From contig JANHCV010000015.1 in the NCBI GenBank assembly GCA_025594325.1, positions 496,001-560,000 of the forward strand: DNA of 64,000 bases, read 5' to 3'. The notes beneath the pieces are model-generated. The model was not told the origin of the DNA. It saw only the letters and a list, made by a program, of their open reading frames with translations, and made no database searches. Both the position numbers and the translations under genes were made by a program. Below, piece after piece: positions 1-64,000 of this stretch. Numbering within the stretch: the stretch's first letter is position 1; the number at the start of each line of letters is the position of its first letter. Origin of the DNA: Blastocladiella emersonii ATCC 22665. Taxonomy: Eukaryota > Fungi > Blastocladiomycota.

Positions 1-283
1 TGGTCGCAGCCGTTGCCCGCGCGGATGTGGTCGAACTACACCGGTATCACCGGCAACCGCTCGCAGTCACCGTCCTTCTCGCCGTACATGCGGTCGCGGC
101 GGGATGCGCAGCCCTTTTGGAGGAGATTCTTGCTTGCGTCGGGCGCTGTGCGCTGGGCGCCATGACAACGCGGCCACGGAAGGGCACCCCGCTCGCATCG
201 AGACGACGCGGTCACAGCTAGTTTCTGTTCGGCTCAGCTTGACCGAGTCGTTGAAACTTGCTCCGTTTATGGACATTTGGGAT

Positions 284-325
284 CTCGCATTCCGTCAAAA
301 CAGTCTCGCATTCCGTCAAAACAGT
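284..325 (+). repeat. Exact 21-bp tandem duplication (CTCGCATTCCGTCAAAACAGT x2)
   Basis: Read directly: 284-304 and 305-325 are identical; gives LAFRQNS x2 in ORF 104..520. Confidence 0.9.
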
Positions 326-1304
326 CAAGACGAAATCAGCAAGGGATTCGCAGAGCGGGACTGGCTCCCCCGCTTCACAGCCTTTCTTGCGTTCACCGCA
401 ACCGTACACTGGCAGTACGACTCGCTTCAGCTGCTCGCGCTCCCAGAGCGCGGCACCGACCAAGCCGAACTTGTCGCGATTCTGTCGGCGAAACCAGGCG
501 CGGGGCCGCTGACCAAGTGAGGTGAGGAGGTTCGGACAGCAATCGCCTCTGCCAACTACATCAAGGGTTTGTCCCTCTCGATCTTCACATGCAACAGTTG
601 CAGCAATCTCAACCATCCTACTTATCTGGCCTTTGATTGCGGCATGCGTCCCTGCGGAAAACTTCGACACGCACGGCGACAGGGGTTTGAGTACAGCACT
701 CTCAACTGCATTGGCAAACCAGCTCGTCCGACAGCTTGAAAGCTCCGCATCGCGGTCCGCGACTCTGGTATGAGTAGCACCCGCGCAGGCGACGTGAAGA
801 AGGACGCGTCGCTCACGGCGAGCGCTGCTGAGAAGACGTGTCGCACCGCCGGCGCGGATGTGTTGGTCAGCCAGGCGAGTTTGATATTGTCGCTGCGGCT
901 CGGAGCCCCGGACGCGTTCCGTGTCGTGTGTACAGTCTGCGGTGGAACATTCAGCCAATCGATTGACTCGCTTCCTGACACTGTCACCCGCCGCACGGAT
1001 GCGCTCGAGCGCGAGGCTCTCGCGACACGTTTTACTTTCACGCGCGCGCCGCTCGCGTTGCTACGGGGAGGCGCGCGCGCATGCAAAACGGGCGCTCCCT
1101 GCGTCGAGCTGCGCCACCTCGGTGGCTTTGCGCGCGCGCACCCGTTTCAGACGTGCAACGCGACGGCAAGCCGAAACGCTCCGCCACGCAAGCCGCGGAA
1201 CACGGTGCCATCGCGATGCACCGAAAACGTCAACGCGGGCGCTCGAAGCGATGACTCTCGGATCACTGAGCCGAGCATCTCCGAGCTTCGCGAGGCCGCG
1301 AGAG

Positions 1305-1311
1305 TATAAAA
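1305..1311 (+). promoter_or_regulatory. TATA box of MTFG protein copy 1
   Basis: TATAAAA ~97 bp upstream of ATG 1402 in GC-rich context; equivalent box upstream of all four paralogs. Confidence 0.75.
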
Positions 1312-1401
1312 GGGACCCGCGTCCCCCGCACCTCTCAGCTAGTCCAGCACCAGCGACTCGCAGCTCCATCCCTCTCCCTCGACGCACTCTCCTCTTTCAA
1401 C

Positions 1402-2028
1402 ATGACCTTCGGCATCATTGGCGGCAAGATCGGCGCGATCATCGGCGGCGGTGCCAACTGCAACACGGGCTTCAACGGCGGCTTCAACGGCGGCTTCAAC
1501 GGCGGCTTCAACGGCGGCTTCAACGGCAACTACAACAACGGCGGAAACTGGGGCCACGGCGGCCAGTACAACAACGGCGGAAACTACTACAACGACGGCT
1601 CGTACTACAACGGCCACAGCGGCAACTGGAACTCGGACTGGAACTCCAACTGGAACAGCAACTGGAACTCGGACTGGAACTCGAGCTGGGGCGGTAACGG
1701 CAACTGGGGCGGGAACGGCAACTGGGGCGGCAACGGCAGCTGGGGCCACGGCGGCCGCTGCCAGCGCGACGAGGACGGTTCTTCGTCGCACCTGCAGTCG
1801 ACGGACAACGGTGGCGACGCGTTCCAGTCGGCGGGTGACGCGTTCCAGGCCTCCTCGGCCCAGCAGCAGCACGTCGACTCGTTCTCGGCTGCCAGCGCTA
1901 CCTCGCACAACAGCGTCGACGAGTTCTCTGCCGCGTCGACCGTCGACCACTCGTTCGTCTCGCACGCCGCGGACGCGCACGCCCAGGCTGAGGCCGCTGC
2001 GTCGGTTTCGTCGTCGACTATCGCCTAA
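1402..2028 (+). CDS. Gly/Asn/Trp-rich low-complexity protein, MTFG family copy 1 (208 aa)
   Basis: GGFN/YNNGG repeats, WNSx repeats, GGRCQRDEDG linker and a conserved ~80-aa C-terminus shared with three other copies; TATA box; strong GC3 bias. Confidence 0.85.
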   Translation: MTFGIIGGKIGAIIGGGANCNTGFNGGFNGGFNGGFNGGFNGNYNNGGNWGHGGQYNNGGNYYNDGSYYNGHSGNWNSDWNSNWNSNWNSDWNSSWGGNGNWGGNGNWGGNGSWGHGGRCQRDEDGSSSHLQSTDNGGDAFQSAGDAFQASSAQQQHVDSFSAASATSHNSVDEFSAASTVDHSFVSHAADAHAQAEAAASVSSSTIA

Positions 2029-2332
2029 ACGTCCTGTGTGAGAGGCGGGGAGCAGGTCTCGCCCGTCTCGGATTGGAATAAACTAGTCTCTTTTTCACTT
2101 GTTGAACGGCCGTGGCTTGAACTGTGAGCAGCCTTGAGAGACAGAAAGCATCGCAGGTGTGGCGCGACGCGAGTCGGCTCGCGATCAGTTGCTGGCGGAT
2201 GTTAAGGTCGGCGCGAGACAGAAGCAACCGTTACGTTTGACAGACACAACCTTCATGTTATACACGTCACAGCCCGATCAAGCTCAAATCAAACAACGTA
2301 GCATCGTTTGCCCAAAAACTCGCGCGGCGGAA

Positions 2333-3451
2333 CTAGTGCTTTGGAAGGAACCCCAGCTCCGCGAGCCGCTGCTCCAGGTCCGTACCCTCGAGGTCGTCAA
2401 ACTCGGACGCGATGCGGCGTCGAAAGTTCCGCCGCTCGCCGCGCGAAGCCGTCTCGATTGCTCGCACATCGAAGCGGTTCAAGGCCTCGAGGAAGAGATC
2501 AGGGTCTTGGCGGATATAGGTGAGCTCGCAGATGAAGCGAGAATCCGCGTCGGGCTTCCAGCCGTGCTTGACAAGCCAGTCGAGCTGCAAGAGAACGTCG
2601 CCGTTGCTGCATTCGGCGAGCTCGAGGCCGTCTAGGAGCAGTTCCGTGCTGAGCTGATCGGAAAGTGCGCTGGCCACAGCACGACCGTTGAGCCCGTACA
2701 ATTGGAGATGAGAAAGCTTGGAGATCTTCCACGCAAACAGCGCACGAGCGGCCATATACTCAATCAACGGGAGGGCATCGTGGCGAGCGTACGGATCGTC
2801 CTCGGACCACTCTTCCAGAAGCTCGTTTGACATCTCGAGGTCGCAGCAGTCGACGTGAAACCAGTCTTGACGCGTGAGAGGAGCCTCGCGGAGGAAGGGA
2901 AGCTCGAAGAATGCAACGCCGAGAGCAAAGTCGAGCCGCGGAAAATCGCCGACCATGAAGAAGAAAAGCGCGAGCTCGAGCAGAATCACAATTGGGTCCC
3001 ACGCTGAAGTCATGGGCGAGGCCGCAGCAGCTTGGATGCGGTGCGAAGTGTGAGCTGCGAGCTTTGTCACGTCGTAAATCTCGCGCTCTGTCATGTCGAT
3101 GCGCGCCGCGTGAGCGAGGTGCGCAACAAACATGGCCGAAAGGTGGTGCCAGTGGTCATATATGTGGTGCATCTGCGCCATCTCCTCGTCGTCGCACGCG
3201 ACCGCGGTGCGCCACAGAGCAAGGAAGAACTGCATCGGGGCCCAGCCGTGGCCGTATTCGCACCCGTTGGACAGGAGCTCCTCGTTGCAGTTGACAATGA
3301 GGCGGCGAGTCCAGACAAAGCAGGGTTTGCGCTGCGAGGCGGCGATGCAGATCGCGCGGCAAGTGGTGGCAAGGGTCGAGCGTGGCGTAGCAAGGGCCAC
3401 GACGAGCTCGAGCGCGTGTCTCGGGAGGGCAGGCAAGGTCGTTTGATTCAT
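2333..3451 (-). CDS. Hypothetical protein with F-box-like N-terminus (~372 aa)
   Basis: Long ORF; probable start MNQTTLPALPRHALELVVALA at 3451 resembles an F-box LPxE motif; intronless. Confidence 0.55.
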   Translation of the reverse strand: MNQTTLPALPRHALELVVALATPRSTLATTCRAICIAASQRKPCFVWTRRLIVNCNEELLSNGCEYGHGWAPMQFFLALWRTAVACDDEEMAQMHHIYDHWHHLSAMFVAHLAHAARIDMTEREIYDVTKLAAHTSHRIQAAAASPMTSAWDPIVILLELALFFFMVGDFPRLDFALGVAFFELPFLREAPLTRQDWFHVDCCDLEMSNELLEEWSEDDPYARHDALPLIEYMAARALFAWKISKLSHLQLYGLNGRAVASALSDQLSTELLLDGLELAECSNGDVLLQLDWLVKHGWKPDADSRFICELTYIRQDPDLFLEALNRFDVRAIETASRGERRNFRRRIASEFDDLEGTDLEQRLAELGFLPKH

Positions 3452-3621
3452 GTTGCAGCAAGTCTCATGCGCTTCGTGGGTGGGTAGAGCTTCAGCAGCA
3501 GGAGCGGGAGCCGGGGCCGGGCCGCAGGTGACCGACGCGTCGCCGGTTGGTTGCGTCAACAAGTTCGGATGCTCCGCTCCTCGCCCTCCCCGCCCGACCG
3601 CACACCGCTGATGCCAAACCA

Positions 3622-5505
3622 ATGGAAACGCTTAACAACTTGACGCAACGAGCACAGCTGCCCTTGGAGCTGCTCCCGACTCCTGCCCAGCGCAAGATCG
3701 CTGCACACCTCGCCCTTGTCGACGCAGCTGCGCTTCGCGCCGCGAGCCGCTCGGTGAACAGCTCCGAGGTGTGGCACGGACAAACGTGGTGGCCGATGCT
3801 CTTTGACCTTGCCGCAAACGACGAAACGCGGTTCGCGTGCGTTGCCCCTGTGTTTCCGCTTCCTGGTAAGCAAGTACCCGAATCTCGTCGCGAGGCGCTC
3901 TTCAATCTCTTTCATGTTCTTGCAACAGCCCTAATCAAGCGAAACGTTGGCGACGCAGCCCCTTGGGAGCTTCTCGTCGGCTGGACACATGGCCATCACC
4001 CGTCAGACGAGCGCACGTTCTGGTCGCTTAGCGATCTTGCCGCCCAAATTTGCGCAGCGCAGGCCATGCTTGCGCTCGTTACGATCAAGACGCCCTCCGG
4101 CGAACCCGTCCACGACGTTCTCTTTGATCTCAACCGCCACGAATGCATGTACTCAGGAAAGGACGGACTTCTCCGCCTCGCCATGGCTCAACCACACGCA
4201 ATCGAAGTTCTGCGCGAGTCCAACAAAATCCCGATCGGCGACGCGACTGCGCTCCTGTGTGCTACCTTTTACCACGCCTGCAAGAAAACCTTTTGGCCTC
4301 CTGTTCCAGCAATCGATATCGTTTTCCGACCGCCGGTAGTGACGCTGCTTGCCGTATTACTCGATGCACCCGCGCACCTGACGCGCCATCCTGAATACCC
4401 GATCGGGACCGTTATGACGGAACTGGTCAAGCAGGCGCTGGAACTTGGCAGCTTCGTCGAGCACGTGCAGTTGCTAACTGATCTCCTCATTCTCGCGCGG
4501 CACGCCGACCCACAATCCCACGCCATAGAGCGCGGGCTTCGGATCGAGCTCGTTAACGGGATCGCTCCTGTGCGGACCCGTGTCGAAGACTTGCTTCCCG
4601 ATGGCCGCACGTCGGCCGACCTCAATGCACTTCTCCCAGTCATCAACCTTGCCATGGACGGCGGCGACGTGTTTGCGCGTGTGATTGCTGAGCTGGTAGC
4701 TTACCCCGTGCTCTATGCTGCCGATCCCGACAATTTGCGTCACTTGCGCGCTGGTGGCACCCAAACGCTTTGATGCTCCGTTGGATTACAAGCCGGCTGC
4801 TGCATCCCAGCGGCTACTACTACGAGGTGCTGACCTCGGTTGCCGACTTTGTCCCACACTTCCCACTCATTATGGGTCTTGGCGACCAAGGGTTTCCCCA
4901 GTTGCAAAGCGTATCGGATGCATGGGTTCTTCGCTCTGAGCCGGACACCGACACTGAGTGGTACGCACTGTGTTCGCAGATTACGACCGAATTCCAAAGG
5001 ATGCTTCGCGTCGCATCGCAAAACGTACTTGATATCGTTGCCAATCGCTGGGCCGACCGCATCACGGACGATTTTGCCGACTTGCAGGCTGTTCTCAACA
5101 TCGAGTATCCCTGCGCAGAAGTACTAGAGTCGGATGAACCCCTTGACGCGAGCCCGATTGGCGTCAATGGTCTCGGCCTGCGCTTGTTCACAGCGGTGGG
5201 CAAGTTCGCCATTGACCCAAATTGTATCCTTGGGAACTGTATGGACCAGCTAAGCCAGCTTACAACCCTTCGTGGCCGCCCTTGGAAGTGTTCGGCTGCG
5301 TTTCTACGCGAACTGTTCGGTCGCAATTGGTCGTCGCAATTGGTCGTCAGGCAAGGCAAAGCTGGTCGTGTTCCTCAACGGTCTTCGGGCAAGCGGCGTG
5401 CTCGACGATCCTGAGTGTCTAACGCTACTCGACAACTGGCTAGCTGAAGGTGGTGAGATTCTTTGTGCGGATCACGAGGCAATTATTAAGCATAAACGCT
5501 ACTGA
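3622..5505 (+). pseudogene. F-box-like protein gene, apparently broken by two frameshifts
   Basis: N-terminus LPLELLPTPAQRKIAAHLALVDAAALRAASRS is F-box-like. Reading continues 3622-4773, shifts frame at ~4770, and shifts again at a 13-bp tandem duplication (5321-5346) into the frame ending at 5505. Confidence 0.55.
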
Positions 5506-6082
5506 ATTGAGTTTTTCGTGTCTTTACAGCTTGTCATCACACGCGCATCACGTCGGACCTGCGGTGAAACGCGACAGGAGCCTCGTTGCGCCACATCGCA
5601 CACGCTCGGCGCGTTGCGCGACATCGTTTCTAGTGCTTCGAGCGATGACCATGACTCGCGACGCGAAAACGCTCTCCAGCAAGTAAAAGTGACGCGAGGT
5701 TGGGCGCTAATGACTAAGTTGCATACTGGCGAGCGGACCAATTTCCACTCACAGGATTCGAACCTGCGGTGCCTCAGCCAGCCCTACCATGGTTGAGCCG
5801 CCAAGCTTTCACTGCCCGACGTTCAGGGCAACGCGCGCGTTATTGTACGTGAAGCGCGTCGTTTTGAAGCGCGTCGTTTTGATGCAACGCGCGCGTTTAC
5901 GCCAAGTAGGCTCGCTAGGCTCGCACCGGGAAAGTTTTTAGCGCAACAGGGGCGTGATCTATAGCTGACTTGATCGAGGAATGGAGCGATGAAAAAACTA
6001 CGACCTCTTGCAGCCAATCTCAACATATATATGTACATGGAACTCATCACTCAAACCTCGCTCGTCGGCCAGCCGACAACAC

Positions 6083-7123
6083 TTACACCATGAACGCAGC
6101 AAGCGCGACCATGATCGCGGCCACCGTTGCGACGCTCGCGCGAGAAACCGAGTCAGCGGACGAAACCAGCGCCGACTGCTCAGTGGCCTTGTCGGCCGAG
6201 TTCTTGGCCGGAGAGCCGTACGCGCCCGTGGGCGCGGCGAGAGCAGCAGTTGAACACACGGTCGTCGAAACGCCCGGAGCCGCGACATCGTTGGCCTTCG
6301 CGGGCGAGCCGTACGCCGTGCCGCTGCCCGAGACCGGCGACCCAGACGACGCGTCGCTACCCGCAGCAAGGCCGTAGCGCTGCGCCATCTCCGAGTTGAA
6401 CACGAGCGGGCGCGCCGTGTAGCCGATGGCCTTGATGATCTTCTGCATCTGGCTGACGCCCATGGACAGCGGCCGCGACGCGACGTACCACGACACGCCC
6501 TCGGTGCACGGCGGCGCGGTGAGGCTGCCCGAGTACGAGAAGAAGCCGCCCTGCGCCAGCGACACAATGTCCTGCGTCTCGAACAGCGCGTCGAGCGTCG
6601 CCGACTTGTCGTCCTCAGGGATCTTGGCGAGCGCCTCGGTCCACTTCGGGTTGTCGGCGGCTGACTGCTCGACGAACAGGCCGAGCACGGCGATCTTGCC
6701 CTCGGGCGTCATGTGCACCATGTGGAACTCGCCGTCGAAGAAGCGGCCGTCGATGCGGTGCTCGGACGGCGTGTGGATGTGGAACTGCTGTAGCGTGAAC
6801 TTGGTCCCGTTGACGGTCAGCCCGCGGTCCTTGGCGGCCGCGTCGACGGGCGTGAACTGCAGAGTGTGCCCGAGGTTGCTGACGTTGAACTTGGACATGC
6901 TGGTCAGCTTGAAGTCGGGGAACCCGGTGTTGCGCACGTCGTTGCCCTTGAAGTCCACGGGCGACTGGCTCCGACCCTTGTCGCACGCCGCGTAGTCGGC
7001 CTTGATGGAGCCCCACTTGCTGGGACCGTCGAGCGCGCCGTAGCCCCAGTCGACACTCGCAGCCGTCGTGGACGCGGTCATGGCCGCGAGGGCGAGAAGG
7101 AGGAGTGTCGAGATGGGCTGCAT
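6083..7123 (-). CDS. Secreted, probably GPI-anchored alpha-carbonic anhydrase (~346 aa)
   Basis: Signal peptide MQPISTLLLLALAAMTAS; WGY..GPSKWG, QSPVD, zinc ligands QFHIHTPSEH...EFHMVH, YSGSLTAPPCTEGVSW; Ser/Ala-rich tail with hydrophobic C-terminus. Confidence 0.92.
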   Translation of the reverse strand: MQPISTLLLLALAAMTASTTAASVDWGYGALDGPSKWGSIKADYAACDKGRSQSPVDFKGNDVRNTGFPDFKLTSMSKFNVSNLGHTLQFTPVDAAAKDRGLTVNGTKFTLQQFHIHTPSEHRIDGRFFDGEFHMVHMTPEGKIAVLGLFVEQSAADNPKWTEALAKIPEDDKSATLDALFETQDIVSLAQGGFFSYSGSLTAPPCTEGVSWYVASRPLSMGVSQMQKIIKAIGYTARPLVFNSEMAQRYGLAAGSDASSGSPVSGSGTAYGSPAKANDVAAPGVSTTVCSTAALAAPTGAYGSPAKNSADKATEQSALVSSADSVSRASVATVAAIMVALAAFMV

Positions 7124-7941
7124 GGTGGTGATGGAGGGAGGCGAGTTTGTACAATCGCTCGATCCAGTCGAGACGATGAGGTTGCAAGATGAGCAGCCGA
7201 CCAGCAAACCGTCGATGGTGGGAGTGATGATGAGCCGAGTAGGAGGGGCGGGGTCCCTGCCGCTCTTGTACTCGCGCGCCGTAGTCATGGAAACATCCCT
7301 GCCCTTGCCCGAAAGCAACTAGAAAACCGCGGTAAATGAACCGGGTGGCGAGTCCGCTTCCCCTAGTGAGGTGCGCACAAGGGTGCATCGAAAAGCCCGC
7401 TGTCAAGATGGGCGCCGCAGCGCGACCCAGCCACTGCATCGCAGCTGAGCCACGATGACCGCCTCGTCATTTCGAACCCCGCAATCTGGTGCGGCGCACA
7501 AGCCCCCGGCTGCACCGTGCACCCAATTTCGAAATGTTGACCCTGCCTTGGATGTTCCGACGCGTTTGAGTTATGGAACGCACAACATGGCAGTCGGCTC
7601 AGCATCAACCTGGAGAAACAGCTCCACTCTGATTGAATGACAGGCTTGGTAGACTAGGAGCTGTTCACGACGTTCCGACCTGCAATGAAAACCGTAGGGC
7701 TCGGAAGGTGTGGCGCAACACGGTCAGGTGACCCAGCTCTACACCTTGCTTCGACGCGTTTGCCTCGCGAGTAGCGTTTGGTTGTGAATCTTCCACGACA
7801 AGAGATACGTTTTCACGCAAAGCAACGGTTGGAGGGCTGGTCAGCGAACCGAGTCAAAAGGTGTACGCTGACGAGACGGATCAACGATTTCAAAGAACTG
7901 TTATTACTTAAACTATTCAAACTTGCTTCGACAAACTCACA

Positions 7942-10678
7942 TTACTTTCTGCCCGCGGGGAGCACGAACCACTCGGCATGTCCGTCCGCGCTGCTGTGCA
8001 CAGGGAGATCAGGAAGCAGCGCCGCCGCCTCGGCGTCATCGTCGTCAGTCGGCACCGCCGAATACGAAGAAGCGCCGGCGCCGAGCGTGGCGGCACTCGG
8101 AGCTGGGACCTGGGCGCGGCGCTGCTGCTGCAACTTGTGCTGCTGCGCGACGCTGTCGCCCGAGACGAGCGCGTTCTGCTCCTGCAGCGTGAGGTACGAG
8201 CCCGTCGGCAGGACGCAGATCTGGTCCTCGGGCACAATCTCCTCGAGCCAGTCGTAGCAATCGTCGAGGAACTTTTGCGGGCCGCACAGCACGATGCGCA
8301 GCGCGGGCCGCATCTCCTCGGCGACGTGTTTCTGCTGCTCGACCAGGTCCAGGTACCCGCACTGCCTCATCACGCCCTTGACGTAGTCGCGGTCGACGCG
8401 GCCCTGCGTCGTGAACTGCGTGGCCGACGCGGTGCCGAGCGACTTGACGCGGTAGTACGTCTGGAACTGGCGCGGGTAGGCGTTGCTGATGAGGTCGAAG
8501 GTCGTGCGTCCGACGAGGTGGTCGAGCGAGGCCTCGGCCGCGACCATGGTGAAGCGCGGGGTCCGGCCGATCCACGGCACGAGCGCGCGCAGCGGCAAGT
8601 ACCCGTCGCAGTGCGTCGTGGTGTTGGTCGCCCACACCCACCCGCTGTGCATCGGGTACTTGATGAGCACGCGGTCGCGCGGGCTGACGCGCAGCATGTT
8701 GGCCGCGCTGCCGCTGCCACCGCCGTCCTGCGCGTGCGCCACGGCGGCGAGCTGCGGGAAGTAGGTCTGCGCGAACTGGAACACGGCCGACTGCAGACCC
8801 GGCACCGTGCCCGAACCGACGCCGATGAAGACAATGTGGTCGAAGCTGCCGTTCCCGATCGGCATGGCGCGCTCGGGGTTCATCAGCGGGCTCCCGAACG
8901 GGCCGCGGATCTGGAACTGGCGGTGGTGCTCGACGCCGATCTCGTTGATCAGGTCCGACATGAGGCCGCCCGGCCGCACCTTGATGGCGATGGTGAAGTG
9001 CGTCGCGTTGCCCGAAATCGGCGTGTAGTACCGCGTCACGTACGGCGACCCGTCGTGTCCAGCGCGGCGCGTCATGGCGCGAGAAAGCCACAAGCGGATC
9101 TCGATGGTGTGGCCGGGGAGGAAGAAGGAAGGCTCGTCTGGGTACGCCTCGTGCGGGTACAAGAGGCAGAAGGTGAGGTGGTAACCGGCCGGACTAGCGC
9201 CGTCACTCGGCGGAGACATGAGCGTCTTCTGCGTCAGAGCGTAGCGGCGGAACTCGAACTTGGAGTAAGCGTGGCCGGCCTCGGGAATGCGCGCCACGGC
9301 CATGGTCATAAGCTTGGCGATGGCCGCGCGCGAGTGGATGTTGGTGCGCCGACTCGCGAGCACGCGCTCCCATTCGTGCTGCGTGATACGGCTTTCCGCG
9401 ATGCTCGCGTTGACCGAGCGCTCGCCCGCTGCACCACGAGTCACGGTCTGCTGCGCGTGCACGCTTGGCGCCGAAAGCGTGTTGGTCAGGTCGGTGGTCG
9501 GGATCGAGTCGGAAGCGGGACAGCCAGCGAAAGCCTTGAACAGCGACTTGTCGTACTCCTACATTCACGCGGGGCAAGGGTGTGAGTGACCGCCAGCGCA
9601 TGCACCAGAGCAGTATCCGACGTACCTCGTCAATGAACATGTCGATAACTATCGACGTGCCGATAGCGTCAAGCAAGACCTGCTGGCCGCCGGGGTGCGA
9701 CCGGATCCACTGCGTCACGTCGAGAACAAGCCCGCCGACGCCGACGACAAGCTGGCGGTGCTCGTCGGCAATCTTGCGGTTGAACGACTCCCACGTCAAG
9801 GTCGGAAGCTTGGCCGTACCTGGGTTGCTGAGAACGTCGTAAGCGAGACGGCGCGCCATCGCGCTTCCAAGAGCGGCGGGCCGACCCAGCGGAGTCATGC
9901 CATTGGGAACTGCGTCGCGCTTGGCCGTCGGCGTATCGGTTGCGTAAGGGTTGTCGGCGGCAACAAGCATATAAGCACTATCGGAAGCGGGAACCGATGC
10001 GCCAATCCCAGACAAGTCGTAACCGACATCGCTCGACGCGGTGCGACGCCGTGAGTACTCGCCGTAGCCAAAGAGCGAGACCCAGATGATCAGCGAGGCC
10101 CAGTAAACAAGGAACATGGGCGCAAAGGGCTCTTCCTTGAGCGGGAAGTCGTGATCGATACCCTGCGGCACGTTGACATACCCGAGAATCAGCAGCAGGA
10201 TACCGCACGTTGCATGGATTCGGCGATTGCGGCGAACGACGCTCTGCAAAAGCATCGTAGCACGTTGTGTCAGCGACCGCAGATGCGCGAGTCCGCCAAA
10301 AAGTTGGACACCAACAAGGCCAAGGATTGCGAACCCAAAGTCGCGGTGGGCACGTTTGCACGGCCCGGGGTTTGAGAAAATGAGCGCGATAGACACCACA
10401 ACGAGTAGGGCGCCAAAAAGCTGCACGCTGGCGTGGACCTTGCGGAAGCGAATGTCGGTTCGGTGATAGCGTGCGAGGTAGGCTGCTCCTGGAAAGAGAA
10501 CGCAGAAGACCGCGAGCATGATCAGACCATGTGCCAGAACCTTTTCATCGTCGAAGTATTTTTTGGTTTGAGTAGAGTTATTTGCGGCGGAATTGGCATA
10601 GACGGCTGTCGTTCCGAAGGTTGCAACGAGCATGAAGGCCGCCAGGACCGCCAGAAGGGCGGGAGGAGACGTCGTCAT
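7942..10678 (-). CDS. Multidomain membrane oxidoreductase: cytochrome b561 + cytochrome b5 + FAD/NAD(P)-binding reductase with SH3-like insert (~889 aa, 2 exons)
   Basis: Exons 10678-9626 and 9558-7942 join in frame across a 67-nt GT-AG intron. Four b561-type His in TM helices; b5 motif VLDVTQWIRSHPGG; RYYTPIS, IKVRPGGLMS, GVGSGTVP, LCGP reductase motifs; SH3-like segment ..GWVWATN..GYLP. Confidence 0.8.
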
Positions 10679-11104
10679 GTTGGCGTCCCAAGGATTGGGT
10701 GATCTAGACGCAAAAGGCCAAAGCGAGCTGCATGAGCGTGTTCGGAGAGGGAGAGGAACCGGGCCCTTCATGCCCGGGGTCGGTTCTTTATGTGACACCG
10801 TGCGGTGTAGGCGATTGCCACCGCAGCACGCCGTGCACCGTGCTTGCGGTTGTAAGTTTGGGACCGTAAGCACCGCAGGGACAGTAGCGCTGGTTTTCGT
10901 TTCAACTGATGGCAGACAGGTGCACGTGCCAACAAACTCGGAATCACGTTTCCCGCTGCGCGACTGAAGTCGATTCGGACGGTGCTCGACGTAGTTTGGA
11001 CGGCGGGGAATTCAAAACGATCATGTGGAATATCCCTTTCAATCCATCAAACATCCCAGTGTATTTGCGTCGAATCTTGACGAGGAGTCGACGCGCCGCG
11101 CCAC

Positions 11105-12421
11105 TCACGTGTTCAACGCGGTGTCGTCTTCCGCCGTTGAGCACCAGCCGGGACCCTTCTCGAGATCAAAGTCGCGCCACCACTGGGAGATACGGTGGAA
11201 AGCAAGCTTCTCTGCGAAGCGCTGCGCGCACTGAACGTGGTTGGGCGCGAGCTTGAGCGGGACGCCGGACTGCTTCCACCACTCGAGTCGCGCGAGAGCT
11301 GCGGCCTCGTCGTCGCCCTCCTCGACAATGGACCAGCCGAGCGGGCACGAGAACTCGCCGGGCGGAAGCGTTGTCTTGAGCCGGTCGAGGACCGCGATCC
11401 GGTTCAGCTTGCTCGCGTACCCCGTTATGTGCCACCAAGACGACGTGTCAGTCGTATCGGTTGCGGTTACGTTGAGTTCGCGCAGTCCGTAGTCGGCCTC
11501 ATCAGCGGGGCTCTGGATCGAGTCTATCCCATAGATTGCGCTCTCAGTCGCCGGATCGGGGCATGTACCGCCTTGCAAGCTACAGACGTTACCGTGAATC
11601 CAAGAGAGAAACTCGACTTGCTGCTTCTCTATAGCGCCCCAAGCCAGCTTGATCCAGTCGAAGGTATCGATTACAAAGTCCAACGAAAACCAATGCCGGC
11701 AGTTGTCAAGGACCTTGACGCTTCCATGCGAGAGCGCCGTAGCCATCAAGCCGTCGAGCCAATCTTCTCGATTTATGAATGCCATGGGGTCAGCGAAATC
11801 CCGGGCGCCGTCGACTCTGAGTAGCCAGTCACGAACTGCTGTGTCGTCCCTTTCGATCGCAGCGACGAACTCGTTGACGTCTTGACCAAACTTAAGCTCG
11901 AGACCTGAAGTCTCCCAACGGCGTAGCACGTCCAAGAAACTTGCGGTAGCTGCGCGGCTGAGAGCAGCATCAGTGTAGCAACTCGCGAGGTCGTGCAAAG
12001 CGAGCCAAGCGAGAACGCCGACCTGGCTGTGCGCCGAAGCCAAGTCCATGTACTGTGTCGACGGCGGAAAGTCGCGCCCTGATTCGAGCCACAGGTTCAA
12101 GAGATCTACGCGTCCGCTCGCGCACAGCAGCGCAAGATAGAACTCGACCTCGTGCGGGTCCGCAAGGAACAGTGACCGGCGGGAACAGAGCAGCTCCTGC
12201 CATAGCGAGTCGCGACGGGCATCGAGAATGCCCCAGACTTGCCGATGAAGCGAGTATCGAAAGACGGCTCGGCGTAGTCGCGTGAGACCGGGAGCGACGC
12301 AGAGCAGTGGCAGCGAGTCGGTGCCCTGAACGTCGTTTCGGACGACATGCACGAGTATCATCTCAATGAGCTCCATGGGAAGACGTTACATGGTGTTCAA
12401 ATCGTTCATTTTGCGTTCCAT
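11105..12421 (-). pseudogene. Ankyrin-like repeat protein paralog 1 with premature stop near N-terminus (may restart at Met 12376)
   Basis: ATG TAA CGT CTT CCC ATG (stop at 12386-12388) aligns with ATG CAA CGC TTG CCC ATG of the neighbouring paralog; the remaining 423 codons are open. Confidence 0.65.
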
Positions 12422-12640
12422 GGGAGTGAGCGAGGACACGGAAGAGCAGCGTCGCGTAGTGCGGCGCGTTTCGGCTAGGGTGACGGCTGGGCTAGCCGTC
12501 AGCTGAGTGGCGCAACGCGCCGAGCGACCATGAAGACGTCGACCTGACCACACATGGACTCGTCTCAGCCACCGTGAGTGAATCGTAGCGACTATATGAT
12601 AGGCGTCATCACACAGCACAGCAGGAGTCATCCGAAACCA

Positions 12641-13897
12641 TCACGGCGACTGCTTCTTCTCGAGTCCCGACTCAGCCCACCATTCGGCGACCTTGTCAAA
12701 CCCGAGCTGATGCGCGAAAGCCTGCGCGCACTGGGCGTGGTTGCGCCCGAGCTTGAGGGGAGCGCCAGACTGCTTCCACCACTCGAGGCGCGCGAGGGCA
12801 GCGTCCTCACGATCGTACCTTTCCACAACGGACCAGCCGAGCGGGCAGGGAAACTTGGAGCGGCGCATTACCGTGCGCAAAAACTCAAGCGCATCAATCC
12901 GATTCTTCCGGCTCGCGTAGCCGATCATGTGGGCCCAAAAGTTCCACAAGTCTTCGGCTGCATCGCCGTCATAACCGTAGTCTCCGCGGTCTGCGGAGCT
13001 CTTGATGGCACGCACCCCGTGCAGCTCCAGGTCGTTGGCGGGGTCGGTGGCGCAGCGCAAGTTCGAGTTGTGGACATTGTCATAGATCCAGCGAAGGTAC
13101 GCAAACTCACCACCGTCGATGGCAAGGCGTGCGTGCAAGCCCCAGTCCGTCGTCTCCATGAAGTGTTCCAGGGGAAGCCACTGGACGCACGCCTCGAGCA
13201 CCTTGACGCTCCCGTACTGCAGCGCCATGAACGCCAGCCGCTCGTCCACGTCGTCGTTGAGGCCGCTCCAGATGTCATATCCGTCGCTGTTCCTGCGGAG
13301 CCAGTTGAGGACGGCGGGATCGTCCCGCCGAATCGTTTCCTCGAACAGCTTGCTGGGGAGCTTGGGGCAGTACCATTCCCATTCCGAGCTCTCCCACCAT
13401 CGGAGCACGTCGATGAGGCCCAAGCGGACGGGACACACGATGGCGTCGAGGGTGTGCTGCAACTGGTCGTGATTGACAAGCCAGTCCAGCACGCCGAGCT
13501 GCCCGCGGGCGGACGCCAAGTCCATGTACACGGACGAGCACGGAACCCGGTGGTCAACCTCGACCCACGCGTCCAAGAGATCAGTGCGCCCGTTCGCGCA
13601 CAGCAGCGCGATATAAAACGTGACCTCGTCTGGCTCCACGAGTGGCGTGGCCTGGCGACAAAGGACGAGCTCGTCGAGGAACGCTTGAGAGCAACGGACG
13701 AGTGCACCCGAGAGCCGTGGGTGAAGTGAATGCCGAAGTACGACGCGGCGCAGCCGCACGAGAGCAGGAGCGACGCGCAGAAGCGGCAGCGGGTCGACTC
13801 GGCGGATATCCGATCGGGCCACGTGGACGAGAATCGCTTCAACGAGCTCCATGGGCAAGCGTTGCATGATGTTTCCGTCGGGACTGTTGCGTTTCAT
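12641..13897 (-). CDS. Ankyrin-like repeat protein paralog 2 with F-box-like N-terminus (~418 aa)
   Basis: RLPMELVEAILVHV N-terminus; repeats such as MDLASARGQLGVLDWL, ASRKNRIDALEFL, LEWWKQSG; tandem paralog of 11105-12421. Confidence 0.75.
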   Translation of the reverse strand: MKRNSPDGNIMQRLPMELVEAILVHVARSDIRRVDPLPLLRVAPALVRLRRVVLRHSLHPRLSGALVRCSQAFLDELVLCRQATPLVEPDEVTFYIALLCANGRTDLLDAWVEVDHRVPCSSVYMDLASARGQLGVLDWLVNHDQLQHTLDAIVCPVRLGLIDVLRWWESSEWEWYCPKLPSKLFEETIRRDDPAVLNWLRRNSDGYDIWSGLNDDVDERLAFMALQYGSVKVLEACVQWLPLEHFMETTDWGLHARLAIDGGEFAYLRWIYDNVHNSNLRCATDPANDLELHGVRAIKSSADRGDYGYDGDAAEDLWNFWAHMIGYASRKNRIDALEFLRTVMRRSKFPCPLGWSVVERYDREDAALARLEWWKQSGAPLKLGRNHAQCAQAFAHQLGFDKVAEWWAESGLEKKQSP

Positions 13898-14638
13898 GGT
13901 GGGGAGACTGATGCAGGGGAGGGTGGAGCCAGCGCGCACGAGCGGCGCGTTTTGCTCCCGGCGCCCGATGCGGCCAGTGGAACCGCGGTCGCCTGAGTGG
14001 CGCAACGCGTCGAGGACCACAGCTGTCATCGCAAGCCTTGCTGCACCTTTCCACTTCGAAGCCCACGTATGCGCTTACTCCCAGAAGCTTCGAGCCAACG
14101 CGCTGAGGGTCTGAAAAATAGAGCCGCGGCTCGAATAACAGCTTCGGGTCAATGAGCAAAAAGGGGCAAAACCCAACCATCCCGCGAGCCCTCTCAGCGA
14201 AGGTTCGAACGCGGGACTGCATTCAACAGCCGGCGTGCTCTGGCGGAGTCACCAACACCCGGCTGATATGAGTGTGCTACACGCAGTTGATACTCGATAG
14301 AACGACGACGAGAACCCGCTCGAGTGAGAAGCGTGCCGCGATCACGCAAGGACGTACGGCCGAACGACGGAACCTCGACCGAATCGAGCTCGACTTGACC
14401 CTGGCATGTCGCGTTCCATGACAGAAGGCGGCGACGGGGACGCAAGCGTTGGGTTGGGCCCTCCAACCAGCAATGCCGAGGCGCGACGAACGCGGGTGCC
14501 CCTTGCGCACGTGGGCGGTTTTGGAGACGCGTCGTTCACATCGGCCGCCGCGCGCCGTCGGGACGCTTCCTTGCCCCTCTCAAAGCGATTCGCCCTCGCG
14601 CCCAGCTCACACTTGACTCGACGCAAAAGATTCACACC

Positions 14639-15157
14639 ATGGGCTTTAATCCGAAGAATGCAACTGCCACCAAGAAGCGCGCGAAGCAAAAGTGGGCGGC
14701 GGCCCGCGCACCGACGGCCCCAACCGACGCGACGGTCTCCGCCGCCAAGGCGGCCTACGCCGACCTGGACCAGAACTTGGATGAGATGCTCGCGATCGCT
14801 CAGCGCAACGAGGACGGCGACGACCCGACCGACGCTCCCGTGGCCGTCGCGAAACTCGAGGCGATGCTGGCGGACATCCAGCGGCTGCACCAGGAGGCGC
14901 GCTCGATGCGCCCGCAACGCACCACGGCGGCTGAGCTGGCCAAGTACCGGAGATCGGTCGCGGCGATTGTCGAGTTCGAGACTATCATCAAGGCTAACCT
15001 CGAGCTGCTCCGGCCGATTGCATGCGTGCCGTCAGGGTCCTCGGCGGATATCGACCCCAAGGTTGCACGCGTCCTGGCAGAGTATGGCGTGCCGATTTCG
15101 ATGACGTCCAGCTCTCCTGCTGGTTCGAGCAATGGCCGGTTTGTCGAGCTCCAGTAG
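14639..15157 (+). CDS. Hypothetical helical/coiled-coil protein (172 aa)
   Basis: ORF with host-like codon usage and basic N-terminus; no recognisable family. Confidence 0.5.
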   Translation: MGFNPKNATATKKRAKQKWAAARAPTAPTDATVSAAKAAYADLDQNLDEMLAIAQRNEDGDDPTDAPVAVAKLEAMLADIQRLHQEARSMRPQRTTAAELAKYRRSVAAIVEFETIIKANLELLRPIACVPSGSSADIDPKVARVLAEYGVPISMTSSSPAGSSNGRFVELQ

Positions 15158-15345
15158 GGAGGAGGTTGTCTCTGGCTCCGAGTACATGCTGTTGTGTATC
15201 CGAACCACACGTCAATCAGGATCATCCGCCTGGTTCGTTACTCACTCTCGCTGCCTTCCGCTGGCGAGAGAACGGGCCTGAAAGCGCTGCTGAACCAGTT
15301 TCCCATAACAGTGAGCAAGTGATCCGAACAGGAGTGTATTTGACG

Positions 15346-16092
15346 CTACTCGTCGTCCTCGTCATCAGCGACCTCGGCATACCACGCCTGGAACTCCTCG
15401 AGCACCTCGTTGATCTCCTCCACCAGCCGGTCGCGCATCGCCGCCTTGACCTCAACTTCCTCGCTCAAATCACGCTCACCATACACCGTCTCACCCGCGG
15501 TGGCCTGGTACTCCGCCGTAACCTCGATCCGCCGCTTTTCGAGCGCCTGGACCTGGCGCACCCACTGCGCGAGCTCGCTGCGCTTCCCATCCCCCATGAC
15601 CTCGGCCGGCGGAAGCAAGCCCGACTTGCGCATCGCGGCGTGTGCCTGGCCGAGAACCGCCATCCCGCGGCCCGCGACGCGCGCGTACTCGTTGGCGGCG
15701 TACGTGGCGTGGTCGGGTCCAGCGGCGCCACGGGTTAGGGACGCGGTGAAGGCGGGGTCCAGCACGTGTCGCGTCACGGCGGTGCGGGTCGCTTGCACGG
15801 CCTTGAACTGCGCGACGAGGGCGGCGAGCGGGGCGGCCGGCGCGAGGGCGAGGAGGGTGGTGGGCAGGTGGGGCACGCGGACGACGGAGGGGAGGAGCGG
15901 CGACGAGAAGAAGAGCGGGCGCGAGATGTCGACGGCGTCAATGGCTTCGGACTTGGAGGGGAGGTCGCTAGTGTCGGTGGGCAGCGGGTCGGGCTGCACG
16001 GGGTCGCGGTACTGCTCCTCCTCTCCAGCTCGGTCGTGACCGTGCGAGCAGCCGCAGTGGCCGGGCAGGACGGGGATCGCGGTCGACAGCAT
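15346..16092 (-). CDS. REX1-B (required for excision 1-B)-like protein (248 aa)
   Basis: Pattern ..QxxR..(Y)..LQALEKRRIEVTA..LVEEINEVLEEF resembles the DNA_repr_REX1B family; recognised by eye only. Confidence 0.55.
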   Translation of the reverse strand: MLSTAIPVLPGHCGCSHGHDRAGEEEQYRDPVQPDPLPTDTSDLPSKSEAIDAVDISRPLFFSSPLLPSVVRVPHLPTTLLALAPAAPLAALVAQFKAVQATRTAVTRHVLDPAFTASLTRGAAGPDHATYAANEYARVAGRGMAVLGQAHAAMRKSGLLPPAEVMGDGKRSELAQWVRQVQALEKRRIEVTAEYQATAGETVYGERDLSEEVEVKAAMRDRLVEEINEVLEEFQAWYAEVADDEDDE

Positions 16093-16247
16093 GGTTGTAG
16101 ATGCGTTGCAGGGAGTATCGCTCGCTTTACACGGCGGGGTTCATGGGCTTCGTTCAAGTCGCGGGGAGAACGGACGGCTGCCGTGAGAGCGACGCGTTCA
16201 CTCTGCGGGTATAGACTCGCTCTGTATTCAAAACTGCACCTTCAAAA

Positions 16248-17569
16248 TCACTGGTCGAGCGTCTCCATGTGCTGGTCAACCATGTTCTCGACGACGGCGG
16301 CGGGCGCGCGCACCGCGAGCCGCTCGAGGAACGCGCCGATGAAGGGGAGGTAGTTGGCGCGCGCGCGGGCCTGCTCGCGCTACATCCGCAAGAACAAGTG
16401 AGTTCGTGATCCATCGAGTACATAGAACAGCGTACGTCGTAACCGGCACGCTCCTCGTGGAGCTCGCGGAGCTGGCGCTCGATAGCGTCGCGGTTCTCGC
16501 GCGACTCGCCCTCGACGGGTTCCGCGCTTGGTGCCGCAGCGGCCGCGAGCGAGGCCTCGAGGATCGGCTGCTGGTCGAGCGTGAGCATGAGCAGCGAGAA
16601 GGTTTCGTACTCGGACCTACACGCATAACGGTCAGTTCACCGCGCGGGACACGGCGAGCACAGTGGGACGTACTTCTTGATACGATTCTTGAGCTCGGAC
16701 AGGACGAGCGACGACCACGGCTTGGCCGCGGACGGCCTGGGCATGGGCGCGATGCACTTGGGCGCGAGCTTGAGCCCGTCGAGCTCCCAGACGGCGCCGG
16801 CGTGCGGGACTAAGGCGACAAAGTGGTACGCGATGTACTCGCCGCCCTCCTCGCCCTCCTCCTTTTCCTCGTCCGACTCGTCGTCGTCAAACTCGCTCTC
16901 CTCGTCCGAGTCACCCGCACGCGCGCGCTTCCGCTTCCCGCGCTTCGCCGCACGCTCAATGGCCTTGCGCGCAGCGTCGAGCCCGACCTCCTCGTCGGTG
17001 GGCAGCTGGCCGAACCCGTTGTGGACGCGGCGCAGGGTGGGCGAGTTGGAGATGCACAGGCCGCGCGCCGACGGGCGCATGTCCTTTGTGAAGTCGCGGA
17101 ACTCGGTGAGCGTCGGGCCGAGGTCGACGTGCGGTGAGAGGTTCTCGAGGTTGAGGAGCGCGTGCAGGACGGCCTGGGTGCCGCACGCGTTGGCGATGAC
17201 CTGGTTCGCGAAGAAGAGCGTGTCGGGCACGGCGGGCGTGCTGGTGGCCGACGTTGGTTTCTCGGGCTGCTGGTCGGCAGAGGTCTCGATCGGGAAGCAG
17301 AAGATGAAGGCGAGGGGCTCGCTACAGTCCCAAAGAGTGAGCGACGCTCTCGCGCGGGGGCGACACCAGCGCGTACCCGATGGACTGCACGACCTCGGGC
17401 TCGAGAGCGAACACCTCCTTGACAGTGACGCCCTTGACGCCAATGGAGCTGACGAGGTGGTGGAAGATGCCTGAGCGCGCAGGCGATCCGCGTCAGAACG
17501 GCCCGTGGTCGAGCGGCGAGGGGTGCACGCACCGGGCGTCGACTCAATGGTGCACCACGTTGACGGCAT
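16248..17569 (-). CDS. UCH37: Ubiquitin C-terminal hydrolase UCH37/UCHL5-like (peptidase C12), multi-exon
   Basis: WCTIESTPG start; catalytic QVIANACGTQA and YHFVALV..ELDGLK; C-terminal NYLPFI..L motif; several ~60-nt introns (e.g. 17471-17532). Confidence 0.88.
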
Positions 17570-18138
17570 GTTCAGGATCAGGTTGGTTGCGATGAGTTGC
17601 AGAGGGCTAGTTTACATGAGCTTCGCGTCGCAGTCAAGAGTTGGGGAGAGCGAGCGCGCGAGTGCCGACCTCGCAGCCCGAACGCGACCTTTCTCTTACA
17701 CCGCACGTCCACTCGCACACTTCACTCCTCACTGTGCTCGACGTCGAAGACGTGCTCTACACAAGCATGTTCTGGTCGTTCGTGCGCACATGGTCTCCCG
17801 GTGCGGTACCGCGGTTCGAGGACCCAGCGCAGCGCCATCGAGGACCACTTGTATCACCGCTCAGGCTGGCGACCAAGTCGCTGACCCGTGCGACCTCGTC
17901 ACCATGGCGCTCCTCTCTGGCAGCTCGGGCATTGCAGGAGCGGGACCGTGGCCGCGAGCGACGCGTCGCTCAAAGGCGAGTCACCGGGGCACGTGACGCG
18001 ATCTGCGATGCGAGTCAGGTGGGCTCATGCGAGTCGTTCTGCCGCGGTTTCGGGCTTGCGAGGCGCGCGCCTGTTTGCTCTTCGTCTTGCCCGCGGCCCA
18101 TCCCCGCTCTCGTCCTCCCCACGACGGATCGGCCAACC

Positions 18139-19965
18139 ATGAGCGCTCCCAAGAACGTGTACATTGACGAGCAGACGGGCTCGGACTCGGCCACGGGTCT
18201 GACGGCCGAGACGGCGCTGGCGTCGGCGCTGCGCGCGCTCGAGCTGTACGGCGAGTCGTCGCCCGTGCCGGAGCTCCTGGTGCGCAAGCAGGGCGACGCG
18301 GCGTTCGCGCCGATCGCCAAGGCCGCGCTCAAGAAGGCGCAGAAGAAGTACGACGCCGACAAGGCCAAGGCGGCCAAGGAGCAGGCCAAGAAGGCGGCCG
18401 ACGCCGGCAAGGCCAAGGCCAAGGAGGCCGACGAGGCCAAGCGCCTCGAGGACGCTAAGAAGATTGTGCTCACCATGGAAACGAGTCTGCCCGCTGCCAA
18501 GTCGGTGCGTGATCTCGCTTTCGCTGTGCTGCCGCACCCCGATCGCCTGCTGACCTCTCGTCACGACCTCGTGTAGATCAAGATCCAGGCCGCCGCCGAG
18601 CACCGCGACGCCCGCATCGCCGTCTCCGCCTGGGTCCACCGCCTGCGCGTCCAGGGCAAGGACATGATGTTCGCCGTCCTGCGCGACGGTACCGGCTACC
18701 TGCAGTGCGTCTTCACCGGCCGCCTGGTACGCTCTCCCCCCGCACTGCCCACGCACCACCGCCCCGCGCTAACCGCTCGATCCCGATCCCCACCGTAGTG
18801 CCACACGTACGAGGCCCTGACCCTCACGACCGAGTCGACCATCAAGGTGTACGGCACGCTCAAGAAGGTGCCCGAGGGCAAGGCCGCTCCGGGCGGCCAC
18901 GAGCTGATCGTCGACCACTGGGAGGTGCTCGGTGCCGCGCCCGGCGGCGACGACGCCTTCACGACCAAGCTGAACGCCGACTCGAACCCCGACGTGCTGT
19001 ACGACAACCGTCACCTGATGATCCGCGGCGAGACGGCGTCGGCGGTGCTCAAGATGCGCGCGCTGGTGCTGCGCGCGTTCCGCGCCTTCTACGTGGCCGA
19101 GAACGTGACCGAGGTCAACCCGCCGCTCATGGTGCAGACCCAGGTCGAGGGCGGGTCGACGCTGTTCGAGTTCAACTACTACGGCGAGCAGGCGTACCTG
19201 ACGCAGTCGTCGCAGCTGTACCTCGAGACGGTGCTGCCCGTCGTCGGCGACGCCTACACCATCTCGTCGTCGTTCCGCGCCGAAAAGTCGCACACGCGCC
19301 GCCACCTGTCCGAGTTCACCCACGTCGAGGCCGAGATGGCCTTCATCACCTTCGACGACCTGCTCGACCACCTCGAGCGCATGTTCGACTTCGTGCTCGA
19401 TTTCGTCCTGGCCGACCCCGTCGGCAAGACGCTGCTGGCCGAGCTCAACCCCGATTTCGTGCGTCCGGCGACGCCGTTCCGCCGCATGAAGTACGCCGAG
19501 GCGATCCAGTGGCTCAACGACAACAAGATCAACAAGGAGGAGGACGGGACGCCGTTCGTGTACGGCGACGACATCCCCGAGGCGCCCGAGCGCAAGATGA
19601 CGGACACGCTCGGCGTGCCCATCTTCCTGACCCACTTCCCCAAGGAGATCAAGTCCTTCTACATGAAGCGCGACCCCAAGGACGACCGCGCCACCGAGTC
19701 GGTCGACGTGCTGATCCCGGGCGTCGGCGAGATCGTCGGCGGGTCGATGCGTATGGCGGGCTACGACGAGCTCATGAAGGCGTACGAGCACGAGGGCATG
19801 GACCCCTCCCCGTACTCGTGGTACACGGACCAGCGCAAGTACGGCACCTCCGAGCACGGCGGCTACGGCCTCGGCCTCGAGCGGTTCCTCGCCTGGCTCC
19901 TCAACCGCTACACGGTCCGCGAGTGCTGCCTGTACCCGCGCTTCGTCGGCCGCTGCAAGCCTTAA
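18139..19965 (+). CDS. DED81: Cytosolic asparaginyl-tRNA synthetase (3 exons)
   Basis: VYIDEQTGSD N-terminus; OB-fold WVHRLRVQGK..LRDGTGYLQCV; class II motifs FRAEKSHTRRHLSEF and GYGLGLERF; introns 18505-18576 and 18727-18798. Confidence 0.95.
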
Positions 19966-20214
19966 GTCGCCTTGTGTCGCTGAATTTGATTCGGTTGCTT
20001 TGCTCGCTCACTCAATCACTCATTGTTGGTGCGGTCAGAAGAGATCTTTTTGGGGTTGGTACAGAGGAGGGAGGCGAGCACGCCCGCACGGCCGACCCAG
20101 AGGTCGTGCACGAGCGAGCGGGCGAGCGAGAGAAAATCACAAAGGGAGGGTAACCCGATAGATACACGGCCACCCGTGGCCGAGAAACACGACGCGACGC
20201 GCACCGACGCCCGA

Positions 20215-21498
20215 TCAGTCGATGCGCGAGCGGAAGGCGAGGGCCCAGGTGATGATGACGAGCGGGAACAGCATGAGCGACATGACGAGGCGCATCCAGT
20301 GCGAGTCGGTGAACAGCTCGGCCAACGACCACAGCGCGCCGATGGCGAAGGCGACCCACAGGATGGCCACGGTGCCGCCCGTCGGGCCGAAGCTACGTTG
20401 GGGGAGGGAGGGGGGAGGGGATGGGTGTGAGACCACATGAGTCAATCGAGTGCGGGAGCGCGAGCCAAAAGCGTACCCGAGCGCCGTGATGACCGTGGTC
20501 GAAAAGACCATGAGGAACGTGAGGCGCGCGGCGCGCACGGCGCGGCGGAACTTGTCGCCCCACGGGCTCGCCTTCTCGTACGTGTCGACGGTCGTCACCT
20601 CGGTCAGCGGGCGGCCCTCGACGGGCCGCGCCATGGACGTGGCCGGCTGCCGCTTGCGGCTGCCCGCCACCAGGTACAGCATCAGCAGCATCGCCATCCA
20701 CACCACGAGCGCCGTGAACGCCGCGACCCACATGGCTACGAGACCGCGACGCGGGCGCGGGCGTGTGTCAGTGATGCCGAGCGGTGATGATGGAGACGCC
20801 GCGGCCGGCGCGGGCGCGGCCCGCGCTCACGACGAGCGACAGGAGCACGTACATCGCTGCTTGCCGCTCTCGTAGTCGGTGCCGCCGAGGAACGACGTTG
20901 CCGAGACCGTGTCGCGCGTCGTCATGGTGATGGTGGTGTCGGTGGAGGTGGTGGTCGGCGTGTAGGTCGCGAGTAGGCGCGTGTGCGGTCGGTCGGTGAC
21001 GGCGGCGCGCGGGGAGAGAGAGCGAGGAGGGGGAGGGCGGTGCGGGTCGGTAGACGTGGTCGCGCGGTCGGTGCAGATGCCAGTGGAGCCAACGTCGAGC
21101 AGCGGGAGCGGGAGCAGGGGGAGAGCGAGCGCGTGCGGGGAGCGGTCGGCCGGTTGATGGAGCGAGCGAGCTTGCAGGGTGGCCGCGGTCACGGAAGGCG
21201 CGATGGGGGAGAGAGGACCGAGGGCAGGCAGCGCGGCAGGAGGGGAGGTGGGCGGGCCGGCCGCCCTCTTGAGACCGAACGAGGAAGGTGGTCGCTCGAC
21301 CGCGGCCGCGGCCGCCGTGGCGTGCGCAGCAGCAGCAGGCGCGCGGGCTTCGACATGGAGCCGGGCCGCTCCCACGCGGTGATGACGGCGCATCGGGCTG
21401 CGCGGACCGAGGGGACCTGCCGCCACCACCGCGGCGGCGTGGGGGCCGGAGTGGAGCCAGCGGCCCGTGTGACTCCGCGCGTGTCTCACGGCGATCAA
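20215..21498 (-). CDS. Hypothetical multi-pass membrane protein with Pro/Ser/Thr-rich N-terminus (multi-exon, start uncertain)
   Basis: Hydrophobic helices in 20733-20215; plausible GT-AG introns joining ORF 20827..21498. Confidence 0.4.
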
Positions 21499-21797
21499 TC
21501 ACCAGGCACGCCGTGCATCGGCTCCATTTTCATGCCTATCGCGCGGCCATGCCGATTGCGCGCGTGGTGGTGGTTGGCGCGGCGTGACGGCAGGGCGGCG
21601 AGAAGGGAACGCGTCGGCGTCGGCGTCTCGCAGCAAACGCGAGACGCGTCGCGCGCGTCAGGTGACGCTGACCGATCGCGCGACGCCGCCGGAGCGCTCG
21701 CCGACCCGCTTGCTGACCTGATCCGCCTCGCCTTCCCAACGAAGCTTCCACCTCTTGGCAACGAAGCTCTCCCTCTCTCTCCATGAAAGCCTACTAG

Positions 21798-23376
21798 ATG
21801 AACATGCTGAGCCGCACCTTGCTCCTCCGTCGCGCATCCCGACCTCTTGCCGCCACTGCTTCTGCCGCCATGACGACGCACTCTTCTCCCAGCAACACCA
21901 GCGACGGAGCCGTACCCGCGGCGGCCACTGCCTCGTCGACCGACGCCCTCTACACTTCCGCCACCGCCACCGCCGCCGCCCCCGCGGAACCCGCGAGCAC
22001 CTCGACGCTCGGCCGCCTGCGCAGCATGGTGACGCCGCGGTGCTCGACGCGCCGCTCCACCCCGCTCGGCGCGCGCCACGGCGACCACGGGTCCGTCAGC
22101 CTCAACACCAAGGACGCGCGCCAGCTCGCGCAGTACCGCAAGGCCGAGGCCGAGCTGCTGCGGTACCTGCCCGCTGACGTGACGCCGCGCCTGCACCGCG
22201 TGCAGATCCCGCACGAGTTCTGGTCCGACGACTCGCCGCTCGCCGCCGCCGCCAAAAAGCCCGGTGTCCTGTGCGGCAAGCGCCGCAAGGGGCCCGAGTA
22301 CTTTGAGATCAACACGCTCGAGGTGCAGCACACGCGCAACGTCGAGGGTGAGGTCAAGAAGCCGCACCTCGTCCTCGTCCACGGGTGGGCTGGCGCGCTC
22401 GGCATGTGGCTCAAGAACTACGAGACGCTGTCGCGTACGTTTGCCTGGTGTCATGCTGGTGTAGGCGAAGACTAACCCGCCCGCTCGCCCACCAGAGCAC
22501 TACCACGTCCACGCTCTCGACCTGCTCGGCTGGGGCGGCTCGTCGCGCCCGACCTTCTCAGACCACTTCACGCCGTCGCCCGAGGCCGCGCAGGCCTTCT
22601 TCGTCGAGTCGCTCGAGGCGTGGCGTCGCGCGCAGGGCATCGACAAGTTCACGCTCGTCGGCCACTCCATGGGCGGCTTCGTGTCCGCGTCCTACTCGCT
22701 CAAGTACCCGGACCGCCTCGACAAGACGGTGCTGCTGTCGCCCATCGGCCTGCAGGGCTTCACTGCGAGCGGCGGGTTCCGCGGCGCGAGCCTCGGCCAG
22801 CGCCTGCAGACGGAGCTCCTGCACCGCGCGTGGAACATCACCCCGCAGCGGCTCCTGTCGCTCGCCGGCGAGACCCGCGCGCGCGCCGTCATGTCGCGCG
22901 TCCGGTCGCGCGTCGCCAACGTGTTCGGCACCGACTCGGTGCCGCCAGAGACCCTCGTCGAGTACCTCCTCGCCGGCGTCCAGCGGTCGCCCGGCCGGTC
23001 CGGCGAGGCTGCCTTCACCGCCCTCATGTCGCCGTTCCGCGGGTGGACGCTCCCGCTCGACGCGCAGCTGCGCGAGGCGATTGCGGGTGGCAAGTTCCCG
23101 CCGCTCGTCCTCGCGTACGGCGTCGCGGACTGGATCGACCCGCGCTACGCCGTGCACACCCTCGCTCCGGCGGTCCCGCACGGACGCGCGCACGCGTACC
23201 TCCTCGACGGCGCGGGGCACCACGGGTACGTCGAGGCCGCGCACGAGTTCCACCAGGTCGTCCTGCGCGGCGAGCTCGGGTCCAGCGGGTGCGCCGTCCG
23301 CGAGGCCAAGGACGACCCCAATAAGGTCGCGGTCATGGAGGCCGCGCGCAGCCCGTCGTTCATGTCCATTGCGTAA
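21798..23376 (+). CDS. Alpha/beta hydrolase, ABHD4/5 / Cld1-Ict1-like (2 exons)
   Basis: LVLVHGWAG, DLLGWGGSSRP, nucleophile GHSMGG, C-terminal GAGHHGYVE; intron 22435-22495; Arg-rich mitochondrial-type presequence. Confidence 0.85.
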
Positions 23377-23441
23377 CCAATTGCTGTACAACCTATTCCC
23401 ATAGCATATCTATCGCCTTGAGATGGGTGCAGTCCGTCGTG

Positions 23442-23714
23442 GAGCGCGTCCGAAATAGCGTTCCAGAAGCCGAGACAGGTTGCGAGATGCGCCGTGTTTC
23501 ACGCATATACGACGCGTATGTAACGCAGGCAGGTGCTGCGGTTACGATTGCGTAGTGGCGCAGCTATTTATCACACGGCTGCGGTCCGTCGCGAAGCGCG
23601 TCCGAGAACTTGTTCCAGAAGCCGAGACAGGTCGCCGGCGAGGTGCAACGTGTTTCACGCATGTGCCAGGCAGGCAGGCAAGTGCTGCAGTTACGACAGT
23701 GTAGTGGCGCAGCT
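23442..23714. repeat. Degenerate ~152-bp-period tandem repeat, 2 copies
   Basis: Blocks TTCCAGAAGCCGAGACAGGT, GTGTTTCACGCAT, GTAGTGGCGCAGCT occur twice (23442-23565; 23594-23714). Confidence 0.8.
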
Positions 23715-23944
23715 TTCATGAGCCGAGCGTCGTGCGACTCTCTGCTGAGCCACACGCTCCTCGGACGCGCCGCGCTGCGCCACCATCGCGTCACGCTCGC
23801 TGTGGCTGGACCGCCCCGGTTCTGGAACTGCACCGTCGTCCGACACAAAAGCCGCGCGACAGAGTGTCACCGCGATGGACTCGTCATCGGTCGCTGCGGT
23901 CGGCGCTTGCTCGGATCAGCGAGAGCGCGAGGGTCGCGCGAGAG

Positions 23945-23950
23945 TATAAA
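23945..23950 (+). promoter_or_regulatory. TATA box of MTFG copy 2
   Basis: GAGAGTATAAA, same context as copy 1; ~104 bp upstream of ATG 24049. Confidence 0.75.
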
Positions 23951-24048
23951 GGCTGACCGTGTCCCTGCGCTCCGTCGACTTGACCAGCATCCCACAGTTC
24001 TCCAAGCGACTTCTCCCACTCCCTCCATCTACTAGACGCATCAACAAC

Positions 24049-24540
24049 ATGACTTTCGGCGCCAACTGCAACTCGGGCTACTACAACGGCGGCAACTACA
24101 ACGGCAGCCACTACAACAACGGCGGCCACTACAACAACGGGCACAACAGCAACTGGAGCTCCAAGTGGCGTTCCGAGTGGCACTCGGAGTGGTCGTCCGA
24201 GTGGAGCAGCAACTGGAGCTCCAACTGGGGCGGCAACGGCGGCTACGGGAACTGGGGCTATGGCCACGGCGGCCGCTGCCAGCGCGACGACGACGGCTCG
24301 TACCTGCAGTCGGCCGACAACGCCGGCGACGCGTTCCGGTCGGCCGGCGACGCGTTCCAGGCCTCTTCGGCCCAGCATCAGCAGCACGCCGAGTCGTTCA
24401 CGGCCGCCAGCGCCTCGCACAACAGCGTCGACGAGTTCTCGGCAGCGTCGACCGTCGACCACTCGTCTGCCTCGCACGCCGCGGACGCGCACGCCCAGGC
24501 CGAGGCCGCCGCGTCCGTGACCACGTCAACGGTCGCGTGA
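24049..24540 (+). CDS. MTFG family copy 2 (163 aa)
   Basis: Same architecture as 1402..2028. Confidence 0.85.
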   Translation: MTFGANCNSGYYNGGNYNGSHYNNGGHYNNGHNSNWSSKWRSEWHSEWSSEWSSNWSSNWGGNGGYGNWGYGHGGRCQRDDDGSYLQSADNAGDAFRSAGDAFQASSAQHQQHAESFTAASASHNSVDEFSAASTVDHSSASHAADAHAQAEAAASVTTSTVA

Positions 24541-24793
24541 GGTGGTCGGACCGTGGAGCTGGCCACTTCAAACCATTTTTGTCTCGTAGAATAATCCAAT
24601 AGTTTGTTTCAAAGTATTTGACGCGTTCGTTGAGGGTCAGAGAGTGAAAAGGGCTTAACGGTGGGTGCAGGGTATCGCGATGCCGCCGATGAAGTCAGCT
24701 GATGCTTCGTTTCGCAACCCGAGAGTTGAAGTCGTCAAAAGCGTTCAGCTCGCCCTCTCGCTCCCGCCCTACACCTCACTCCATGCAAAACAA

Positions 24794-27700
24794 ATGAAGA
24801 AAAAGTCCAAGACTAAGGGCAAAGCGTCCCGAGGCAGCGGTACTTTCTCGCCGTCGCCTTCGTCAGCGGCTTCGATTGAGCCGACCATGCCGGGTCCTGT
24901 GCTGCTTGGCGACGATGCATCGGATCCTTATTACCCTTACGGACAGTCCTACCTGCGCGACTTGCTCTTGTACCACAACCCGCGACTCGCAAAGCAGTTT
25001 GACGTTCTCGCTCTTCAGCACGCCAACCTACGCGACGTGGCGCACACGATCGGCGAGGCCAAGCGCAAGTACGGCACGGCCGACCTCAACTTTGTGCTTA
25101 CTAACACGCACCCCGAGGCCCTTGCGCGCGACTTGCTGGTGCTCCATGCGATCTCGACTGCCGAGTTTGCCAATGACCGTGTTCCTGCGCGCTTCATCAG
25201 TCAGCTGTACTTTTCACTTCTTCTCGACCCGGAAGCCCGCGCCTTTTGGGACGCCCAGATGCGCTCGTGCCTCTTGGTGAACTGGAATCGCCCGGCAGAC
25301 CGGATCCGCGTCTTTGACGACGACACCCTTCGTGCGGTACGCCGCTGCTGGGAGTCGTAGCTCGCTGCCGACTGGTCGCCCGAGCAGCTCTTTGCCTGCC
25401 GTGATAAATACTACGAAGGCGCCCGTGATCCGTCTGAAGCTCGCAGCCACGCACCCTCCTTGATGGCGGAAAAAAGCGCTGAATATGAATCGACCCATCC
25501 CAACGCCGTTGTCAACCGGACCATGCTTCGCGTCGCTCTTGACGGTTCACTCCGCTTCTCAATGCCACCCGGACACACACCGTTGCTTACTGTCCACGTC
25601 GCCGAAAAGAACCTGTTTATTGGAACGACGACGCGAGCTGGTGCTGCCCTTCTTGATGCACTTGCACCCGTTTTTGGCCCAGGGTCCGAGACTCGACGCG
25701 CAGGTTCGTATCCACTTGTCACGGAATGGGACAAGACGCCCACTCCGCCGCTCTTCCAGTGCCACATTGCATTCTGCGTCGGCCACCCGCTTGCGGCCAT
25801 GGAGTCGCTGGTCATGCGTGAACAGCGGTTCAACGCGATCCACACGGGCTCAGCGATGGACACTTGCGGCCTGCTCAATCTTCTCGTTCACGCGTCGCCG
25901 CTTCTCGCCGTCTCTTCGGGCGTCTTCCGTTCGCATGTCTACACCTCGACCAATTATCGTTCAGCCGTCTCCTGCTCTCACAGCGAATTCGTTTCCCTTG
26001 CCACTGGCCTTCCGCTCGAGGCTTTCCCGACGCTCTTGGGACTCAGTTTCCATGAACGCGCAATTTATGAAGACTGGACTTCTCACGTCTCGCGCTTCGC
26101 TTGGAGCAAGAGCCATGTCGAGCAGTCCAATGGCCGGAGCAGCGAGCGGTTCACCTTTGTCAAGCTTGACTTTCCAACCGTCCCGATTGCGCTGAAAGAG
26201 TCGCCGTTCCTTCTCGAAGCTCTCATCAATTGCGCCGAGCGTTCTTGCCATTTCCCAGCTGCGGTGTCCAGCCGAAGCCTTGGTATGCCTCGCTCATACA
26301 CTCCGCAATCGGTTGGCTATTGGTTGCTCACCATCGCCGAATACCATTTGTAGCTTCCTCTTGCGCGGCCGGCGCGCTTATCCCAAAGCTTCTTGGGTTT
26401 GCATTCGCCGCTGGGCGCCTTACGTAAAGCAGTCCTGCGGCCCAGTGCTTACCTCGGCCCAAGATGCCAGAGCTCTGGTCCACGTTTGCCAAAAACCCGC
26501 AACTCACAGCCGGAGCTGAGGAGGTGCTCGCTCAGGCCCAGCTCTACGGGTTTCCCATTGACGCAGTCGACACACAGGTCGATGACTTGTACCTCATCGA
26601 GGGCACGCTTGATCGACCCAGCGACGCGACTTTCACGCCATTCTGCGCGTCGCTCGAGATTTGCGACGGGTCGTTTACGCACGTGTTTCGGAGTCTCCAC
26701 CTCTCCCAGCTTCCGACGGGCAACGAAATGTGTGTGGCCGCCTACGTCCCGGCTTACGTCGTTCAGTCGCCGACCGACCTGAAGCCGCGACTCCGTCTTG
26801 ACTGCGTCTTGGCCGGAACCGCGGTTGCAGCAACGACCTGGTTGAGTCTTTCTGCTGTCAAGTCGACCATGGTTCCTTTTGGATCGCTCTCATCCACCTT
26901 TCTTTGCGCAATCGACTTTTCTGCGGCTAATCGATGCGTCATTACGCTTCCCACTGACGTCCTCCAGAATCGCCCGACATTGCCAGTTGTGAGCGCGGTC
27001 GAAGATGCTGGCTTTATTCGCCTCGTTCTTTCGCTTCCAAACAACAAGCTCCGTGCTGAGATCAAGGAGCGGCCGCCTCCGAGAGCCGGAGCCTGGCCTG
27101 GAAATCTTTCTCTCACAATGGGCCGGGCGAATCACGTATCCTATCGCTTTGCCTGCCCTGTCACGCTTGCCGAGCTTACAATCCAGCGCAATCTTCGCCG
27201 CGTCATGGTCACCGTCTCTCGAGTACTTTCGCCCGTCACGGCTACGCTTCCGTTTCTGCAGCTCGTTCCTTGCATGCCCGATTACTCGGACCTTTACTCC
27301 GCTGGTGATGCTAGTATGGCGGAGCATCAAGCTGCGCTTCACGCTCTGGATTTGGCGGCGACCGCGGAGGAGCTTGCGACTGTCAACCACTTGGAGAAAT
27401 TGGCAACGCACAATCCATCTGTCACGGAGCAGGCCCGCTTCCTTCGTGTCACCATCAAAAAGCTCATGGTCGCGTTCAGCGATGGAATCGCCATGGTTGA
27501 CGTCCGTGAAGCTGGGCGCGGCCACTATGCTGTGTTCCTGCTGAACCAGTTGATGGTGGTCCCCGCGCTTGATTCGGACCACATCTCAACACCAGTGCTT
27601 GACGTCAGCGTTCTTCCTCACCCTGACAATGCAGTGCAATGGGGTCGTCTGGCACCCACTGGCAACCGCTCTCTTGTAAACGCGGTTTTGCCTGCGGCCA

Positions 27701-28014
27701 TTCGGAAGCTCAATTTTGCCCCCGAGCAGACGATGGAGCTGGTCATCCCCTCAAACTACATCACCGTCTTTCAGGAGCTTATCGTTGACGGGTTCCTCTT
27801 GGCGCCCACCCGAACTGGCACCAACGATCGGGGTGGTCGTTCTGACCTTTCTGACCAGCTCAGTGAAATCATGCTTCGGACATTTCTCACTGCCTTCTTC
27901 CCAACAAACGGGGCCGAGTACCGCGTCCCAATCCAGAAACTCAATGATGGCAAGAGTGCAGAGGACGTTGACTACGGGATTGTGGATGATCGCACTGTTG
28001 AGCTCGACGACTAG
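24794..28014 (+). pseudogene. DUF4470-like family copy A; two premature stops
   Basis: N-terminus YPYGQSYLRDLL..NLRDVAHT..HPEALARDLLVLHAI resembles DUF4470. TAG 25358-25360 and TAA 26425-26427 both replace Trp seen in copy C; intron 26283-26353. Confidence 0.75.
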
Positions 28015-28149
28015 GATATTTGTTGATTTGTTGTTAATTTGCACAATTTGTATTTGATTCATTTCCAACATTGCTTCGAGCATGGGTGCTGCTGGGAGAG
28101 CAGATGTCTACGAGCCGTGGTCGTGCTTATCAAATAGTGGTGCCATCAC

Positions 28150-28375
28150 TTCAATTCACGCACGTCAAAAACATGGCGTGCTTGCGCTCAAATCCGGCAA
28201 TATCCATTCACGGTCAGCGAGGTGATGCGCAGGTACGCCACAGCCAAGCTTAGCTTCGCGCTCAGCAACCCGCATCGCGAGGTCCTCGCGCGTGACTTCA
28301 TGATTCTCCACGCCGTTTAGAGCGGCGAGCTTGTCAATGACCGCATCCCCGTGCGCTTCAAGCGACCAACAAGTT
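28150..28375 (+). pseudogene. Short decayed fragment of a DUF4470-like N-terminus
   Basis: Translates to ..FTVSEVMRRYATAKLSFALSNPHREVLARDFMILHAV*SGELVNDRIPVRF, matching HTIGEAKRKYGTADLNFVLTNTHPEALARDLLVLHAI of copy A. Confidence 0.7.
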
Positions 28376-28635
28376 TTTGGTCAGCACTCCTTGGCGCTGC
28401 TCCTTGACACAGACGCCCGTTATAGCAATTTTTGATACACTGCCTCGCATCATCCGAGTGTCTATAGCAAGTTTACGATGCTGAGGGCTCGGTGAGCCTG
28501 CCTGAGGTCGCTCGCCCGGCGCGCGCGCGACGCGACATTCACGTGCGCGTGGCGGACACGTGATGCGGTTCGTCACTGCCAATCTTCGCGCTCGCGGTCC
28601 CGCGTCGCGCTCGCTCTCCGAGAACGGCCGTTTCC

Positions 28636-30042
28636 GTGTCAAACCAACGAAGAAAAAAATCGAAGACTAAGGGCAACGTGCCCCGCGGCGCTTCCCAAAC
28701 CCCGGTGTCGCCTTCATTCGCGCCGACCGTGCTGGGGCCTGTGCTTCTCGGTGACAAGACCTCGGACCCGTACTTGCCCTTCGGCCGGTCCTATCCGCGC
28801 GACCTGCTCCTGTACCACAACCCGCGCGTCTTCAAGAAGCTTAACGTCCTTGCAGTCTAGCACTTCAACCTACGCGATGTCGCGCATACCATCGGCGAGG
28901 CCAAGCGCAAGTACGGCACCGCGGAGCTCGACTTGTGCTCGCCAATACACACCCCGAAGTCCTTGCGCGCGACTTGCTGGTGCTCCAGGCGATCTCCACC
29001 GGCGAGCTTGATGGCGAGGTCATCCCCGCCCGCTTTCTCGGTCAGCTCTACTTTTTGACGGTTTTCGAACCCGAGGCTCGCACTTTCTGGGATCAGCAGA
29101 TGCGTTCGTGCCTCACCGTGGACTGGAGCCGTCCGACAGCCCGTGTTCGTGTGCTTGACGGGGAAACGCTCCGCGCGGTGCGTTGCTGCTGGGAATCGTG
29201 GCTTGCAAACGATTGGTTGTTCGAGCAACTTCACTCTAAGCGTGGTGAAATTTACGCGACTGTTCAACACGCTTCTGCTCGTCAGGCTCAGGAGCTTCTC
29301 TTCGCGACTTCAACTACGCGGTTTTTGCAACGCTACCACGATGCCGGATACCCGCGTCGTCCAAAGACTCGTGATCTTTTTTTTGCAACTTCTTGATGAA
29401 ACGGTCTCTGGCATGTACTTGGGCGTCAAGTCCCCGGCCGGGGACGAACCGAACTTTGCCATCAACCCGAGGATGCTCCGCCTCGGTCCCGATGACAAGT
29501 TTCGCTTCTCAAACCAGCCTGATCTCTCGCCCCTGGATGTTCTCCACGCCAATGATACGGAAGCGCAGGCGCTAATTGTTTGGACCAGCACCGCTTTGCT
29601 CGACGCCCTCTTACCCGTGTCTGGTCCTGATTGCGAGGCGCAACGCGACGGCGCTTACCCGCCAGTCACCGACTGGAGCGAGAAACCCACTCCGCCCAAG
29701 TTCCAATGCCGCGTCACGCTTTGCGCGGTCAATCCGCTGACCGTCATGGAGTCGTTCGTTCCCGTTGGATCGCTTGCTTCCGTATTTACAAAATCCGTGG
29801 ACTACTCGGCGGCCACTCGGTCCATGGCGAAGCAGCGCACAATTGTGCCTGTCAAACACGTCGTCGAGGATGTTGATGCGGTCATCCTCCACCTCGACGT
29901 TCCGCTCAGGCAGCGTGCGGAGCTCATCTGCGGCTCCTCGTATGGCGGCGGAAACGGCTGTGTCGTTGAGCTTGCCATTTCCGGCAGAGGTACCCAAATC
30001 TATCAATTCTCGTACCCCATGGAACTCGCAAATGATGGAAAT
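28636..30042 (+). pseudogene. DUF4470-like family copy B, 5' part (interrupted by the PLV)
   Basis: Homologous to copies A and C; stop at 28858-28860, frameshifts near 28935 and 29395, large internal deletion joining VMES to VPVGSLAS. Confidence 0.8.
30038..30042. other. Left target-site duplication GAAAT
   Basis: Identical to 45377-45381; directly abuts the TG terminus. Confidence 0.9.
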
Positions 30043-30068
30043 TGCCGTATCCCTTAAGGGATACGGCA
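30043..30068. repeat. Perfect 26-bp terminal palindrome TGCCGTATCCCTTAAGGGATACGGCA
   Basis: Read directly; identical copy at 45351-45376. Confidence 0.97.
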
Positions 30069-30885
30069 CACGGCTGCCCTTAGGGACTTCGCCTCTGGAC
30101 TCTATCCACCCGGGCTAACCCACGTGATATCTCATTGCTTACCCCGAGTGACTCATAATGAATATAGCGATATCCTTAGGGATTTCGCCACCCGGATCGG
30201 AGGCCGAAGGCCGAAGCAGGTGGGCGGGAGGGTGGGTGGAAGGGAGGGGCGAGCGGTCCAGGAGTGAGTCCCTGACCTGACCCCTGAGCCCGTCCCTGAC
30301 CAACCGCTCGGGCTGACCATTGCTTACCCCGAGCGGTCGGCGGCGGCCGGCGAGCGCAGCGAGACGAAGAGCAGCGCAGCTGCGGCTACCCACTGACAGA
30401 GTTCCCTGGTCTGGTCCCTGAGCACAGCTGCAAGTCGATCTGTGAGCAGTCCCCGAGCCGGCCCACGACTTGGTTGGCGACTTGGTCGCGGCAGTAGGTC
30501 CACAAGAGCCCTCGGATAAATTCCACGGGCGCTCAACGGTCGCTTCAGCGGTTGGGTCAGCGGCCAGCTCCCGGTTGCTCACCCCAATCATGTCCTGATC
30601 CTGTCCTGATCCTGTCCATTAAGTTGCTCGGGGTAAGCCATGGACACCATTGACTTTGATCCTGTCCACTCTATTTGCTCGGGGTGAGCAACGGACACCA
30701 TGGACACCATCTTTTATAAACTTTGAAAAGTCAAAGAAGATGGTGACACAGAAGTCGTCGTTTGTGCGTCATGTCGTAGATCCACCGGACCTTTTCAAAT
30801 GATGGTGTCCATGGTGTCCATCGTGTCCATGGCTTACCCCGAGCGAGTTTCAATGGATGCGATCCTGTCCATCGTGTCCATGGCT
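30043..30885 (+). repeat. Left terminal inverted repeat (~843 bp)
   Basis: Reverse complement of 44535-45376. Differences spotted: substitutions at 30310 and 30772 and a short patch near 30845. The ORF track gives identical 150-aa translations in both TIRs. Confidence 0.95.
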
Positions 30886-31031
30886 TACGGCGAACGGTTC
30901 AATAAAGTGCCCGTTGAGGCGATCCTGTCCGTGGCCACGGCGAACGGTCTCGGTCAGCTCCTTGGCCGTCAGCGACCTGGTCAGCGACTTGGTCAGCGAC
31001 TCGGTTAGCGGACAGTTCAGCAATGGGTCGG

Positions 31032-31392
31032 CGGTCGCTTCAGCAGTCGGGGCAGCGGCCAGATCCCGGTTGCTCACCCCAATCATGTCCAATCATGTCC
31101 TGATCCTGTCCATTAAGTCGCTCGGGGTAAGCCATGGACACCATCGGCTTTGATCCTGTCCACTCTATTTGCTCGGGGTGAGCAACGGACACCATGGACA
31201 CCATCTTTTATAAACTTTGAAAAGGCGAAGAAGATGATGACACAGAAGTCGGCGTTTGTGCGTCACGTCGTAGATCCATTGGACCTTTTCAAATGATGGT
31301 GTCCATGGTGTCCATCGTGTCCATGGCTTACCCCAAGCGCTTTCAATGGATGCGATCCTGTCCATCGTGTCCATGGCTTACGGCGAACGGTT
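31032..31392 (+). repeat. ~360-bp direct-repeat copy of the inner part of the left TIR (30537-30899)
   Basis: Co-linear with scattered substitutions; rich in TGTCCAT/ATGGACA and GCT(T/C)ACCCC motifs. Confidence 0.9.
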
Positions 31393-31441
31393 TGTAAAAC
31401 AAAAGGTACAAAGTATATTCAAAGCATTCAGAGTGATCCTG

Positions 31442-33757
31442 TTACTCCTCGTCGCTGTCAATGTCCATGGGCGAGAGGTAAGTGTACACAGTGTTGCGGC
31501 GACCAGTTGTGCGTCGCGTCGACTTGAAGAGCGGCTTTGAGGTGATAGGGTGAAGTGCCTTGGGGAACTTGGCGCCAAATGCCTTCTGGGACACGGTTGA
31601 GCGGCCAGGGAAGCGCTGCTCGTTGTAAGCGCGGTACATGTCGTAGACCTCCAAGGCCTCGAGCTCCCGCGTGACCTGCACATCCTGGCCACGGTTGGTG
31701 AGACCAACAGGGAAGCCGTCGTACTCAACGACTTCCTTGAGCAGCGCGCTGATTGGATCCATGCTTGCCGCCACCACGTCGTCGCGGTCCTTGTTGCGCG
31801 GGAAGTCGGCCAGATCAATGTGCGAGAGGTCGACGCGGCGCAGGTACGTGAAGATCTCGTTGGCGTGCGCCTTGAAAAACGCCTTGAGCGCCTTGAAGTA
31901 CGGGCGGTTCCGGCGGCGGAGGTTGGACATCTCAAGGACGAACTCGCGACGACCAGTATCAGTGAGCGGGAGCGGGTCGGGGTTGTTGGTTGCAAGGACA
32001 AAGTTGTTGACGTTGATTGAGGGTTTCGCGTCAATGTGCTTCTTGTTGACCATGGTCTTGCTGTCCGTGATCATGTTCTTGAGCTTGTCAAAGGCGCTTG
32101 TTCCACCCTTGCTGGACGGCATCTCGTCGAGCAGCACAAGCATCTTGTTGGCAATCTGGCTGTTGAAGGTGCCCTCAATGAACGTGGGCCTGTTGTTGAT
32201 GGACACGACGTTGCCCTCGCCAAGGATGTTGTCGGCCAGCAGCTCGTAGAACACGCCCTTGCCCGTGCCCTCGAGCCCCGTCAGGACCAGCATCACGCCG
32301 TTGGCCCGCCCCGTGGTGAGCAGCTCCTGGATCCACTTGAGGACGTACTGGTACTCGAGGTCGCGGCCGCTGCAGACCACGTCGCGGAGGTACTCGAGGT
32401 ACATGGCAATGGACTCGGGCGCAACGTCCTCGATGAGCTCCGTGGTCAGGAAGCCCTGGAACGCGTTGAAGTTTTCGACCACAAGGCCGCCCTGGTCCGC
32501 GGGGCCCCACTGCGGCGCGTCAATCTCAAAGATGCGCGCCTTGACCTGCGGCGCGTACTCGAGGACGTTGTAGCTCGACGTCACGAACTGGACGGTGTCC
32601 TTGCCAATGTCCATCTCCCACTTGTCCGTCACGGTGCGGCGAAAGTAGAACTTGCCCGTGGTGAGGTCCTTGCGGATGAACAGGCCCACGTACAGCGTGG
32701 CCGCCACCTCCCACAACTCCTTGCCCTCGTCGTCCTTGATCTTGCCAATGTGGTTGATGACGTCGTTGATCCACGGCTTCTTGTAGTTCGGGTCGCGCTC
32801 AAGCTGCTCGTTGACAAAGGCCTCCGCGTCCTCGCAGAAGAGCGGGAACTTGGCCTCCTTGGTTGGCGGGTTGCCGGCCATGACCTCCTTCTCATCCCAC
32901 TTGACGTCGAAGCCCGTGTGCTCGAGCGTGTTGGCCAACATCGCGGCAAGGAACTCAGCCGTGACGCGGTTGTCCTTCTTGACCATGAACCCATCAAACA
33001 TGAGCACGCTCGGCTCAAGGCCATGGCCGCGCGCAAACTCGATGGCGCGCATCAGGATGATCGACTCGACAGCCTGGAACAGGTTCGAGAGCACCGAGCC
33101 CATGTTGGCCCGCTTGGACGCCTTGACAATGTGGGGGAGGTCGCGGGCGAGCAGCGTGGGCAGCGTCTCGAACAGCGTCTTGTGCAGCGCCTTGAGGTCG
33201 TCGTGGAGGTTCACACGCTTCTCGTAGCTGTTGAAGATGAGCTTGAGGAACTCCCCCTTGGACGCGAGGCCCCACTTGGCCAGCGCGGCCGCGCGGTCGT
33301 CAAGGTACTGGTCAAACGCGCCGTGGTTGAGCCCATAGTGCTTGAGGACGCCGCGGAGGATCGACGGACCAGCGCCAATCATGTCGAGGTCCTGGAGCAC
33401 GCCATGGGCCAGCGGGCTGCGGAAGCGGTCCTTGTTCATGCGCTGCATCGACACAGACGTGGGGTAGAGTCGACCAAAGCGCTTCTCGATCGTGCGCGAC
33501 TTGGTGTTGAACAAGTACGCGGTCTCCTTGCGCCAGACCGAGCCCGACTTCTCAATTCGGCTCTTGTACGCGCGGAGCATCTTCTTCTCCTCGCCAATAA
33601 CGCCCAAGCTGGGCTCAAGGAGCCCATCGAGCATGCCCTTGTTGAAGTACTTGTACACCACGACCTGGCGCGAGTCATCGAACTGGGACTCGGTAGACTT
33701 GAGGGTCTCGGCAATCTTGTTCAGATGATCCATGGTCGTGTTGTTACTGTTGGCCAT
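31442..33757 (-). CDS. TVpol (family A polymerase-like primase-polymerase) fused to SF3/D5-like helicase (~771 aa)
   Basis: N-half GRLY, DLDMIGAGPSIL, FQAVESIIL, LMFDGFMV (TVpol-type motifs); C-half Walker A GLEGTGKG, Walker B VLLDEM, motif C VLATNN and GRRE; start MANSNNTT chosen from upstream motif. Confidence 0.82.
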   Translation of the reverse strand: MANSNNTTMDHLNKIAETLKSTESQFDDSRQVVVYKYFNKGMLDGLLEPSLGVIGEEKKMLRAYKSRIEKSGSVWRKETAYLFNTKSRTIEKRFGRLYPTSVSMQRMNKDRFRSPLAHGVLQDLDMIGAGPSILRGVLKHYGLNHGAFDQYLDDRAAALAKWGLASKGEFLKLIFNSYEKRVNLHDDLKALHKTLFETLPTLLARDLPHIVKASKRANMGSVLSNLFQAVESIILMRAIEFARGHGLEPSVLMFDGFMVKKDNRVTAEFLAAMLANTLEHTGFDVKWDEKEVMAGNPPTKEAKFPLFCEDAEAFVNEQLERDPNYKKPWINDVINHIGKIKDDEGKELWEVAATLYVGLFIRKDLTTGKFYFRRTVTDKWEMDIGKDTVQFVTSSYNVLEYAPQVKARIFEIDAPQWGPADQGGLVVENFNAFQGFLTTELIEDVAPESIAMYLEYLRDVVCSGRDLEYQYVLKWIQELLTTGRANGVMLVLTGLEGTGKGVFYELLADNILGEGNVVSINNRPTFIEGTFNSQIANKMLVLLDEMPSSKGGTSAFDKLKNMITDSKTMVNKKHIDAKPSINVNNFVLATNNPDPLPLTDTGRREFVLEMSNLRRRNRPYFKALKAFFKAHANEIFTYLRRVDLSHIDLADFPRNKDRDDVVAASMDPISALLKEVVEYDGFPVGLTNRGQDVQVTRELEALEVYDMYRAYNEQRFPGRSTVSQKAFGAKFPKALHPITSKPLFKSTRRTTGRRNTVYTYLSPMDIDSDEE

Positions 33758-33896
33758 GGTAAAAGTGAGACAACTTTGATGCGGAAAAACGCAGTTGGGA
33801 GCGGGGGTGGGGCCGTGCTTTTGAAGCGCCACGATTATCGCTATTGCTGCTGGCCGTGTCTGGGTACGTGTGCAGTTAGTCACTGCAAAAAGGTAT

Positions 33897-34263
33897 GGGG
33901 GTCAGGTGGGGGTCAGGTGGGGGTCAGGCGGGGGTCAGGCGGGGGTCAGGTGGGCGGTCAGGCGGGGGTCAGGTGGGCGGTCAGGTGGGCAGTCAGGTCA
34001 AGGGTGCCAGGTCGGGGGGTCAGGTCAAGGGCGCCAGGTCGGGGGGTCAGGTCAAGGGCGCCAGGTCTGAGGTCAGGGTTGGAGGTCAGGGTTGGAGGTC
34101 AGGGTCGGAGGTCAGGGTCGGAGGTCAGGGTCAGAGGTCAGGGTCGGAGGTCAGGGTCGGAGGTCAGGGTTGGAGGTCAGGGTTGGAGGGGGGGGGGTGC
34201 CTTGTTGGCATGGCCCATGACTTGCCACCACCCTGACCCTGACCCTGACCCTGACCCTGACCC
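33897..34263. repeat. GGGTCA/GGTCAGG repeat array followed by inverted (CCCTGA)5
   Basis: Many GG(G)GTCAGG units at 33897-34197 plus (CCCTGA)5CCC at 34231-34263, between divergent TVpol and YR genes. Confidence 0.9.
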
Positions 34264-34321
34264 AGGCCCAGCTACCCAGGAAAAAGAACGCTGCGTTCAA
34301 ACGCACTTGAGCCCATGGAGC

Positions 34322-34345
34322 CTTTTTGTTGACAGTCAGTAAACC
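34322..34345 (+). promoter_or_regulatory. PLV conserved upstream motif before YR (CTTTTTGTTG..TAAACC-ATG)
   Basis: Same pattern precedes most PLV genes; no tandem upstream gene here. Confidence 0.65.
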
Positions 34346-35560
34346 ATGTCGCTCGAGTCTCTTGCCTCCCAGGTCGCCGTTGCCCTTGTTCAGCATGTCG
34401 CCGCGGTTGTAGTGCAGCAAGTTGTGGACAAGCTCCAGTCCGTGTTTGGGTCGATCGACAAGCGCTTCAAGGACTTGGACAAGCGCTTCAAGGACTTGGA
34501 CAAGTGCTACAAGGACTTGGTTGAGCGCTTCAAGGACTTGGAGGCGCGACTCAAGACCGTCAAGTCACACGACCCAGACCACGGCGCTGATCAGCAAGTC
34601 ACTCCCATGGAAGTCGACACCCCGGAGCCGCCCCAAGTCAAGTTTGCCGAGCTGACCAAGGAGGCCATCGAGGCATGTGTCAACGCGCCCGTGGTGAACA
34701 AGAACGGGGAGCAGGCCGAGCTGGACGACACGGACAAGGCCAAGATGGCTCGTGTGCTCCTTGCATTTGCCAAGTCGGGCATGGATATCCACAACGTTGA
34801 TGCCGTGTCCAAGGCCGTGGCCACGTACCGCGCGACCAAGGGGTCCAAGAACGTCCAGGGACTGCAGGTTGAGACGCTCAAGGCCCTTGCCAAGTACTGT
34901 ACGTGGAACGGGTGGACCGAGCTTGGGGCCAAGTACACAGAGGCCAAGAAGCGGGACGCTGACGCCAGCGTGGACGTGCGCAAGGAGCTTGAGTCGGGCG
35001 CCCTTCCAAGCCGTGCCGTTCTGCTGGCCGCTGCGGTTGCTGCCGAAAAGTGGGACAAGCTCGAGTGCACGGGCACCATGCGCTACCTGCGTCTCTACCT
35101 CCAAGTCGTGTGCGCGACCCGCTCCGACCTCGCGTTCCTGACCACGGCCGCGAGCGACAAGTACCCGTTCTACGATCCCGCGACCAAGACGCTGGCTGGC
35201 CCTGTGTGCGTCAAGACTGAGGGTCGTGGCTACGAGTTCTCGCACGTCATTGCCGACCCCAACGTGGCAGCCGCTCTGGAGCGGGTCATGGCCAAGCGCA
35301 AGGAAGACGGCTACGAGCTGCTGTTCTTTGACTACGCGATCAAGGACCTCGAGGACGCCAAGGTGAACGCAGCCATTCGCAAGGACTGGTCCAAGACGAT
35401 CGGCCTTGCTACCAAGAAGCTCAAGTTTGACGGGTGCGGCGTGCAGCAGATCCGTCGCATTGCCACAAGTGAGAACGCAGCAGCGTACGCGGCCATCACT
35501 CAGCGCGCCAACGAGATGGGTCACAGCGTGCCCGTCGCTGTCAAGAACTACATGGTGTAA
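34346..35560 (+). CDS. Tyrosine recombinase-family protein with N-terminal coiled coil (404 aa)
   Basis: Catalytic-type series R (ATRSD), K (VKT), QQIRR, and MGHSVPVAVKNY with H..Y spacing of 9 as in Xer/Int; DKRFKDL heptads x4 (34457-34540). Confidence 0.75.
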   Translation: MSLESLASQVAVALVQHVAAVVVQQVVDKLQSVFGSIDKRFKDLDKRFKDLDKCYKDLVERFKDLEARLKTVKSHDPDHGADQQVTPMEVDTPEPPQVKFAELTKEAIEACVNAPVVNKNGEQAELDDTDKAKMARVLLAFAKSGMDIHNVDAVSKAVATYRATKGSKNVQGLQVETLKALAKYCTWNGWTELGAKYTEAKKRDADASVDVRKELESGALPSRAVLLAAAVAAEKWDKLECTGTMRYLRLYLQVVCATRSDLAFLTTAASDKYPFYDPATKTLAGPVCVKTEGRGYEFSHVIADPNVAAALERVMAKRKEDGYELLFFDYAIKDLEDAKVNAAIRKDWSKTIGLATKKLKFDGCGVQQIRRIATSENAAAYAAITQRANEMGHSVPVAVKNYMV

Positions 35561-35580
35561 CTTTTGTTGTCTTGATTTAA
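35561..35580 (+). promoter_or_regulatory. PLV upstream motif before integrase (CTTTTGTTG..TTTAA-ATG)
   Basis: Whole 20-bp spacer. Confidence 0.6.
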
Positions 35581-36693
35581 ATGTATCCGCACGAAGAGCC
35601 TTTGACTGCTGAACAGACCGAGTACTTGAAAGACTTGTACTACAAACGCGGCCACGTCGGGGTCGGGATCCGCCGGCTCTTTGACATTGTTGACCGCGAG
35701 CACACAGGGAAGCACATTTACCGCGCCCAGCTCGAGCGGTGGCTCAACGACCAGTCCGTGTGGCAGCAGTACAAGCGCGCACCACAGAAGCGGCGAGACA
35801 TTCGAAGCATCAGCTCAACCAGTCCAGGACGCAACTTCCAGCTTGACCTCATTGACATGGGCGAAAACGGTACGTACAACGGCTTCAGGTACATTCTTAC
35901 GTGTGTCGATCTGGCGAGTCGGCGCGTCTACCTACGCCCAGTCAAGACCAAGGACAAGACGCGAGAAGCATGGTCCAGCGTGGTCGCCAAGCACAGCCTT
36001 GTACCTGCCACGATCCAGACCGACAATGGCACCGAGTTCTTTGGCATTGAGGCCGGGACCGACGTCAAGCACATCAAGGGCAAGGCAGGAGTGCCATACG
36101 GTCAAGGTGTTGTTGAGCGTATGAACGGGACGGTGCGCCGGATGCTGACGCCGTGGCTGTCCATTGCTGGCAACAACGACTGGCCCAAGCACCTCGAGAC
36201 CATTGAATCTGTGATCAACAGCAGCAAGTCGAGGGCCACGGGCAGGGCGCCAAACGAGTTCCATGACATGCCACAAGAAGCGGCCAAGCAAGAGCTCAAG
36301 GAGATCCGAGCTGCCAAGGGCAAGCCCGAGGGCGACCCTCTGAGCGCGTTGTTGAAGGTAGGGGCCCAGGTCCGAGTCCGCGAGCCGTACAAGACTGCCA
36401 TGGAGGCCAAGGGGAAGCCGGTCTGGTCGCCAACTGTGAGCCAGGTCCAGGTCGTGCGCAAGGGGTCGGGCGTGAGCAATCCGAGCTACAAGGTCCAAGG
36501 CCTCAAGGGCTTCTACCCTCGAAGCGACGTCCAGCCAGTCACAGCGACCCAGGACCCGCCAACAAGGCAGCGCATGCCCCCGCGTCTTCCAAGGCTCCCT
36601 GTTGCGCGCACCCCAGTCACGCCAAGGGAGCCCTTGACCCGGGTCAGGCGCGTCCCAGTCCGAGTCCAAGAAAAGTGGGACCGCGGGCTTTAG
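35581..36693 (+). CDS. Polinton/Maverick-type retroviral-like (rve) integrase (370 aa)
   Basis: DDE triad FQLDLID / QTDNGTEF / GVVERMNGT; C-terminal LKVGAQVRV..WSPTV..SYKV segment typical of Polinton integrases. Confidence 0.92.
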   Translation: MYPHEEPLTAEQTEYLKDLYYKRGHVGVGIRRLFDIVDREHTGKHIYRAQLERWLNDQSVWQQYKRAPQKRRDIRSISSTSPGRNFQLDLIDMGENGTYNGFRYILTCVDLASRRVYLRPVKTKDKTREAWSSVVAKHSLVPATIQTDNGTEFFGIEAGTDVKHIKGKAGVPYGQGVVERMNGTVRRMLTPWLSIAGNNDWPKHLETIESVINSSKSRATGRAPNEFHDMPQEAAKQELKEIRAAKGKPEGDPLSALLKVGAQVRVREPYKTAMEAKGKPVWSPTVSQVQVVRKGSGVSNPSYKVQGLKGFYPRSDVQPVTATQDPPTRQRMPPRLPRLPVARTPVTPREPLTRVRRVPVRVQEKWDRGL

Positions 36694-38633
36694 AGCATGG
36701 TCCAGTGGCTCTGAATGATGACCTGGCAGTCGTTGGCAACTGCGACCGATGGGATCCAGATGAAAGAGTAGCTCTTGGCCACGTCAAGGTACTCAATGCT
36801 CGAGAACTGAAGGAACTGGACGTTGCCTTCAGCGCGGCACCCAGTGACAAGCGACACTGCAATCATGTCTGTCATGTTGTACAGCGCAAAGTTCACAGTG
36901 TGGGATCCAGGGAGCGCGCCGTTTGCGTAGTAGCCCTTTGCATGGACAAGGTAGTAGCCACTGACAGGGGGTTTGACGCATCCATTGATCACGGACGTGA
37001 ACGCGCCCGCCGTGGACTGGAACGCAAAGGTGGCCGGACCTGTCGACGCTGTGCCGCCAATGATCTTGCCGCCCGTGGTCACTCCGTTTGTGGAGCGGTG
37101 CTCGGCCTGAGCAACGTACCGGGTCGTGCCAGACTGCGAGTCGACGTACGCCTTGTTTGCCGCGTCGGTGCCTGCCACGGGAGCGAGGTCAAGGGTGAGC
37201 TGCCCTGTAAACCGACCAGTGCCATTGACGCGGAGCTTTTCTGTGCCAAGCGTTGCCGAGCCCACGACCACGTTGCCGCCACCTGCCACGAGGGAGACCC
37301 CGCCCGTGGTCGCAGACGCAATCTCAATGTTACCCGCCGCTGTGCATGCCAGGTTGCTTCGCAGTACGCCTGCCTGCTTAAAGTCGACGTACGTCAATGT
37401 ATTGGCAGCCGAGTCAAAGACAAGGTTTGCGCTTGTGGCATTCCGGACCAGGACGTTGGGCACAGTCAGTTGCTTGCCAACTCCAAGACCACCAGCAATG
37501 GTGACTGCTCCAGTGCTTGACGTCGAGCTGTCCGTCGTATTCGCAAAGGCAAAGGCAGCGCCGAGCCCAAGGGTGGACTGGGGGAGCGTGCCAGTGACCG
37601 AGGCCGCGCTCACGGCCATGACCTTGGCCGAGACGTCGGGGAGTCGTGCCAGGTCAATGGTCCCTGCAAGCTTGGCCGAGTCAATGCCAGATGCCAGCTT
37701 GGCGTTGGTCAGGGCCCCGTCGGCGATGCGGGCAGGGTCGAGGGTCCCAGTGAGTTTGACTGCCGACACATCCGTGACCTTGGCGTCTGTGACTGAGCCT
37801 GCTGCCAGCTGGACCGTTCCAATGGACCCAACGTTGAGCTTGGCCCCGTCAATGCCAGTTGCCAGCTTGGCGTTGGTCACGGCCGCGTCTGCCAGGACCG
37901 AGGTGCCGACTGTGCCGGCTGCCAGCTTGGACCCATCAATGCCAGTTGCCAGTTTGGCGTTGGATACGGCTGCGTCTGCCAGGGCTCCCGTCCCAATAGT
38001 CCCTGCAACAAGCTTGGACCCAGACACGGACGCGACCTTGGCATCCGTGACTGCCAGGTCAATGAGAGCTGCCGTGCCGACTGTGCCTGCCACGAGCTTG
38101 GACCCGGACACGGACGCGACCTTGGCATCAGTCACTGCGCTGTCTGCCAGGACCGAGGTCCCGACTGTGCCTGCCACAAGCTTGGACCCAGACACGGACG
38201 CGACCTTGGCATCAGTCACTGAGCCGTCTGCCAGGACCGAGGTCCCAACGGCTGGGAGGTTGGACGCACTGAGCACGCCCACGACCTTGGACGCAGACAC
38301 AGTGTCCAGCTGAGCATCAACGAGCTTGCCTGTGACCTGCCCTGCTGTAATGGTCGCGACCTTGTCGGCCGTGACGCTGGCCGGGAGCAGCTGTGCCGTG
38401 CCAACCGACTTGACAAAGAGCCCTGCTGCGCCCACGCCAAGGGTCTGGTTGTCGACCTTGGCCGAGACAGTGGTCCCTGAGACTGCCACGCCAGGGCCAG
38501 CAACAGGTGCACCGACTGTGGCATACACGGTACTGATGGCCGCGTCGACGTATGCCTTGGACACGTCCGGGACCCCTGTGGCAGACATGGTCGGAGACGC
38601 AGTACTTGAGACGTTAAAGATATTCTTGACCAT
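36690..38633 (-). CDS. Putative fibre/spike protein (~647 aa)
   Basis: ~26-aa LADxAVTxAKxA..GSKL repeats, SSSTGAVTIAGGLGVG, two KAYVD motifs, C-terminal beta-rich (C1q-like) head; stop overlaps the integrase stop. Confidence 0.7.
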   Translation of the reverse strand: MVKNIFNVSSTASPTMSATGVPDVSKAYVDAAISTVYATVGAPVAGPGVAVSGTTVSAKVDNQTLGVGAAGLFVKSVGTAQLLPASVTADKVATITAGQVTGKLVDAQLDTVSASKVVGVLSASNLPAVGTSVLADGSVTDAKVASVSGSKLVAGTVGTSVLADSAVTDAKVASVSGSKLVAGTVGTAALIDLAVTDAKVASVSGSKLVAGTIGTGALADAAVSNAKLATGIDGSKLAAGTVGTSVLADAAVTNAKLATGIDGAKLNVGSIGTVQLAAGSVTDAKVTDVSAVKLTGTLDPARIADGALTNAKLASGIDSAKLAGTIDLARLPDVSAKVMAVSAASVTGTLPQSTLGLGAAFAFANTTDSSTSSTGAVTIAGGLGVGKQLTVPNVLVRNATSANLVFDSAANTLTYVDFKQAGVLRSNLACTAAGNIEIASATTGGVSLVAGGGNVVVGSATLGTEKLRVNGTGRFTGQLTLDLAPVAGTDAANKAYVDSQSGTTRYVAQAEHRSTNGVTTGGKIIGGTASTGPATFAFQSTAGAFTSVINGCVKPPVSGYYLVHAKGYYANGALPGSHTVNFALYNMTDMIAVSLVTGCRAEGNVQFLQFSSIEYLDVAKSYSFIWIPSVAVANDCQVIIQSHWTML

Positions 38634-38653
38634 GTTTAACATAGGCAAACAGA

Positions 38654-38905
38654 ATGATTTCCAGCGACCATGACCTGAGCCTGGACGAGTGGCGGGAGCA
38701 CCTCGCCGGGACCATGCCTGTGCCAAGCAGCTGGTACAGCAAGAGCGATGAGGACAAGGCCAAGTGGCTACGGAAGCGCGACCGCAAGGCCAACCGGTAC
38801 ACGCACGTCGACAACGAGGCAGCGCGGGCTGAGCGGGTCAAGATCCGGATCTACAAGGCACTCAACGCCAAGCGCCGGGACCAGGGGGCAAAAAGCACCG
38901 TCTGA
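38654..38905 (+). CDS. Small basic PLV protein (83 aa)
   Basis: Lys/Arg-rich ORF with viral codon usage; lacks the upstream motif. Confidence 0.5.
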   Translation: MISSDHDLSLDEWREHLAGTMPVPSSWYSKSDEDKAKWLRKRDRKANRYTHVDNEAARAERVKIRIYKALNAKRRDQGAKSTV

Positions 38906-38966
38906 GGGACAAAAAGCACCTGCCACGGGGAAAAAGGTACCTGCCACGGGGAAAAAGGGTACCAAC
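38884..38966 (+). repeat. ~21-bp tandem repeat x4 (GGGGAAAAAGGTACCTGCCAC-like)
   Basis: Read directly. Confidence 0.85.
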
Positions 38967-39004
38967 AGGGGGACGTTTTATTTTCGGTCCATACAGTAAC
39001 CATC

Positions 39005-40720
39005 ATGGGCCAAAGAACAGTACCAGAGCTACTCGCAAGAGTGACCAAGGCAACCGGCGGGCGCATCACGGCAGAGCGCCTTGTAGGGCAGAAGATCAAG
39101 GCGACCATTGACGGCCGCGAGTACACGTTCCCCAATGCCAAAGAGCTCCTCGACGTCTGGGTGCCGTACATCCTTGCCTTTGACTACAAGGTGACGCCCG
39201 AGAGCTATGCCAACGACTTTGACTGCAAACGAGGCAACTCGCTGTTCTACCTCAAGCACCAGGACGGCGTCACTGGGTACGAGGTCAAGGACCTCCAGGA
39301 GCACGTCCAAGACACGATTAAAGCGTGGGAGGAGCTCGAGGCAACGGGCAAAGTCACTCGAGTCCCAGTCGCTCCACCAGCGGCAAGTCCCGGACCAGAG
39401 CCCCCCGAGTCGGCCACGGACAGCGACAGGGGTAGCAGCGAAGAGGAACGCGACGAGCTGGCAGAAGAGATCTCGCGAGCCCTGGACGTCATTGACGAGG
39501 ACGCTGTACCAGACCACTTGCTCCCCGTGCCCATCCGGCCAGTCATGCCCGAGCAGTACCCGGTCGAGGCCGGCGACTACGTTGGCCAAGACATTGACGA
39601 GTACGGCGCCATGATCCCTGGCCGGTACCTGATCCAGAACGACAATGACGGCGGCAACGACCTCCCGCCACGACTTGACGACGGCACACGCGACATTGTG
39701 GTCATGCCACCAAGCTACGGCCCCAACGTGGCACAGCGGCCGAGCGTGTACAACAAGGGCCACGTCCACCCGGCCATGGATGAGGCACGCATGATCGAGG
39801 GCTCCAAGGACTTGCAGGTCTACAACCCCGAGCGGGCGCTGACGACCACGGATGACATGGAAGTTGACGTCGTCCAGAACTTTCAACAGTTCAACCAGTT
39901 CGTCTACAACAGCTACACGCAGCAGGACACCCAGAACATTGACATGCGGCAGTTCATCACCCAGTACGAGAACAACTACTACGAGCAGAACGTGGACATG
40001 CGGCAGCAGATCCTGGTCCAGTACAACAATGACCCAAACGTCATGGCCGCGCTCGAGCTCATTGCATCGCAGTTTGCTGGGTCCCAGGTCATGCAGTACC
40101 AGGCGTACCAGGCGCTCATTGATCAGACGGCGGCCGCTCAGGGACTGGCCATGGACTCGTTTGCCAACCTCACGTCCAGGATCGTGGACACGCTCCGAGC
40201 TGAACGCAACGACTTTGTCCGCCAGATCGACGCTGGCAACCGCGCGCTCGTCTCTGAGATTGCCACGGGCATGTCCTCAGCGCTCAGCAACCAGCAGGTG
40301 CTCATGAACCAGCTTGCAAGCGGCGTCCAGGGCGCGATCCAGGGGCAGACCCAGAGCAACGAGGCCATGACCAAGACGCTCCAAGACCTTGGGTCCAAGC
40401 TGGACACTATTCCTGCACCCCAAGTCGTTGTCCAGCCTGCTGACACGAGCAGCCTCGAGGCCATGATCAGGGAGCTCGCCGCGCAAAACAATTCTGGCAG
40501 TAGTTCTAAGAAGACTGACATGCTCCTCGAACAGATCCTCAAGCAACTGGGCTACAAGAAGCCGACCGACGCGAAGCTGTTCACAGACAAGCGAGCAGCG
40601 GGTAGCGGGCTGACGGCACCCAAGATCCAGCGTCACCAGAAGATCCCTGAGCGGCCTGTCAAGCAGGTCCGCGAGACCCCAAAGCGCAGCGGCATTGTCT
40701 TTGACCTTGGCTGGGACTGA
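39005..40720 (+). CDS. Unknown PLV protein with Gln/Asn-rich coiled-coil region (571 aa)
   Basis: Long intact ORF directly upstream of the morphogenesis genes. Confidence 0.75.
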   Translation: MGQRTVPELLARVTKATGGRITAERLVGQKIKATIDGREYTFPNAKELLDVWVPYILAFDYKVTPESYANDFDCKRGNSLFYLKHQDGVTGYEVKDLQEHVQDTIKAWEELEATGKVTRVPVAPPAASPGPEPPESATDSDRGSSEEERDELAEEISRALDVIDEDAVPDHLLPVPIRPVMPEQYPVEAGDYVGQDIDEYGAMIPGRYLIQNDNDGGNDLPPRLDDGTRDIVVMPPSYGPNVAQRPSVYNKGHVHPAMDEARMIEGSKDLQVYNPERALTTTDDMEVDVVQNFQQFNQFVYNSYTQQDTQNIDMRQFITQYENNYYEQNVDMRQQILVQYNNDPNVMAALELIASQFAGSQVMQYQAYQALIDQTAAAQGLAMDSFANLTSRIVDTLRAERNDFVRQIDAGNRALVSEIATGMSSALSNQQVLMNQLASGVQGAIQGQTQSNEAMTKTLQDLGSKLDTIPAPQVVVQPADTSSLEAMIRELAAQNNSGSSSKKTDMLLEQILKQLGYKKPTDAKLFTDKRAAGSGLTAPKIQRHQKIPERPVKQVRETPKRSGIVFDLGWD

Positions 40721-40724
40721 CGCC

Positions 40725-40746
40725 CTTTTTTGTTGCTCCAAGTTAA
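40725..40746 (+). promoter_or_regulatory. PLV upstream motif before ATPase (CTTTTTTGTTG..GTTAA-ATG)
   Basis: Read directly. Confidence 0.6.
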
Positions 40747-41544
40747 ATGTACGACATTGTTGCCATTGATAACGGCTTTACACGCAACGACGACGGCGAG
40801 CCGCTGCCAATCCCCAAGCACCCGTTCACCATGAACGTCATTGGTGCCAAGGGTCAGGGCAAGTCGACGCTGATCGCGAACATGGTCTGCTTCCCGCACT
40901 TTTACAAGGGCCAGTTTGACAACATCTGGGTGTTCAACCCGACGTTCCACGCCGACGACAAGTACGAATACATTGCCAGTCAACCAATCCTGCGACCGCC
41001 CAAGAAGGAGCGCAACGTGCTGGACCCCCAGGAGCGCGACCCGGACCGGCTCAAGATCAAGCCAAACTGCATCGTCACGGACCCCGAGCAGTTCATCCCG
41101 ACCCTGCTCAAGATGCGCCAGGACCTGACCAAGACATTTGAAGAGTCTGGCAAGAAGGCGCTCCAGGACCAGCTGCTGATCATTGACGACGTGCTTGGGC
41201 TCAAGCTGCTGAGCCACAGAACGCTGACCAACTTTCTGTGCAACTCGCGGCACTTGAAGATCAGCTGCATCATTGGCGTCCAGCGGTGGTGTGCCCTGCC
41301 CAAGACTCTGCGCATCAATTGCAGCTACAGCGTCGTCTACCCAATCTATGACAAGACCGAGGTCCAGACGCTGCACAAGGAGATTGGGTTGCAGTTTGAC
41401 CTCAAAGAGTTTGAGGCCATCATTGAACAGCTCTTTGACACGCGTACTGGCAACACAAAGCGACGCTTCCTGGGCGTCAACAACCAGAACCCGCCCAAGT
41501 ACCGGCTTGTAGACAGCTTCAGCGAGTGGATCGTGAAGCAGTAG
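40747..41544 (+). CDS. A32-like (FtsK/HerA) genome-packaging ATPase (265 aa)
   Basis: Walker A IGAKGQGKS, Walker B LIIDD, SRHLKIS..VQ..LPKTLRIN typical of A32 ATPases. Confidence 0.92.
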   Translation: MYDIVAIDNGFTRNDDGEPLPIPKHPFTMNVIGAKGQGKSTLIANMVCFPHFYKGQFDNIWVFNPTFHADDKYEYIASQPILRPPKKERNVLDPQERDPDRLKIKPNCIVTDPEQFIPTLLKMRQDLTKTFEESGKKALQDQLLIIDDVLGLKLLSHRTLTNFLCNSRHLKISCIIGVQRWCALPKTLRINCSYSVVYPIYDKTEVQTLHKEIGLQFDLKEFEAIIEQLFDTRTGNTKRRFLGVNNQNPPKYRLVDSFSEWIVKQ

Positions 41545-41552
41545 ACTCTTGA

Positions 41553-41584
41553 CTTTTTTTTGTTGCCGAGTCCTAAACTAAACC
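41553..41584 (+). promoter_or_regulatory. PLV upstream motif before MCP (CT8GTTG..TAAACTAAACC-ATG)
   Basis: Read directly. Confidence 0.6.
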
Positions 41585-42805
41585 ATGTCAAGCACCGTTG
41601 CCCAGTTCTCGCAGGTCCTGTCCAAGACGCTCCCTCCCGAGATGTCGTTCAACCTGCCCAAGGAGTCTGTCTATGCCGAGCGTCAGACTGTCCAGTTCAC
41701 AGCCCAGAGTGGCCCCGAGTACATTCCTGGCAACACGGTTCGCATCCACCTCCCGCCAAACGATTACATGATGGACACGCACTGCACGTTCCTGCAGTTC
41801 AGCGCCAAGACCACCGACGCAAACGTTGCGTTTGCTGAAGGCATCTACAGTGTCATTGAGCGCGTGCGCATCACCAGCGCTGGCTCAAACCTGCTTGAGG
41901 ATCTTCCATACTACAATCTGCGTCAGCGCATTGAGGCTGGCGTGACTGTCCCGCAGTATCTCAAGGATTCATGCCTCGGCGTGGCTCAGGGCTACTATGC
42001 GTCTGGCGCTGACAAGTTTGCTGTCTCGTCCGGGCTGCACCGGTACATGATCCCTATCAAGTCGGCCCTGCTGTCGAACCAGAAGCACCTGCCCATCAAG
42101 TACACAGGCGGGCTGGTCGTCGAGATCACTCTTGCGCCTGGCATTGATGCCTGCGTGGTCAAGAACGGCGCTGTTCCAGGCTACTCAGTCAGGGACATGT
42201 GCATTGTGTCCGACGTGATCAAGCTCAACGACCAGCAGATCGCAGTAATGGACGCCGCCTTCAAGAAGCAGGGCCTGAAGCTCTTTGGAACGACGTACAC
42301 TCACCACTTCTTGAACTACTCGGTGCCCAACTCGACGCTGAACATCTGCGACCGCTCTGCCTCGCAAAAGGACATCCTGCTGTTGTTCCGCGACAATGCT
42401 GTGCTCAACGACCACTCCAAGGACTCGTTCCTTCGCGCCAAGACCATCTCAACGTACCAGTTCAACGTGGCTGGCCAACTCTTCCCTCAGAAACCCATCC
42501 GCTGTGACGACTACGCGTCCGAGGCGTTTGTTGAGCTGACCAATGCCTTCCATGGCCACGTCATTGGCGCAGGCATGATGGTCGACAAGTACAACGCGCC
42601 ATCCGAGGGTACCTTTGTCCTCGGCCGTGACCTGGAGTCGAGTCGCACTGTGGTGAGCGGCGACAAGTTGTGCAAGTCGCGGGCCGTGGACATGCAGGTC
42701 ATTGTTACCTCGAACGTGGCCCCGAACCAGCGCGTGGACGCCTTCATTGGCATTGACGTGGTCTACGAGTTCCTGCCAACTGGCGAGATCAACATCTACA
42801 AGTAA
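41585..42805 (+). CDS. Double jelly-roll major capsid protein, PLV type (406 aa)
   Basis: YIPGNTVRIHLP..MDTHCTFLQF..GIYSVIERVRI..LLEDLPYYN pattern of PLV MCPs; position between ATPase and penton. Confidence 0.85.
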   Translation: MSSTVAQFSQVLSKTLPPEMSFNLPKESVYAERQTVQFTAQSGPEYIPGNTVRIHLPPNDYMMDTHCTFLQFSAKTTDANVAFAEGIYSVIERVRITSAGSNLLEDLPYYNLRQRIEAGVTVPQYLKDSCLGVAQGYYASGADKFAVSSGLHRYMIPIKSALLSNQKHLPIKYTGGLVVEITLAPGIDACVVKNGAVPGYSVRDMCIVSDVIKLNDQQIAVMDAAFKKQGLKLFGTTYTHHFLNYSVPNSTLNICDRSASQKDILLLFRDNAVLNDHSKDSFLRAKTISTYQFNVAGQLFPQKPIRCDDYASEAFVELTNAFHGHVIGAGMMVDKYNAPSEGTFVLGRDLESSRTVVSGDKLCKSRAVDMQVIVTSNVAPNQRVDAFIGIDVVYEFLPTGEINIYK

Positions 42806-42845
42806 CGCCTGTCCTTTCTTTTCTTGCGTAGAGTTAAACCCCGCC

Positions 42846-43112
42846 ATGATCTTCCGCAACCTATGGACCAACTTTAGCAACGTGCTTGGCCAGGTCGGGT
42901 CCTTTGTCAACAAACACATGCCGACCGTCCTCAAAGGCGTCAAGACCGTGTCCAAGTTCTTTGAGCGGTCGCACAACCCCGCTGTGAGCTCCATTGCGCA
43001 GATGGTGACCAAGGGCGCTGACCTCGCCCAAGACATTCACACCTGGTACAACCGACCAACGAGCGAGATCTTTGAGGCAGACGCTGACGACACGGGGACA
43101 GCTGTACAATAA
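42846..43112 (+). CDS. Small amphipathic protein, adenovirus pVI-like (88 aa)
   Basis: MIFRNLWTNFSNVLGQVGSFVNKHM amphipathic N-terminus; lies between MCP and mCP; upstream TTAAAC motif. Confidence 0.65.
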   Translation: MIFRNLWTNFSNVLGQVGSFVNKHMPTVLKGVKTVSKFFERSHNPAVSSIAQMVTKGADLAQDIHTWYNRPTSEIFEADADDTGTAVQ

Positions 43113-43130
43113 ATTGTTGTCTTTGTTTAA

Positions 43131-43874
43131 ATGTCCGAGTACAAGACGCTAACCATCTGCAGCCGCGACCTCAAGAACGGTGTCCTGTTCCTCCCGCAGC
43201 CCCTGTCCGTGCGCGGCGTCAAGGTCAACTCGGCGTACCTCTGCAACAGCTGGCACATGGTCAACTCCAAGGCCAACAAAGTGTACCTGACGCAGAGTCG
43301 TGGCGCGCTGACGTTCCCTGGCACCATCACAGTCCCTGATGGCAACTACACGGTTGATACATTCATGGCCACGCTCAAGAGCCTGCTCAACAACGCGCCC
43401 TCGACGTACCTCTGGCAGGGCACCTGGGACGTCCAGGTCGACTCGACTACCCAGAAGATGCGCCTGGCCAACGACACGGTCGACTTTACAATTGGAACAG
43501 GGACGGCGTCGCTGAACGTCCACATGGGTTTTGTTGGAGCGTATGGCTACAGCAAGGTCCAGTACGGGTCGGCGCTGGTCAACATCTCGCCCATCAACCT
43601 GCTTCACGTCTATTCGCGCAACCTTGGCACCCGGCTCGCGGACAACATGTACAGTGCGTACCCACAAGGCAACGGCGTGCTGTGTAGCATCCACGTCACG
43701 CAACCCTTTGGCAGCTGGTTCGAGCATCGACCGCACATGGGTGACTACTTTCGCTTTGACGCGCAGGGACAGGCCCAGCAGATTGACTGCATTGATATTG
43801 ACGTGGTAGACGAGAACCTGCGCTCGGTCGACTTTCTTGGCCAGCCCTTCTACGTCGAGCTCGCGTTCATCTGA
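43131..43874 (+). CDS. Minor capsid (penton) protein, single jelly-roll (247 aa)
   Basis: ITVPDGNYT..LKSLL, HMGF, C-terminal IDCIDIDVVDENLRSVDFLG..VELAF typical of Polinton/PLV mCP. Confidence 0.85.
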   Translation: MSEYKTLTICSRDLKNGVLFLPQPLSVRGVKVNSAYLCNSWHMVNSKANKVYLTQSRGALTFPGTITVPDGNYTVDTFMATLKSLLNNAPSTYLWQGTWDVQVDSTTQKMRLANDTVDFTIGTGTASLNVHMGFVGAYGYSKVQYGSALVNISPINLLHVYSRNLGTRLADNMYSAYPQGNGVLCSIHVTQPFGSWFEHRPHMGDYFRFDAQGQAQQIDCIDIDVVDENLRSVDFLGQPFYVELAFI

Positions 43875-43905
43875 CGTTGACTTTAATTGTTGTCGTACTG
43901 TAAAC

Positions 43906-44007
43906 ATGATCCTCGAGACGCTCCTTGTCGCGACCAACGCCCTGATCCTCGTAGCCAACCTGGCCATCGTCGGGTACACAAGCAAAGTATTCCACGCCGT
44001 AGAGTAA
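43906..44007 (+). CDS. 33-aa hydrophobic micro-ORF MILETLLVATNALILVANLAIVGYTSKVFHAVE (absent from ORF track)
   Basis: Preceded by TTGTTG..TAAAC-ATG (43881-43905); single TM-like helix. Confidence 0.6.
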   Translation: MILETLLVATNALILVANLAIVGYTSKVFHAVE

Positions 44008-44267
44008 GCAACGACATGTGCTTTAAATTCTTTCTGCGAAGGCATAGTAAGACACAGGACAATGAATACTGGCTCTACTGCATCAACGCCCCGCGCACCT
44101 TCCACGAGCATCCCCTCGACTGGCCGTCCGGGCCCCCAGTCAACAGCCAACTACACGGCCATCCGCGACGTGGCCCTGCCAGGTGCCAAGGTTGTGTACA
44201 CTGTCTGCTTTGAATAGATCCTTCAAGTTAACTTGGTTAGCTACCTTGAAGCCTTTACTGGTCGCTC

Positions 44268-44420
44268 TCAGACTACCTGGCGGTACGTGTACTTGTGCCC
44301 GCAGCATGGGTACACGACTTGGACCCACAGCAGCTCGTTGTCGTAGACCCAGCTGGGAGTATCGTAGTGATCGCACGGCGGCTTGGGCAGGGGAACAATC
44401 TCTTTGATACAGCCTCGCAT
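44268..44420 (-). CDS. 50-aa Cys/His micro-ORF MRGCIKEIVPLPKPPCDH...PCCGHKYTYRQVV
   Basis: Preceded on the minus strand by CTTTGTTG..TAACC-ATG (44441-44421); possible Zn-binding pairs. Confidence 0.55.
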   Translation of the reverse strand: MRGCIKEIVPLPKPPCDHYDTPSWVYDNELLWVQVVYPCCGHKYTYRQVV

Positions 44421-44534
44421 GGTTACAGTAGTCCAACAAAGTTTAAATTGACAAACGCGTTCAACGCACTTGACCCCCGCCTGACCCCAGACCTGGCGCC
44501 CCTGACTTTGCACCCTGACCCTCCACGACTTGGC

Positions 44535-45376
44535 AGCCATGGACACGATGGACAGGATCGCATCCATTGAAAGCACTCGGGGTAAGCCATGGACACGATG
44601 GACACCATGGACACCATCATTTGAAAAGGTCCGGTGGATCTACGACGTGACGCACAAACGACGACTTCTGTGTCACCATCTTCTTTGACTTTTCAAAGTT
44701 TATAAAAGATGGTGTCCATGGTGTCCGTTGCTCACCCCGAGCAAATAGAGTGGACAGGATCAAAGTCAATGGTGTCCATGGCTTACCCCGAGCAACTTAA
44801 TGGACAGGATCAGGACAGGATCAGGACATGATTGGGGTGAGCAACCGGGAGCTGGCCGCTGACCCAACCGCTGAAGCGACCGTTGAGCGCCCGTGGAATT
44901 TATCCGAGGGCTCTTGTGGACCTACTGCCGCGACCAAGTCGCCAACCAAGTCGTGGGCCGGCTCGGGGACTGCTCACAGATCGACTTGCAGCTGTGCTCA
45001 GGGACCAGACCAGGGAACTCTGTCAGTGGGTAGCCGCAGCTGCGCTGCTCTTCGTCTCGCTGCGCTCGCCGGCCGCCGCCGACCGCTCGGGGTAAGCAAT
45101 GGTCAGCCTGAGCGGTTGGTCAGGGACGGGCTCAGGGGTCAGGTCAGGGACTCACTCCTGGACCGCTCGCCCCTCCCTTCCACCCACCCTCCCGCCCACC
45201 TGCTTCGGCCTTCGGCCTCCGATCCGGGTGGCGAAATCCCTAAGGATATCGCTATATTCATTATGAGTCACTCGGGGTAAGCAATGAGATATCACGTGGG
45301 TTAGCCCGGGTGGATAGAGTCCAGAGGCGAAGTCCCTAAGGGCAGCCGTGTGCCGTATCCCTTAAGGGATACGGCA
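44535..45376 (-). repeat. Right terminal inverted repeat (~842 bp)
   Basis: Reverse complement of 30043-30885. Confidence 0.95.
45351..45376. repeat. Perfect 26-bp terminal palindrome (right end)
   Basis: Identical to 30043-30068. Confidence 0.97.
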
Positions 45377-45381
45377 GAAAT
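45377..45381. other. Right target-site duplication GAAAT
   Basis: Identical to 30038-30042. Confidence 0.9.
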
Positions 45382-45587
45382 TACGATGCAAGCGAAACCC
45401 GGTCTTCAAGACCTTGATGCCCAGTCTTTACCGCTGCTTCCTGCTCCCGTTCTTTCCGACCAACAGAGCCGAGTACCGCGAACGTGCAAAGTCGGCTACA
45501 AGCAAGAGCATGGCTGACGTGCTTGCCTCTTACGCAAAGGACGATCGGATCCTCGAGGTTGATGGCGAGGGCGATGGCGAGCAGTAG
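45382..45587 (+). pseudogene. DUF4470-like copy B, 3' end beyond the PLV
   Basis: PVFKTLMPSLYRCFLLPFFPTNRAEYR..DDRILEVD..* matches the C-termini of copy C (PCLRSCFVLPLYPALGAEY..DDRIMELDD) and copy A (FFPTNGAEYR). Confidence 0.8.
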
Positions 45588-46054
45588 GTTGTTTTGTTGT
45601 TTTTACGAATTGTACTAGTTTGTTTGTTTCACTCATCCCTCTCCGACATGATATGCCTTCAACCCGGCCGCTGCTCCCCCCTCGACTCGCAGGCCTCGCA
45701 ACACCACTGGCGCGTGATGAGCGACGCGCACGGTCCGCTCGATTGCGTCATACGGTCACGCCGCTCAACCGGTGGCGCACGATTCATGAGCCGCCGCTGC
45801 GGGTGTGGCTCAGCCACCTCGACCACCGCTGCGGCTCGGCTGCGCCACCAAATGAATTTGCGCCACAGCCGCTGCGGCTCGCTTGCGTCGAACTCGGCCC
45901 TTGTCCGCAGCAACAAGCCGCGAGATTCCGCTTGTTTGACATGTGCAGCGCGACTCTCAATGCACGTCATCGTTCAGCCGCTGCTGCGGATCACGTCCCC
46001 CGCGCGCGAACGCCTTCCCCCGCACTGACGGGCGGGCGAGCGAGCAAGCGAGCG

Positions 46055-46060
46055 TATAAA
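46055..46060 (+). promoter_or_regulatory. TATA box of MTFG copy 3
   Basis: TATAAA ~124 bp upstream of ATG 46179. Confidence 0.7.
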
Positions 46061-46178
46061 GGGGCAGGGCTCCCGCTCTCCAACTTTCGACACCACAACC
46101 AACAACAAGAAGCGAGCAGGTCTCCTCCTCTCACCCTCCCAACCTACCCTCACTACCCCACCACTACACTACATCAAG

Positions 46179-46805
46179 ATGACCTTTGGCCTCCTCAAGT
46201 CGATCGTTGCCGGGACCCACGCTGGCGCTGGTGCCGGGTACAACGCCGGCGCGCACGTCGGCGGAAACTACAATGCGGGCGGCAACTTTAACGCGGGCGG
46301 CAACGCTCACCACGGCGGCCAGTTTAACGCGGGCGGGAACGCTCACCAGGGCGGGCAGTTCAACGGCGGCGGCCACGCGTCGGGCAGCGGCAGCTGGAGC
46401 TCTGAGTGGCACTCGGAGTGGTCGTCGAGCTGGAGCAGCAACTGGAACTCGAGCTGGAGCAGCAGCGGGCAGTCGGGCCACGGCGGCTACGGCCGCGGCG
46501 GTCGCTGCCAGCGCGACGAGGACGGCGGCGACGGGACCTCGTTCATCCAGTCGTCGGCCAACGACGGCAGCAACAACACCGCGGGCGACGCGTTCCAGGG
46601 CGACGGCGGCAACGCGTTCCAGCCCGCTGACGGCAGCGACCAGTTCGCGTTCCACACGGCGGTCCAGCCCGAGGAGGTGTTTGGCGCGTCGTCCATTTCG
46701 TCGGGCCCCGACGAGTTTGCGGCCGTGACTGTCGACCCGTCGGCGGCGTCGCAGCAGGCCGCTGATGCCCATGCCTCGTCGATCGCTACGTCGGCTGTCG
46801 CTTGA
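46179..46805 (+). CDS. MTFG family copy 3 (208 aa, most diverged)
   Basis: GGxFNAGG repeats, WSSEWHSEW, GGRCQRDEDG, related C-terminus. Confidence 0.85.
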   Translation: MTFGLLKSIVAGTHAGAGAGYNAGAHVGGNYNAGGNFNAGGNAHHGGQFNAGGNAHQGGQFNGGGHASGSGSWSSEWHSEWSSSWSSNWNSSWSSSGQSGHGGYGRGGRCQRDEDGGDGTSFIQSSANDGSNNTAGDAFQGDGGNAFQPADGSDQFAFHTAVQPEEVFGASSISSGPDEFAAVTVDPSAASQQAADAHASSIATSAVA

Positions 46806-47688
46806 TCATGCGGAGCTGGACTCGCGCGCCGTGTACATTCCTGTTTGAATACATTCTATAACTCAGAAGTCATGTCTTTGATCGATGAGCGCAAGCAAGG
46901 AGAGTGCTGAAAGAGCGAGTAGAAGTGCATCGTGTGTGCCGATCGACGTCATGTCAGCAGCGATTGGGAGCGGCACAAGAAGTCGTACAACTCTACGGCG
47001 TGCCCAAGACCTTGAGCGGCACGAAGCGCGGAACATCGCTGATGGTTCAGCTGATGTCGAAGTAGACGTAATCGGTAATCGAGAGAAGAAGTCACGGGTC
47101 TTCGTCTCTCGTCGACTCTCGTGAGCGCGACCGCAAACACGCGGTGAAACGCGTTGAGCAACGCGTCGAGACGCGTCGAGTTATTATGTGACCCGCGCGA
47201 GACAACCACGTATATCTCCCGTTGAGTTCCGGTCGCACTGCCGGACTGTCAATGGGCTTACAGTTCGTCACAACCCGTCATCGCTTGTCACCGCCCCCGT
47301 GCCGCCCATGCGCCGAACCGCAGTCGCCCTTGGCAGCACGCGCCACGCCACGCGTGTCTTTCGTCACTCGCCATCGCGGAACTCCTTGGGCGCAGCCGAA
47401 CCGCAGCGCATGGTGCCGCACGACCGGTGGCGCAGAGTTCATGGCGTGTCGCGACCCACGAGGGGCCGACGGCGCTAAGCCACCCAACGGCCGTCGCGAG
47501 GTCGCTGCGCCACTACGCCGCGCCCGACTGCGGAGCGCGAACAAGCGGTGCTGCGGCCGCGGCCAAACGGAACGCGTCGGGATTAGCTTCGCTTGCGCGG
47601 GAGTGTGCCAAGGCTCGCGGGCCGGCGGGAGCTAAAGATTGATGGTGATGCGAAGCTTGATGGCGCCGTGCAGCGGGGCGACGGAAAG

Positions 47689-47694
47689 TATAAA
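47689..47694 (+). promoter_or_regulatory. TATA box of MTFG copy 4
   Basis: TATAAA ~108 bp upstream of ATG 47797. Confidence 0.7.
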
Positions 47695-47796
47695 GGGCGG
47701 CCGAGCCCTCGCACTTCGGATCGGATCAGCAGCAACAACAGCAAGAGCGAGCCGGCCTCACTCTACATACTCCACCGAAACCTACTCCTCATCACC

Positions 47797-48411
47797 ATGA
47801 CCTTCGGACTCATCAAGGCCATCCTCGGCGGCGGCGCGAACTGCAACACGGGCGGCTCGATCGGCGGCGGCGGTTACATTGGCGGCGGGCAGTACAACGG
47901 CGGGGGTTCCTTCAACGGCGGGGGTCACGCAGGCGGCAACTACAATGGCGGTGGTAACTTCAACGGGGGCGGCAACTTCAACGGCGGCCACTCGGGTGGC
48001 GGCGGGTCGTACAACGGCGGCGGCCACTCGTCGGGCAACTGGAACTCGGAGTGGAACAGCAACTGGAACTCGGACTGGAGCTCGAACTGGGGCTCCAACT
48101 GGGGCGGTAACGGAGGGTACGGCAGCGGCGGCCGCTGCCAGCGCGACGACGACGGGTCGTCGTACCACCTGCAGTCGACGGACAACGGCGGTGGCGACGC
48201 GTTCCAGTCGGCCGGCGACGCGTTCCAGGCCTCCTCGGCTCAGCAGCAGCACGCCGACTCGTTCTCGGCCGCTAGCGCTACCTCGCACAATAGCGTTGAC
48301 GAGCTCTCGGTCGCCTCGACCGTCGACCACTCGTCCGTCTCGCACGCCGCGGACGCGCACGCCCAGGCCGAGGCTGCTGCGTCGGTCCATGCGTCGTCGA
48401 CCATCGCCTAA
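47797..48411 (+). CDS. MTFG family copy 4 (204 aa)
   Basis: Same architecture; C-terminus nearly identical to copy 1. Confidence 0.85.
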   Translation: MTFGLIKAILGGGANCNTGGSIGGGGYIGGGQYNGGGSFNGGGHAGGNYNGGGNFNGGGNFNGGHSGGGGSYNGGGHSSGNWNSEWNSNWNSDWSSNWGSNWGGNGGYGSGGRCQRDDDGSSYHLQSTDNGGGDAFQSAGDAFQASSAQQQHADSFSAASATSHNSVDELSVASTVDHSSVSHAADAHAQAEAAASVHASSTIA

Positions 48412-48766
48412 GCGTGCGGCCTCGTTTGAAACGGGCGTCCGCCCTGTCGTTCACACTGTCGAGTCGTATCTGGAATACATTTACTTGATATTAAAACCTT
48501 TGTGTGCGTCCGGTCGCTCAACATCAACCAACGGGCGCGGTCCAACCCGCGACCCGCGACCCGCGCTCGCGAAAGTGTCTCGCGCTGGTCACATGATTGA
48601 TCGACGCGTCGCGGCTGGTTCGGCCGTGACGTGCGTGAGGTTTTCAGCTTGGCCCCGCTTGAATGCTTTCTTCCTGTTAGTGTGAGACACCTCGCAAAAG
48701 TTGCATGGATTGGTCAGAAAAATCTAGGCAGTATAGTTCAATTAAATATTCGAAGCAATGCAGCTG

Positions 48767-51700
48767 CTAATCGTCAAGCTCCATGATCCGGTCGTCAATG
48801 ACCCCATAGTCAATCCCGTCATCTTGATCCACACTATACGCACTCGCTGCACCGTTTCGAGGAATCTTAGGTCGGTGGTACTCGGCCCCCAGCGCGGGAT
48901 ACAGCGGGAGCACAAAACAGGAGCGAAGACACGGCCTCACGGCCGCAAAGAGGTCCGGGTCTACGCCCAGAGCGTTTCTGGCAATTCTAAAGGGCGCAGA
49001 AGAAAGCCCGTATTCGAGATACTGGAGGAAGCAAGAGAGGAACTTAGGCGGGACGACCAGTCGCATATTCTTGTCAGGATCACGATCGACGTCGGCAGCA
49101 AAGGTTGGCAGGTGCTGCATGGCAAGGGCAAGAGCAGAGGCGTTGAGCGGCCGGCGCCACGCTGCCGCCGTCTCGGGGTGAGGGAAGATGGTCATGTAAA
49201 GCACCGGGGTCGGCAAGTGGTCAGAGCAGGTCGGCTGGGCGACCTGCAAGTTGTTCAGGAGAAGCACGGCTTTAGGGCAGTCCTCGTCGCCCTCCTGCAC
49301 GACCTCGACCACGTATTCCGCGCTCTGATACGCCCGAAAAAGCTTCGCGGCGGTGACGCGGAGAAACTTGGCTTCCTGCGCGGCGGATGGCTTCTGGTTG
49401 AGCACACTCACGGCCGCGACCACGGCCGCATCCTCGTCGCTCGCCGTAAACTGCAGCGTGCGGAGTGCAGCTTTAACATTGAGGATGGGTTGTGGCTCGA
49501 CCGAGACAACGAGATCCGAATAGTCGGCGAGGAAAGGGACAAGGGGGAGGAACAGGTGCTCGGAGCCCGTGTGAGAAAGGTTGCGGGTGGCCGTCACCAC
49601 GACGCGGCGCTCGGTGCGCTTCACGTCAATGTTTGCAGTCCGGGCAGGGCATGGAAGCGTGTAGCCCTGCGGCTTCATGTCAATGTCCAGCGCGACGACA
49701 CCAGTTGACTCGCCTTGCACGGTCAGCCTGCGTGTAACCGTAGCCCGGAGTTTGTCGCGTGGAAGCAAGAGGGTAAGCTGGATCGAGTCGGCGTGCTCGG
49801 TAGCCAGCTCAACAGGTAAGATCGGGCGCCGAGTCACGCAAGCTGTATCGCCGGGCGTGCTGGTGCTGTACCGATTCGCCGCAGAGTATTCGACCGCCTG
49901 TTTGAACGTGGAAGCAAGCGATCCAACAGGGACTCGAGTGGTTGCAACATCAGCGAGCGCGACTCGACTTGAATCTTCAATATCTGTCGGCGGCGGAGAA
50001 GGACCAAGCAGGACGCGGTCGAGCCTCGCGTACAGCTGCAAGTCGCTGGCGGCTTCAACGACATGACGCGGGACATAAGCAGCAATGCGCACGCTGGTTC
50101 TTGTCGCAAGCCAAGCGATGCTGAGACTCTGGAACTGATGTGCGTCTGAGCCTACCTGCAACTCCAGCGTCGTGCAAAGCGGCGTGACGTCGTCGCCAGC
50201 GGGAAGTTCCAAGGTGCCTTCAACGAGGTACAAGTATTTATCGCCACGTTGAGCGCCGCCCAAGTCAATTGCAAAGTCGTGGAGTTGGGCATGGGCAAGA
50301 GTCTCAGCAAGCGACGCGGCCGGGAGCGCGCTGGCACCAAGGGTCGCCCAAAACTCACGCATGTCCGGCCAAGGCGGCAAGTGAGCATCAGCACCGGTCC
50401 ACGAAAGTCGGCCTGCAGCAAGCGCGAAACCAAGAAGCTTGGCGAGAAGCGGGCCGGCTGGAGTTGACGATGCTACGAGAAACCGCCAGGACCGTAGTAT
50501 AAGTTAGAGGATCGTTTGCGTTGCGAAAGCTCGAAGCCGGGCGTACCAAGAGATCGCGTCGACGTGACGCTGTCAAGACCACGAAGCTCCTCGGCGCAAC
50601 GGACCAGTGCATCGATGAGAAACGGCGACTCTTTGAGCGAGACGGGTACGCTGGGGAAATCGAGCTTGAAGAAAGTGAAGGCTTCGCTGCTTCGGTCGGC
50701 ATGCCGCATAACGTGGCCCTTGGTCCAAGCGAAGCGCGAGACGTGAGGCGCCCACTGCGTCTCCTCTGCTCGTTTGAAGAGGTTGACCCCAAGAAGCGTC
50801 GGCAGCGCCTCAAGCGGAAGTCCAAGCGTGCGACGAATGAACTCGTCGCGATTCGGTGCAACCGCGGGAAGGTGATCGGTCGAGGTATAGATAAGCGAGC
50901 GCGTAACGGCCTGGTTGACGGCGAGAAGGGGCGCCGCGTGAACGAGCAAGTTGAGCAAGCCGTGCGTGTCGATGGCCGAGCCCGTGTGGATCGCGTGGAA
51001 GCGCTGCTCGCGCGCGACAAGCGACTCCATCACAGAGACGGGATGGCCGACGCAGAACGCGATACGGGCATGGAAAAGCACGCCGAGGTCCTTGCCCTCC
51101 TCCAATGCTCCAACGAGCGTGGTCTTGGTAGGGCGGGGCGTCTCGCATCCCGGGCCGAACACGGGTGTAAGCGCGCGAAGCATCGCGGTGCATGCGCCAT
51201 CCGCATCAAGCGTGCCGTTGACAATGAGGTGAAGGGCGTCAAGCGGCGAATGTCCGAATGGCGAGGCGAAGCGGAGCGTGCCGTCCGGATTCACGAGGTA
51301 CATGGTCGGGTTGGCATCGATATGAGAAATTGCCAAGAAATCCCACAGTTTCACCTCTGGGTCGAGACCGTGGACGCCACGCTCAAGAGTTGCAGCAATA
51401 CTGTCTCTGAGTTGAGTGAGCAGCTCGCACACCTCGACAAGTTCAGTCGCGTCCTTGAACCGGCGGCAGTAGTTGTCGACCGCAACAAGAGCATGTCTCC
51501 GAGTTTCAGCCGGATTGCGCACGCGGTCGTAGTAAGCGTTGCGGTCGCCGTACAGCTGCGCGAGCGTCGTACCGGCAGCAAGCCACGACGTCCAACAGTG
51601 CTGGACCGCACGAAGCGTCGCGTCGTCCGTGACGCGAATTCGAGCCGCTGACCGGTTCCAGTTGACGGCAAGACACGAGCGCATTTGACTCTCCCAGAAG

Positions 51701-52068
51701 GTACGGGCGTCCGGCTCGAGGCAGAGCGAAAAGTAGAGCTGGGCGATGAAGCGCGTCGGGACCCGATCAGCGGCAAACTCGCCGGTCGAGATCGCATGAA
51801 GCACCAGCAGGTCGCGCGCAACGACCTCGGGGTGCGTGTTGGCGAGCACAAAGTTGAGCTCCGCGGTGCCGTACTTGCGCGCCGCGTCGCCGACCGTGTG
51901 CGCGACGTCGCGCAAGGTCGCGCATTGAAGGGCAAGCACGTGAAGCTGTTGCTTGGGCGCGCGCGGGTTGTGGTGCGGGAGCAGGTCGCGCGGATAAGTC
52001 TGGCCGTAGGGAAAGTACGGGTCCGAGACGTCGTCGCCAAGCAGCGCGGGGCCGGACACCGTCAGCAT
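48767..52068 (-). CDS. DUF4470-like family copy C, the only open copy (~1075 aa, 2 exons)
   Basis: Exons 52068-50547 and 50472-48767 join in frame across a 74-nt GT-AG intron; the orthologous upstream ATG (52142) is out of frame by 1 nt. Confidence 0.75.
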
Positions 52069-52356
52069 GGGCGACGCGGGCGAGGGCGAAGAAGGGCCGC
52101 TGCCGCCCGAAGCATTGCGTTTAGTCTTGGCTTTTTCTTCATTGGTTTAGCATGTAGTGAGGCGGAGGTCGAGAGCCGGGATCGCCGGGCGACGGTCGCG
52201 CTTCAAATTGGTGCGCGGGACGAGCGTCCATCCTGTGACCGTTGTCGACCTCGCCTGATCCACCGCTGCGTTCCCTGCCCCGATTTGTTCAGATGAACAG
52301 AGCAAGCAAAGAGAGTACATTCACACACGACCAAAAGAGAAACCAACACGACACGC

Positions 52357-53562
52357 TTAGGACGAAGCCGCGGGCGCAGCACCATCAGCGGACGACGCGT
52401 CCGCGACGGCGGGGGCGCCGACGACGCCGTCGGGCTTCTTGTTGTGCTTCTTCTTCTCCTTCTTCTTGGGCGAGGCGGCGGCGGGCTTGGCGGTCGGGTA
52501 GGCGGCCTCGGTGAGGGCACGCATCTCGTCGTTGTCGAAGGCGGCGCGGATCGGGGCGAGGACGGCGTTGAGGGCCTCGGCGACGGCCTTCTTGAGGTCT
52601 CCCGGATGCACGGCCTTGGTGCGGAAGGCATCCTCGAGGTCGGCAAACGTCGAAAACTCCTGGTCGCCGCCAAACTTCTCGGGGCGCTTGATGAGGAACG
52701 AGTAGCCGCCGTCGGGGTGGCGCAGGTGGCCGAGCGGGAACAGGACGGCCTTGACAAAGGACAGGACGCCGTTGTCGTCGACGTTGCCCTCCTCGCAGAA
52801 GGCGCGCTTGATCTTGCGCTCCACGTCCTTGGGCGAGTCGAGGAGGTCGACCTTGGAGTCGGGGTCGGACGAGGACATCTTGGATCCGGCGAGGCCGGGG
52901 ACCATGGCGTTCATGAGGTGGGCGCGCTTCTTGTAGCCGAGCTTGGGGAGGTACTTTTCGGCGAGGATGAAGATCTTGCGCTGGTCGACGCCGCCGAACT
53001 GGGCGTCGACGTCGAGGTACTCCTCGTCGAGGGCCTGGAGCCCGGGGTAGATGAGGCCCGAGAGCAGCGGGTTGTCGGTCTGCTTGACGACCTCGGCGCC
53101 GGCCTTGATGGCGTCGTGGACCGTGAGCATGGCGGCGAGCTTGTAGGCGTCGAGGTTGTACTTTTCCGTGAGCTGGTACTCGGTGCCGACGACGAACCGC
53201 AGCTTGTCGATGGGGACGCCGACCGAGGAGAGGACGGCCTTGATGAGGTGCTCGTAGTACTTGGTGCGCGACTGCAGCTGCTCCCACGGGGCCTTCATGT
53301 TGTCGAGGAAGGCGTGCAGGTTGGCGAACAGCACCGTGACGTGGCACCCGGCCTGCAGGAAGTCGGCGATCTTGACGAGCGGCACAAAGTAGCCAATGTG
53401 CGGCTTGCCCGTCGGGGCGGTGCCCCAGTACAGCTTGAGGTCGCGCTCCTTGACGACCTCGCGGATCGTGTCGACGCCGAGCGTCTCCTGCAGCCCGCGC
53501 GTGATGAGCTCGACCTTGGCGTCGACGGACAGGGCGGCAGCAGCGGGGGTCGGAGAGGCCAT
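52357..53562 (-). CDS. TYS1: Cytosolic tyrosyl-tRNA synthetase
   Basis: [14 protein letters not shown] (HIGH), KMSSS (KMSKS), [11 protein letters not shown]; Lys-rich tail. Confidence 0.95.
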
Positions 53563-53903
53563 GGTGCCAAATGTGCTACGTGGTGGTTGCTTCGTTGGAG
53601 CCAACGTGGAGCCTGCAGGGGAGAGAGGAGAAGAGGCGGCCGGCCCGGCGAGGCCGAGCGGCCACGGAAAAGAGCGGCGACTCGCGTCAGGTGACCCGAC
53701 TCACCGCGGTAACGTGACGGTCTGCGGGTCCATGGCGCCGGGAGACGCGCGGTGCCGGGGGCCAGGGAGACGCCCTCGCTTCGGCAGTGCGCCCCCCTAC
53801 TCTCGCCGCACCGCCAATTCGCGCATTCCATCCACGGAACAAAGCTCATGTAACTCGTCAGTCGAGGGCCCAACGCACCACCTGCCCGACCGCCCGACCT
53901 CCC

Positions 53904-56833
53904 ATGCTGCCCGCCGACGGCCCCCTGCTCGCGGACGACGTTGACGACCGGCTTCATCCGGCCGCCGCCGCCATGGACGCCTTCCCCTCGACCGCTCCAT
54001 CGCCACCACCGCTCGGCATGGACGCCAGCACCTCCGAGTGGGCGTCGCTTGCCGCCAACGCGCCGCTCCCGCCGTCGCCCGGCACCGCGCCCGCCGCCAC
54101 CACCGATCACAGCCACGGCAACGCGCACGATTTGGGCGTCGACGCCTTCTCGCTGGCCTCCGCGACCGACTCGGCCCTCGCGCCGACCGACGCCGCCGAC
54201 CGCCGCGCCGCGCGCATCGAGGCCGCGCGCCTCAAGCCGCGCACGCTGTCGGGCGCGAGCACGCTGACGCTGGCGTCCGTGTCCTCGGCGTCGCTCCCGC
54301 CGGGCGTCCTGCGTCCCCGCCCCGCGCCCGCATCCGTCGCCATCTCCACCGCGACCGTGCTCGACGTCCCGGCACCACCACCACCGCCCGCGGCGCCCGC
54401 GGGCCCACCGCTACACCTGCACCTGCGCGACGCGTGCATCCACGGCAACCTGGTCGCCGTGCGGTCGCTGATCGAGACCGCGGGGCAGACGGCAAACACG
54501 CTCGACGACGACGGGATCCCGCCGCTGCACTGGGCCGCGATCAACGGGCACGTTTCCGTCGCGCGGTATTTGGTCGACGAGTGCCGCGCGCCCGTCGACG
54601 TGCCCGCGGGGACACTCCACTCGACAGCCGTCTCGTGGGCCGCGCGCCAGGGCCACGCGGGCGTCGTGAGCCTGCTGCACGCGCGCGGCGCGGTGCTCGA
54701 CGCGCCCGACCGCGACGGCGCCACCCCGCTGCACCTCGCCGCGCAGGGCGGGTGGGCGTACCTGTGCGCGCTGCTCGTTGCGGGGCTGGGCGTGGATCCG
54801 AATGTGAACGACGCGACCGAGCATAAACGCCCGCCGCTGTTCTTTGCGGTTGTCGCCGCGAACGGGTACGACGCCGCGGTCGCGCTGCTTGCGGCCGGTG
54901 CGGACGCAAACGCCGTCGTGTCCGGGTTCCCGCTCGTCCACTGGGCCCTCCACCGCCGCGCGTTACGGATGGCCGAGCTGCTCCTCGCGCACGGCGCGGA
55001 TCCTGCGGCGACTGACCCGCAGCAGCGCGACGCGGCCACCGTCGCGCGCGACGTGCTCCAGCTCGACCGCCGGTGGATCGCCGAGGCGCTCGGCGGCGCA
55101 CTCGTCCCGCTGGGTAAATCCCGCTCGTCGTGGCGCCGCACGTGCTCGCTCGTCGGCCGCGGCGAGTGCGCCGAGTCGACGACCAACCGCGCCCTCGCCG
55201 TCCTCCCTCTCCTGCAAGCCGCGGGGTTCGCTCTTCTCACCGCGTGGCCGTGGTGGGCGAACCTAGTCGGCGGCCTCAGCATCGCCGTCGCGCTGCACCT
55301 CGCGACCGTGCACGTCTTCCTGCGCCGCGGCTCGCACACGCACAAGACGGGCGTCGACGACAGCGACGACGAGGACGACGATGACGCGCTCGACACGCTC
55401 GACGAGTCGGGGCACATGATCCGGCACCGCCGCCGCCGGCTCAACGCGCGCGCGAATATCGCGCACAGCCCGTACCTCGCGGCGCTCATGGCGTGGGCGT
55501 TGGGGTTCGGGCTCGTCGTGTGGGGCGTCCGCCTCGCGCCCGTGGCCGAGTCGGGCGCCGGGAACGTCGTGTTTGTTGCCGCGTGGTGTGCGACCGCGGT
55601 GTGTCTCGCGCGCGCCGTGCTCGGGGATCCAGGGTTTCTGCCCGTGCGCGGGAGACGGCCCATCTGGCCGCCGCCGCTCGCGGCAAAGCGGCAGCGCGCA
55701 AGAGAGATTGAGTCGAATGGAGGTGGTGGGGATCACGCGCACATCTCGCTGCTGATGCCGGCCGAGGACGAGCTGGCGGTCGCGGAGCTGGGGGAAAATC
55801 AGGTTGCGGTGCCGCTCGACGGGCGCGGGCTCGTCGAACTCGCAGACCGCGGGATGCTCGACGAGGCGCACTTTTGTCTCACCTGCATGGTACGCCCGTT
55901 CCGAGCACGAACAGCCGCTACAACGACTAACACGCGCGCGCGAGTGTTTAGGCGCGGCGCCCGCTGCGGTCCAAGCACTGCAAGCAGTGCGACCGGTGCG
56001 TGGTGCGCTTCGACCACCACTGTCCCTGGACCTGGAACTGCATCGGCGCGGGGAACCACCGCGCGTTCATCGGCCTCCTCGTCGGCGTCATCTTCCTCGC
56101 GCTGTGGTTCATCCACGCGTGGGTCACGTCAGGCGACGCGCTCGCCGCCTCCCTCCCGGCCACGGAATCCAACCTCGTCCGCGCGCAGTGCTACGGCCTG
56201 TCCCTGTGCATGGCATGGACGCTCGCGCCGGTCGCCGGCTGGCTCGCGGTGCTCGGGTGCATCCAGGCGACGTGGGTGTCGCTCCTCCTCGCGCAGCAGC
56301 TGTACCACGCCGCGTCGAATGCGACCACCAACGAGTGGCTTAACTGGTTCAAGTACGACCACACGTCCGTGCCCCGCGCTGCTGCCGCGGCCCCGGTGGC
56401 GGCAGGCGCGCCGGCGTACCGCAGCGCGCGCAACCGCGAGTGGCGGCCCGTCCTCGACCGCGGCACGCTCCTCAACTGCGCCGAGTTCTGGACCGCCGGA
56501 GCCGACACGTACGCGGCGTACTTTGACCCCGAAGCGCACCCGCGCATGAGCCGGTCCGACCGCGCGCGCGCACGGGACGAGGTCACCACGGCGGCGGCGG
56601 CGTCCCCGCGGCTCGCGCCGACAACACCTCCGTCGACGTCGACGTCGTGGCCCGGCCGCCTCATCCACTGGCTCCGCTCCGGTGCGGGTGCGAGCAGCTC
56701 AGCGCTCGCGGCGGGCGCCGGCGGGGGGCACCGGTACCACGCGGTTGGCGGGAGCGATCCCGCGGTCGCGGCAAGTGCGAGGGATGAGGGCGGCGGGATC
56801 CCGATGCCCGTCACGGTGCAGCAGCAGCACTAG
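53904..56833 (+). CDS. AKR1: Ankyrin-repeat DHHC palmitoyltransferase (2 exons)
   Basis: Ankyrin repeats ([20 protein letters not shown]), TM helices, [26 protein letters not shown]; intron 55890-55951. Confidence 0.9.
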
Positions 56834-57387
56834 GCGCGGGGCGAGACGGGGAGTAGACGCTGGCATACCATTGACATACACATTCACACATTTGAAGGCT
56901 GCTCGGTCGGGTTGGGCGCGGGGAGGAAGAGGGCGGAAGCAAGTCGCGTCGCGTCGACGCGACGAACAAACACGTGGCAAGGTTGAGACATCTCTCTTCC
57001 CCCGATGTCTCGCGTTCTCCTATGCGGGGCTCGATGGACGTGATAAACGTGAATTCAGCCGGCGCCGACCATCGTTGTGCACGCCGCGGGACATCGCCGC
57101 CATCTCCGTGCGGTCGCCGCCGCCGCCGTCGACTCGGCATGCGAGCCGCCCGCCCCGGTGCGATCCGCGCCGACGCGTCGGGCCTACGCACGTCGCCACG
57201 ATGTTGCTTGTGGTGATGGGCGACAGCAGCAGGTGGAGTCAGGGACGCCGGCTGGCGCCCGAGATCAGATTGCGGCGGCGCCTCCTCGCTCTCCCCTCTC
57301 CTCGGCCGTCGCCGACTTACAAATGCAGCCTCGCCCCCGCGCCCAGCCCACTGCCCGCACTGCGTGCATGAAGCTCTTTGACCCGCC

Positions 57388-59148
57388 ATGGATGTGAAAT
57401 CTGCAACGATTGGCGCGACTTCGCCACCCACCGAACCGGACATGGGCCGCAACGCCAACAACAACTACCAGTCCATCTCCAGCAGCTCCGACCCTGCAGC
57501 TGCCGCCGCCGCGAATGCATCACCATCGGCCGCGACCCGCACCGCGGCGGCCGCACCGGAGCCGCCGCGCCGCCTGCTCGGCGTGCTGTACCTGCACCCG
57601 TCCTTCTCGCCGGCCAACTTCGCCGTGTTCCTGGTCGCCACGCTGCTGACCGTGTGCATGTTCGTGTTCCTGAGCTCGGGCACGACCTTTGTCCTCTCCG
57701 AGATTCTCGGGCTGCAGTCGGGCGAGGGCGACGCGGCGGGCGGGCTGGCCTTCTACGACGAGATCCTGTCCATGGCCATGGTGCTGCTGTGGGGCTCGGT
57801 CTCGGACCTGGTCGGCCGCCGCGCGGTCTACGCGGTCGGGTTCGCGACCATGGGCGCCGGCCTCATCGTCTACCCGCTCGCGACCAACCTGTACCCGCAG
57901 CTCCTCCTCGCGCGCCTCCTGTTCGCCGTCGGCGCCGCCGCGTGCAGCTGCATGCTGACGGCCGTGCTCGCGGATTGCGCGGGGAAGCTGCGGGGCCGGA
58001 TCTCGGGGCTCGTCGGGCTCATGTCCGGGCTCGGCGCCCTCGTCGGCGTGTTCGTCCTCCTCCCGCTCCCGACGTCGTTCGAGAAGAAGGGCACCCCGCT
58101 CGGCCGCGGCGTCCAGTACACGTTCGCGATCGCGGGTGGCGTCTCGATCGTGTTCGGCGGCATCTTCTATCTCCTCGCATCCAAGCATTTCGGCGCGCGG
58201 ACCACCGAGGCCGACGCGACCGCCGCCGAGGAAGAGCGTACCCCGCTCCTGTCCCGCCTCGCCGCGCAGATCAAGCACGGCGCCGTCGCCGCCAAGGACC
58301 TGCGCATCATGGCCGCGTACGCGGCGGGGTTCGCGGCGCGTGGGAACACGGTCATCATCACCACCTTCATCCCGCTGTGGATCAACAAGTACTACATCGA
58401 GAACGGGCTGTGCCAGATCTCCGGGCTCGACCCCAACAACGAGACGGCCATTAAGGCGTCGTGCCGCATCGCCTTCACCCGGTCGAGTATTATTGGCGGT
58501 GTCACGCAGACGTTTGCGCTGGTACGACGTGCGGCGGGTCAGTTGCCGGCGCGGAGACTAACACGTGCGCGACTCGCCCGACGAGTGTAGATTGGCGCGC
58601 CGCTGTGGGGCATCCTCATGGACAAGCTCGGGTCGACGGACGGCAACGACGAGGACGTGGCGCTGCCCGACTCGCCCGAGTCCGGGTCCAGCACCACGCC
58701 CGTGCAACGTCGCGCGTCCGTCCCCGCGGACGCCGGTTGGCTCGCACAGGCGCGCGCGGGCCGGTTCGCGACGCTCCCGCTGCTGCTAACGTGCGTGATC
58801 GCGTTCGTCGGGTACCTGTTGCTCTTCTTCGTGCGCGACCCGACGACCGGCGCCATCTTCCCCGTCACCTTCCTCGTCGGGTTCGGCGAGATCGGGACCG
58901 TGATCACGTCAGTCGCCATGGTCGCGGCCGGGTACATTGACCCCAAGATCCGCGGCAGTGTCGCGGGGGCGTACTCGCTGTGCGGCGGGCTCGGCATCAT
59001 GCTGTGCACGCGCATCGGTGGGCTGCTCTTCGACTCGTGGACGTTCACGGCACCGTTCCTCCTCATGGCGCTCGTCCATGGGTTCGTCGCGGTGTTGTCG
59101 CTCGCGGTCATTGTCAAGGACGCGGCGGCCGTCGCGCGCGGCGAGTGA
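57388..59148 (+). CDS. MFS transporter (2 exons)
   Basis: WGSVSDLVGRRAVY motif A; ~12 TM helices; intron 58522-58590. Confidence 0.85.
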
Positions 59149-59470
59149 GGGATCGATATCAATACACTGGGATTTCTTTCCAGTTTTCTTGTGTGTGTGC
59201 GTGCAATCGAGTGGGTTCATGTCTCCCGCGGCCCAAGTCTCTCGCATCCGGTCTCGCGTGTGCTTCCGCGCGGCGAGACGCGTTCGTCCTCGCGCGTCGC
59301 TCTCCCGCCCGCGGCCCGCGGGCGCACATTCCAATTGTAACCATCTCCGCGGACCGTCCGAGCTGTCCACATGCACTCCGCCGCTGCCGTCGTGAGCAGC
59401 TAGCCAGACCATGCAACGGAGCAAGCGAGCTCGCTACCATGGATCGAGAAACTCGCACGCGACGACGTCG

Positions 59471-62400
59471 ATGCTGGCCATCGCGCTTCTTCTCCTGACA
59501 ATGGCCATCGCCAACGCGGCAGCGGCCACCGCCAACGCGTCCATGATCACGATCCGGCTGGGCGCCATCTACCCGTACGGGACGACCGACGAGCTCGCGC
59601 GGTGGGAGTACCTGTCGACGCGTGACAGCCACGCGCTGGGGATCCGGCACGCGCTGGCCGACGGGTTCCTCCCCGGCGCGAACGTGACGGTCGAGGAGAT
59701 TGACACGACGGGGTCCGGCCGCAACGAGGACGGGTCCGCCGTGTTCGCCGCGCTCGAAGCGCTGAACCGCAACGTGTCCGGGATCCTGGGCGGCGGGACC
59801 TCGGACGCGTCCAAGCAGATCTGCCTCGTGACGCGCAGCTTCAACGTGCCGTCGTGCTCGTTCATCTCCGGGTCGAGCCAGCTGTCCGACAAGAACGACT
59901 ACCCGTGGTTCTTCCGCCCGCTCCCGACGTCGGCCGCAATCGCCCACTCAGTCGTCGAGTTCCTCATCAAGTATAACTGGATGCGTATCGCCATCGTGCG
60001 CGAGGGCGGGAACGCGTACGTCGACTCGCGTACGTTCGCCCCACTCGTCGTCGTACCCCCGCCCAATGCCTGACTTTGCTCGTATGTAGTCGCGGCCGAA
60101 GTGCAACGGTTCGGCGAGCTCCGCAACGTGACGTTCCTGAGCAACTCGCTGCTGTACGACGCGGCGCAGGAAGACGCCCTGGCGCGGCTATACACGCAGC
60201 TCGTCGCATCCGACACGCGCGTGCTCGCCCTCATCGCGCACACGGACCTGGCCGCGTACGTGCTGCTGTACCTGCACCGGCGCGGCTTTTTCACGGCGGT
60301 CCCGCGCGGCCTGCCGCGCACCGTGCTGTTCATCAACTCGTTCTACAGCTCGGTCGTGGCCATGGACCCCGCGGCCGCCGCCGAGATTCTCGACGCGGGC
60401 GCGGTCGTGCGCCCGAACCTGTACACGCCGAACCGCGCGGCGATTTTCGCGGCGTTCAAGGCGCAGTACGAACGGGATAGCGGGAAGTCGTACCCGTACC
60501 CGGACGTCGAGAATTTCGGGGAAGGGTACGCGTGCGCGTACGCCATGGTCGCGGGCATGCACCGGCTGCTCGCCGCGCGGAACGGGACGCTCGAGGAGCT
60601 CGCAAGCCGCGACCCGAAGGTGTACGCCGGCATGGCGATCAAGTACTTTAACGTCTCGCACGACATGGTGCCGACGCCAAGGCTCGAGTTTCTCCTCGAC
60701 GACGTGGTACGCTTTCGCACTGCTACTTTCTCGCCGCTGCCACCCGCTAACCCAAAAAAACGTGTCTAGGGCGACGGCGTCCCCGAGTTCCTGACCCTGT
60801 CGCAGCTGCGATACAACAGGACGGCGAGCGGGTCGCTCGAGGTCAACGAGGTGTTCGTCGACACGATCCCGTCGCCGCCGCCCGCGTCCGCCGACCTCAA
60901 CATGCAGACGGTCGCGTTCCCGGGCCTGCGCGTCGGCGCAATCCCGCCAGACGCGACGCCCAAGACCCCGCTCAACGTCAAGTGGCAGTCGACCGCGGGC
61001 ATCAGTCTGGGCGTGCTCGGGTGCGCGCTGTTCCTCGCGACGCTCGCCTCGCTCGTCGCCACCATCTACTTCCGCAACCACCCGACCGTGAAACGCTCTT
61101 CGCTCTTCCTCCTGATCGTCCTGCACCTCGCCCAGACCGTCGCCATCGTCGCCGCCCTCGCGTACATCGGCGACCCGCACGAGTCGCACTGCGTGACCCG
61201 CACCATCGCGCTGTCGTGGAGCCCCGCGCTGCTCGCGACCGCGCTCGCGGTCCGCGCGCTCCTCGTGTACCGCGCGGTTGCCGCGAAGAAGCACGAAGCC
61301 ACGCAGCGCGCGCTGCGGCACACCCCCAAAAACGCGCGCGGCAAGTCGAGTTCGGGCACCGTCGCCGCGGCCGTCGGGTCGACCATCGCGAAAAGGTTCC
61401 GGTCGCAGTCCACCGTCGCCAGCACCCAGCTCGCGCGGCTCGGGTCGAAAGTCGGCGCGGCGATCCCGCGCGGCGCGTCACGTACGAGTGTGCAGTCGCG
61501 CTTCGACGCGCTCGTCGCCGCGCTCGACGGGTCCGAGCCGTGGCGCATGGCGCGCATGCTCGCGGGCCGCGCCGCGATCCCGCTCCTGGTGCACGCGGGG
61601 GCCAGCGTGTACTACCTCGCGGCGTGCAAGCCCGTGGTGCGCAGCGTCGTAGTAGACTTCCTCCTCGACCGCCAGTGCTCGTGCGCGAGCCCCGACGTGC
61701 TGTTCGGGGTCTACGTCGCCGAGGCGATCCCGCTCGCGATCGCGGTCGCGATCTGCGTCTACTGCACGTGGCACGCGCGGCATGTCCTGTTCAACGTGAG
61801 CGAGACGCGTACGTCGTGGTTCGCGGGTCCCCTCCATAACGGCTAACATCGGTTTCGCGTGTAGGCCGCTCGATGCTCGCCGTGAGCAACGCGACCGTGT
61901 TCGTGCTGCTGATCCTAGCTTTTTCGGTGAACAGCTCCGTGTCGCTCGTCTACGTCCTGTTCGTGCTCCTCATCCTGTTCGGCGGCACCTCGACACTCGC
62001 CATCTACATGGGTCCGCTGTACCTGCGCATCTACCAGTCGCGCGCCGCCGCCGCCGCCGCCGCGGGCGGCGGGAACACGGGACACATCCGGCGCGCCGCG
62101 TCCGATGACCTCCTGACGCGGCTGCCCGCGCAAGCCGAGGCGGCGGCGAAAGAGGGCGGCGACCGCATGGCTAACATCAGCAACATGCCGAGCGGCGTGA
62201 TCCAGGACACCAAGACGCTCTCGCACACCGGCGCGCCGCTCACGGGACCGCGGTCCGCGCTCACGGCGGTCCCCGAGTCGAGCGTACCCGACCACCGCGA
62301 CGCGGTCGCCGTTGTTCCGCTCCAGTCGTCCGCGTCAGAAGCCGCCGACGAGCCGGCAGCAGGGCGACTCGTGTCGGACTCGGCCTCGCGTGTCTTCTCC

Positions 62401-63190
62401 TCCACCACCGCGGCCGCGGCAATGGCGCAGCACGACCTCGGCGACACCGGCCGCGTCGTCACGTTCACGGTGCGTGTGCGTCGGCGTCTGCCCTTCGCGC
62501 CGCTCCCGCGCGCTGAGGCCGGGTGGCTCGACGCGGCGAACCAGTGGGTCCAGACGCGCGCGCCGAAATGGAGCGCGGGGCTCGGCGCGGCGCTCGACGC
62601 GTGGTTCAAGGTCGACCTGTGGTGTGTCGTCGCGGCGGCGACGCACGCGGGCGCGGGCGAGGACGACGAGGCGGTAGGGCCTGACGGCGTGATGCAGGTT
62701 CATGCGCACGGGATGAAATGGGTACGTGAGCTGGCGGTGTAGGATCGGACTGGCGGCTCACTCCCGCGCGATCTGGGTGTAGGAATGCTTCTCCCTCGGC
62801 GGCCCGCTGTCCGCGTTCGAGGTGTTCCCCGTCGACCCGAAGCTCGTGTCGCGGCGGACCACGAGCGGCTCTGGCAGCCACGGAGCTGCTCTCCCGCTCG
62901 CCACCGCCGAAGCCCCTAAGTACGCGACGCAGCGGCGATGCTCGCCCGCCGACCCCGAGCCGCCACCACCCGCACCCGCGCCAACGGACACGAGCCCGTA
63001 CCTTGTCCTGCACGGCAAGGCGTCGCGAACGTGGCTCACGGTCCAGTTCGCGTCGCCCGAACAGCGGAGGCAGTTTGAGGCCGTGTTCCCGCCGCCGAAG
63101 CGGAAGAAGAGCGAGGGCAGCGGCGGCGGCCAGGCTGTGCAGCAGCAGCAGCAGCAGCGACAACGGGCCGAGTTCGAGTCGTTTTTTTAA
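59471..63190 (+). CDS. Class C (GABA-B-like) GPCR: Venus-flytrap domain + 7TM + cytoplasmic tail, multi-exon
   Basis: Signal peptide; GILGGGTSDAS..SCSFISGSSQLSDKNDYPWFFR (ANF-receptor type); YFRNHPTVKRSS before TM2; several short introns (boundaries approximate). Confidence 0.78.
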
Positions 63191-63436
63191 GTGCCGGGGC
63201 GGGAATGTACACTTGGCTAGACGATACTTGCGTGTGAGAGGGTTCGCGCGTAAGGGAGGAGGAGAGAGACGCGTCGCGAAAACACGTGGGCCAGACGCGT
63301 GGAGACGGGTCCGAGTGCCCGCACGTGACGCGAAAAAGCAGACGGCTGCTCGTCGCGCTCGCGACTTCGCGGCCTTCCCCTAGCGTTGACCCTAGCGACA
63401 CGTATCTTGCAACGCATCGACTCTGTGCAACGAATC

Positions 63437-64000
63437 ATGTCAGACATGGACTATGAAATCACGCGGCCCGACGGCCGCACGAACGGGATGCTCCGCGAGA
63501 TGAACTGCAGTCGAGTATGCCGTTGCTCCCATTGCGAGTGATCCACCGCAACAATCGCTGATGCGAGAGACCTTCTAGGGTCTCCTGCACCGCGCCGACG
63601 GGTCCGCGCAGTTCTCCGCGCACAAGACGTCGGTGCTGTGCGGCGTGTACGGGCCGACCGAGGTCAAGCTGCGCGACGAGGAGCTCGACCGCGCCACGCT
63701 CGAGGTTGTCTTCAAGCAGAACATTGGCATGGCGGGCCCGCGCGAGCGCGCCATCGAGACCACCGTGCGCAGCACCCTCGAGCCCCTCATCAAGCTCAAC
63801 CTCCACCCGCGCACCCTCATCCAGGTCACGCTCCAGACGGTCCAGGGCGACGGCTCGGTACGCTGGGCCTGCTACTACGCGAGATCGGCTGAGCTCTGAC
63901 CGCTGCTTGTAGCTCCTCGCCGCGGCGTGCAACGCGGCATGTATCGCGCTAATGGACGCCGGCGTCCCGCTGCACTCTGCGTTCGCCGCCGTGTCGCTCG
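63437..64000 (+). CDS. RRP46: Exosome core subunit Rrp46 (RNase PH-like), truncated by window end
   Basis: RPDGR.., LHRADGSAQF..VLCGVYGP, HPRTLIQVTLQ..DGS, AACNAACIALMDAGVPL; two introns. Confidence 0.88.

Follow-up and report, generated by a model that had tools for sequence, protein, structure and literature searches.

A perfect 26-bp palindrome forms each tip of an integrated polinton-like virus (PLV) in the genome of Blastocladiella emersonii, and these palindromes probably represent the opened, copied-out form of hairpin genome ends in an element without protein-primed PolB (pPolB). The tyrosine recombinase (YR) encoded beside the rve integrase of this element may, by analogy with telomere resolvases, remake hairpins from the duplex palindrome, a role that is considered possible but rather doubtful.

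In the window, i.e., the whole analyzed stretch of 64,000 nucleotides, the element occupies positions 30043-45376 (15,334 bp), and its GC content is 59% compared with 64% in the flanks. The following features of the element and its borders were annotated:

30038..30042, + strand: target-site duplication (TSD) GAAAT, left copy
30043..30068, unstranded: perfect palindrome of 26 bp at the left terminus, TG...CA, symmetric about the boundary of 30055 and 30056
30043..30885, + strand: left terminal inverted repeat (TIR), 99.4% identical to the right TIR over 843 bp
30078..30093, + strand: sub-terminal repeat CCTTAGGGAYTTCGCC, copy 1
30174..30189, + strand: sub-terminal repeat CCTTAGGGAYTTCGCC, copy 2
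31032..31392, + strand: second copy (94%) of the inner TIR segment 30537-30899, with GCTYACCCC iteron-like motifs
31442..33757, - strand: replication protein, 771 aa, C-terminal D5-like SF3 helicase (helicase by family match)
33896..34263, unstranded: tandem arrays with units of 11, 13/14 and 6 bp that separate the divergently oriented replication and YR genes; 44467-44520 mirrors them in part
34346..35560, + strand: YR-fold protein, 404 aa (structure model, catalytic residues)
35581..36693, + strand: rve (DDE) integrase, D89/D148/E179
36690..38642, - strand: fibre-like protein with 84-87-bp repeats
39005..40720, + strand: open reading frame (ORF) of 571 aa, no assigned function
40747..41544, + strand: A32-like packaging ATPase (Pox_A32, E 3.6e-13)
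41585..42805, + strand: probable double jelly-roll (DJR) major capsid protein (embedding-neighbour lead only)
43131..43874, + strand: probable minor capsid protein (penton) (position and size only)
44535..45376, - strand: right TIR
45351..45376, unstranded: right terminal 26-bp perfect palindrome
45377..45381, + strand: TSD GAAAT, right copy

Features characteristic of PLVs were present, namely the A32-like ATPase and, for a genome size of 14-40 kb with long TIRs, a length of 15,334 bp with TIRs of 843 bp. With respect to the strict definition of Polintons/Mavericks, an rve integrase with a 5-bp TSD was found and a pPolB was not: in line with the initial annotation, no PolB-family match was obtained among the 10 element ORFs scanned, and the sole ORF of more than 700 aa in the element encodes the helicase fusion. 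The element is an integrated PLV, for which the major and minor capsid proteins are only probable. The putative major capsid protein showed feature scores of 0.97-0.98 to Atlas clusters with DJR/capsid families on 10-24% of their members, at a recognition value of 1983, which is below the 2300 mark, and had no Pfam or PHROG match; the putative penton had no family match in profile searches. The rve match (E 1e-6) lies below the curated cut-off, and D/D/E is kept in all three aligned proteins. In the N-terminal region of the replication protein, GRLY, DLD and FDG motifs were recognized by eye in the order expected for a PolA/TV-Pol-like domain, which is characterized by a palm with a conserved Arg hairpin and two Asp; neither profile nor tblastn searches gave a match for this part. 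The motif GCTYACCCC occurs 16 times, in both orientations, in the end regions (30137-31334 and 44579-45282) and once elsewhere, about one occurrence being expected, and these motifs are candidate origin iterons. Segment 44467-44882, inside the right end, matches, in inverted orientation, the segment before the helicase gene (31032-31378) and also, weakly, the tandem array at 33912-34077 past that gene (41-42 bp at 83%). The arrangement looks as if the replication gene had been inserted into a once longer TIR, which would fit the end-module turnover model described in PMC11296320.

The palindrome, TGCCGTATCCCTTAAGGGATACGGCA, had been noticed at both termini in the initial annotation and is present there in two exact copies, at 30043-30068 and 45351-45376. 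No third match with up to three mismatches was found in the 64-kb window, and 0 of 100 shuffles yielded any match at this threshold. Among the perfect palindromes of the window it is the longest, the runner-up measuring 18 bp, and Markov simulations of 64 kb contained a 26-bp palindrome anywhere in one of 100 cases. By itself, the length is an event of about 1%, and it is the position that matters: the palindromes are non-random because they coincide exactly with the outermost 26 bases at either end of the TIR pair, with GAAAT bounding both sides. As both copies are part of the TIR, they are not independent evidence. The layout of two 10-bp arms around a CTTAAG core was described correctly beforehand; since CTTAAG is self-complementary, the site is of the type 13+13 without an asymmetric spacer. 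Of the two resemblances initially proposed, the one to protelomerase targets is better supported than the one to lox or dif sites, the core being fully symmetric. The 26-mer folds into an 11-bp stem with a 4-nt loop, and folding of 30043-30200 gave z = -3.6. The partial motifs pointed out at 30077-30085 and 30171-30183 are present and belong to the 16-bp repeat CCTTAGGGAYTTCGCC, of which all four copies in the window are located in the TIRs, two in each (0.03 expected). The partial motifs resemble the palindrome half-site modestly, and 8 of 13 matches are reached by one of them; in 30069-30200, five half-site matches of this 8/13 type were counted versus 1.5 expected (p about 0.016).

Entry of the element by means of the rve integrase and not the YR, in agreement with the first assignment, is supported by the TG...CA ends, the 5-bp TSD GAAAT and the unrelated flanks at other copies. 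No TSD is generated by YRs (PMC12220804). Contigs originating from four sequencing runs (X1-X4) were considered, all derived from one sample, so the family evidence is that of one genome. All flank junctions listed, comprising the two ends in the window and at least three further ones with mutually unrelated flanks, meet the element at the first base of the palindrome, and the palindrome is therefore wholly viral, without a host att site. An assembly artefact was ruled out by contigs of three of the four runs that bridge the left junction. The insertion interrupts a host ORF with nearby paralogues, whose divergence at the insertion point precludes an independent confirmation of the TSD. This host paralogue family flanks the element in inverted orientation (24680-30042 and 48758-52068), one member carrying DUF4470 and one being truncated by the insertion. 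Moreover, four host ORFs of low complexity, rich in Gly/Asn/Ser, were observed at 1402-2028, 24049-24540, 46179-46805 and 47797-48411; they are related to each other and have downstream sequence in common.

All named homologues of the YR and of the ATPase originate from B. emersonii. In this species, 23 other YR loci with about 40-90% identity were listed, and a YR tag lies within five numbers for 13 of the 16 named ATPase locus tags. The element is a member of a multi-copy family in which the YR is a regular component. Depth at the TIR tip amounted to about 3-6x host depth (e.g., 872 vs 150 in X2). A subfamily represented by three contig records (at roughly twice the host depth in X1 and X2) carries the exact palindrome, followed by 25 bases with three differences, and has a divergent interior after 30093. 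Among the contig rows listed for X4, one end has a right arm finishing ACA, as compared with GCA here, followed by a different interior; a separate row, perhaps from another contig, holds a loose end finishing TGTT before 30047. If the two rows belong to one contig, they would fit a core that was kept while the outer arms changed almost mirror-wise. Contig depth at 30260-30460 greatly exceeds the depth at the TIR tip (150 vs a host depth of 13 in one X3 record), which indicates a segment common to more subfamilies or to non-autonomous derivatives. Circle or hairpin junctions and a 26-bp scar, by which the initial annotation proposed to recognize YR action, were not encountered in the contigs listed: no strand-changing joint occurs among the records of the four runs, and no loose end behind 30068 (scar) or 30042 (empty allele) among 34 contig records. 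This is a weak test, and the absence of a scar, an empty allele or a fold-back joint counts neither way because contigs drop rare forms.

Terminal palindromes of this kind have been described for Halocafeteria seosinensis, where virophages of subtypes 1, 2, 5 and 6 as well as PLV subtype 4 carry palindromes at the TIR tips by the TSDs, non-pPolB replication genes and an RVE integrase, and where a hairpin-priming model was proposed for them (bioRxiv 10.64898/2026.07.28.741278). In contrast to the B. emersonii element, the host is a protist and the palindrome of subtype 5 measures 52 nt instead of 26; furthermore, RVE together with YR is reported for virophages and not for PLVs, and the available text of that work proposes no resolvase role for the YR. 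The mid-GC EMALEs of Cafeteria burkhardae resemble the present element in the combination of rve and YR, the absence of a pPolB, a long primase/helicase ORF, TIRs and mostly 3-5-bp TSDs (PMC8547959). They are, however, virophages and not PLVs, the main text of the report mentions neither palindromes nor hairpins in its available part, and the YR is assigned to giant-virus integration (PMC8547959). TVpol-S3H/OLV11-like PLVs with a YR, such as PgVV (Gezel-14T) and Tetraselmis Tsv-S2x, share the TIRs and a helicase-primase module adjoining the YR, whereas no rve is reported for them in the available texts and the window element has both enzymes (PMC4642659, bioRxiv 2025.10.09.676808). In Tetraselmis, (AT)n forms the ends of the PLVs that have a D5 helicase and a YR, but not of the one with pPolB (PMC4642659, bioRxiv 2025.10.09.676808). 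According to our own reading, the (AT)n ends of Tetraselmis S2x are self-complementary; they could instead be target sites.

For the element in B. emersonii, the following course of events is proposed. The free genome would be linear, each end turning at the CCCTT/AAGGG axis, and the helicase/polymerase-like protein would copy it through head-to-head junctions. The rve integrase would nick after CA, 13 bp from the tip, or take an already copied-out blunt TG...CA end, and join it to host DNA. Host gap repair would then copy the unfolded hairpin, leaving a perfect 26-bp palindrome and a 5-bp TSD at each end. In general, a hairpin-ended DNA that is nicked n bases from its tip, joined by its 3' end and repaired should automatically yield a perfect palindrome of 2n bp, and the outcome would be the same if the hairpins were first copied out to blunt ends. 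Since nicking and repair alone would create a perfect palindrome, perfect symmetry cannot by itself be taken as a sign of a recombinase site, a point overlooked in the initial annotation. The order of TSD, TG, axis 13 bp in and CA is the arrangement that nicking and repair would predict, with no need of a YR binding site, and the differing palindrome lengths here and in Halocafeteria subtype 5 would be explained as well.

Further support comes from the known substrates of both enzyme classes. Protelomerases act on palindromic junctions, making cuts 6 bp apart (PMC3558466), and recombinase sites need asymmetry between the cuts, which directs Cre and Xer (PMC12270096); the fully symmetric core therefore fits hairpin-telomere substrates better than lox or dif sites. 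Retention of the exact palindrome in the subfamily with a diverged interior also speaks for hairpin ends, although it could instead reflect binding of rve or YR. The association of palindromes with non-pPolB replication genes in Halocafeteria, the (AT)n ends of the Tetraselmis PLVs and the mid-GC EMALEs with YR and rve and without pPolB agree with this reading as well. Against hairpin ends, a stem of 13 bp is short, and the free genome of the element is not among the observations. No precedent was found for rve acting on a hairpin-capped end. Within the hairpin-end reading, hairpins could be remade from the duplex palindrome by the element's own YR acting as a telomere resolvase, which carries a little under half of the weight, or independently of the YR, by fold-back priming or by cruciform cutting through a host or helper-virus resolvase, which carries a little over half.

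The protein encoded at 34346-35560, initially annotated as a tyrosine recombinase, is supported as a YR-fold protein in which the catalytic R, K, R, H and Y are kept. N-terminal heptad repeats precede a core-binding and a catalytic domain with R259, K290, Q367-x-x-R370, H393 and Y402. The N-terminal region contains four copies of a 21-bp (heptad) repeat at 34457-34542, where the homologues P0002 and P0005 are short of 21 residues. An AlphaFold model built from 17 homologous sequences reached a pLDDT of 83, the single-sequence model having a pLDDT of 36. In VIA-align comparisons, the former aligned with XerA (Z 10.0, rmsd 11.2, 230 residues), Cre (Z 9.6, rmsd 6.5, 243 residues) and XerH (Z 9.4, rmsd 5.4, 253 residues), and with the protelomerases TelK and TelA at Z 5.3-5.5 and 4.5, respectively. 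The modelled fold is closer to Xer/Cre than to protelomerases. Foldseek ranked TelA first at a non-significant E of 0.033, and three viral matches were significant, including uncharacterised Hokovirus and Aureococcus virus proteins. In a language-model (Atlas) search, the YR scored 0.98 to Preplasmiviricota hypothetical proteins, 0.97 to a Phage_integrase cluster and 0.96 to a ResT/TelK cluster, with which it shares only 148 of 256 features. The Phage_integrase profile matched two of eight YR family members (best E 0.005) and not the window's own YR, PF16684 (ResT-TelK_cat) matched none of the eight at E up to 10, and the YR profile, run against PDB sequences, returned only an irrelevant match. 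P0018, a B. emersonii gene model of 563 aa annotated as a YR-rve fusion, is probably a gene-model join of two adjacent ORFs.

Catalytic K, H and Y are invariant in all eight family members and both Arg are present in all seven full-length rows, while the His of H-x-x-R is replaced by Gln, Ala or Arg. The Arg-to-His spacing of 23 is also that of Cre and XerD. Tyr-x-x-Arg and a 28-residue spacing, which are probably conserved across the telomere resolvase family, are absent from the YR with its Gln-x-x-Arg and spacing of 23. In TelA, the corresponding features are Y363/R366 and H394 at a spacing of 28 (PMC3558466). Judged from model and residues, the YR looks intact, and membership in the protelomerase family is not demonstrable. 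The fold class leaves the activity unsettled, because a few mutations are sufficient to make TelA a Cre-like recombinase (PMC12270096). TelA, TelK and ResT have in common with the element's enzyme a YR-type catalytic domain and with its site a short perfect palindromic target with a symmetric 6-bp core (PMC3558466, PMC12270096). They differ in the weaker structural match as compared with Xer/Cre, in the Gln found here for Tyr363 of TelA and in the missing ResT-TelK_cat Pfam match, and their replicons are, in the sources at hand, bacterial or phage and without an rve stage, unlike the element. Cre-loxP and Xer-dif systems share the core-binding and catalytic fold and the short arms around a 6-bp core, but their cores are asymmetric and that of the element is symmetric.

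In its full form, the resolvase proposal derives the YR from a Cre/Xer-like recombinase that, within small eukaryotic DNA viruses, would have turned independently into a hairpin telomere resolvase. By cutting CTTAAG, the core of each integrated palindrome, the enzyme would release the virus in a single step as a linear molecule with hairpin ends; it would also resolve replicated junctions, and rve would open the hairpins for integration. This proposal is tentative. In its favour, YR and rve are kept side by side despite entry by rve, the site has resolvase-type symmetry, and the same rve and YR pairing occurs in EMALEs without pPolB (PMC8547959). The recombinase-like fold of the model and the motif spacing argue against it, as does the palindromic PLV subtype 4 of Halocafeteria, a host whose PLVs are reported without YR (bioRxiv 10.64898/2026.07.28.741278); the reported absence could be a miss, because the window's YR itself has no Phage_integrase match. 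The published role of the YR in giant-virus integration is a further competing explanation. Were the palindrome instead a Cre/Xer-type site, the YR would excise a circle and leave a 26-bp scar, resolve circular dimers or mediate insertion of the element in a helper giant virus, and hairpins would not be involved at any stage. The closest structural matches, XerA, Cre and XerH (Z 9-10, 230-253 residues aligned, rmsd 5-13 A), and the Arg-to-His spacing agree with such an enzyme; the 10+6+10 layout and a sequence kept across subfamilies suit a binding site, and circularisation is generally assumed for YR-bearing PLVs (PMC12220804). This explanation is nevertheless unlikely: a symmetric core confers no directionality (PMC12270096), entry left the marks of rve (TSD) and not of a YR, and palindromic ends also occur in the PLV subtype reported without YR (bioRxiv 10.64898/2026.07.28.741278). 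Furthermore, a circle joined at the palindrome would carry a perfect palindrome of about 1.7 kb, identical in sequence to a replicated hairpin junction.

The palindrome might also be a by-product or a mere integrase-recognition end that arose once by snap-back repair and was kept by rve binding or TIR homogenisation, without a role in replication and with the YR acting elsewhere, e.g., on a giant-virus target. The Halocafeteria authors offer accidental annealing and tie palindromes to particular RVEs (bioRxiv 10.64898/2026.07.28.741278), and giant-virus integration is the published role of the YR (PMC8547959; bioRxiv 10.64898/2026.07.28.741278). The symmetry is, however, perfect and kept where the adjoining interior diverged, and the link with pPolB loss is reported to recur in other hosts (Halocafeteria, Tetraselmis); this origin is unlikely.

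Neither the exact nor a degenerate palindrome was matched in IMG/VR or JGI metagenomes. The 18-bp core of the palindrome, found in three viral contigs (L001:454-471, L002:3001-3018, L003:3001-3018), was judged unrelated there, given the 34% GC of these contigs, its internal position, the lack of TG/CA ends and their lack of tblastx similarity to the element; in all three, it adjoins a partial tandem copy. Scans of viral contigs with YR, helicase, ATPase and rve, and of metagenomes with the YR, yielded no relative. In a survey of 8,300 elements, rve and YR co-occurred in 12, all via nested retrotransposons (PMC12220804); a true rve and YR pair in a PLV is unusual and, in the available text, was not found in that survey. 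Palindromic termini have already been reported, together with a hairpin model, for virophages and PLVs that lack pPolB (bioRxiv 10.64898/2026.07.28.741278). What is new is the pairing of adjacent rve and YR genes in a fungal PLV, along with the proposed YR-resolvase link. No proposal of a PLV YR resolving hairpin ends was found in the literature searched; the nearest one, by Barth et al., suggests that YRs could use TIRs as substrates and resolve dimers at the ends of entomopoxviruses (PMC11296320). PLVs are mentioned for chytrid genomes (bioRxiv 10.64898/2026.06.19.733378), a PNAS survey of protists left out fungi, and no literature on Blastocladiella with polinton was found.

The element bears on how ends are copied in PLVs and virophages without a protein-primed polymerase and on how rve-integrated ones exit the chromosome. 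It offers an exact 26-bp candidate substrate, two candidate enzymes that are both intact and, in the assembly of one strain, some two dozen diverged copies, so that co-variation between end sequences and YR subfamilies is computable and the enzyme can be assayed with oligonucleotides. If the YR does act as a resolvase, its presence beside rve in elements that lost pPolB, such as this PLV and the mid-GC EMALEs, would be explained, and many of the 'second integrases' in virophages and PLVs would have to be regarded as replication enzymes.

Follow-up and report, generated by a model that had tools for sequence, protein, structure and literature searches.

A complete Polinton-like virus copy integrated in the genome of the early-diverging fungus Blastocladiella emersonii

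A contig of Blastocladiella emersonii ATCC 22665 carries a complete integrated copy of a Polinton-like virus (PLV), 15,334 bp long, at positions 30043-45376 of the window, that is, the whole 64-kb stretch of DNA that was analysed. The host, a "water mould", is an early-diverging fungus of the Blastocladiomycota. Ten ORFs were found in this copy, all of them open and uninterrupted, as the original prediction had stated. The features of the element and its borders are the following (+ and - give the strand):

30038..30042, no strand: left target-site duplication (TSD), GAAAT, the same five bases as directly past the right tip
30043..30885, +: left terminal inverted repeat (TIR), with TG at its tip and a perfect palindrome over its outermost 26 nt (30043-30068)
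31032..31392, +: additional subterminal stretch of TIR-internal sequence, 94.5% identical to 30537-30899
31442..33757, -: replication protein with a C-terminal superfamily-3 (D5/P4-type) helicase, 771 aa if begun at the first ATG
33896..34263, no strand: iteron-like repeat array between the divergent replication and recombinase-like genes
34346..35560, +: recombinase-like protein, 404 aa, with a coiled coil at the N terminus (assignment based on motifs and on fold matches below threshold)
35581..36693, +: rve-family DDE integrase, 370 aa (PF00665, IS481-type)
36690..38642, -: fibre-like protein, 650 aa from ATG (Phage_Tail_Tip, 6.2e-8, above cut-off)
38654..38905, +: small conserved basic protein (83 aa)
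39005..40720, +: Q/N-rich protein, 571 aa, in a conserved position
40747..41544, +: A32-type genome-packaging ATPase, 265 aa (Pox_A32, 3.6e-13)
41585..42805, +: double jelly-roll major capsid protein (MCP), 406 aa (AF2 model and Foldseek)
42846..43112, +: small conserved protein, 88 aa, between the MCP and penton-position genes
43131..43874, +: penton-like (minor capsid) protein, 247 aa (conserved position, dN/dS 0.12)
44535..45376, -: right TIR, with CA at its tip and the 26-nt palindrome at 45351-45376
45377..45381, no strand: right TSD, GAAAT, matching the left one

The TIRs are 100% complementary over 801 nt (30043-30843 and 44576-45376), and their similarity extends to 843 nt at 99.4%; together with the GAAAT found on both sides, this bears out the TIRs and TSD originally described. 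The terminal 26-nt palindrome is predicted to form a DNA hairpin (-12.1 kcal/mol, z -7). Five other copies of the element, with genes only ~78-91% identical, retain it at the right end, and in two of those five a paired change preserves its symmetry. The subterminal duplicate at 31032..31392 is present at the left end only. The insertion has hit a host gene that has a tandem duplicate, and coding similarity to the host paralogue picks up again directly past the element. An ORF of 150 aa within each TIR matched nothing and is unlikely to be a real gene, and no tRNA or Rfam families were detected in the 64-kb window.

The capsid module is the best-supported part of the gene content. The predicted double jelly-roll MCP was recovered by modelling (AF2 pLDDT 89.7, pTM 0.87), its best match among solved structures in Foldseek being PBCV-1 Vp54 (E 2.8e-18, TM 0.66) and its top BFVD match reaching a TM of 0.77. 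Giant-virus-type and unnamed viral MCPs ranked first (E 1e-18 to 1e-23), while virophage MCPs appeared only at ranks 40-45 among the BFVD matches of the model, with E about 1e-12. Word-index protein searches with the MCP, the penton-position protein and the recombinase-like protein returned almost solely B. emersonii paralogues, and a full HMMER scan was needed to recover the MCP family, with 481 relatives at E<=1e-3. The A32 ATPase assignment is likewise sound, with 50 bits against Pox_A32 (curated cut-off 22.8); this protein shows 40-46% identity to its environmental relatives, and a scan with its alignment yielded just three loci at 23-25% identity, one from IMG/VR and two from metagenomes. 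The 247-aa protein had been called a penton, for which its position speaks: its place after the MCP and a small gene is kept in six related elements, including L002, L003, L009, L015 and L016 (see below), with 29-38% identity. No family match and no PDB match, including by PDB profile search, was obtained for it; its conserved position makes it a probable penton. The fibre-like protein, also anticipated, matches PHROG tail-fibre families in addition to Phage_Tail_Tip; its gene contains 84-87-nt tandem repeats, and the ORF reaches 38726 if begun at TTG.

The replication gene, whose ORF reaches 33883 if begun at GTG, was expected to encode a TVpol-helicase fusion. The superfamily-3 helicase part was readily identified, with matches to DUF5906 (2.2e-20), RNA_helicase, TIGR01613 and PHROG DNA primase (6e-29), the PHROG matches being primase-helicases. 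The TVpol part was not confirmed: conservation extends over the N-terminal ~480 aa (65 columns invariant in three sequences), but this part matched nothing in Pfam, PHROGs, PDB or phage genomes, either as a single sequence or as a three-sequence profile. Family B DNA polymerase (PolB) had no match in Pfam, NCBIfam or PHROGs among ORFs of at least 140 aa, and neither an RNA polymerase nor a maturation (adenain-like cysteine) protease was matched among the ORFs of the element. The lack of protease and PolB matches means that replication and maturation must use unrecognised or outside functions. The adjoining array contains about 23 copies of a 13-nt unit with a GGTCAG core, followed by about six ACCCTG copies in the opposite orientation, an arrangement that could correspond to an origin or a regulatory site.

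The rve integrase of the original prediction was found again, with a match to the IS481 type (6.4e-19), matches to PHROG transposases, and a PF00665 match (1e-6) whose 29.4 bits are slightly below the 32.6 cut-off; its homologues in L002 and L015 carry PF00665. The neighbouring 404-aa gene had been described as a tyrosine recombinase, an assignment that could not be confirmed. No match was obtained for it in Pfam, NCBIfam, PHROGs, PDB (single sequence and profile) or phage genomes, its AF2 model has a low pLDDT (55.6), and no fold match reached E<=1e-3, the best being Cre (E 0.03). Nevertheless, sub-threshold fold matches to Cre, Tn1549 Int, TelA, XerA, XerD and lambda Int occupy much of the top 40. 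The protein also has R258, K288, R370, H393 and Y402, in the order of the tyrosine recombinase pattern (catalytic Arg, Lys, Arg, His, Tyr). R370 and Y402 are invariant among its distant homologues, while R258 is replaced by Q in the Allomyces copy and H393 by N in L015. A tyrosine recombinase is possible. Of the mosaic gene set originally proposed, the rve integrase stands, while the other two of its three parts, TVpol and the tyrosine recombinase, are unverified.

The search for other copies in the B. emersonii genome gave at least 18 capsid-gene loci, counted by locus tag as 18 distinct gene models of capsid length, on at least 10 contigs, those bearing related copies being 1-2.8 Mb long. 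Six copies were examined, in their right-hand parts only. Relative to a paralogous copy that is 91% identical (L001), the differences in the window copy are mainly synonymous, with dN/dS of 0.03-0.27 in eight genes and 0.46 in the recombinase-like gene. The capsid, penton-position, ATPase and fibre genes showed 0.12-0.19 in this pair and are open in both copies, while the four other sampled copies are at graded stages of decay, with stops or frameshifts. The window copy is probably among the youngest of the family. GC3 is 0.71-0.88 across the ten ORFs, high like that of two measured host ORFs (0.64 and 0.74), and the sequence as a whole has 59% GC, compared with about 45% for environmental relatives.

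The remaining genes are also conserved. The 83-aa protein has a dN/dS of 0.27 against L001 and is 38% identical to its L002 equivalent; the 88-aa protein has a dN/dS of 0.03 and shows 33-47% identity to its L002 and L009 equivalents. No family match was found for the 571-aa protein (dN/dS 0.15 against L001), and a gene of 531-691 aa occupies the same place in L002, L003, L009 and L015. Spacers of just 18-43 nt precede the rve, ATPase, MCP, 88-aa and penton genes. The motif TTTTGTTG is found about 10-20 nt upstream of five gene starts in the window element, and (T)GTAA[ACG]-type motifs are enriched ahead of starts in five related elements (P 3e-5 to 9e-7, for a pattern picked post hoc and against a background of the whole element rather than intergenic DNA alone).

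Few DNA viruses of fungi are known. Fungal PLVs have so far been known just from brief mentions, namely a PLV integrated in Spizellomyces punctatus and the MCP, ATPase and helicase genes of PLVs in Allomyces macrogynus (Bellas & Sommaruga 2021, PMC7805220); like the window element, these are endogenous in zoosporic fungi and have MCP, ATPase and helicase genes. The A. macrogynus locus analysed here (L016) shares its gene order with the window element, namely a helicase on the reverse strand, a recombinase-like gene, rve, ATPase, MCP and penton, with identities of 44% for the helicase (full length), 30% for the MCP and the ATPase, and 29% for the penton. However, this locus is decayed, with three genes broken by one stop or frame change each, whereas the window copy is open and has perfect TIRs. 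Several environmental MCPs are nearer to the window MCP (39%) than the Allomyces MCP is. A common gene order, comprising fibre on the reverse strand, a protein of ~85 aa, one of 530-690 aa, A32, MCP, a protein of ~90 aa and one of ~250 aa, was found in the environmental contigs L002, L003, L009 and L015 and in L016. The novelty first suggested for the lineage was thus overstated, as fungal PLVs had already been reported (PMC7805220). No literature linking Blastocladiella to PLV-type elements was found in searchable papers, so the B. emersonii family itself appears to be undescribed. What it offers is a complete and apparently young copy with defined ends, belonging to a multi-copy family, in a laboratory model fungus with a contiguous genome.

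Comparison with better-known groups showed both shared and distinct traits. The element shares with Polintons/Mavericks (Polintoviricetes) the rve integrase, long TIRs, a short TSD and a module of double jelly-roll MCP, penton and A32 ATPase. Unlike Polintons, it has no match to a protein-primed PolB or an adenain-like protease, its replication gene is a helicase fusion, and its TSD is 5 bp long, instead of the 6 bp of classical Polintons. Virophages (mavirus, Sputnik) have a similar genome size and the same capsid module, and mavirus, which inserts itself into its host's genome, likewise carries TIRs and an rve integrase; the window element differs from them in having no cysteine protease match and in the low ranking of virophage MCPs noted above. 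With the aquatic PLVs (Yutin 2015, PMC4642659; bioRxiv 10.64898/2026.10.13.758929) it has in common the compact 15-kb genome, the helicase-fusion replicase and possibly a tyrosine recombinase. The preprint reports that DDE integrases accompany polymerase B, and tyrosine recombinases PolA/AEP replicases (bioRxiv 10.64898/2026.10.13.758929). The window element has a DDE integrase beside its recombinase-like gene, together with a helicase fusion; provided that the recombinase assignment is correct, this combination is less usual.

With 15,334 bp, TIRs of 801-843 nt and no PolB match, the element falls within the limits applied here for PLVs (~14-40 kb, TIRs or a circular map, and no protein-primed PolB). 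We consider it very probable that it is a PLV genome integrated in the nuclear genome of B. emersonii. The capsid module, the rve integrase and the identical TIRs agree with the intact, recently inserted endogenous PLV that had been proposed for this fungus, although the TIR identity could alternatively reflect gene conversion. A linear double-stranded genome would have been inserted by the DDE integrase through the TIR tips, producing the 5-bp duplication, and the family would have spread through repeated insertions of a lineage with capsid genes under selection. Such selection points to a virus, or at least to a capsid-dependent element, rather than to a passive repeat. Replication might start from the helicase-containing protein, perhaps at the adjoining iteron-like array, and the short common motif just upstream of most genes may be a promoter.

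A tentative refinement of this explanation, possible but on balance unlikely, is that the PLV behaves as a virophage-like satellite, expressed or replicated only with a Mycodnaviridae-type giant virus of the fungus, whose machinery for transcription and replication it would use. Integrated mavirus protects its Cafeteria host population, and by analogy the B. emersonii element may protect its own. The element has no match to polymerase B or RNA polymerase, and its very short spacers (18-43 nt) and recurring gene-proximal motif are in line with such dependence. Giant viruses infect Blastocladiomycota: their MCPs were detected in 3 of 7 genomes, and in Allomyces the infection is active (PMC13533422). 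A related PLV element is present in Allomyces macrogynus. However, the window has no giant-virus gene, Blastocladiella is absent from the main text of the Mycodnaviridae paper (PMC13533422), and some PLVs need no helper, TSV being described in a preprint as a nuclear-replicating lytic virus. The occurrence of the same PLV lineage in Allomyces, a genus with recently shown active giant viruses, means that existing sequence and expression data could address whether fungi have a triangle of giant virus, small virus and host, as protists do.

A more specific version, which we regard as improbable, would make the element the fungal counterpart of integrated virophages, expressed only during Mycodnaviridae-type infection, with the 26-bp palindromes, whose symmetry paired changes preserve, folding as hairpin ends that would act with the recombinase-like protein in genome replication or in end resolution. 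A hairpin-end mechanism of this type was not found in the PLV literature consulted.

It is very doubtful that the element is in practice a capsid-less cut-or-copy DNA transposon, spread by the DDE integrase alone and carrying its capsid genes as unused leftovers. The TIRs, the TSD and the DDE integrase do constitute a complete transposon kit, and there are many copies in one genome, several of them broken. Against this, the capsid, penton-position, ATPase and fibre genes have the low dN/dS given above in the one copy pair compared, the same genes are open in both members of that pair, and intact relatives are found on short environmental contigs with a different base composition.

An assembly artefact or contamination, with foreign or viral DNA misjoined into a fungal contig, is extremely unlikely, given the identical 5-bp duplication at both junctions, the host paralogue similarity that runs on across the insertion, the spread of related copies over 10 or more contigs, each 1-2.8 Mb long, and a GC3 as high as in the two measured host ORFs. 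As a separate observation, the replication gene has been exchanged between copies of the family; this exchange, the DDE integrase beside a recombinase-like gene and the selected terminal palindromes are features worth describing.

The element at 30043-45376 is a genuine, intact and young endogenous Polinton-like virus (PLV), of a lineage already glimpsed in Allomyces. It measures 15,334 bp from tip to tip and is bounded by terminal inverted repeats (TIRs), whose 801-nt arms (30043-30843 and 44576-45376) were 100% complementary in an inverted-repeat search and reached 843 nt at 99.4% by BLAST extension. The tips read TG...CA, and a 5-bp target-site duplication, GAAAT, lies directly outside both of them, in agreement with the original prediction of an element with both features in an early-diverging fungus, a correct description since B. 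emersonii belongs to the Blastocladiomycota. At the left end, 31032-31392 duplicates the TIR-internal sequence 30537-30899 (~360 nt, 94.5% identity by BLAST). No further copies or fragments of the element were found by BLAST elsewhere within the window.

A host gene is tandem-duplicated at the left flank, where 28633-29820 corresponds to 24780-26934. At 16 nt beyond the element, coding similarity to the first copy restarts, with 45393-45563 matching 27838-28008 at the end of that copy (tblastx E 5e-6), indicating that the element lies inside the host paralogue. This placement, and the duplication at each junction, would argue against misassembly; the gene for the major capsid protein (MCP) is on a 1.07-Mb contig. 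The tandem duplicates occupy 24665-28014 and 28633-30042 plus 45393-45563 (~3.84 kb from start to start); the second copy, which holds the element, is also the shorter of the two there. Three Gly/Asn/Tyr/His-rich ORFs with 18-nt periodic repeats (23959-24540, 46179-46805 and 47593-48411), paralogous to one another and lying on both sides of the insertion region, may represent a host family of repetitive proteins. A 531-aa host ORF (50473-52068, minus strand) contains a DUF4470 domain (1.7e-9). The GC content reaches the window maximum (70-75%) at 54001-57000, where long ORFs overlap on both strands and ORF lists are unreliable because of the base composition.

Ten ORFs make up 76% of its length and none is interrupted, as first described:

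31442-33757, minus strand: replication protein, helicase confirmed (DUF5906 2e-20, RNA_helicase, TIGR01613, PHROG primase-helicases 6e-29)
34346-35560, plus strand: recombinase-like protein, 404 aa, suggestive only
35581-36693, plus strand: integrase, confirmed (rve 1e-6, slightly under the curated cut-off; IS481-type 6e-19; PHROG transposases)
36690-38642, minus strand: fibre protein, confirmed (Phage_Tail_Tip 6e-8, above the cut-off; tail-fibre PHROGs; 28-aa repeats)
38654-38905: 83-aa gene, conserved in related elements
39005-40720: 571-aa gene, conserved in related elements
40747-41544, plus strand: ATPase, confirmed (Pox_A32 3.6e-13)
41585-42805, plus strand: MCP, confirmed (double jelly-roll model)
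42846-43112: 88-aa gene, conserved in related elements
43131-43874, plus strand: penton-like protein, probable (position and conservation)

These matches bear out the A32 ATPase, the fibre-like protein, the rve integrase and the helicase of the original prediction. Integrase homologues on related contigs have precomputed PF00665 matches, and a putative DDE triad (aspartates and glutamate) is legible by eye in the integrase sequence. The ~660-nt stretch separating the penton gene from the right TIR (43875-44534) contains no convincing ORF and is ~91% identical to L001, a paralogous copy in the same genome; it could be either a constrained non-coding region or small unrecognised genes.

The 406-aa MCP had no sequence match in Pfam or PDB, and a full HMMER scan recovered 481 relatives at E<=1e-3. 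An AlphaFold2 model built from a 71-sequence alignment (pLDDT 89.7, pTM 0.87) gave the double jelly-roll that had been predicted: the top solved structures all have this fold, with PBCV-1 Vp54 as the best (E 2.8e-18, TM 0.66), followed by the Singapore grouper iridovirus MCP, the faustovirus MCP and vaccinia D13, and the best TM against predicted viral structures was 0.77. For the 247-aa penton-like protein no match was found in Pfam, PHROGs or PDB. Its homologues (29-38% identity) are at the equivalent position in five other elements (environmental contigs L002, L003, L009 and L015, and the Allomyces macrogynus locus L016), downstream of the MCP and a small gene, which is where the penton gene is placed in PLVs; judged from sequence, this protein is probably the penton. 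Public annotation of other copies of the element is affected in gene models P0003, P0010, P0161, P0176 and P0177 and loci L012-L014, in which the 88-aa and penton genes are merged via a predicted intron (303-aa models), the MCP is fused to downstream genes (622-631-aa models), or the MCP is shortened to 380-387 aa. The 88-aa and penton reading frames are continuous in the P0010 copy, and the merged and shortened models are artefacts of eukaryotic gene finders applied to genes of viral type.

The recombinase-like protein, originally called a tyrosine recombinase, gave only B. emersonii paralogues in a word-index search (54-79% identity) and no profile match in Pfam, NCBIfam, PHROGs, PDB or phage genomes. 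Weak homologues were present at equivalent loci in Allomyces (E 1e-7) and L015 (E 1e-3). Arg, Lys, Arg, His and Tyr occur in this order, with the second Arg and the Tyr invariant; the Allomyces copy has Gln for the first Arg, and L015 has Asn for the His. The structure model was poor (pLDDT 55.6), and the fold search returned nothing at E 1e-3, much of its top 40 consisting of Cre, Tn1549 integrase, TelA, XerA, XerD and lambda integrase. These observations are suggestive of a tyrosine-recombinase fold, to which we give slightly better than even chances. In the replication protein, named a TVpol-helicase in the original prediction, all helicase matches are confined to residues ~490-800 of the full ORF. 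The N-terminal ~480 residues contain 65 invariant columns across Blastocladiella, Allomyces and L015 and had no match in Pfam, PHROGs, PDB or phage genomes; for this candidate replicase domain, a primase and a TVpol are equally possible.

A search of the genome for other copies detected at least 18 capsid-length gene models, counted by locus tag, on at least 10 contigs. Paralogous copies compare with the window copy as follows:

L001: 91% nucleotide identity over 9.9 kb; no breaks, nine of nine shared genes open
L011: ~78% identity; two stops in the integrase, one stop and one frame change in the 571-aa gene
L012: ~78% identity; one stop each in the helicase and the integrase
L013: ~78% identity; one frame change in the recombinase-like gene
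L014: 90% identity; one stop each in the integrase, 571-aa gene, ATPase and MCP, one frame change in the recombinase-like gene

Since its TIRs are identical and no gene is broken, the window copy is among the youngest, and the proposed recent integration holds. The dN/dS values between the window copy and L001 were low (0.03-0.27 in eight genes, 0.46 in the recombinase-like gene), indicating that the two diverged under selection on their genes, including those of the capsid, as expected for a replicating, repeatedly inserting virus lineage. GC3 is 0.71-0.88 in every gene of the element, similarly high to the 0.64 and 0.74 of two measured host ORFs, and whole-sequence GC is 59% in the element versus ~45% in the environmental relatives, a pattern suggesting that the lineage has long resided in high-GC hosts. 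At the place of the helicase gene, L001 (1-2765) and L011 (1-2403) carry an unrelated large gene, open over at least 489 and 801 aa, respectively, without Pfam match or similarity to the window helicase, indicating that the replication module was swapped within the family.

The closest MCPs outside the B. emersonii genome (30-39% identity) came from Logan, JGI and ENA assemblies. The environmental contigs L002, L003, L009 and L015 (~45% GC) contain intact relatives with the gene order of the element; run ERR3281035 holds two different ones, L002 and L003. An additional HNH endonuclease is found in L002 and L015, and L015 also encodes a D12-type DNA methyltransferase. Another MCP relative is AMAG_17996 of Allomyces macrogynus, whose locus carries, in the same order as the element, a minus-strand helicase (44% identity over 770 residues), recombinase-like protein, rve integrase, ATPase, MCP and penton, but, unlike the window copy, has three broken genes: the helicase has one stop, and the integrase and MCP have a frame change each. 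These Allomyces PLV genes were already reported, together with an integrated PLV in Spizellomyces punctatus (Bellas & Sommaruga 2021, PMC7805220), and a 2026 preprint describes PLV-type ATPases in several chytrid genomes. In the searchable literature we found no paper that connects polintons or capsid genes to Blastocladiella, and viruses go unmentioned in the B. emersonii genome paper. The suggestion that the element may be undescribed thus stands for Blastocladiella but not for the lineage.

Each TIR has at its outer tip a perfect 26-nt palindrome, TGCCGTATCCCTTAAGGGATACGGCA (30043-30068 and 45351-45376), with a folding energy of -12.1 kcal/mol (z -7) as single-stranded DNA. The 26-mer is also found at the right-arm ends of L001, L011, L012, L013 and L014, although the genes of these copies are just ~78-91% identical. 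In two of the five, the third base and its mirror position have changed together, so that the symmetry is retained; in one, the last base alone has changed, without its partner. Its retention and the symmetry-keeping changes indicate that the palindrome is under selection, possibly as a terminus that folds into a hairpin or as a symmetric site for a protein.

At 10-20 nt upstream of five genes (recombinase-like, rve, ATPase, MCP and penton) lies TTTTGTTG or ATTGTTG, followed by TAAA(C/T) adjoining the ATG; the window contains 17 occurrences of TTTGTTG, where 4.8 would be expected. In five related elements, a (T)GTAA[ACG]-type motif is over-represented ahead of gene starts, with P values (3e-5 to 9e-7) that are generous, because the pattern was picked after inspection and the background was the whole-element sequence. 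The compact gene spacing and the shared upstream motif would fit virophage-like, giant-virus-dependent expression. Mycodnaviridae giant viruses infect Blastocladiomycota (PMC13533422); none tied to Blastocladiella was found in the window or in the literature searched, which for the Mycodnaviridae paper comprised the main text.

In the proposed working of the element, the DDE integrase would insert a linear genome by its TG...CA ends at cuts staggered by 5 bp, the helicase-fusion protein would initiate replication, and the ATPase would package the genome into a double jelly-roll capsid with penton vertices and fibre; the recombinase-like protein could act in end resolution or provide a second integration route. 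The region 33896-34263, which separates the divergently oriented replication and recombinase-like genes, contains ~23 copies of a 13-nt repeat with a GGTCAG core and then ~6 oppositely oriented copies of ACCCTG. This iteron-like array may function as an origin or in regulation. Short related repeats are located close to the inner boundary of the right TIR (44467-44520).
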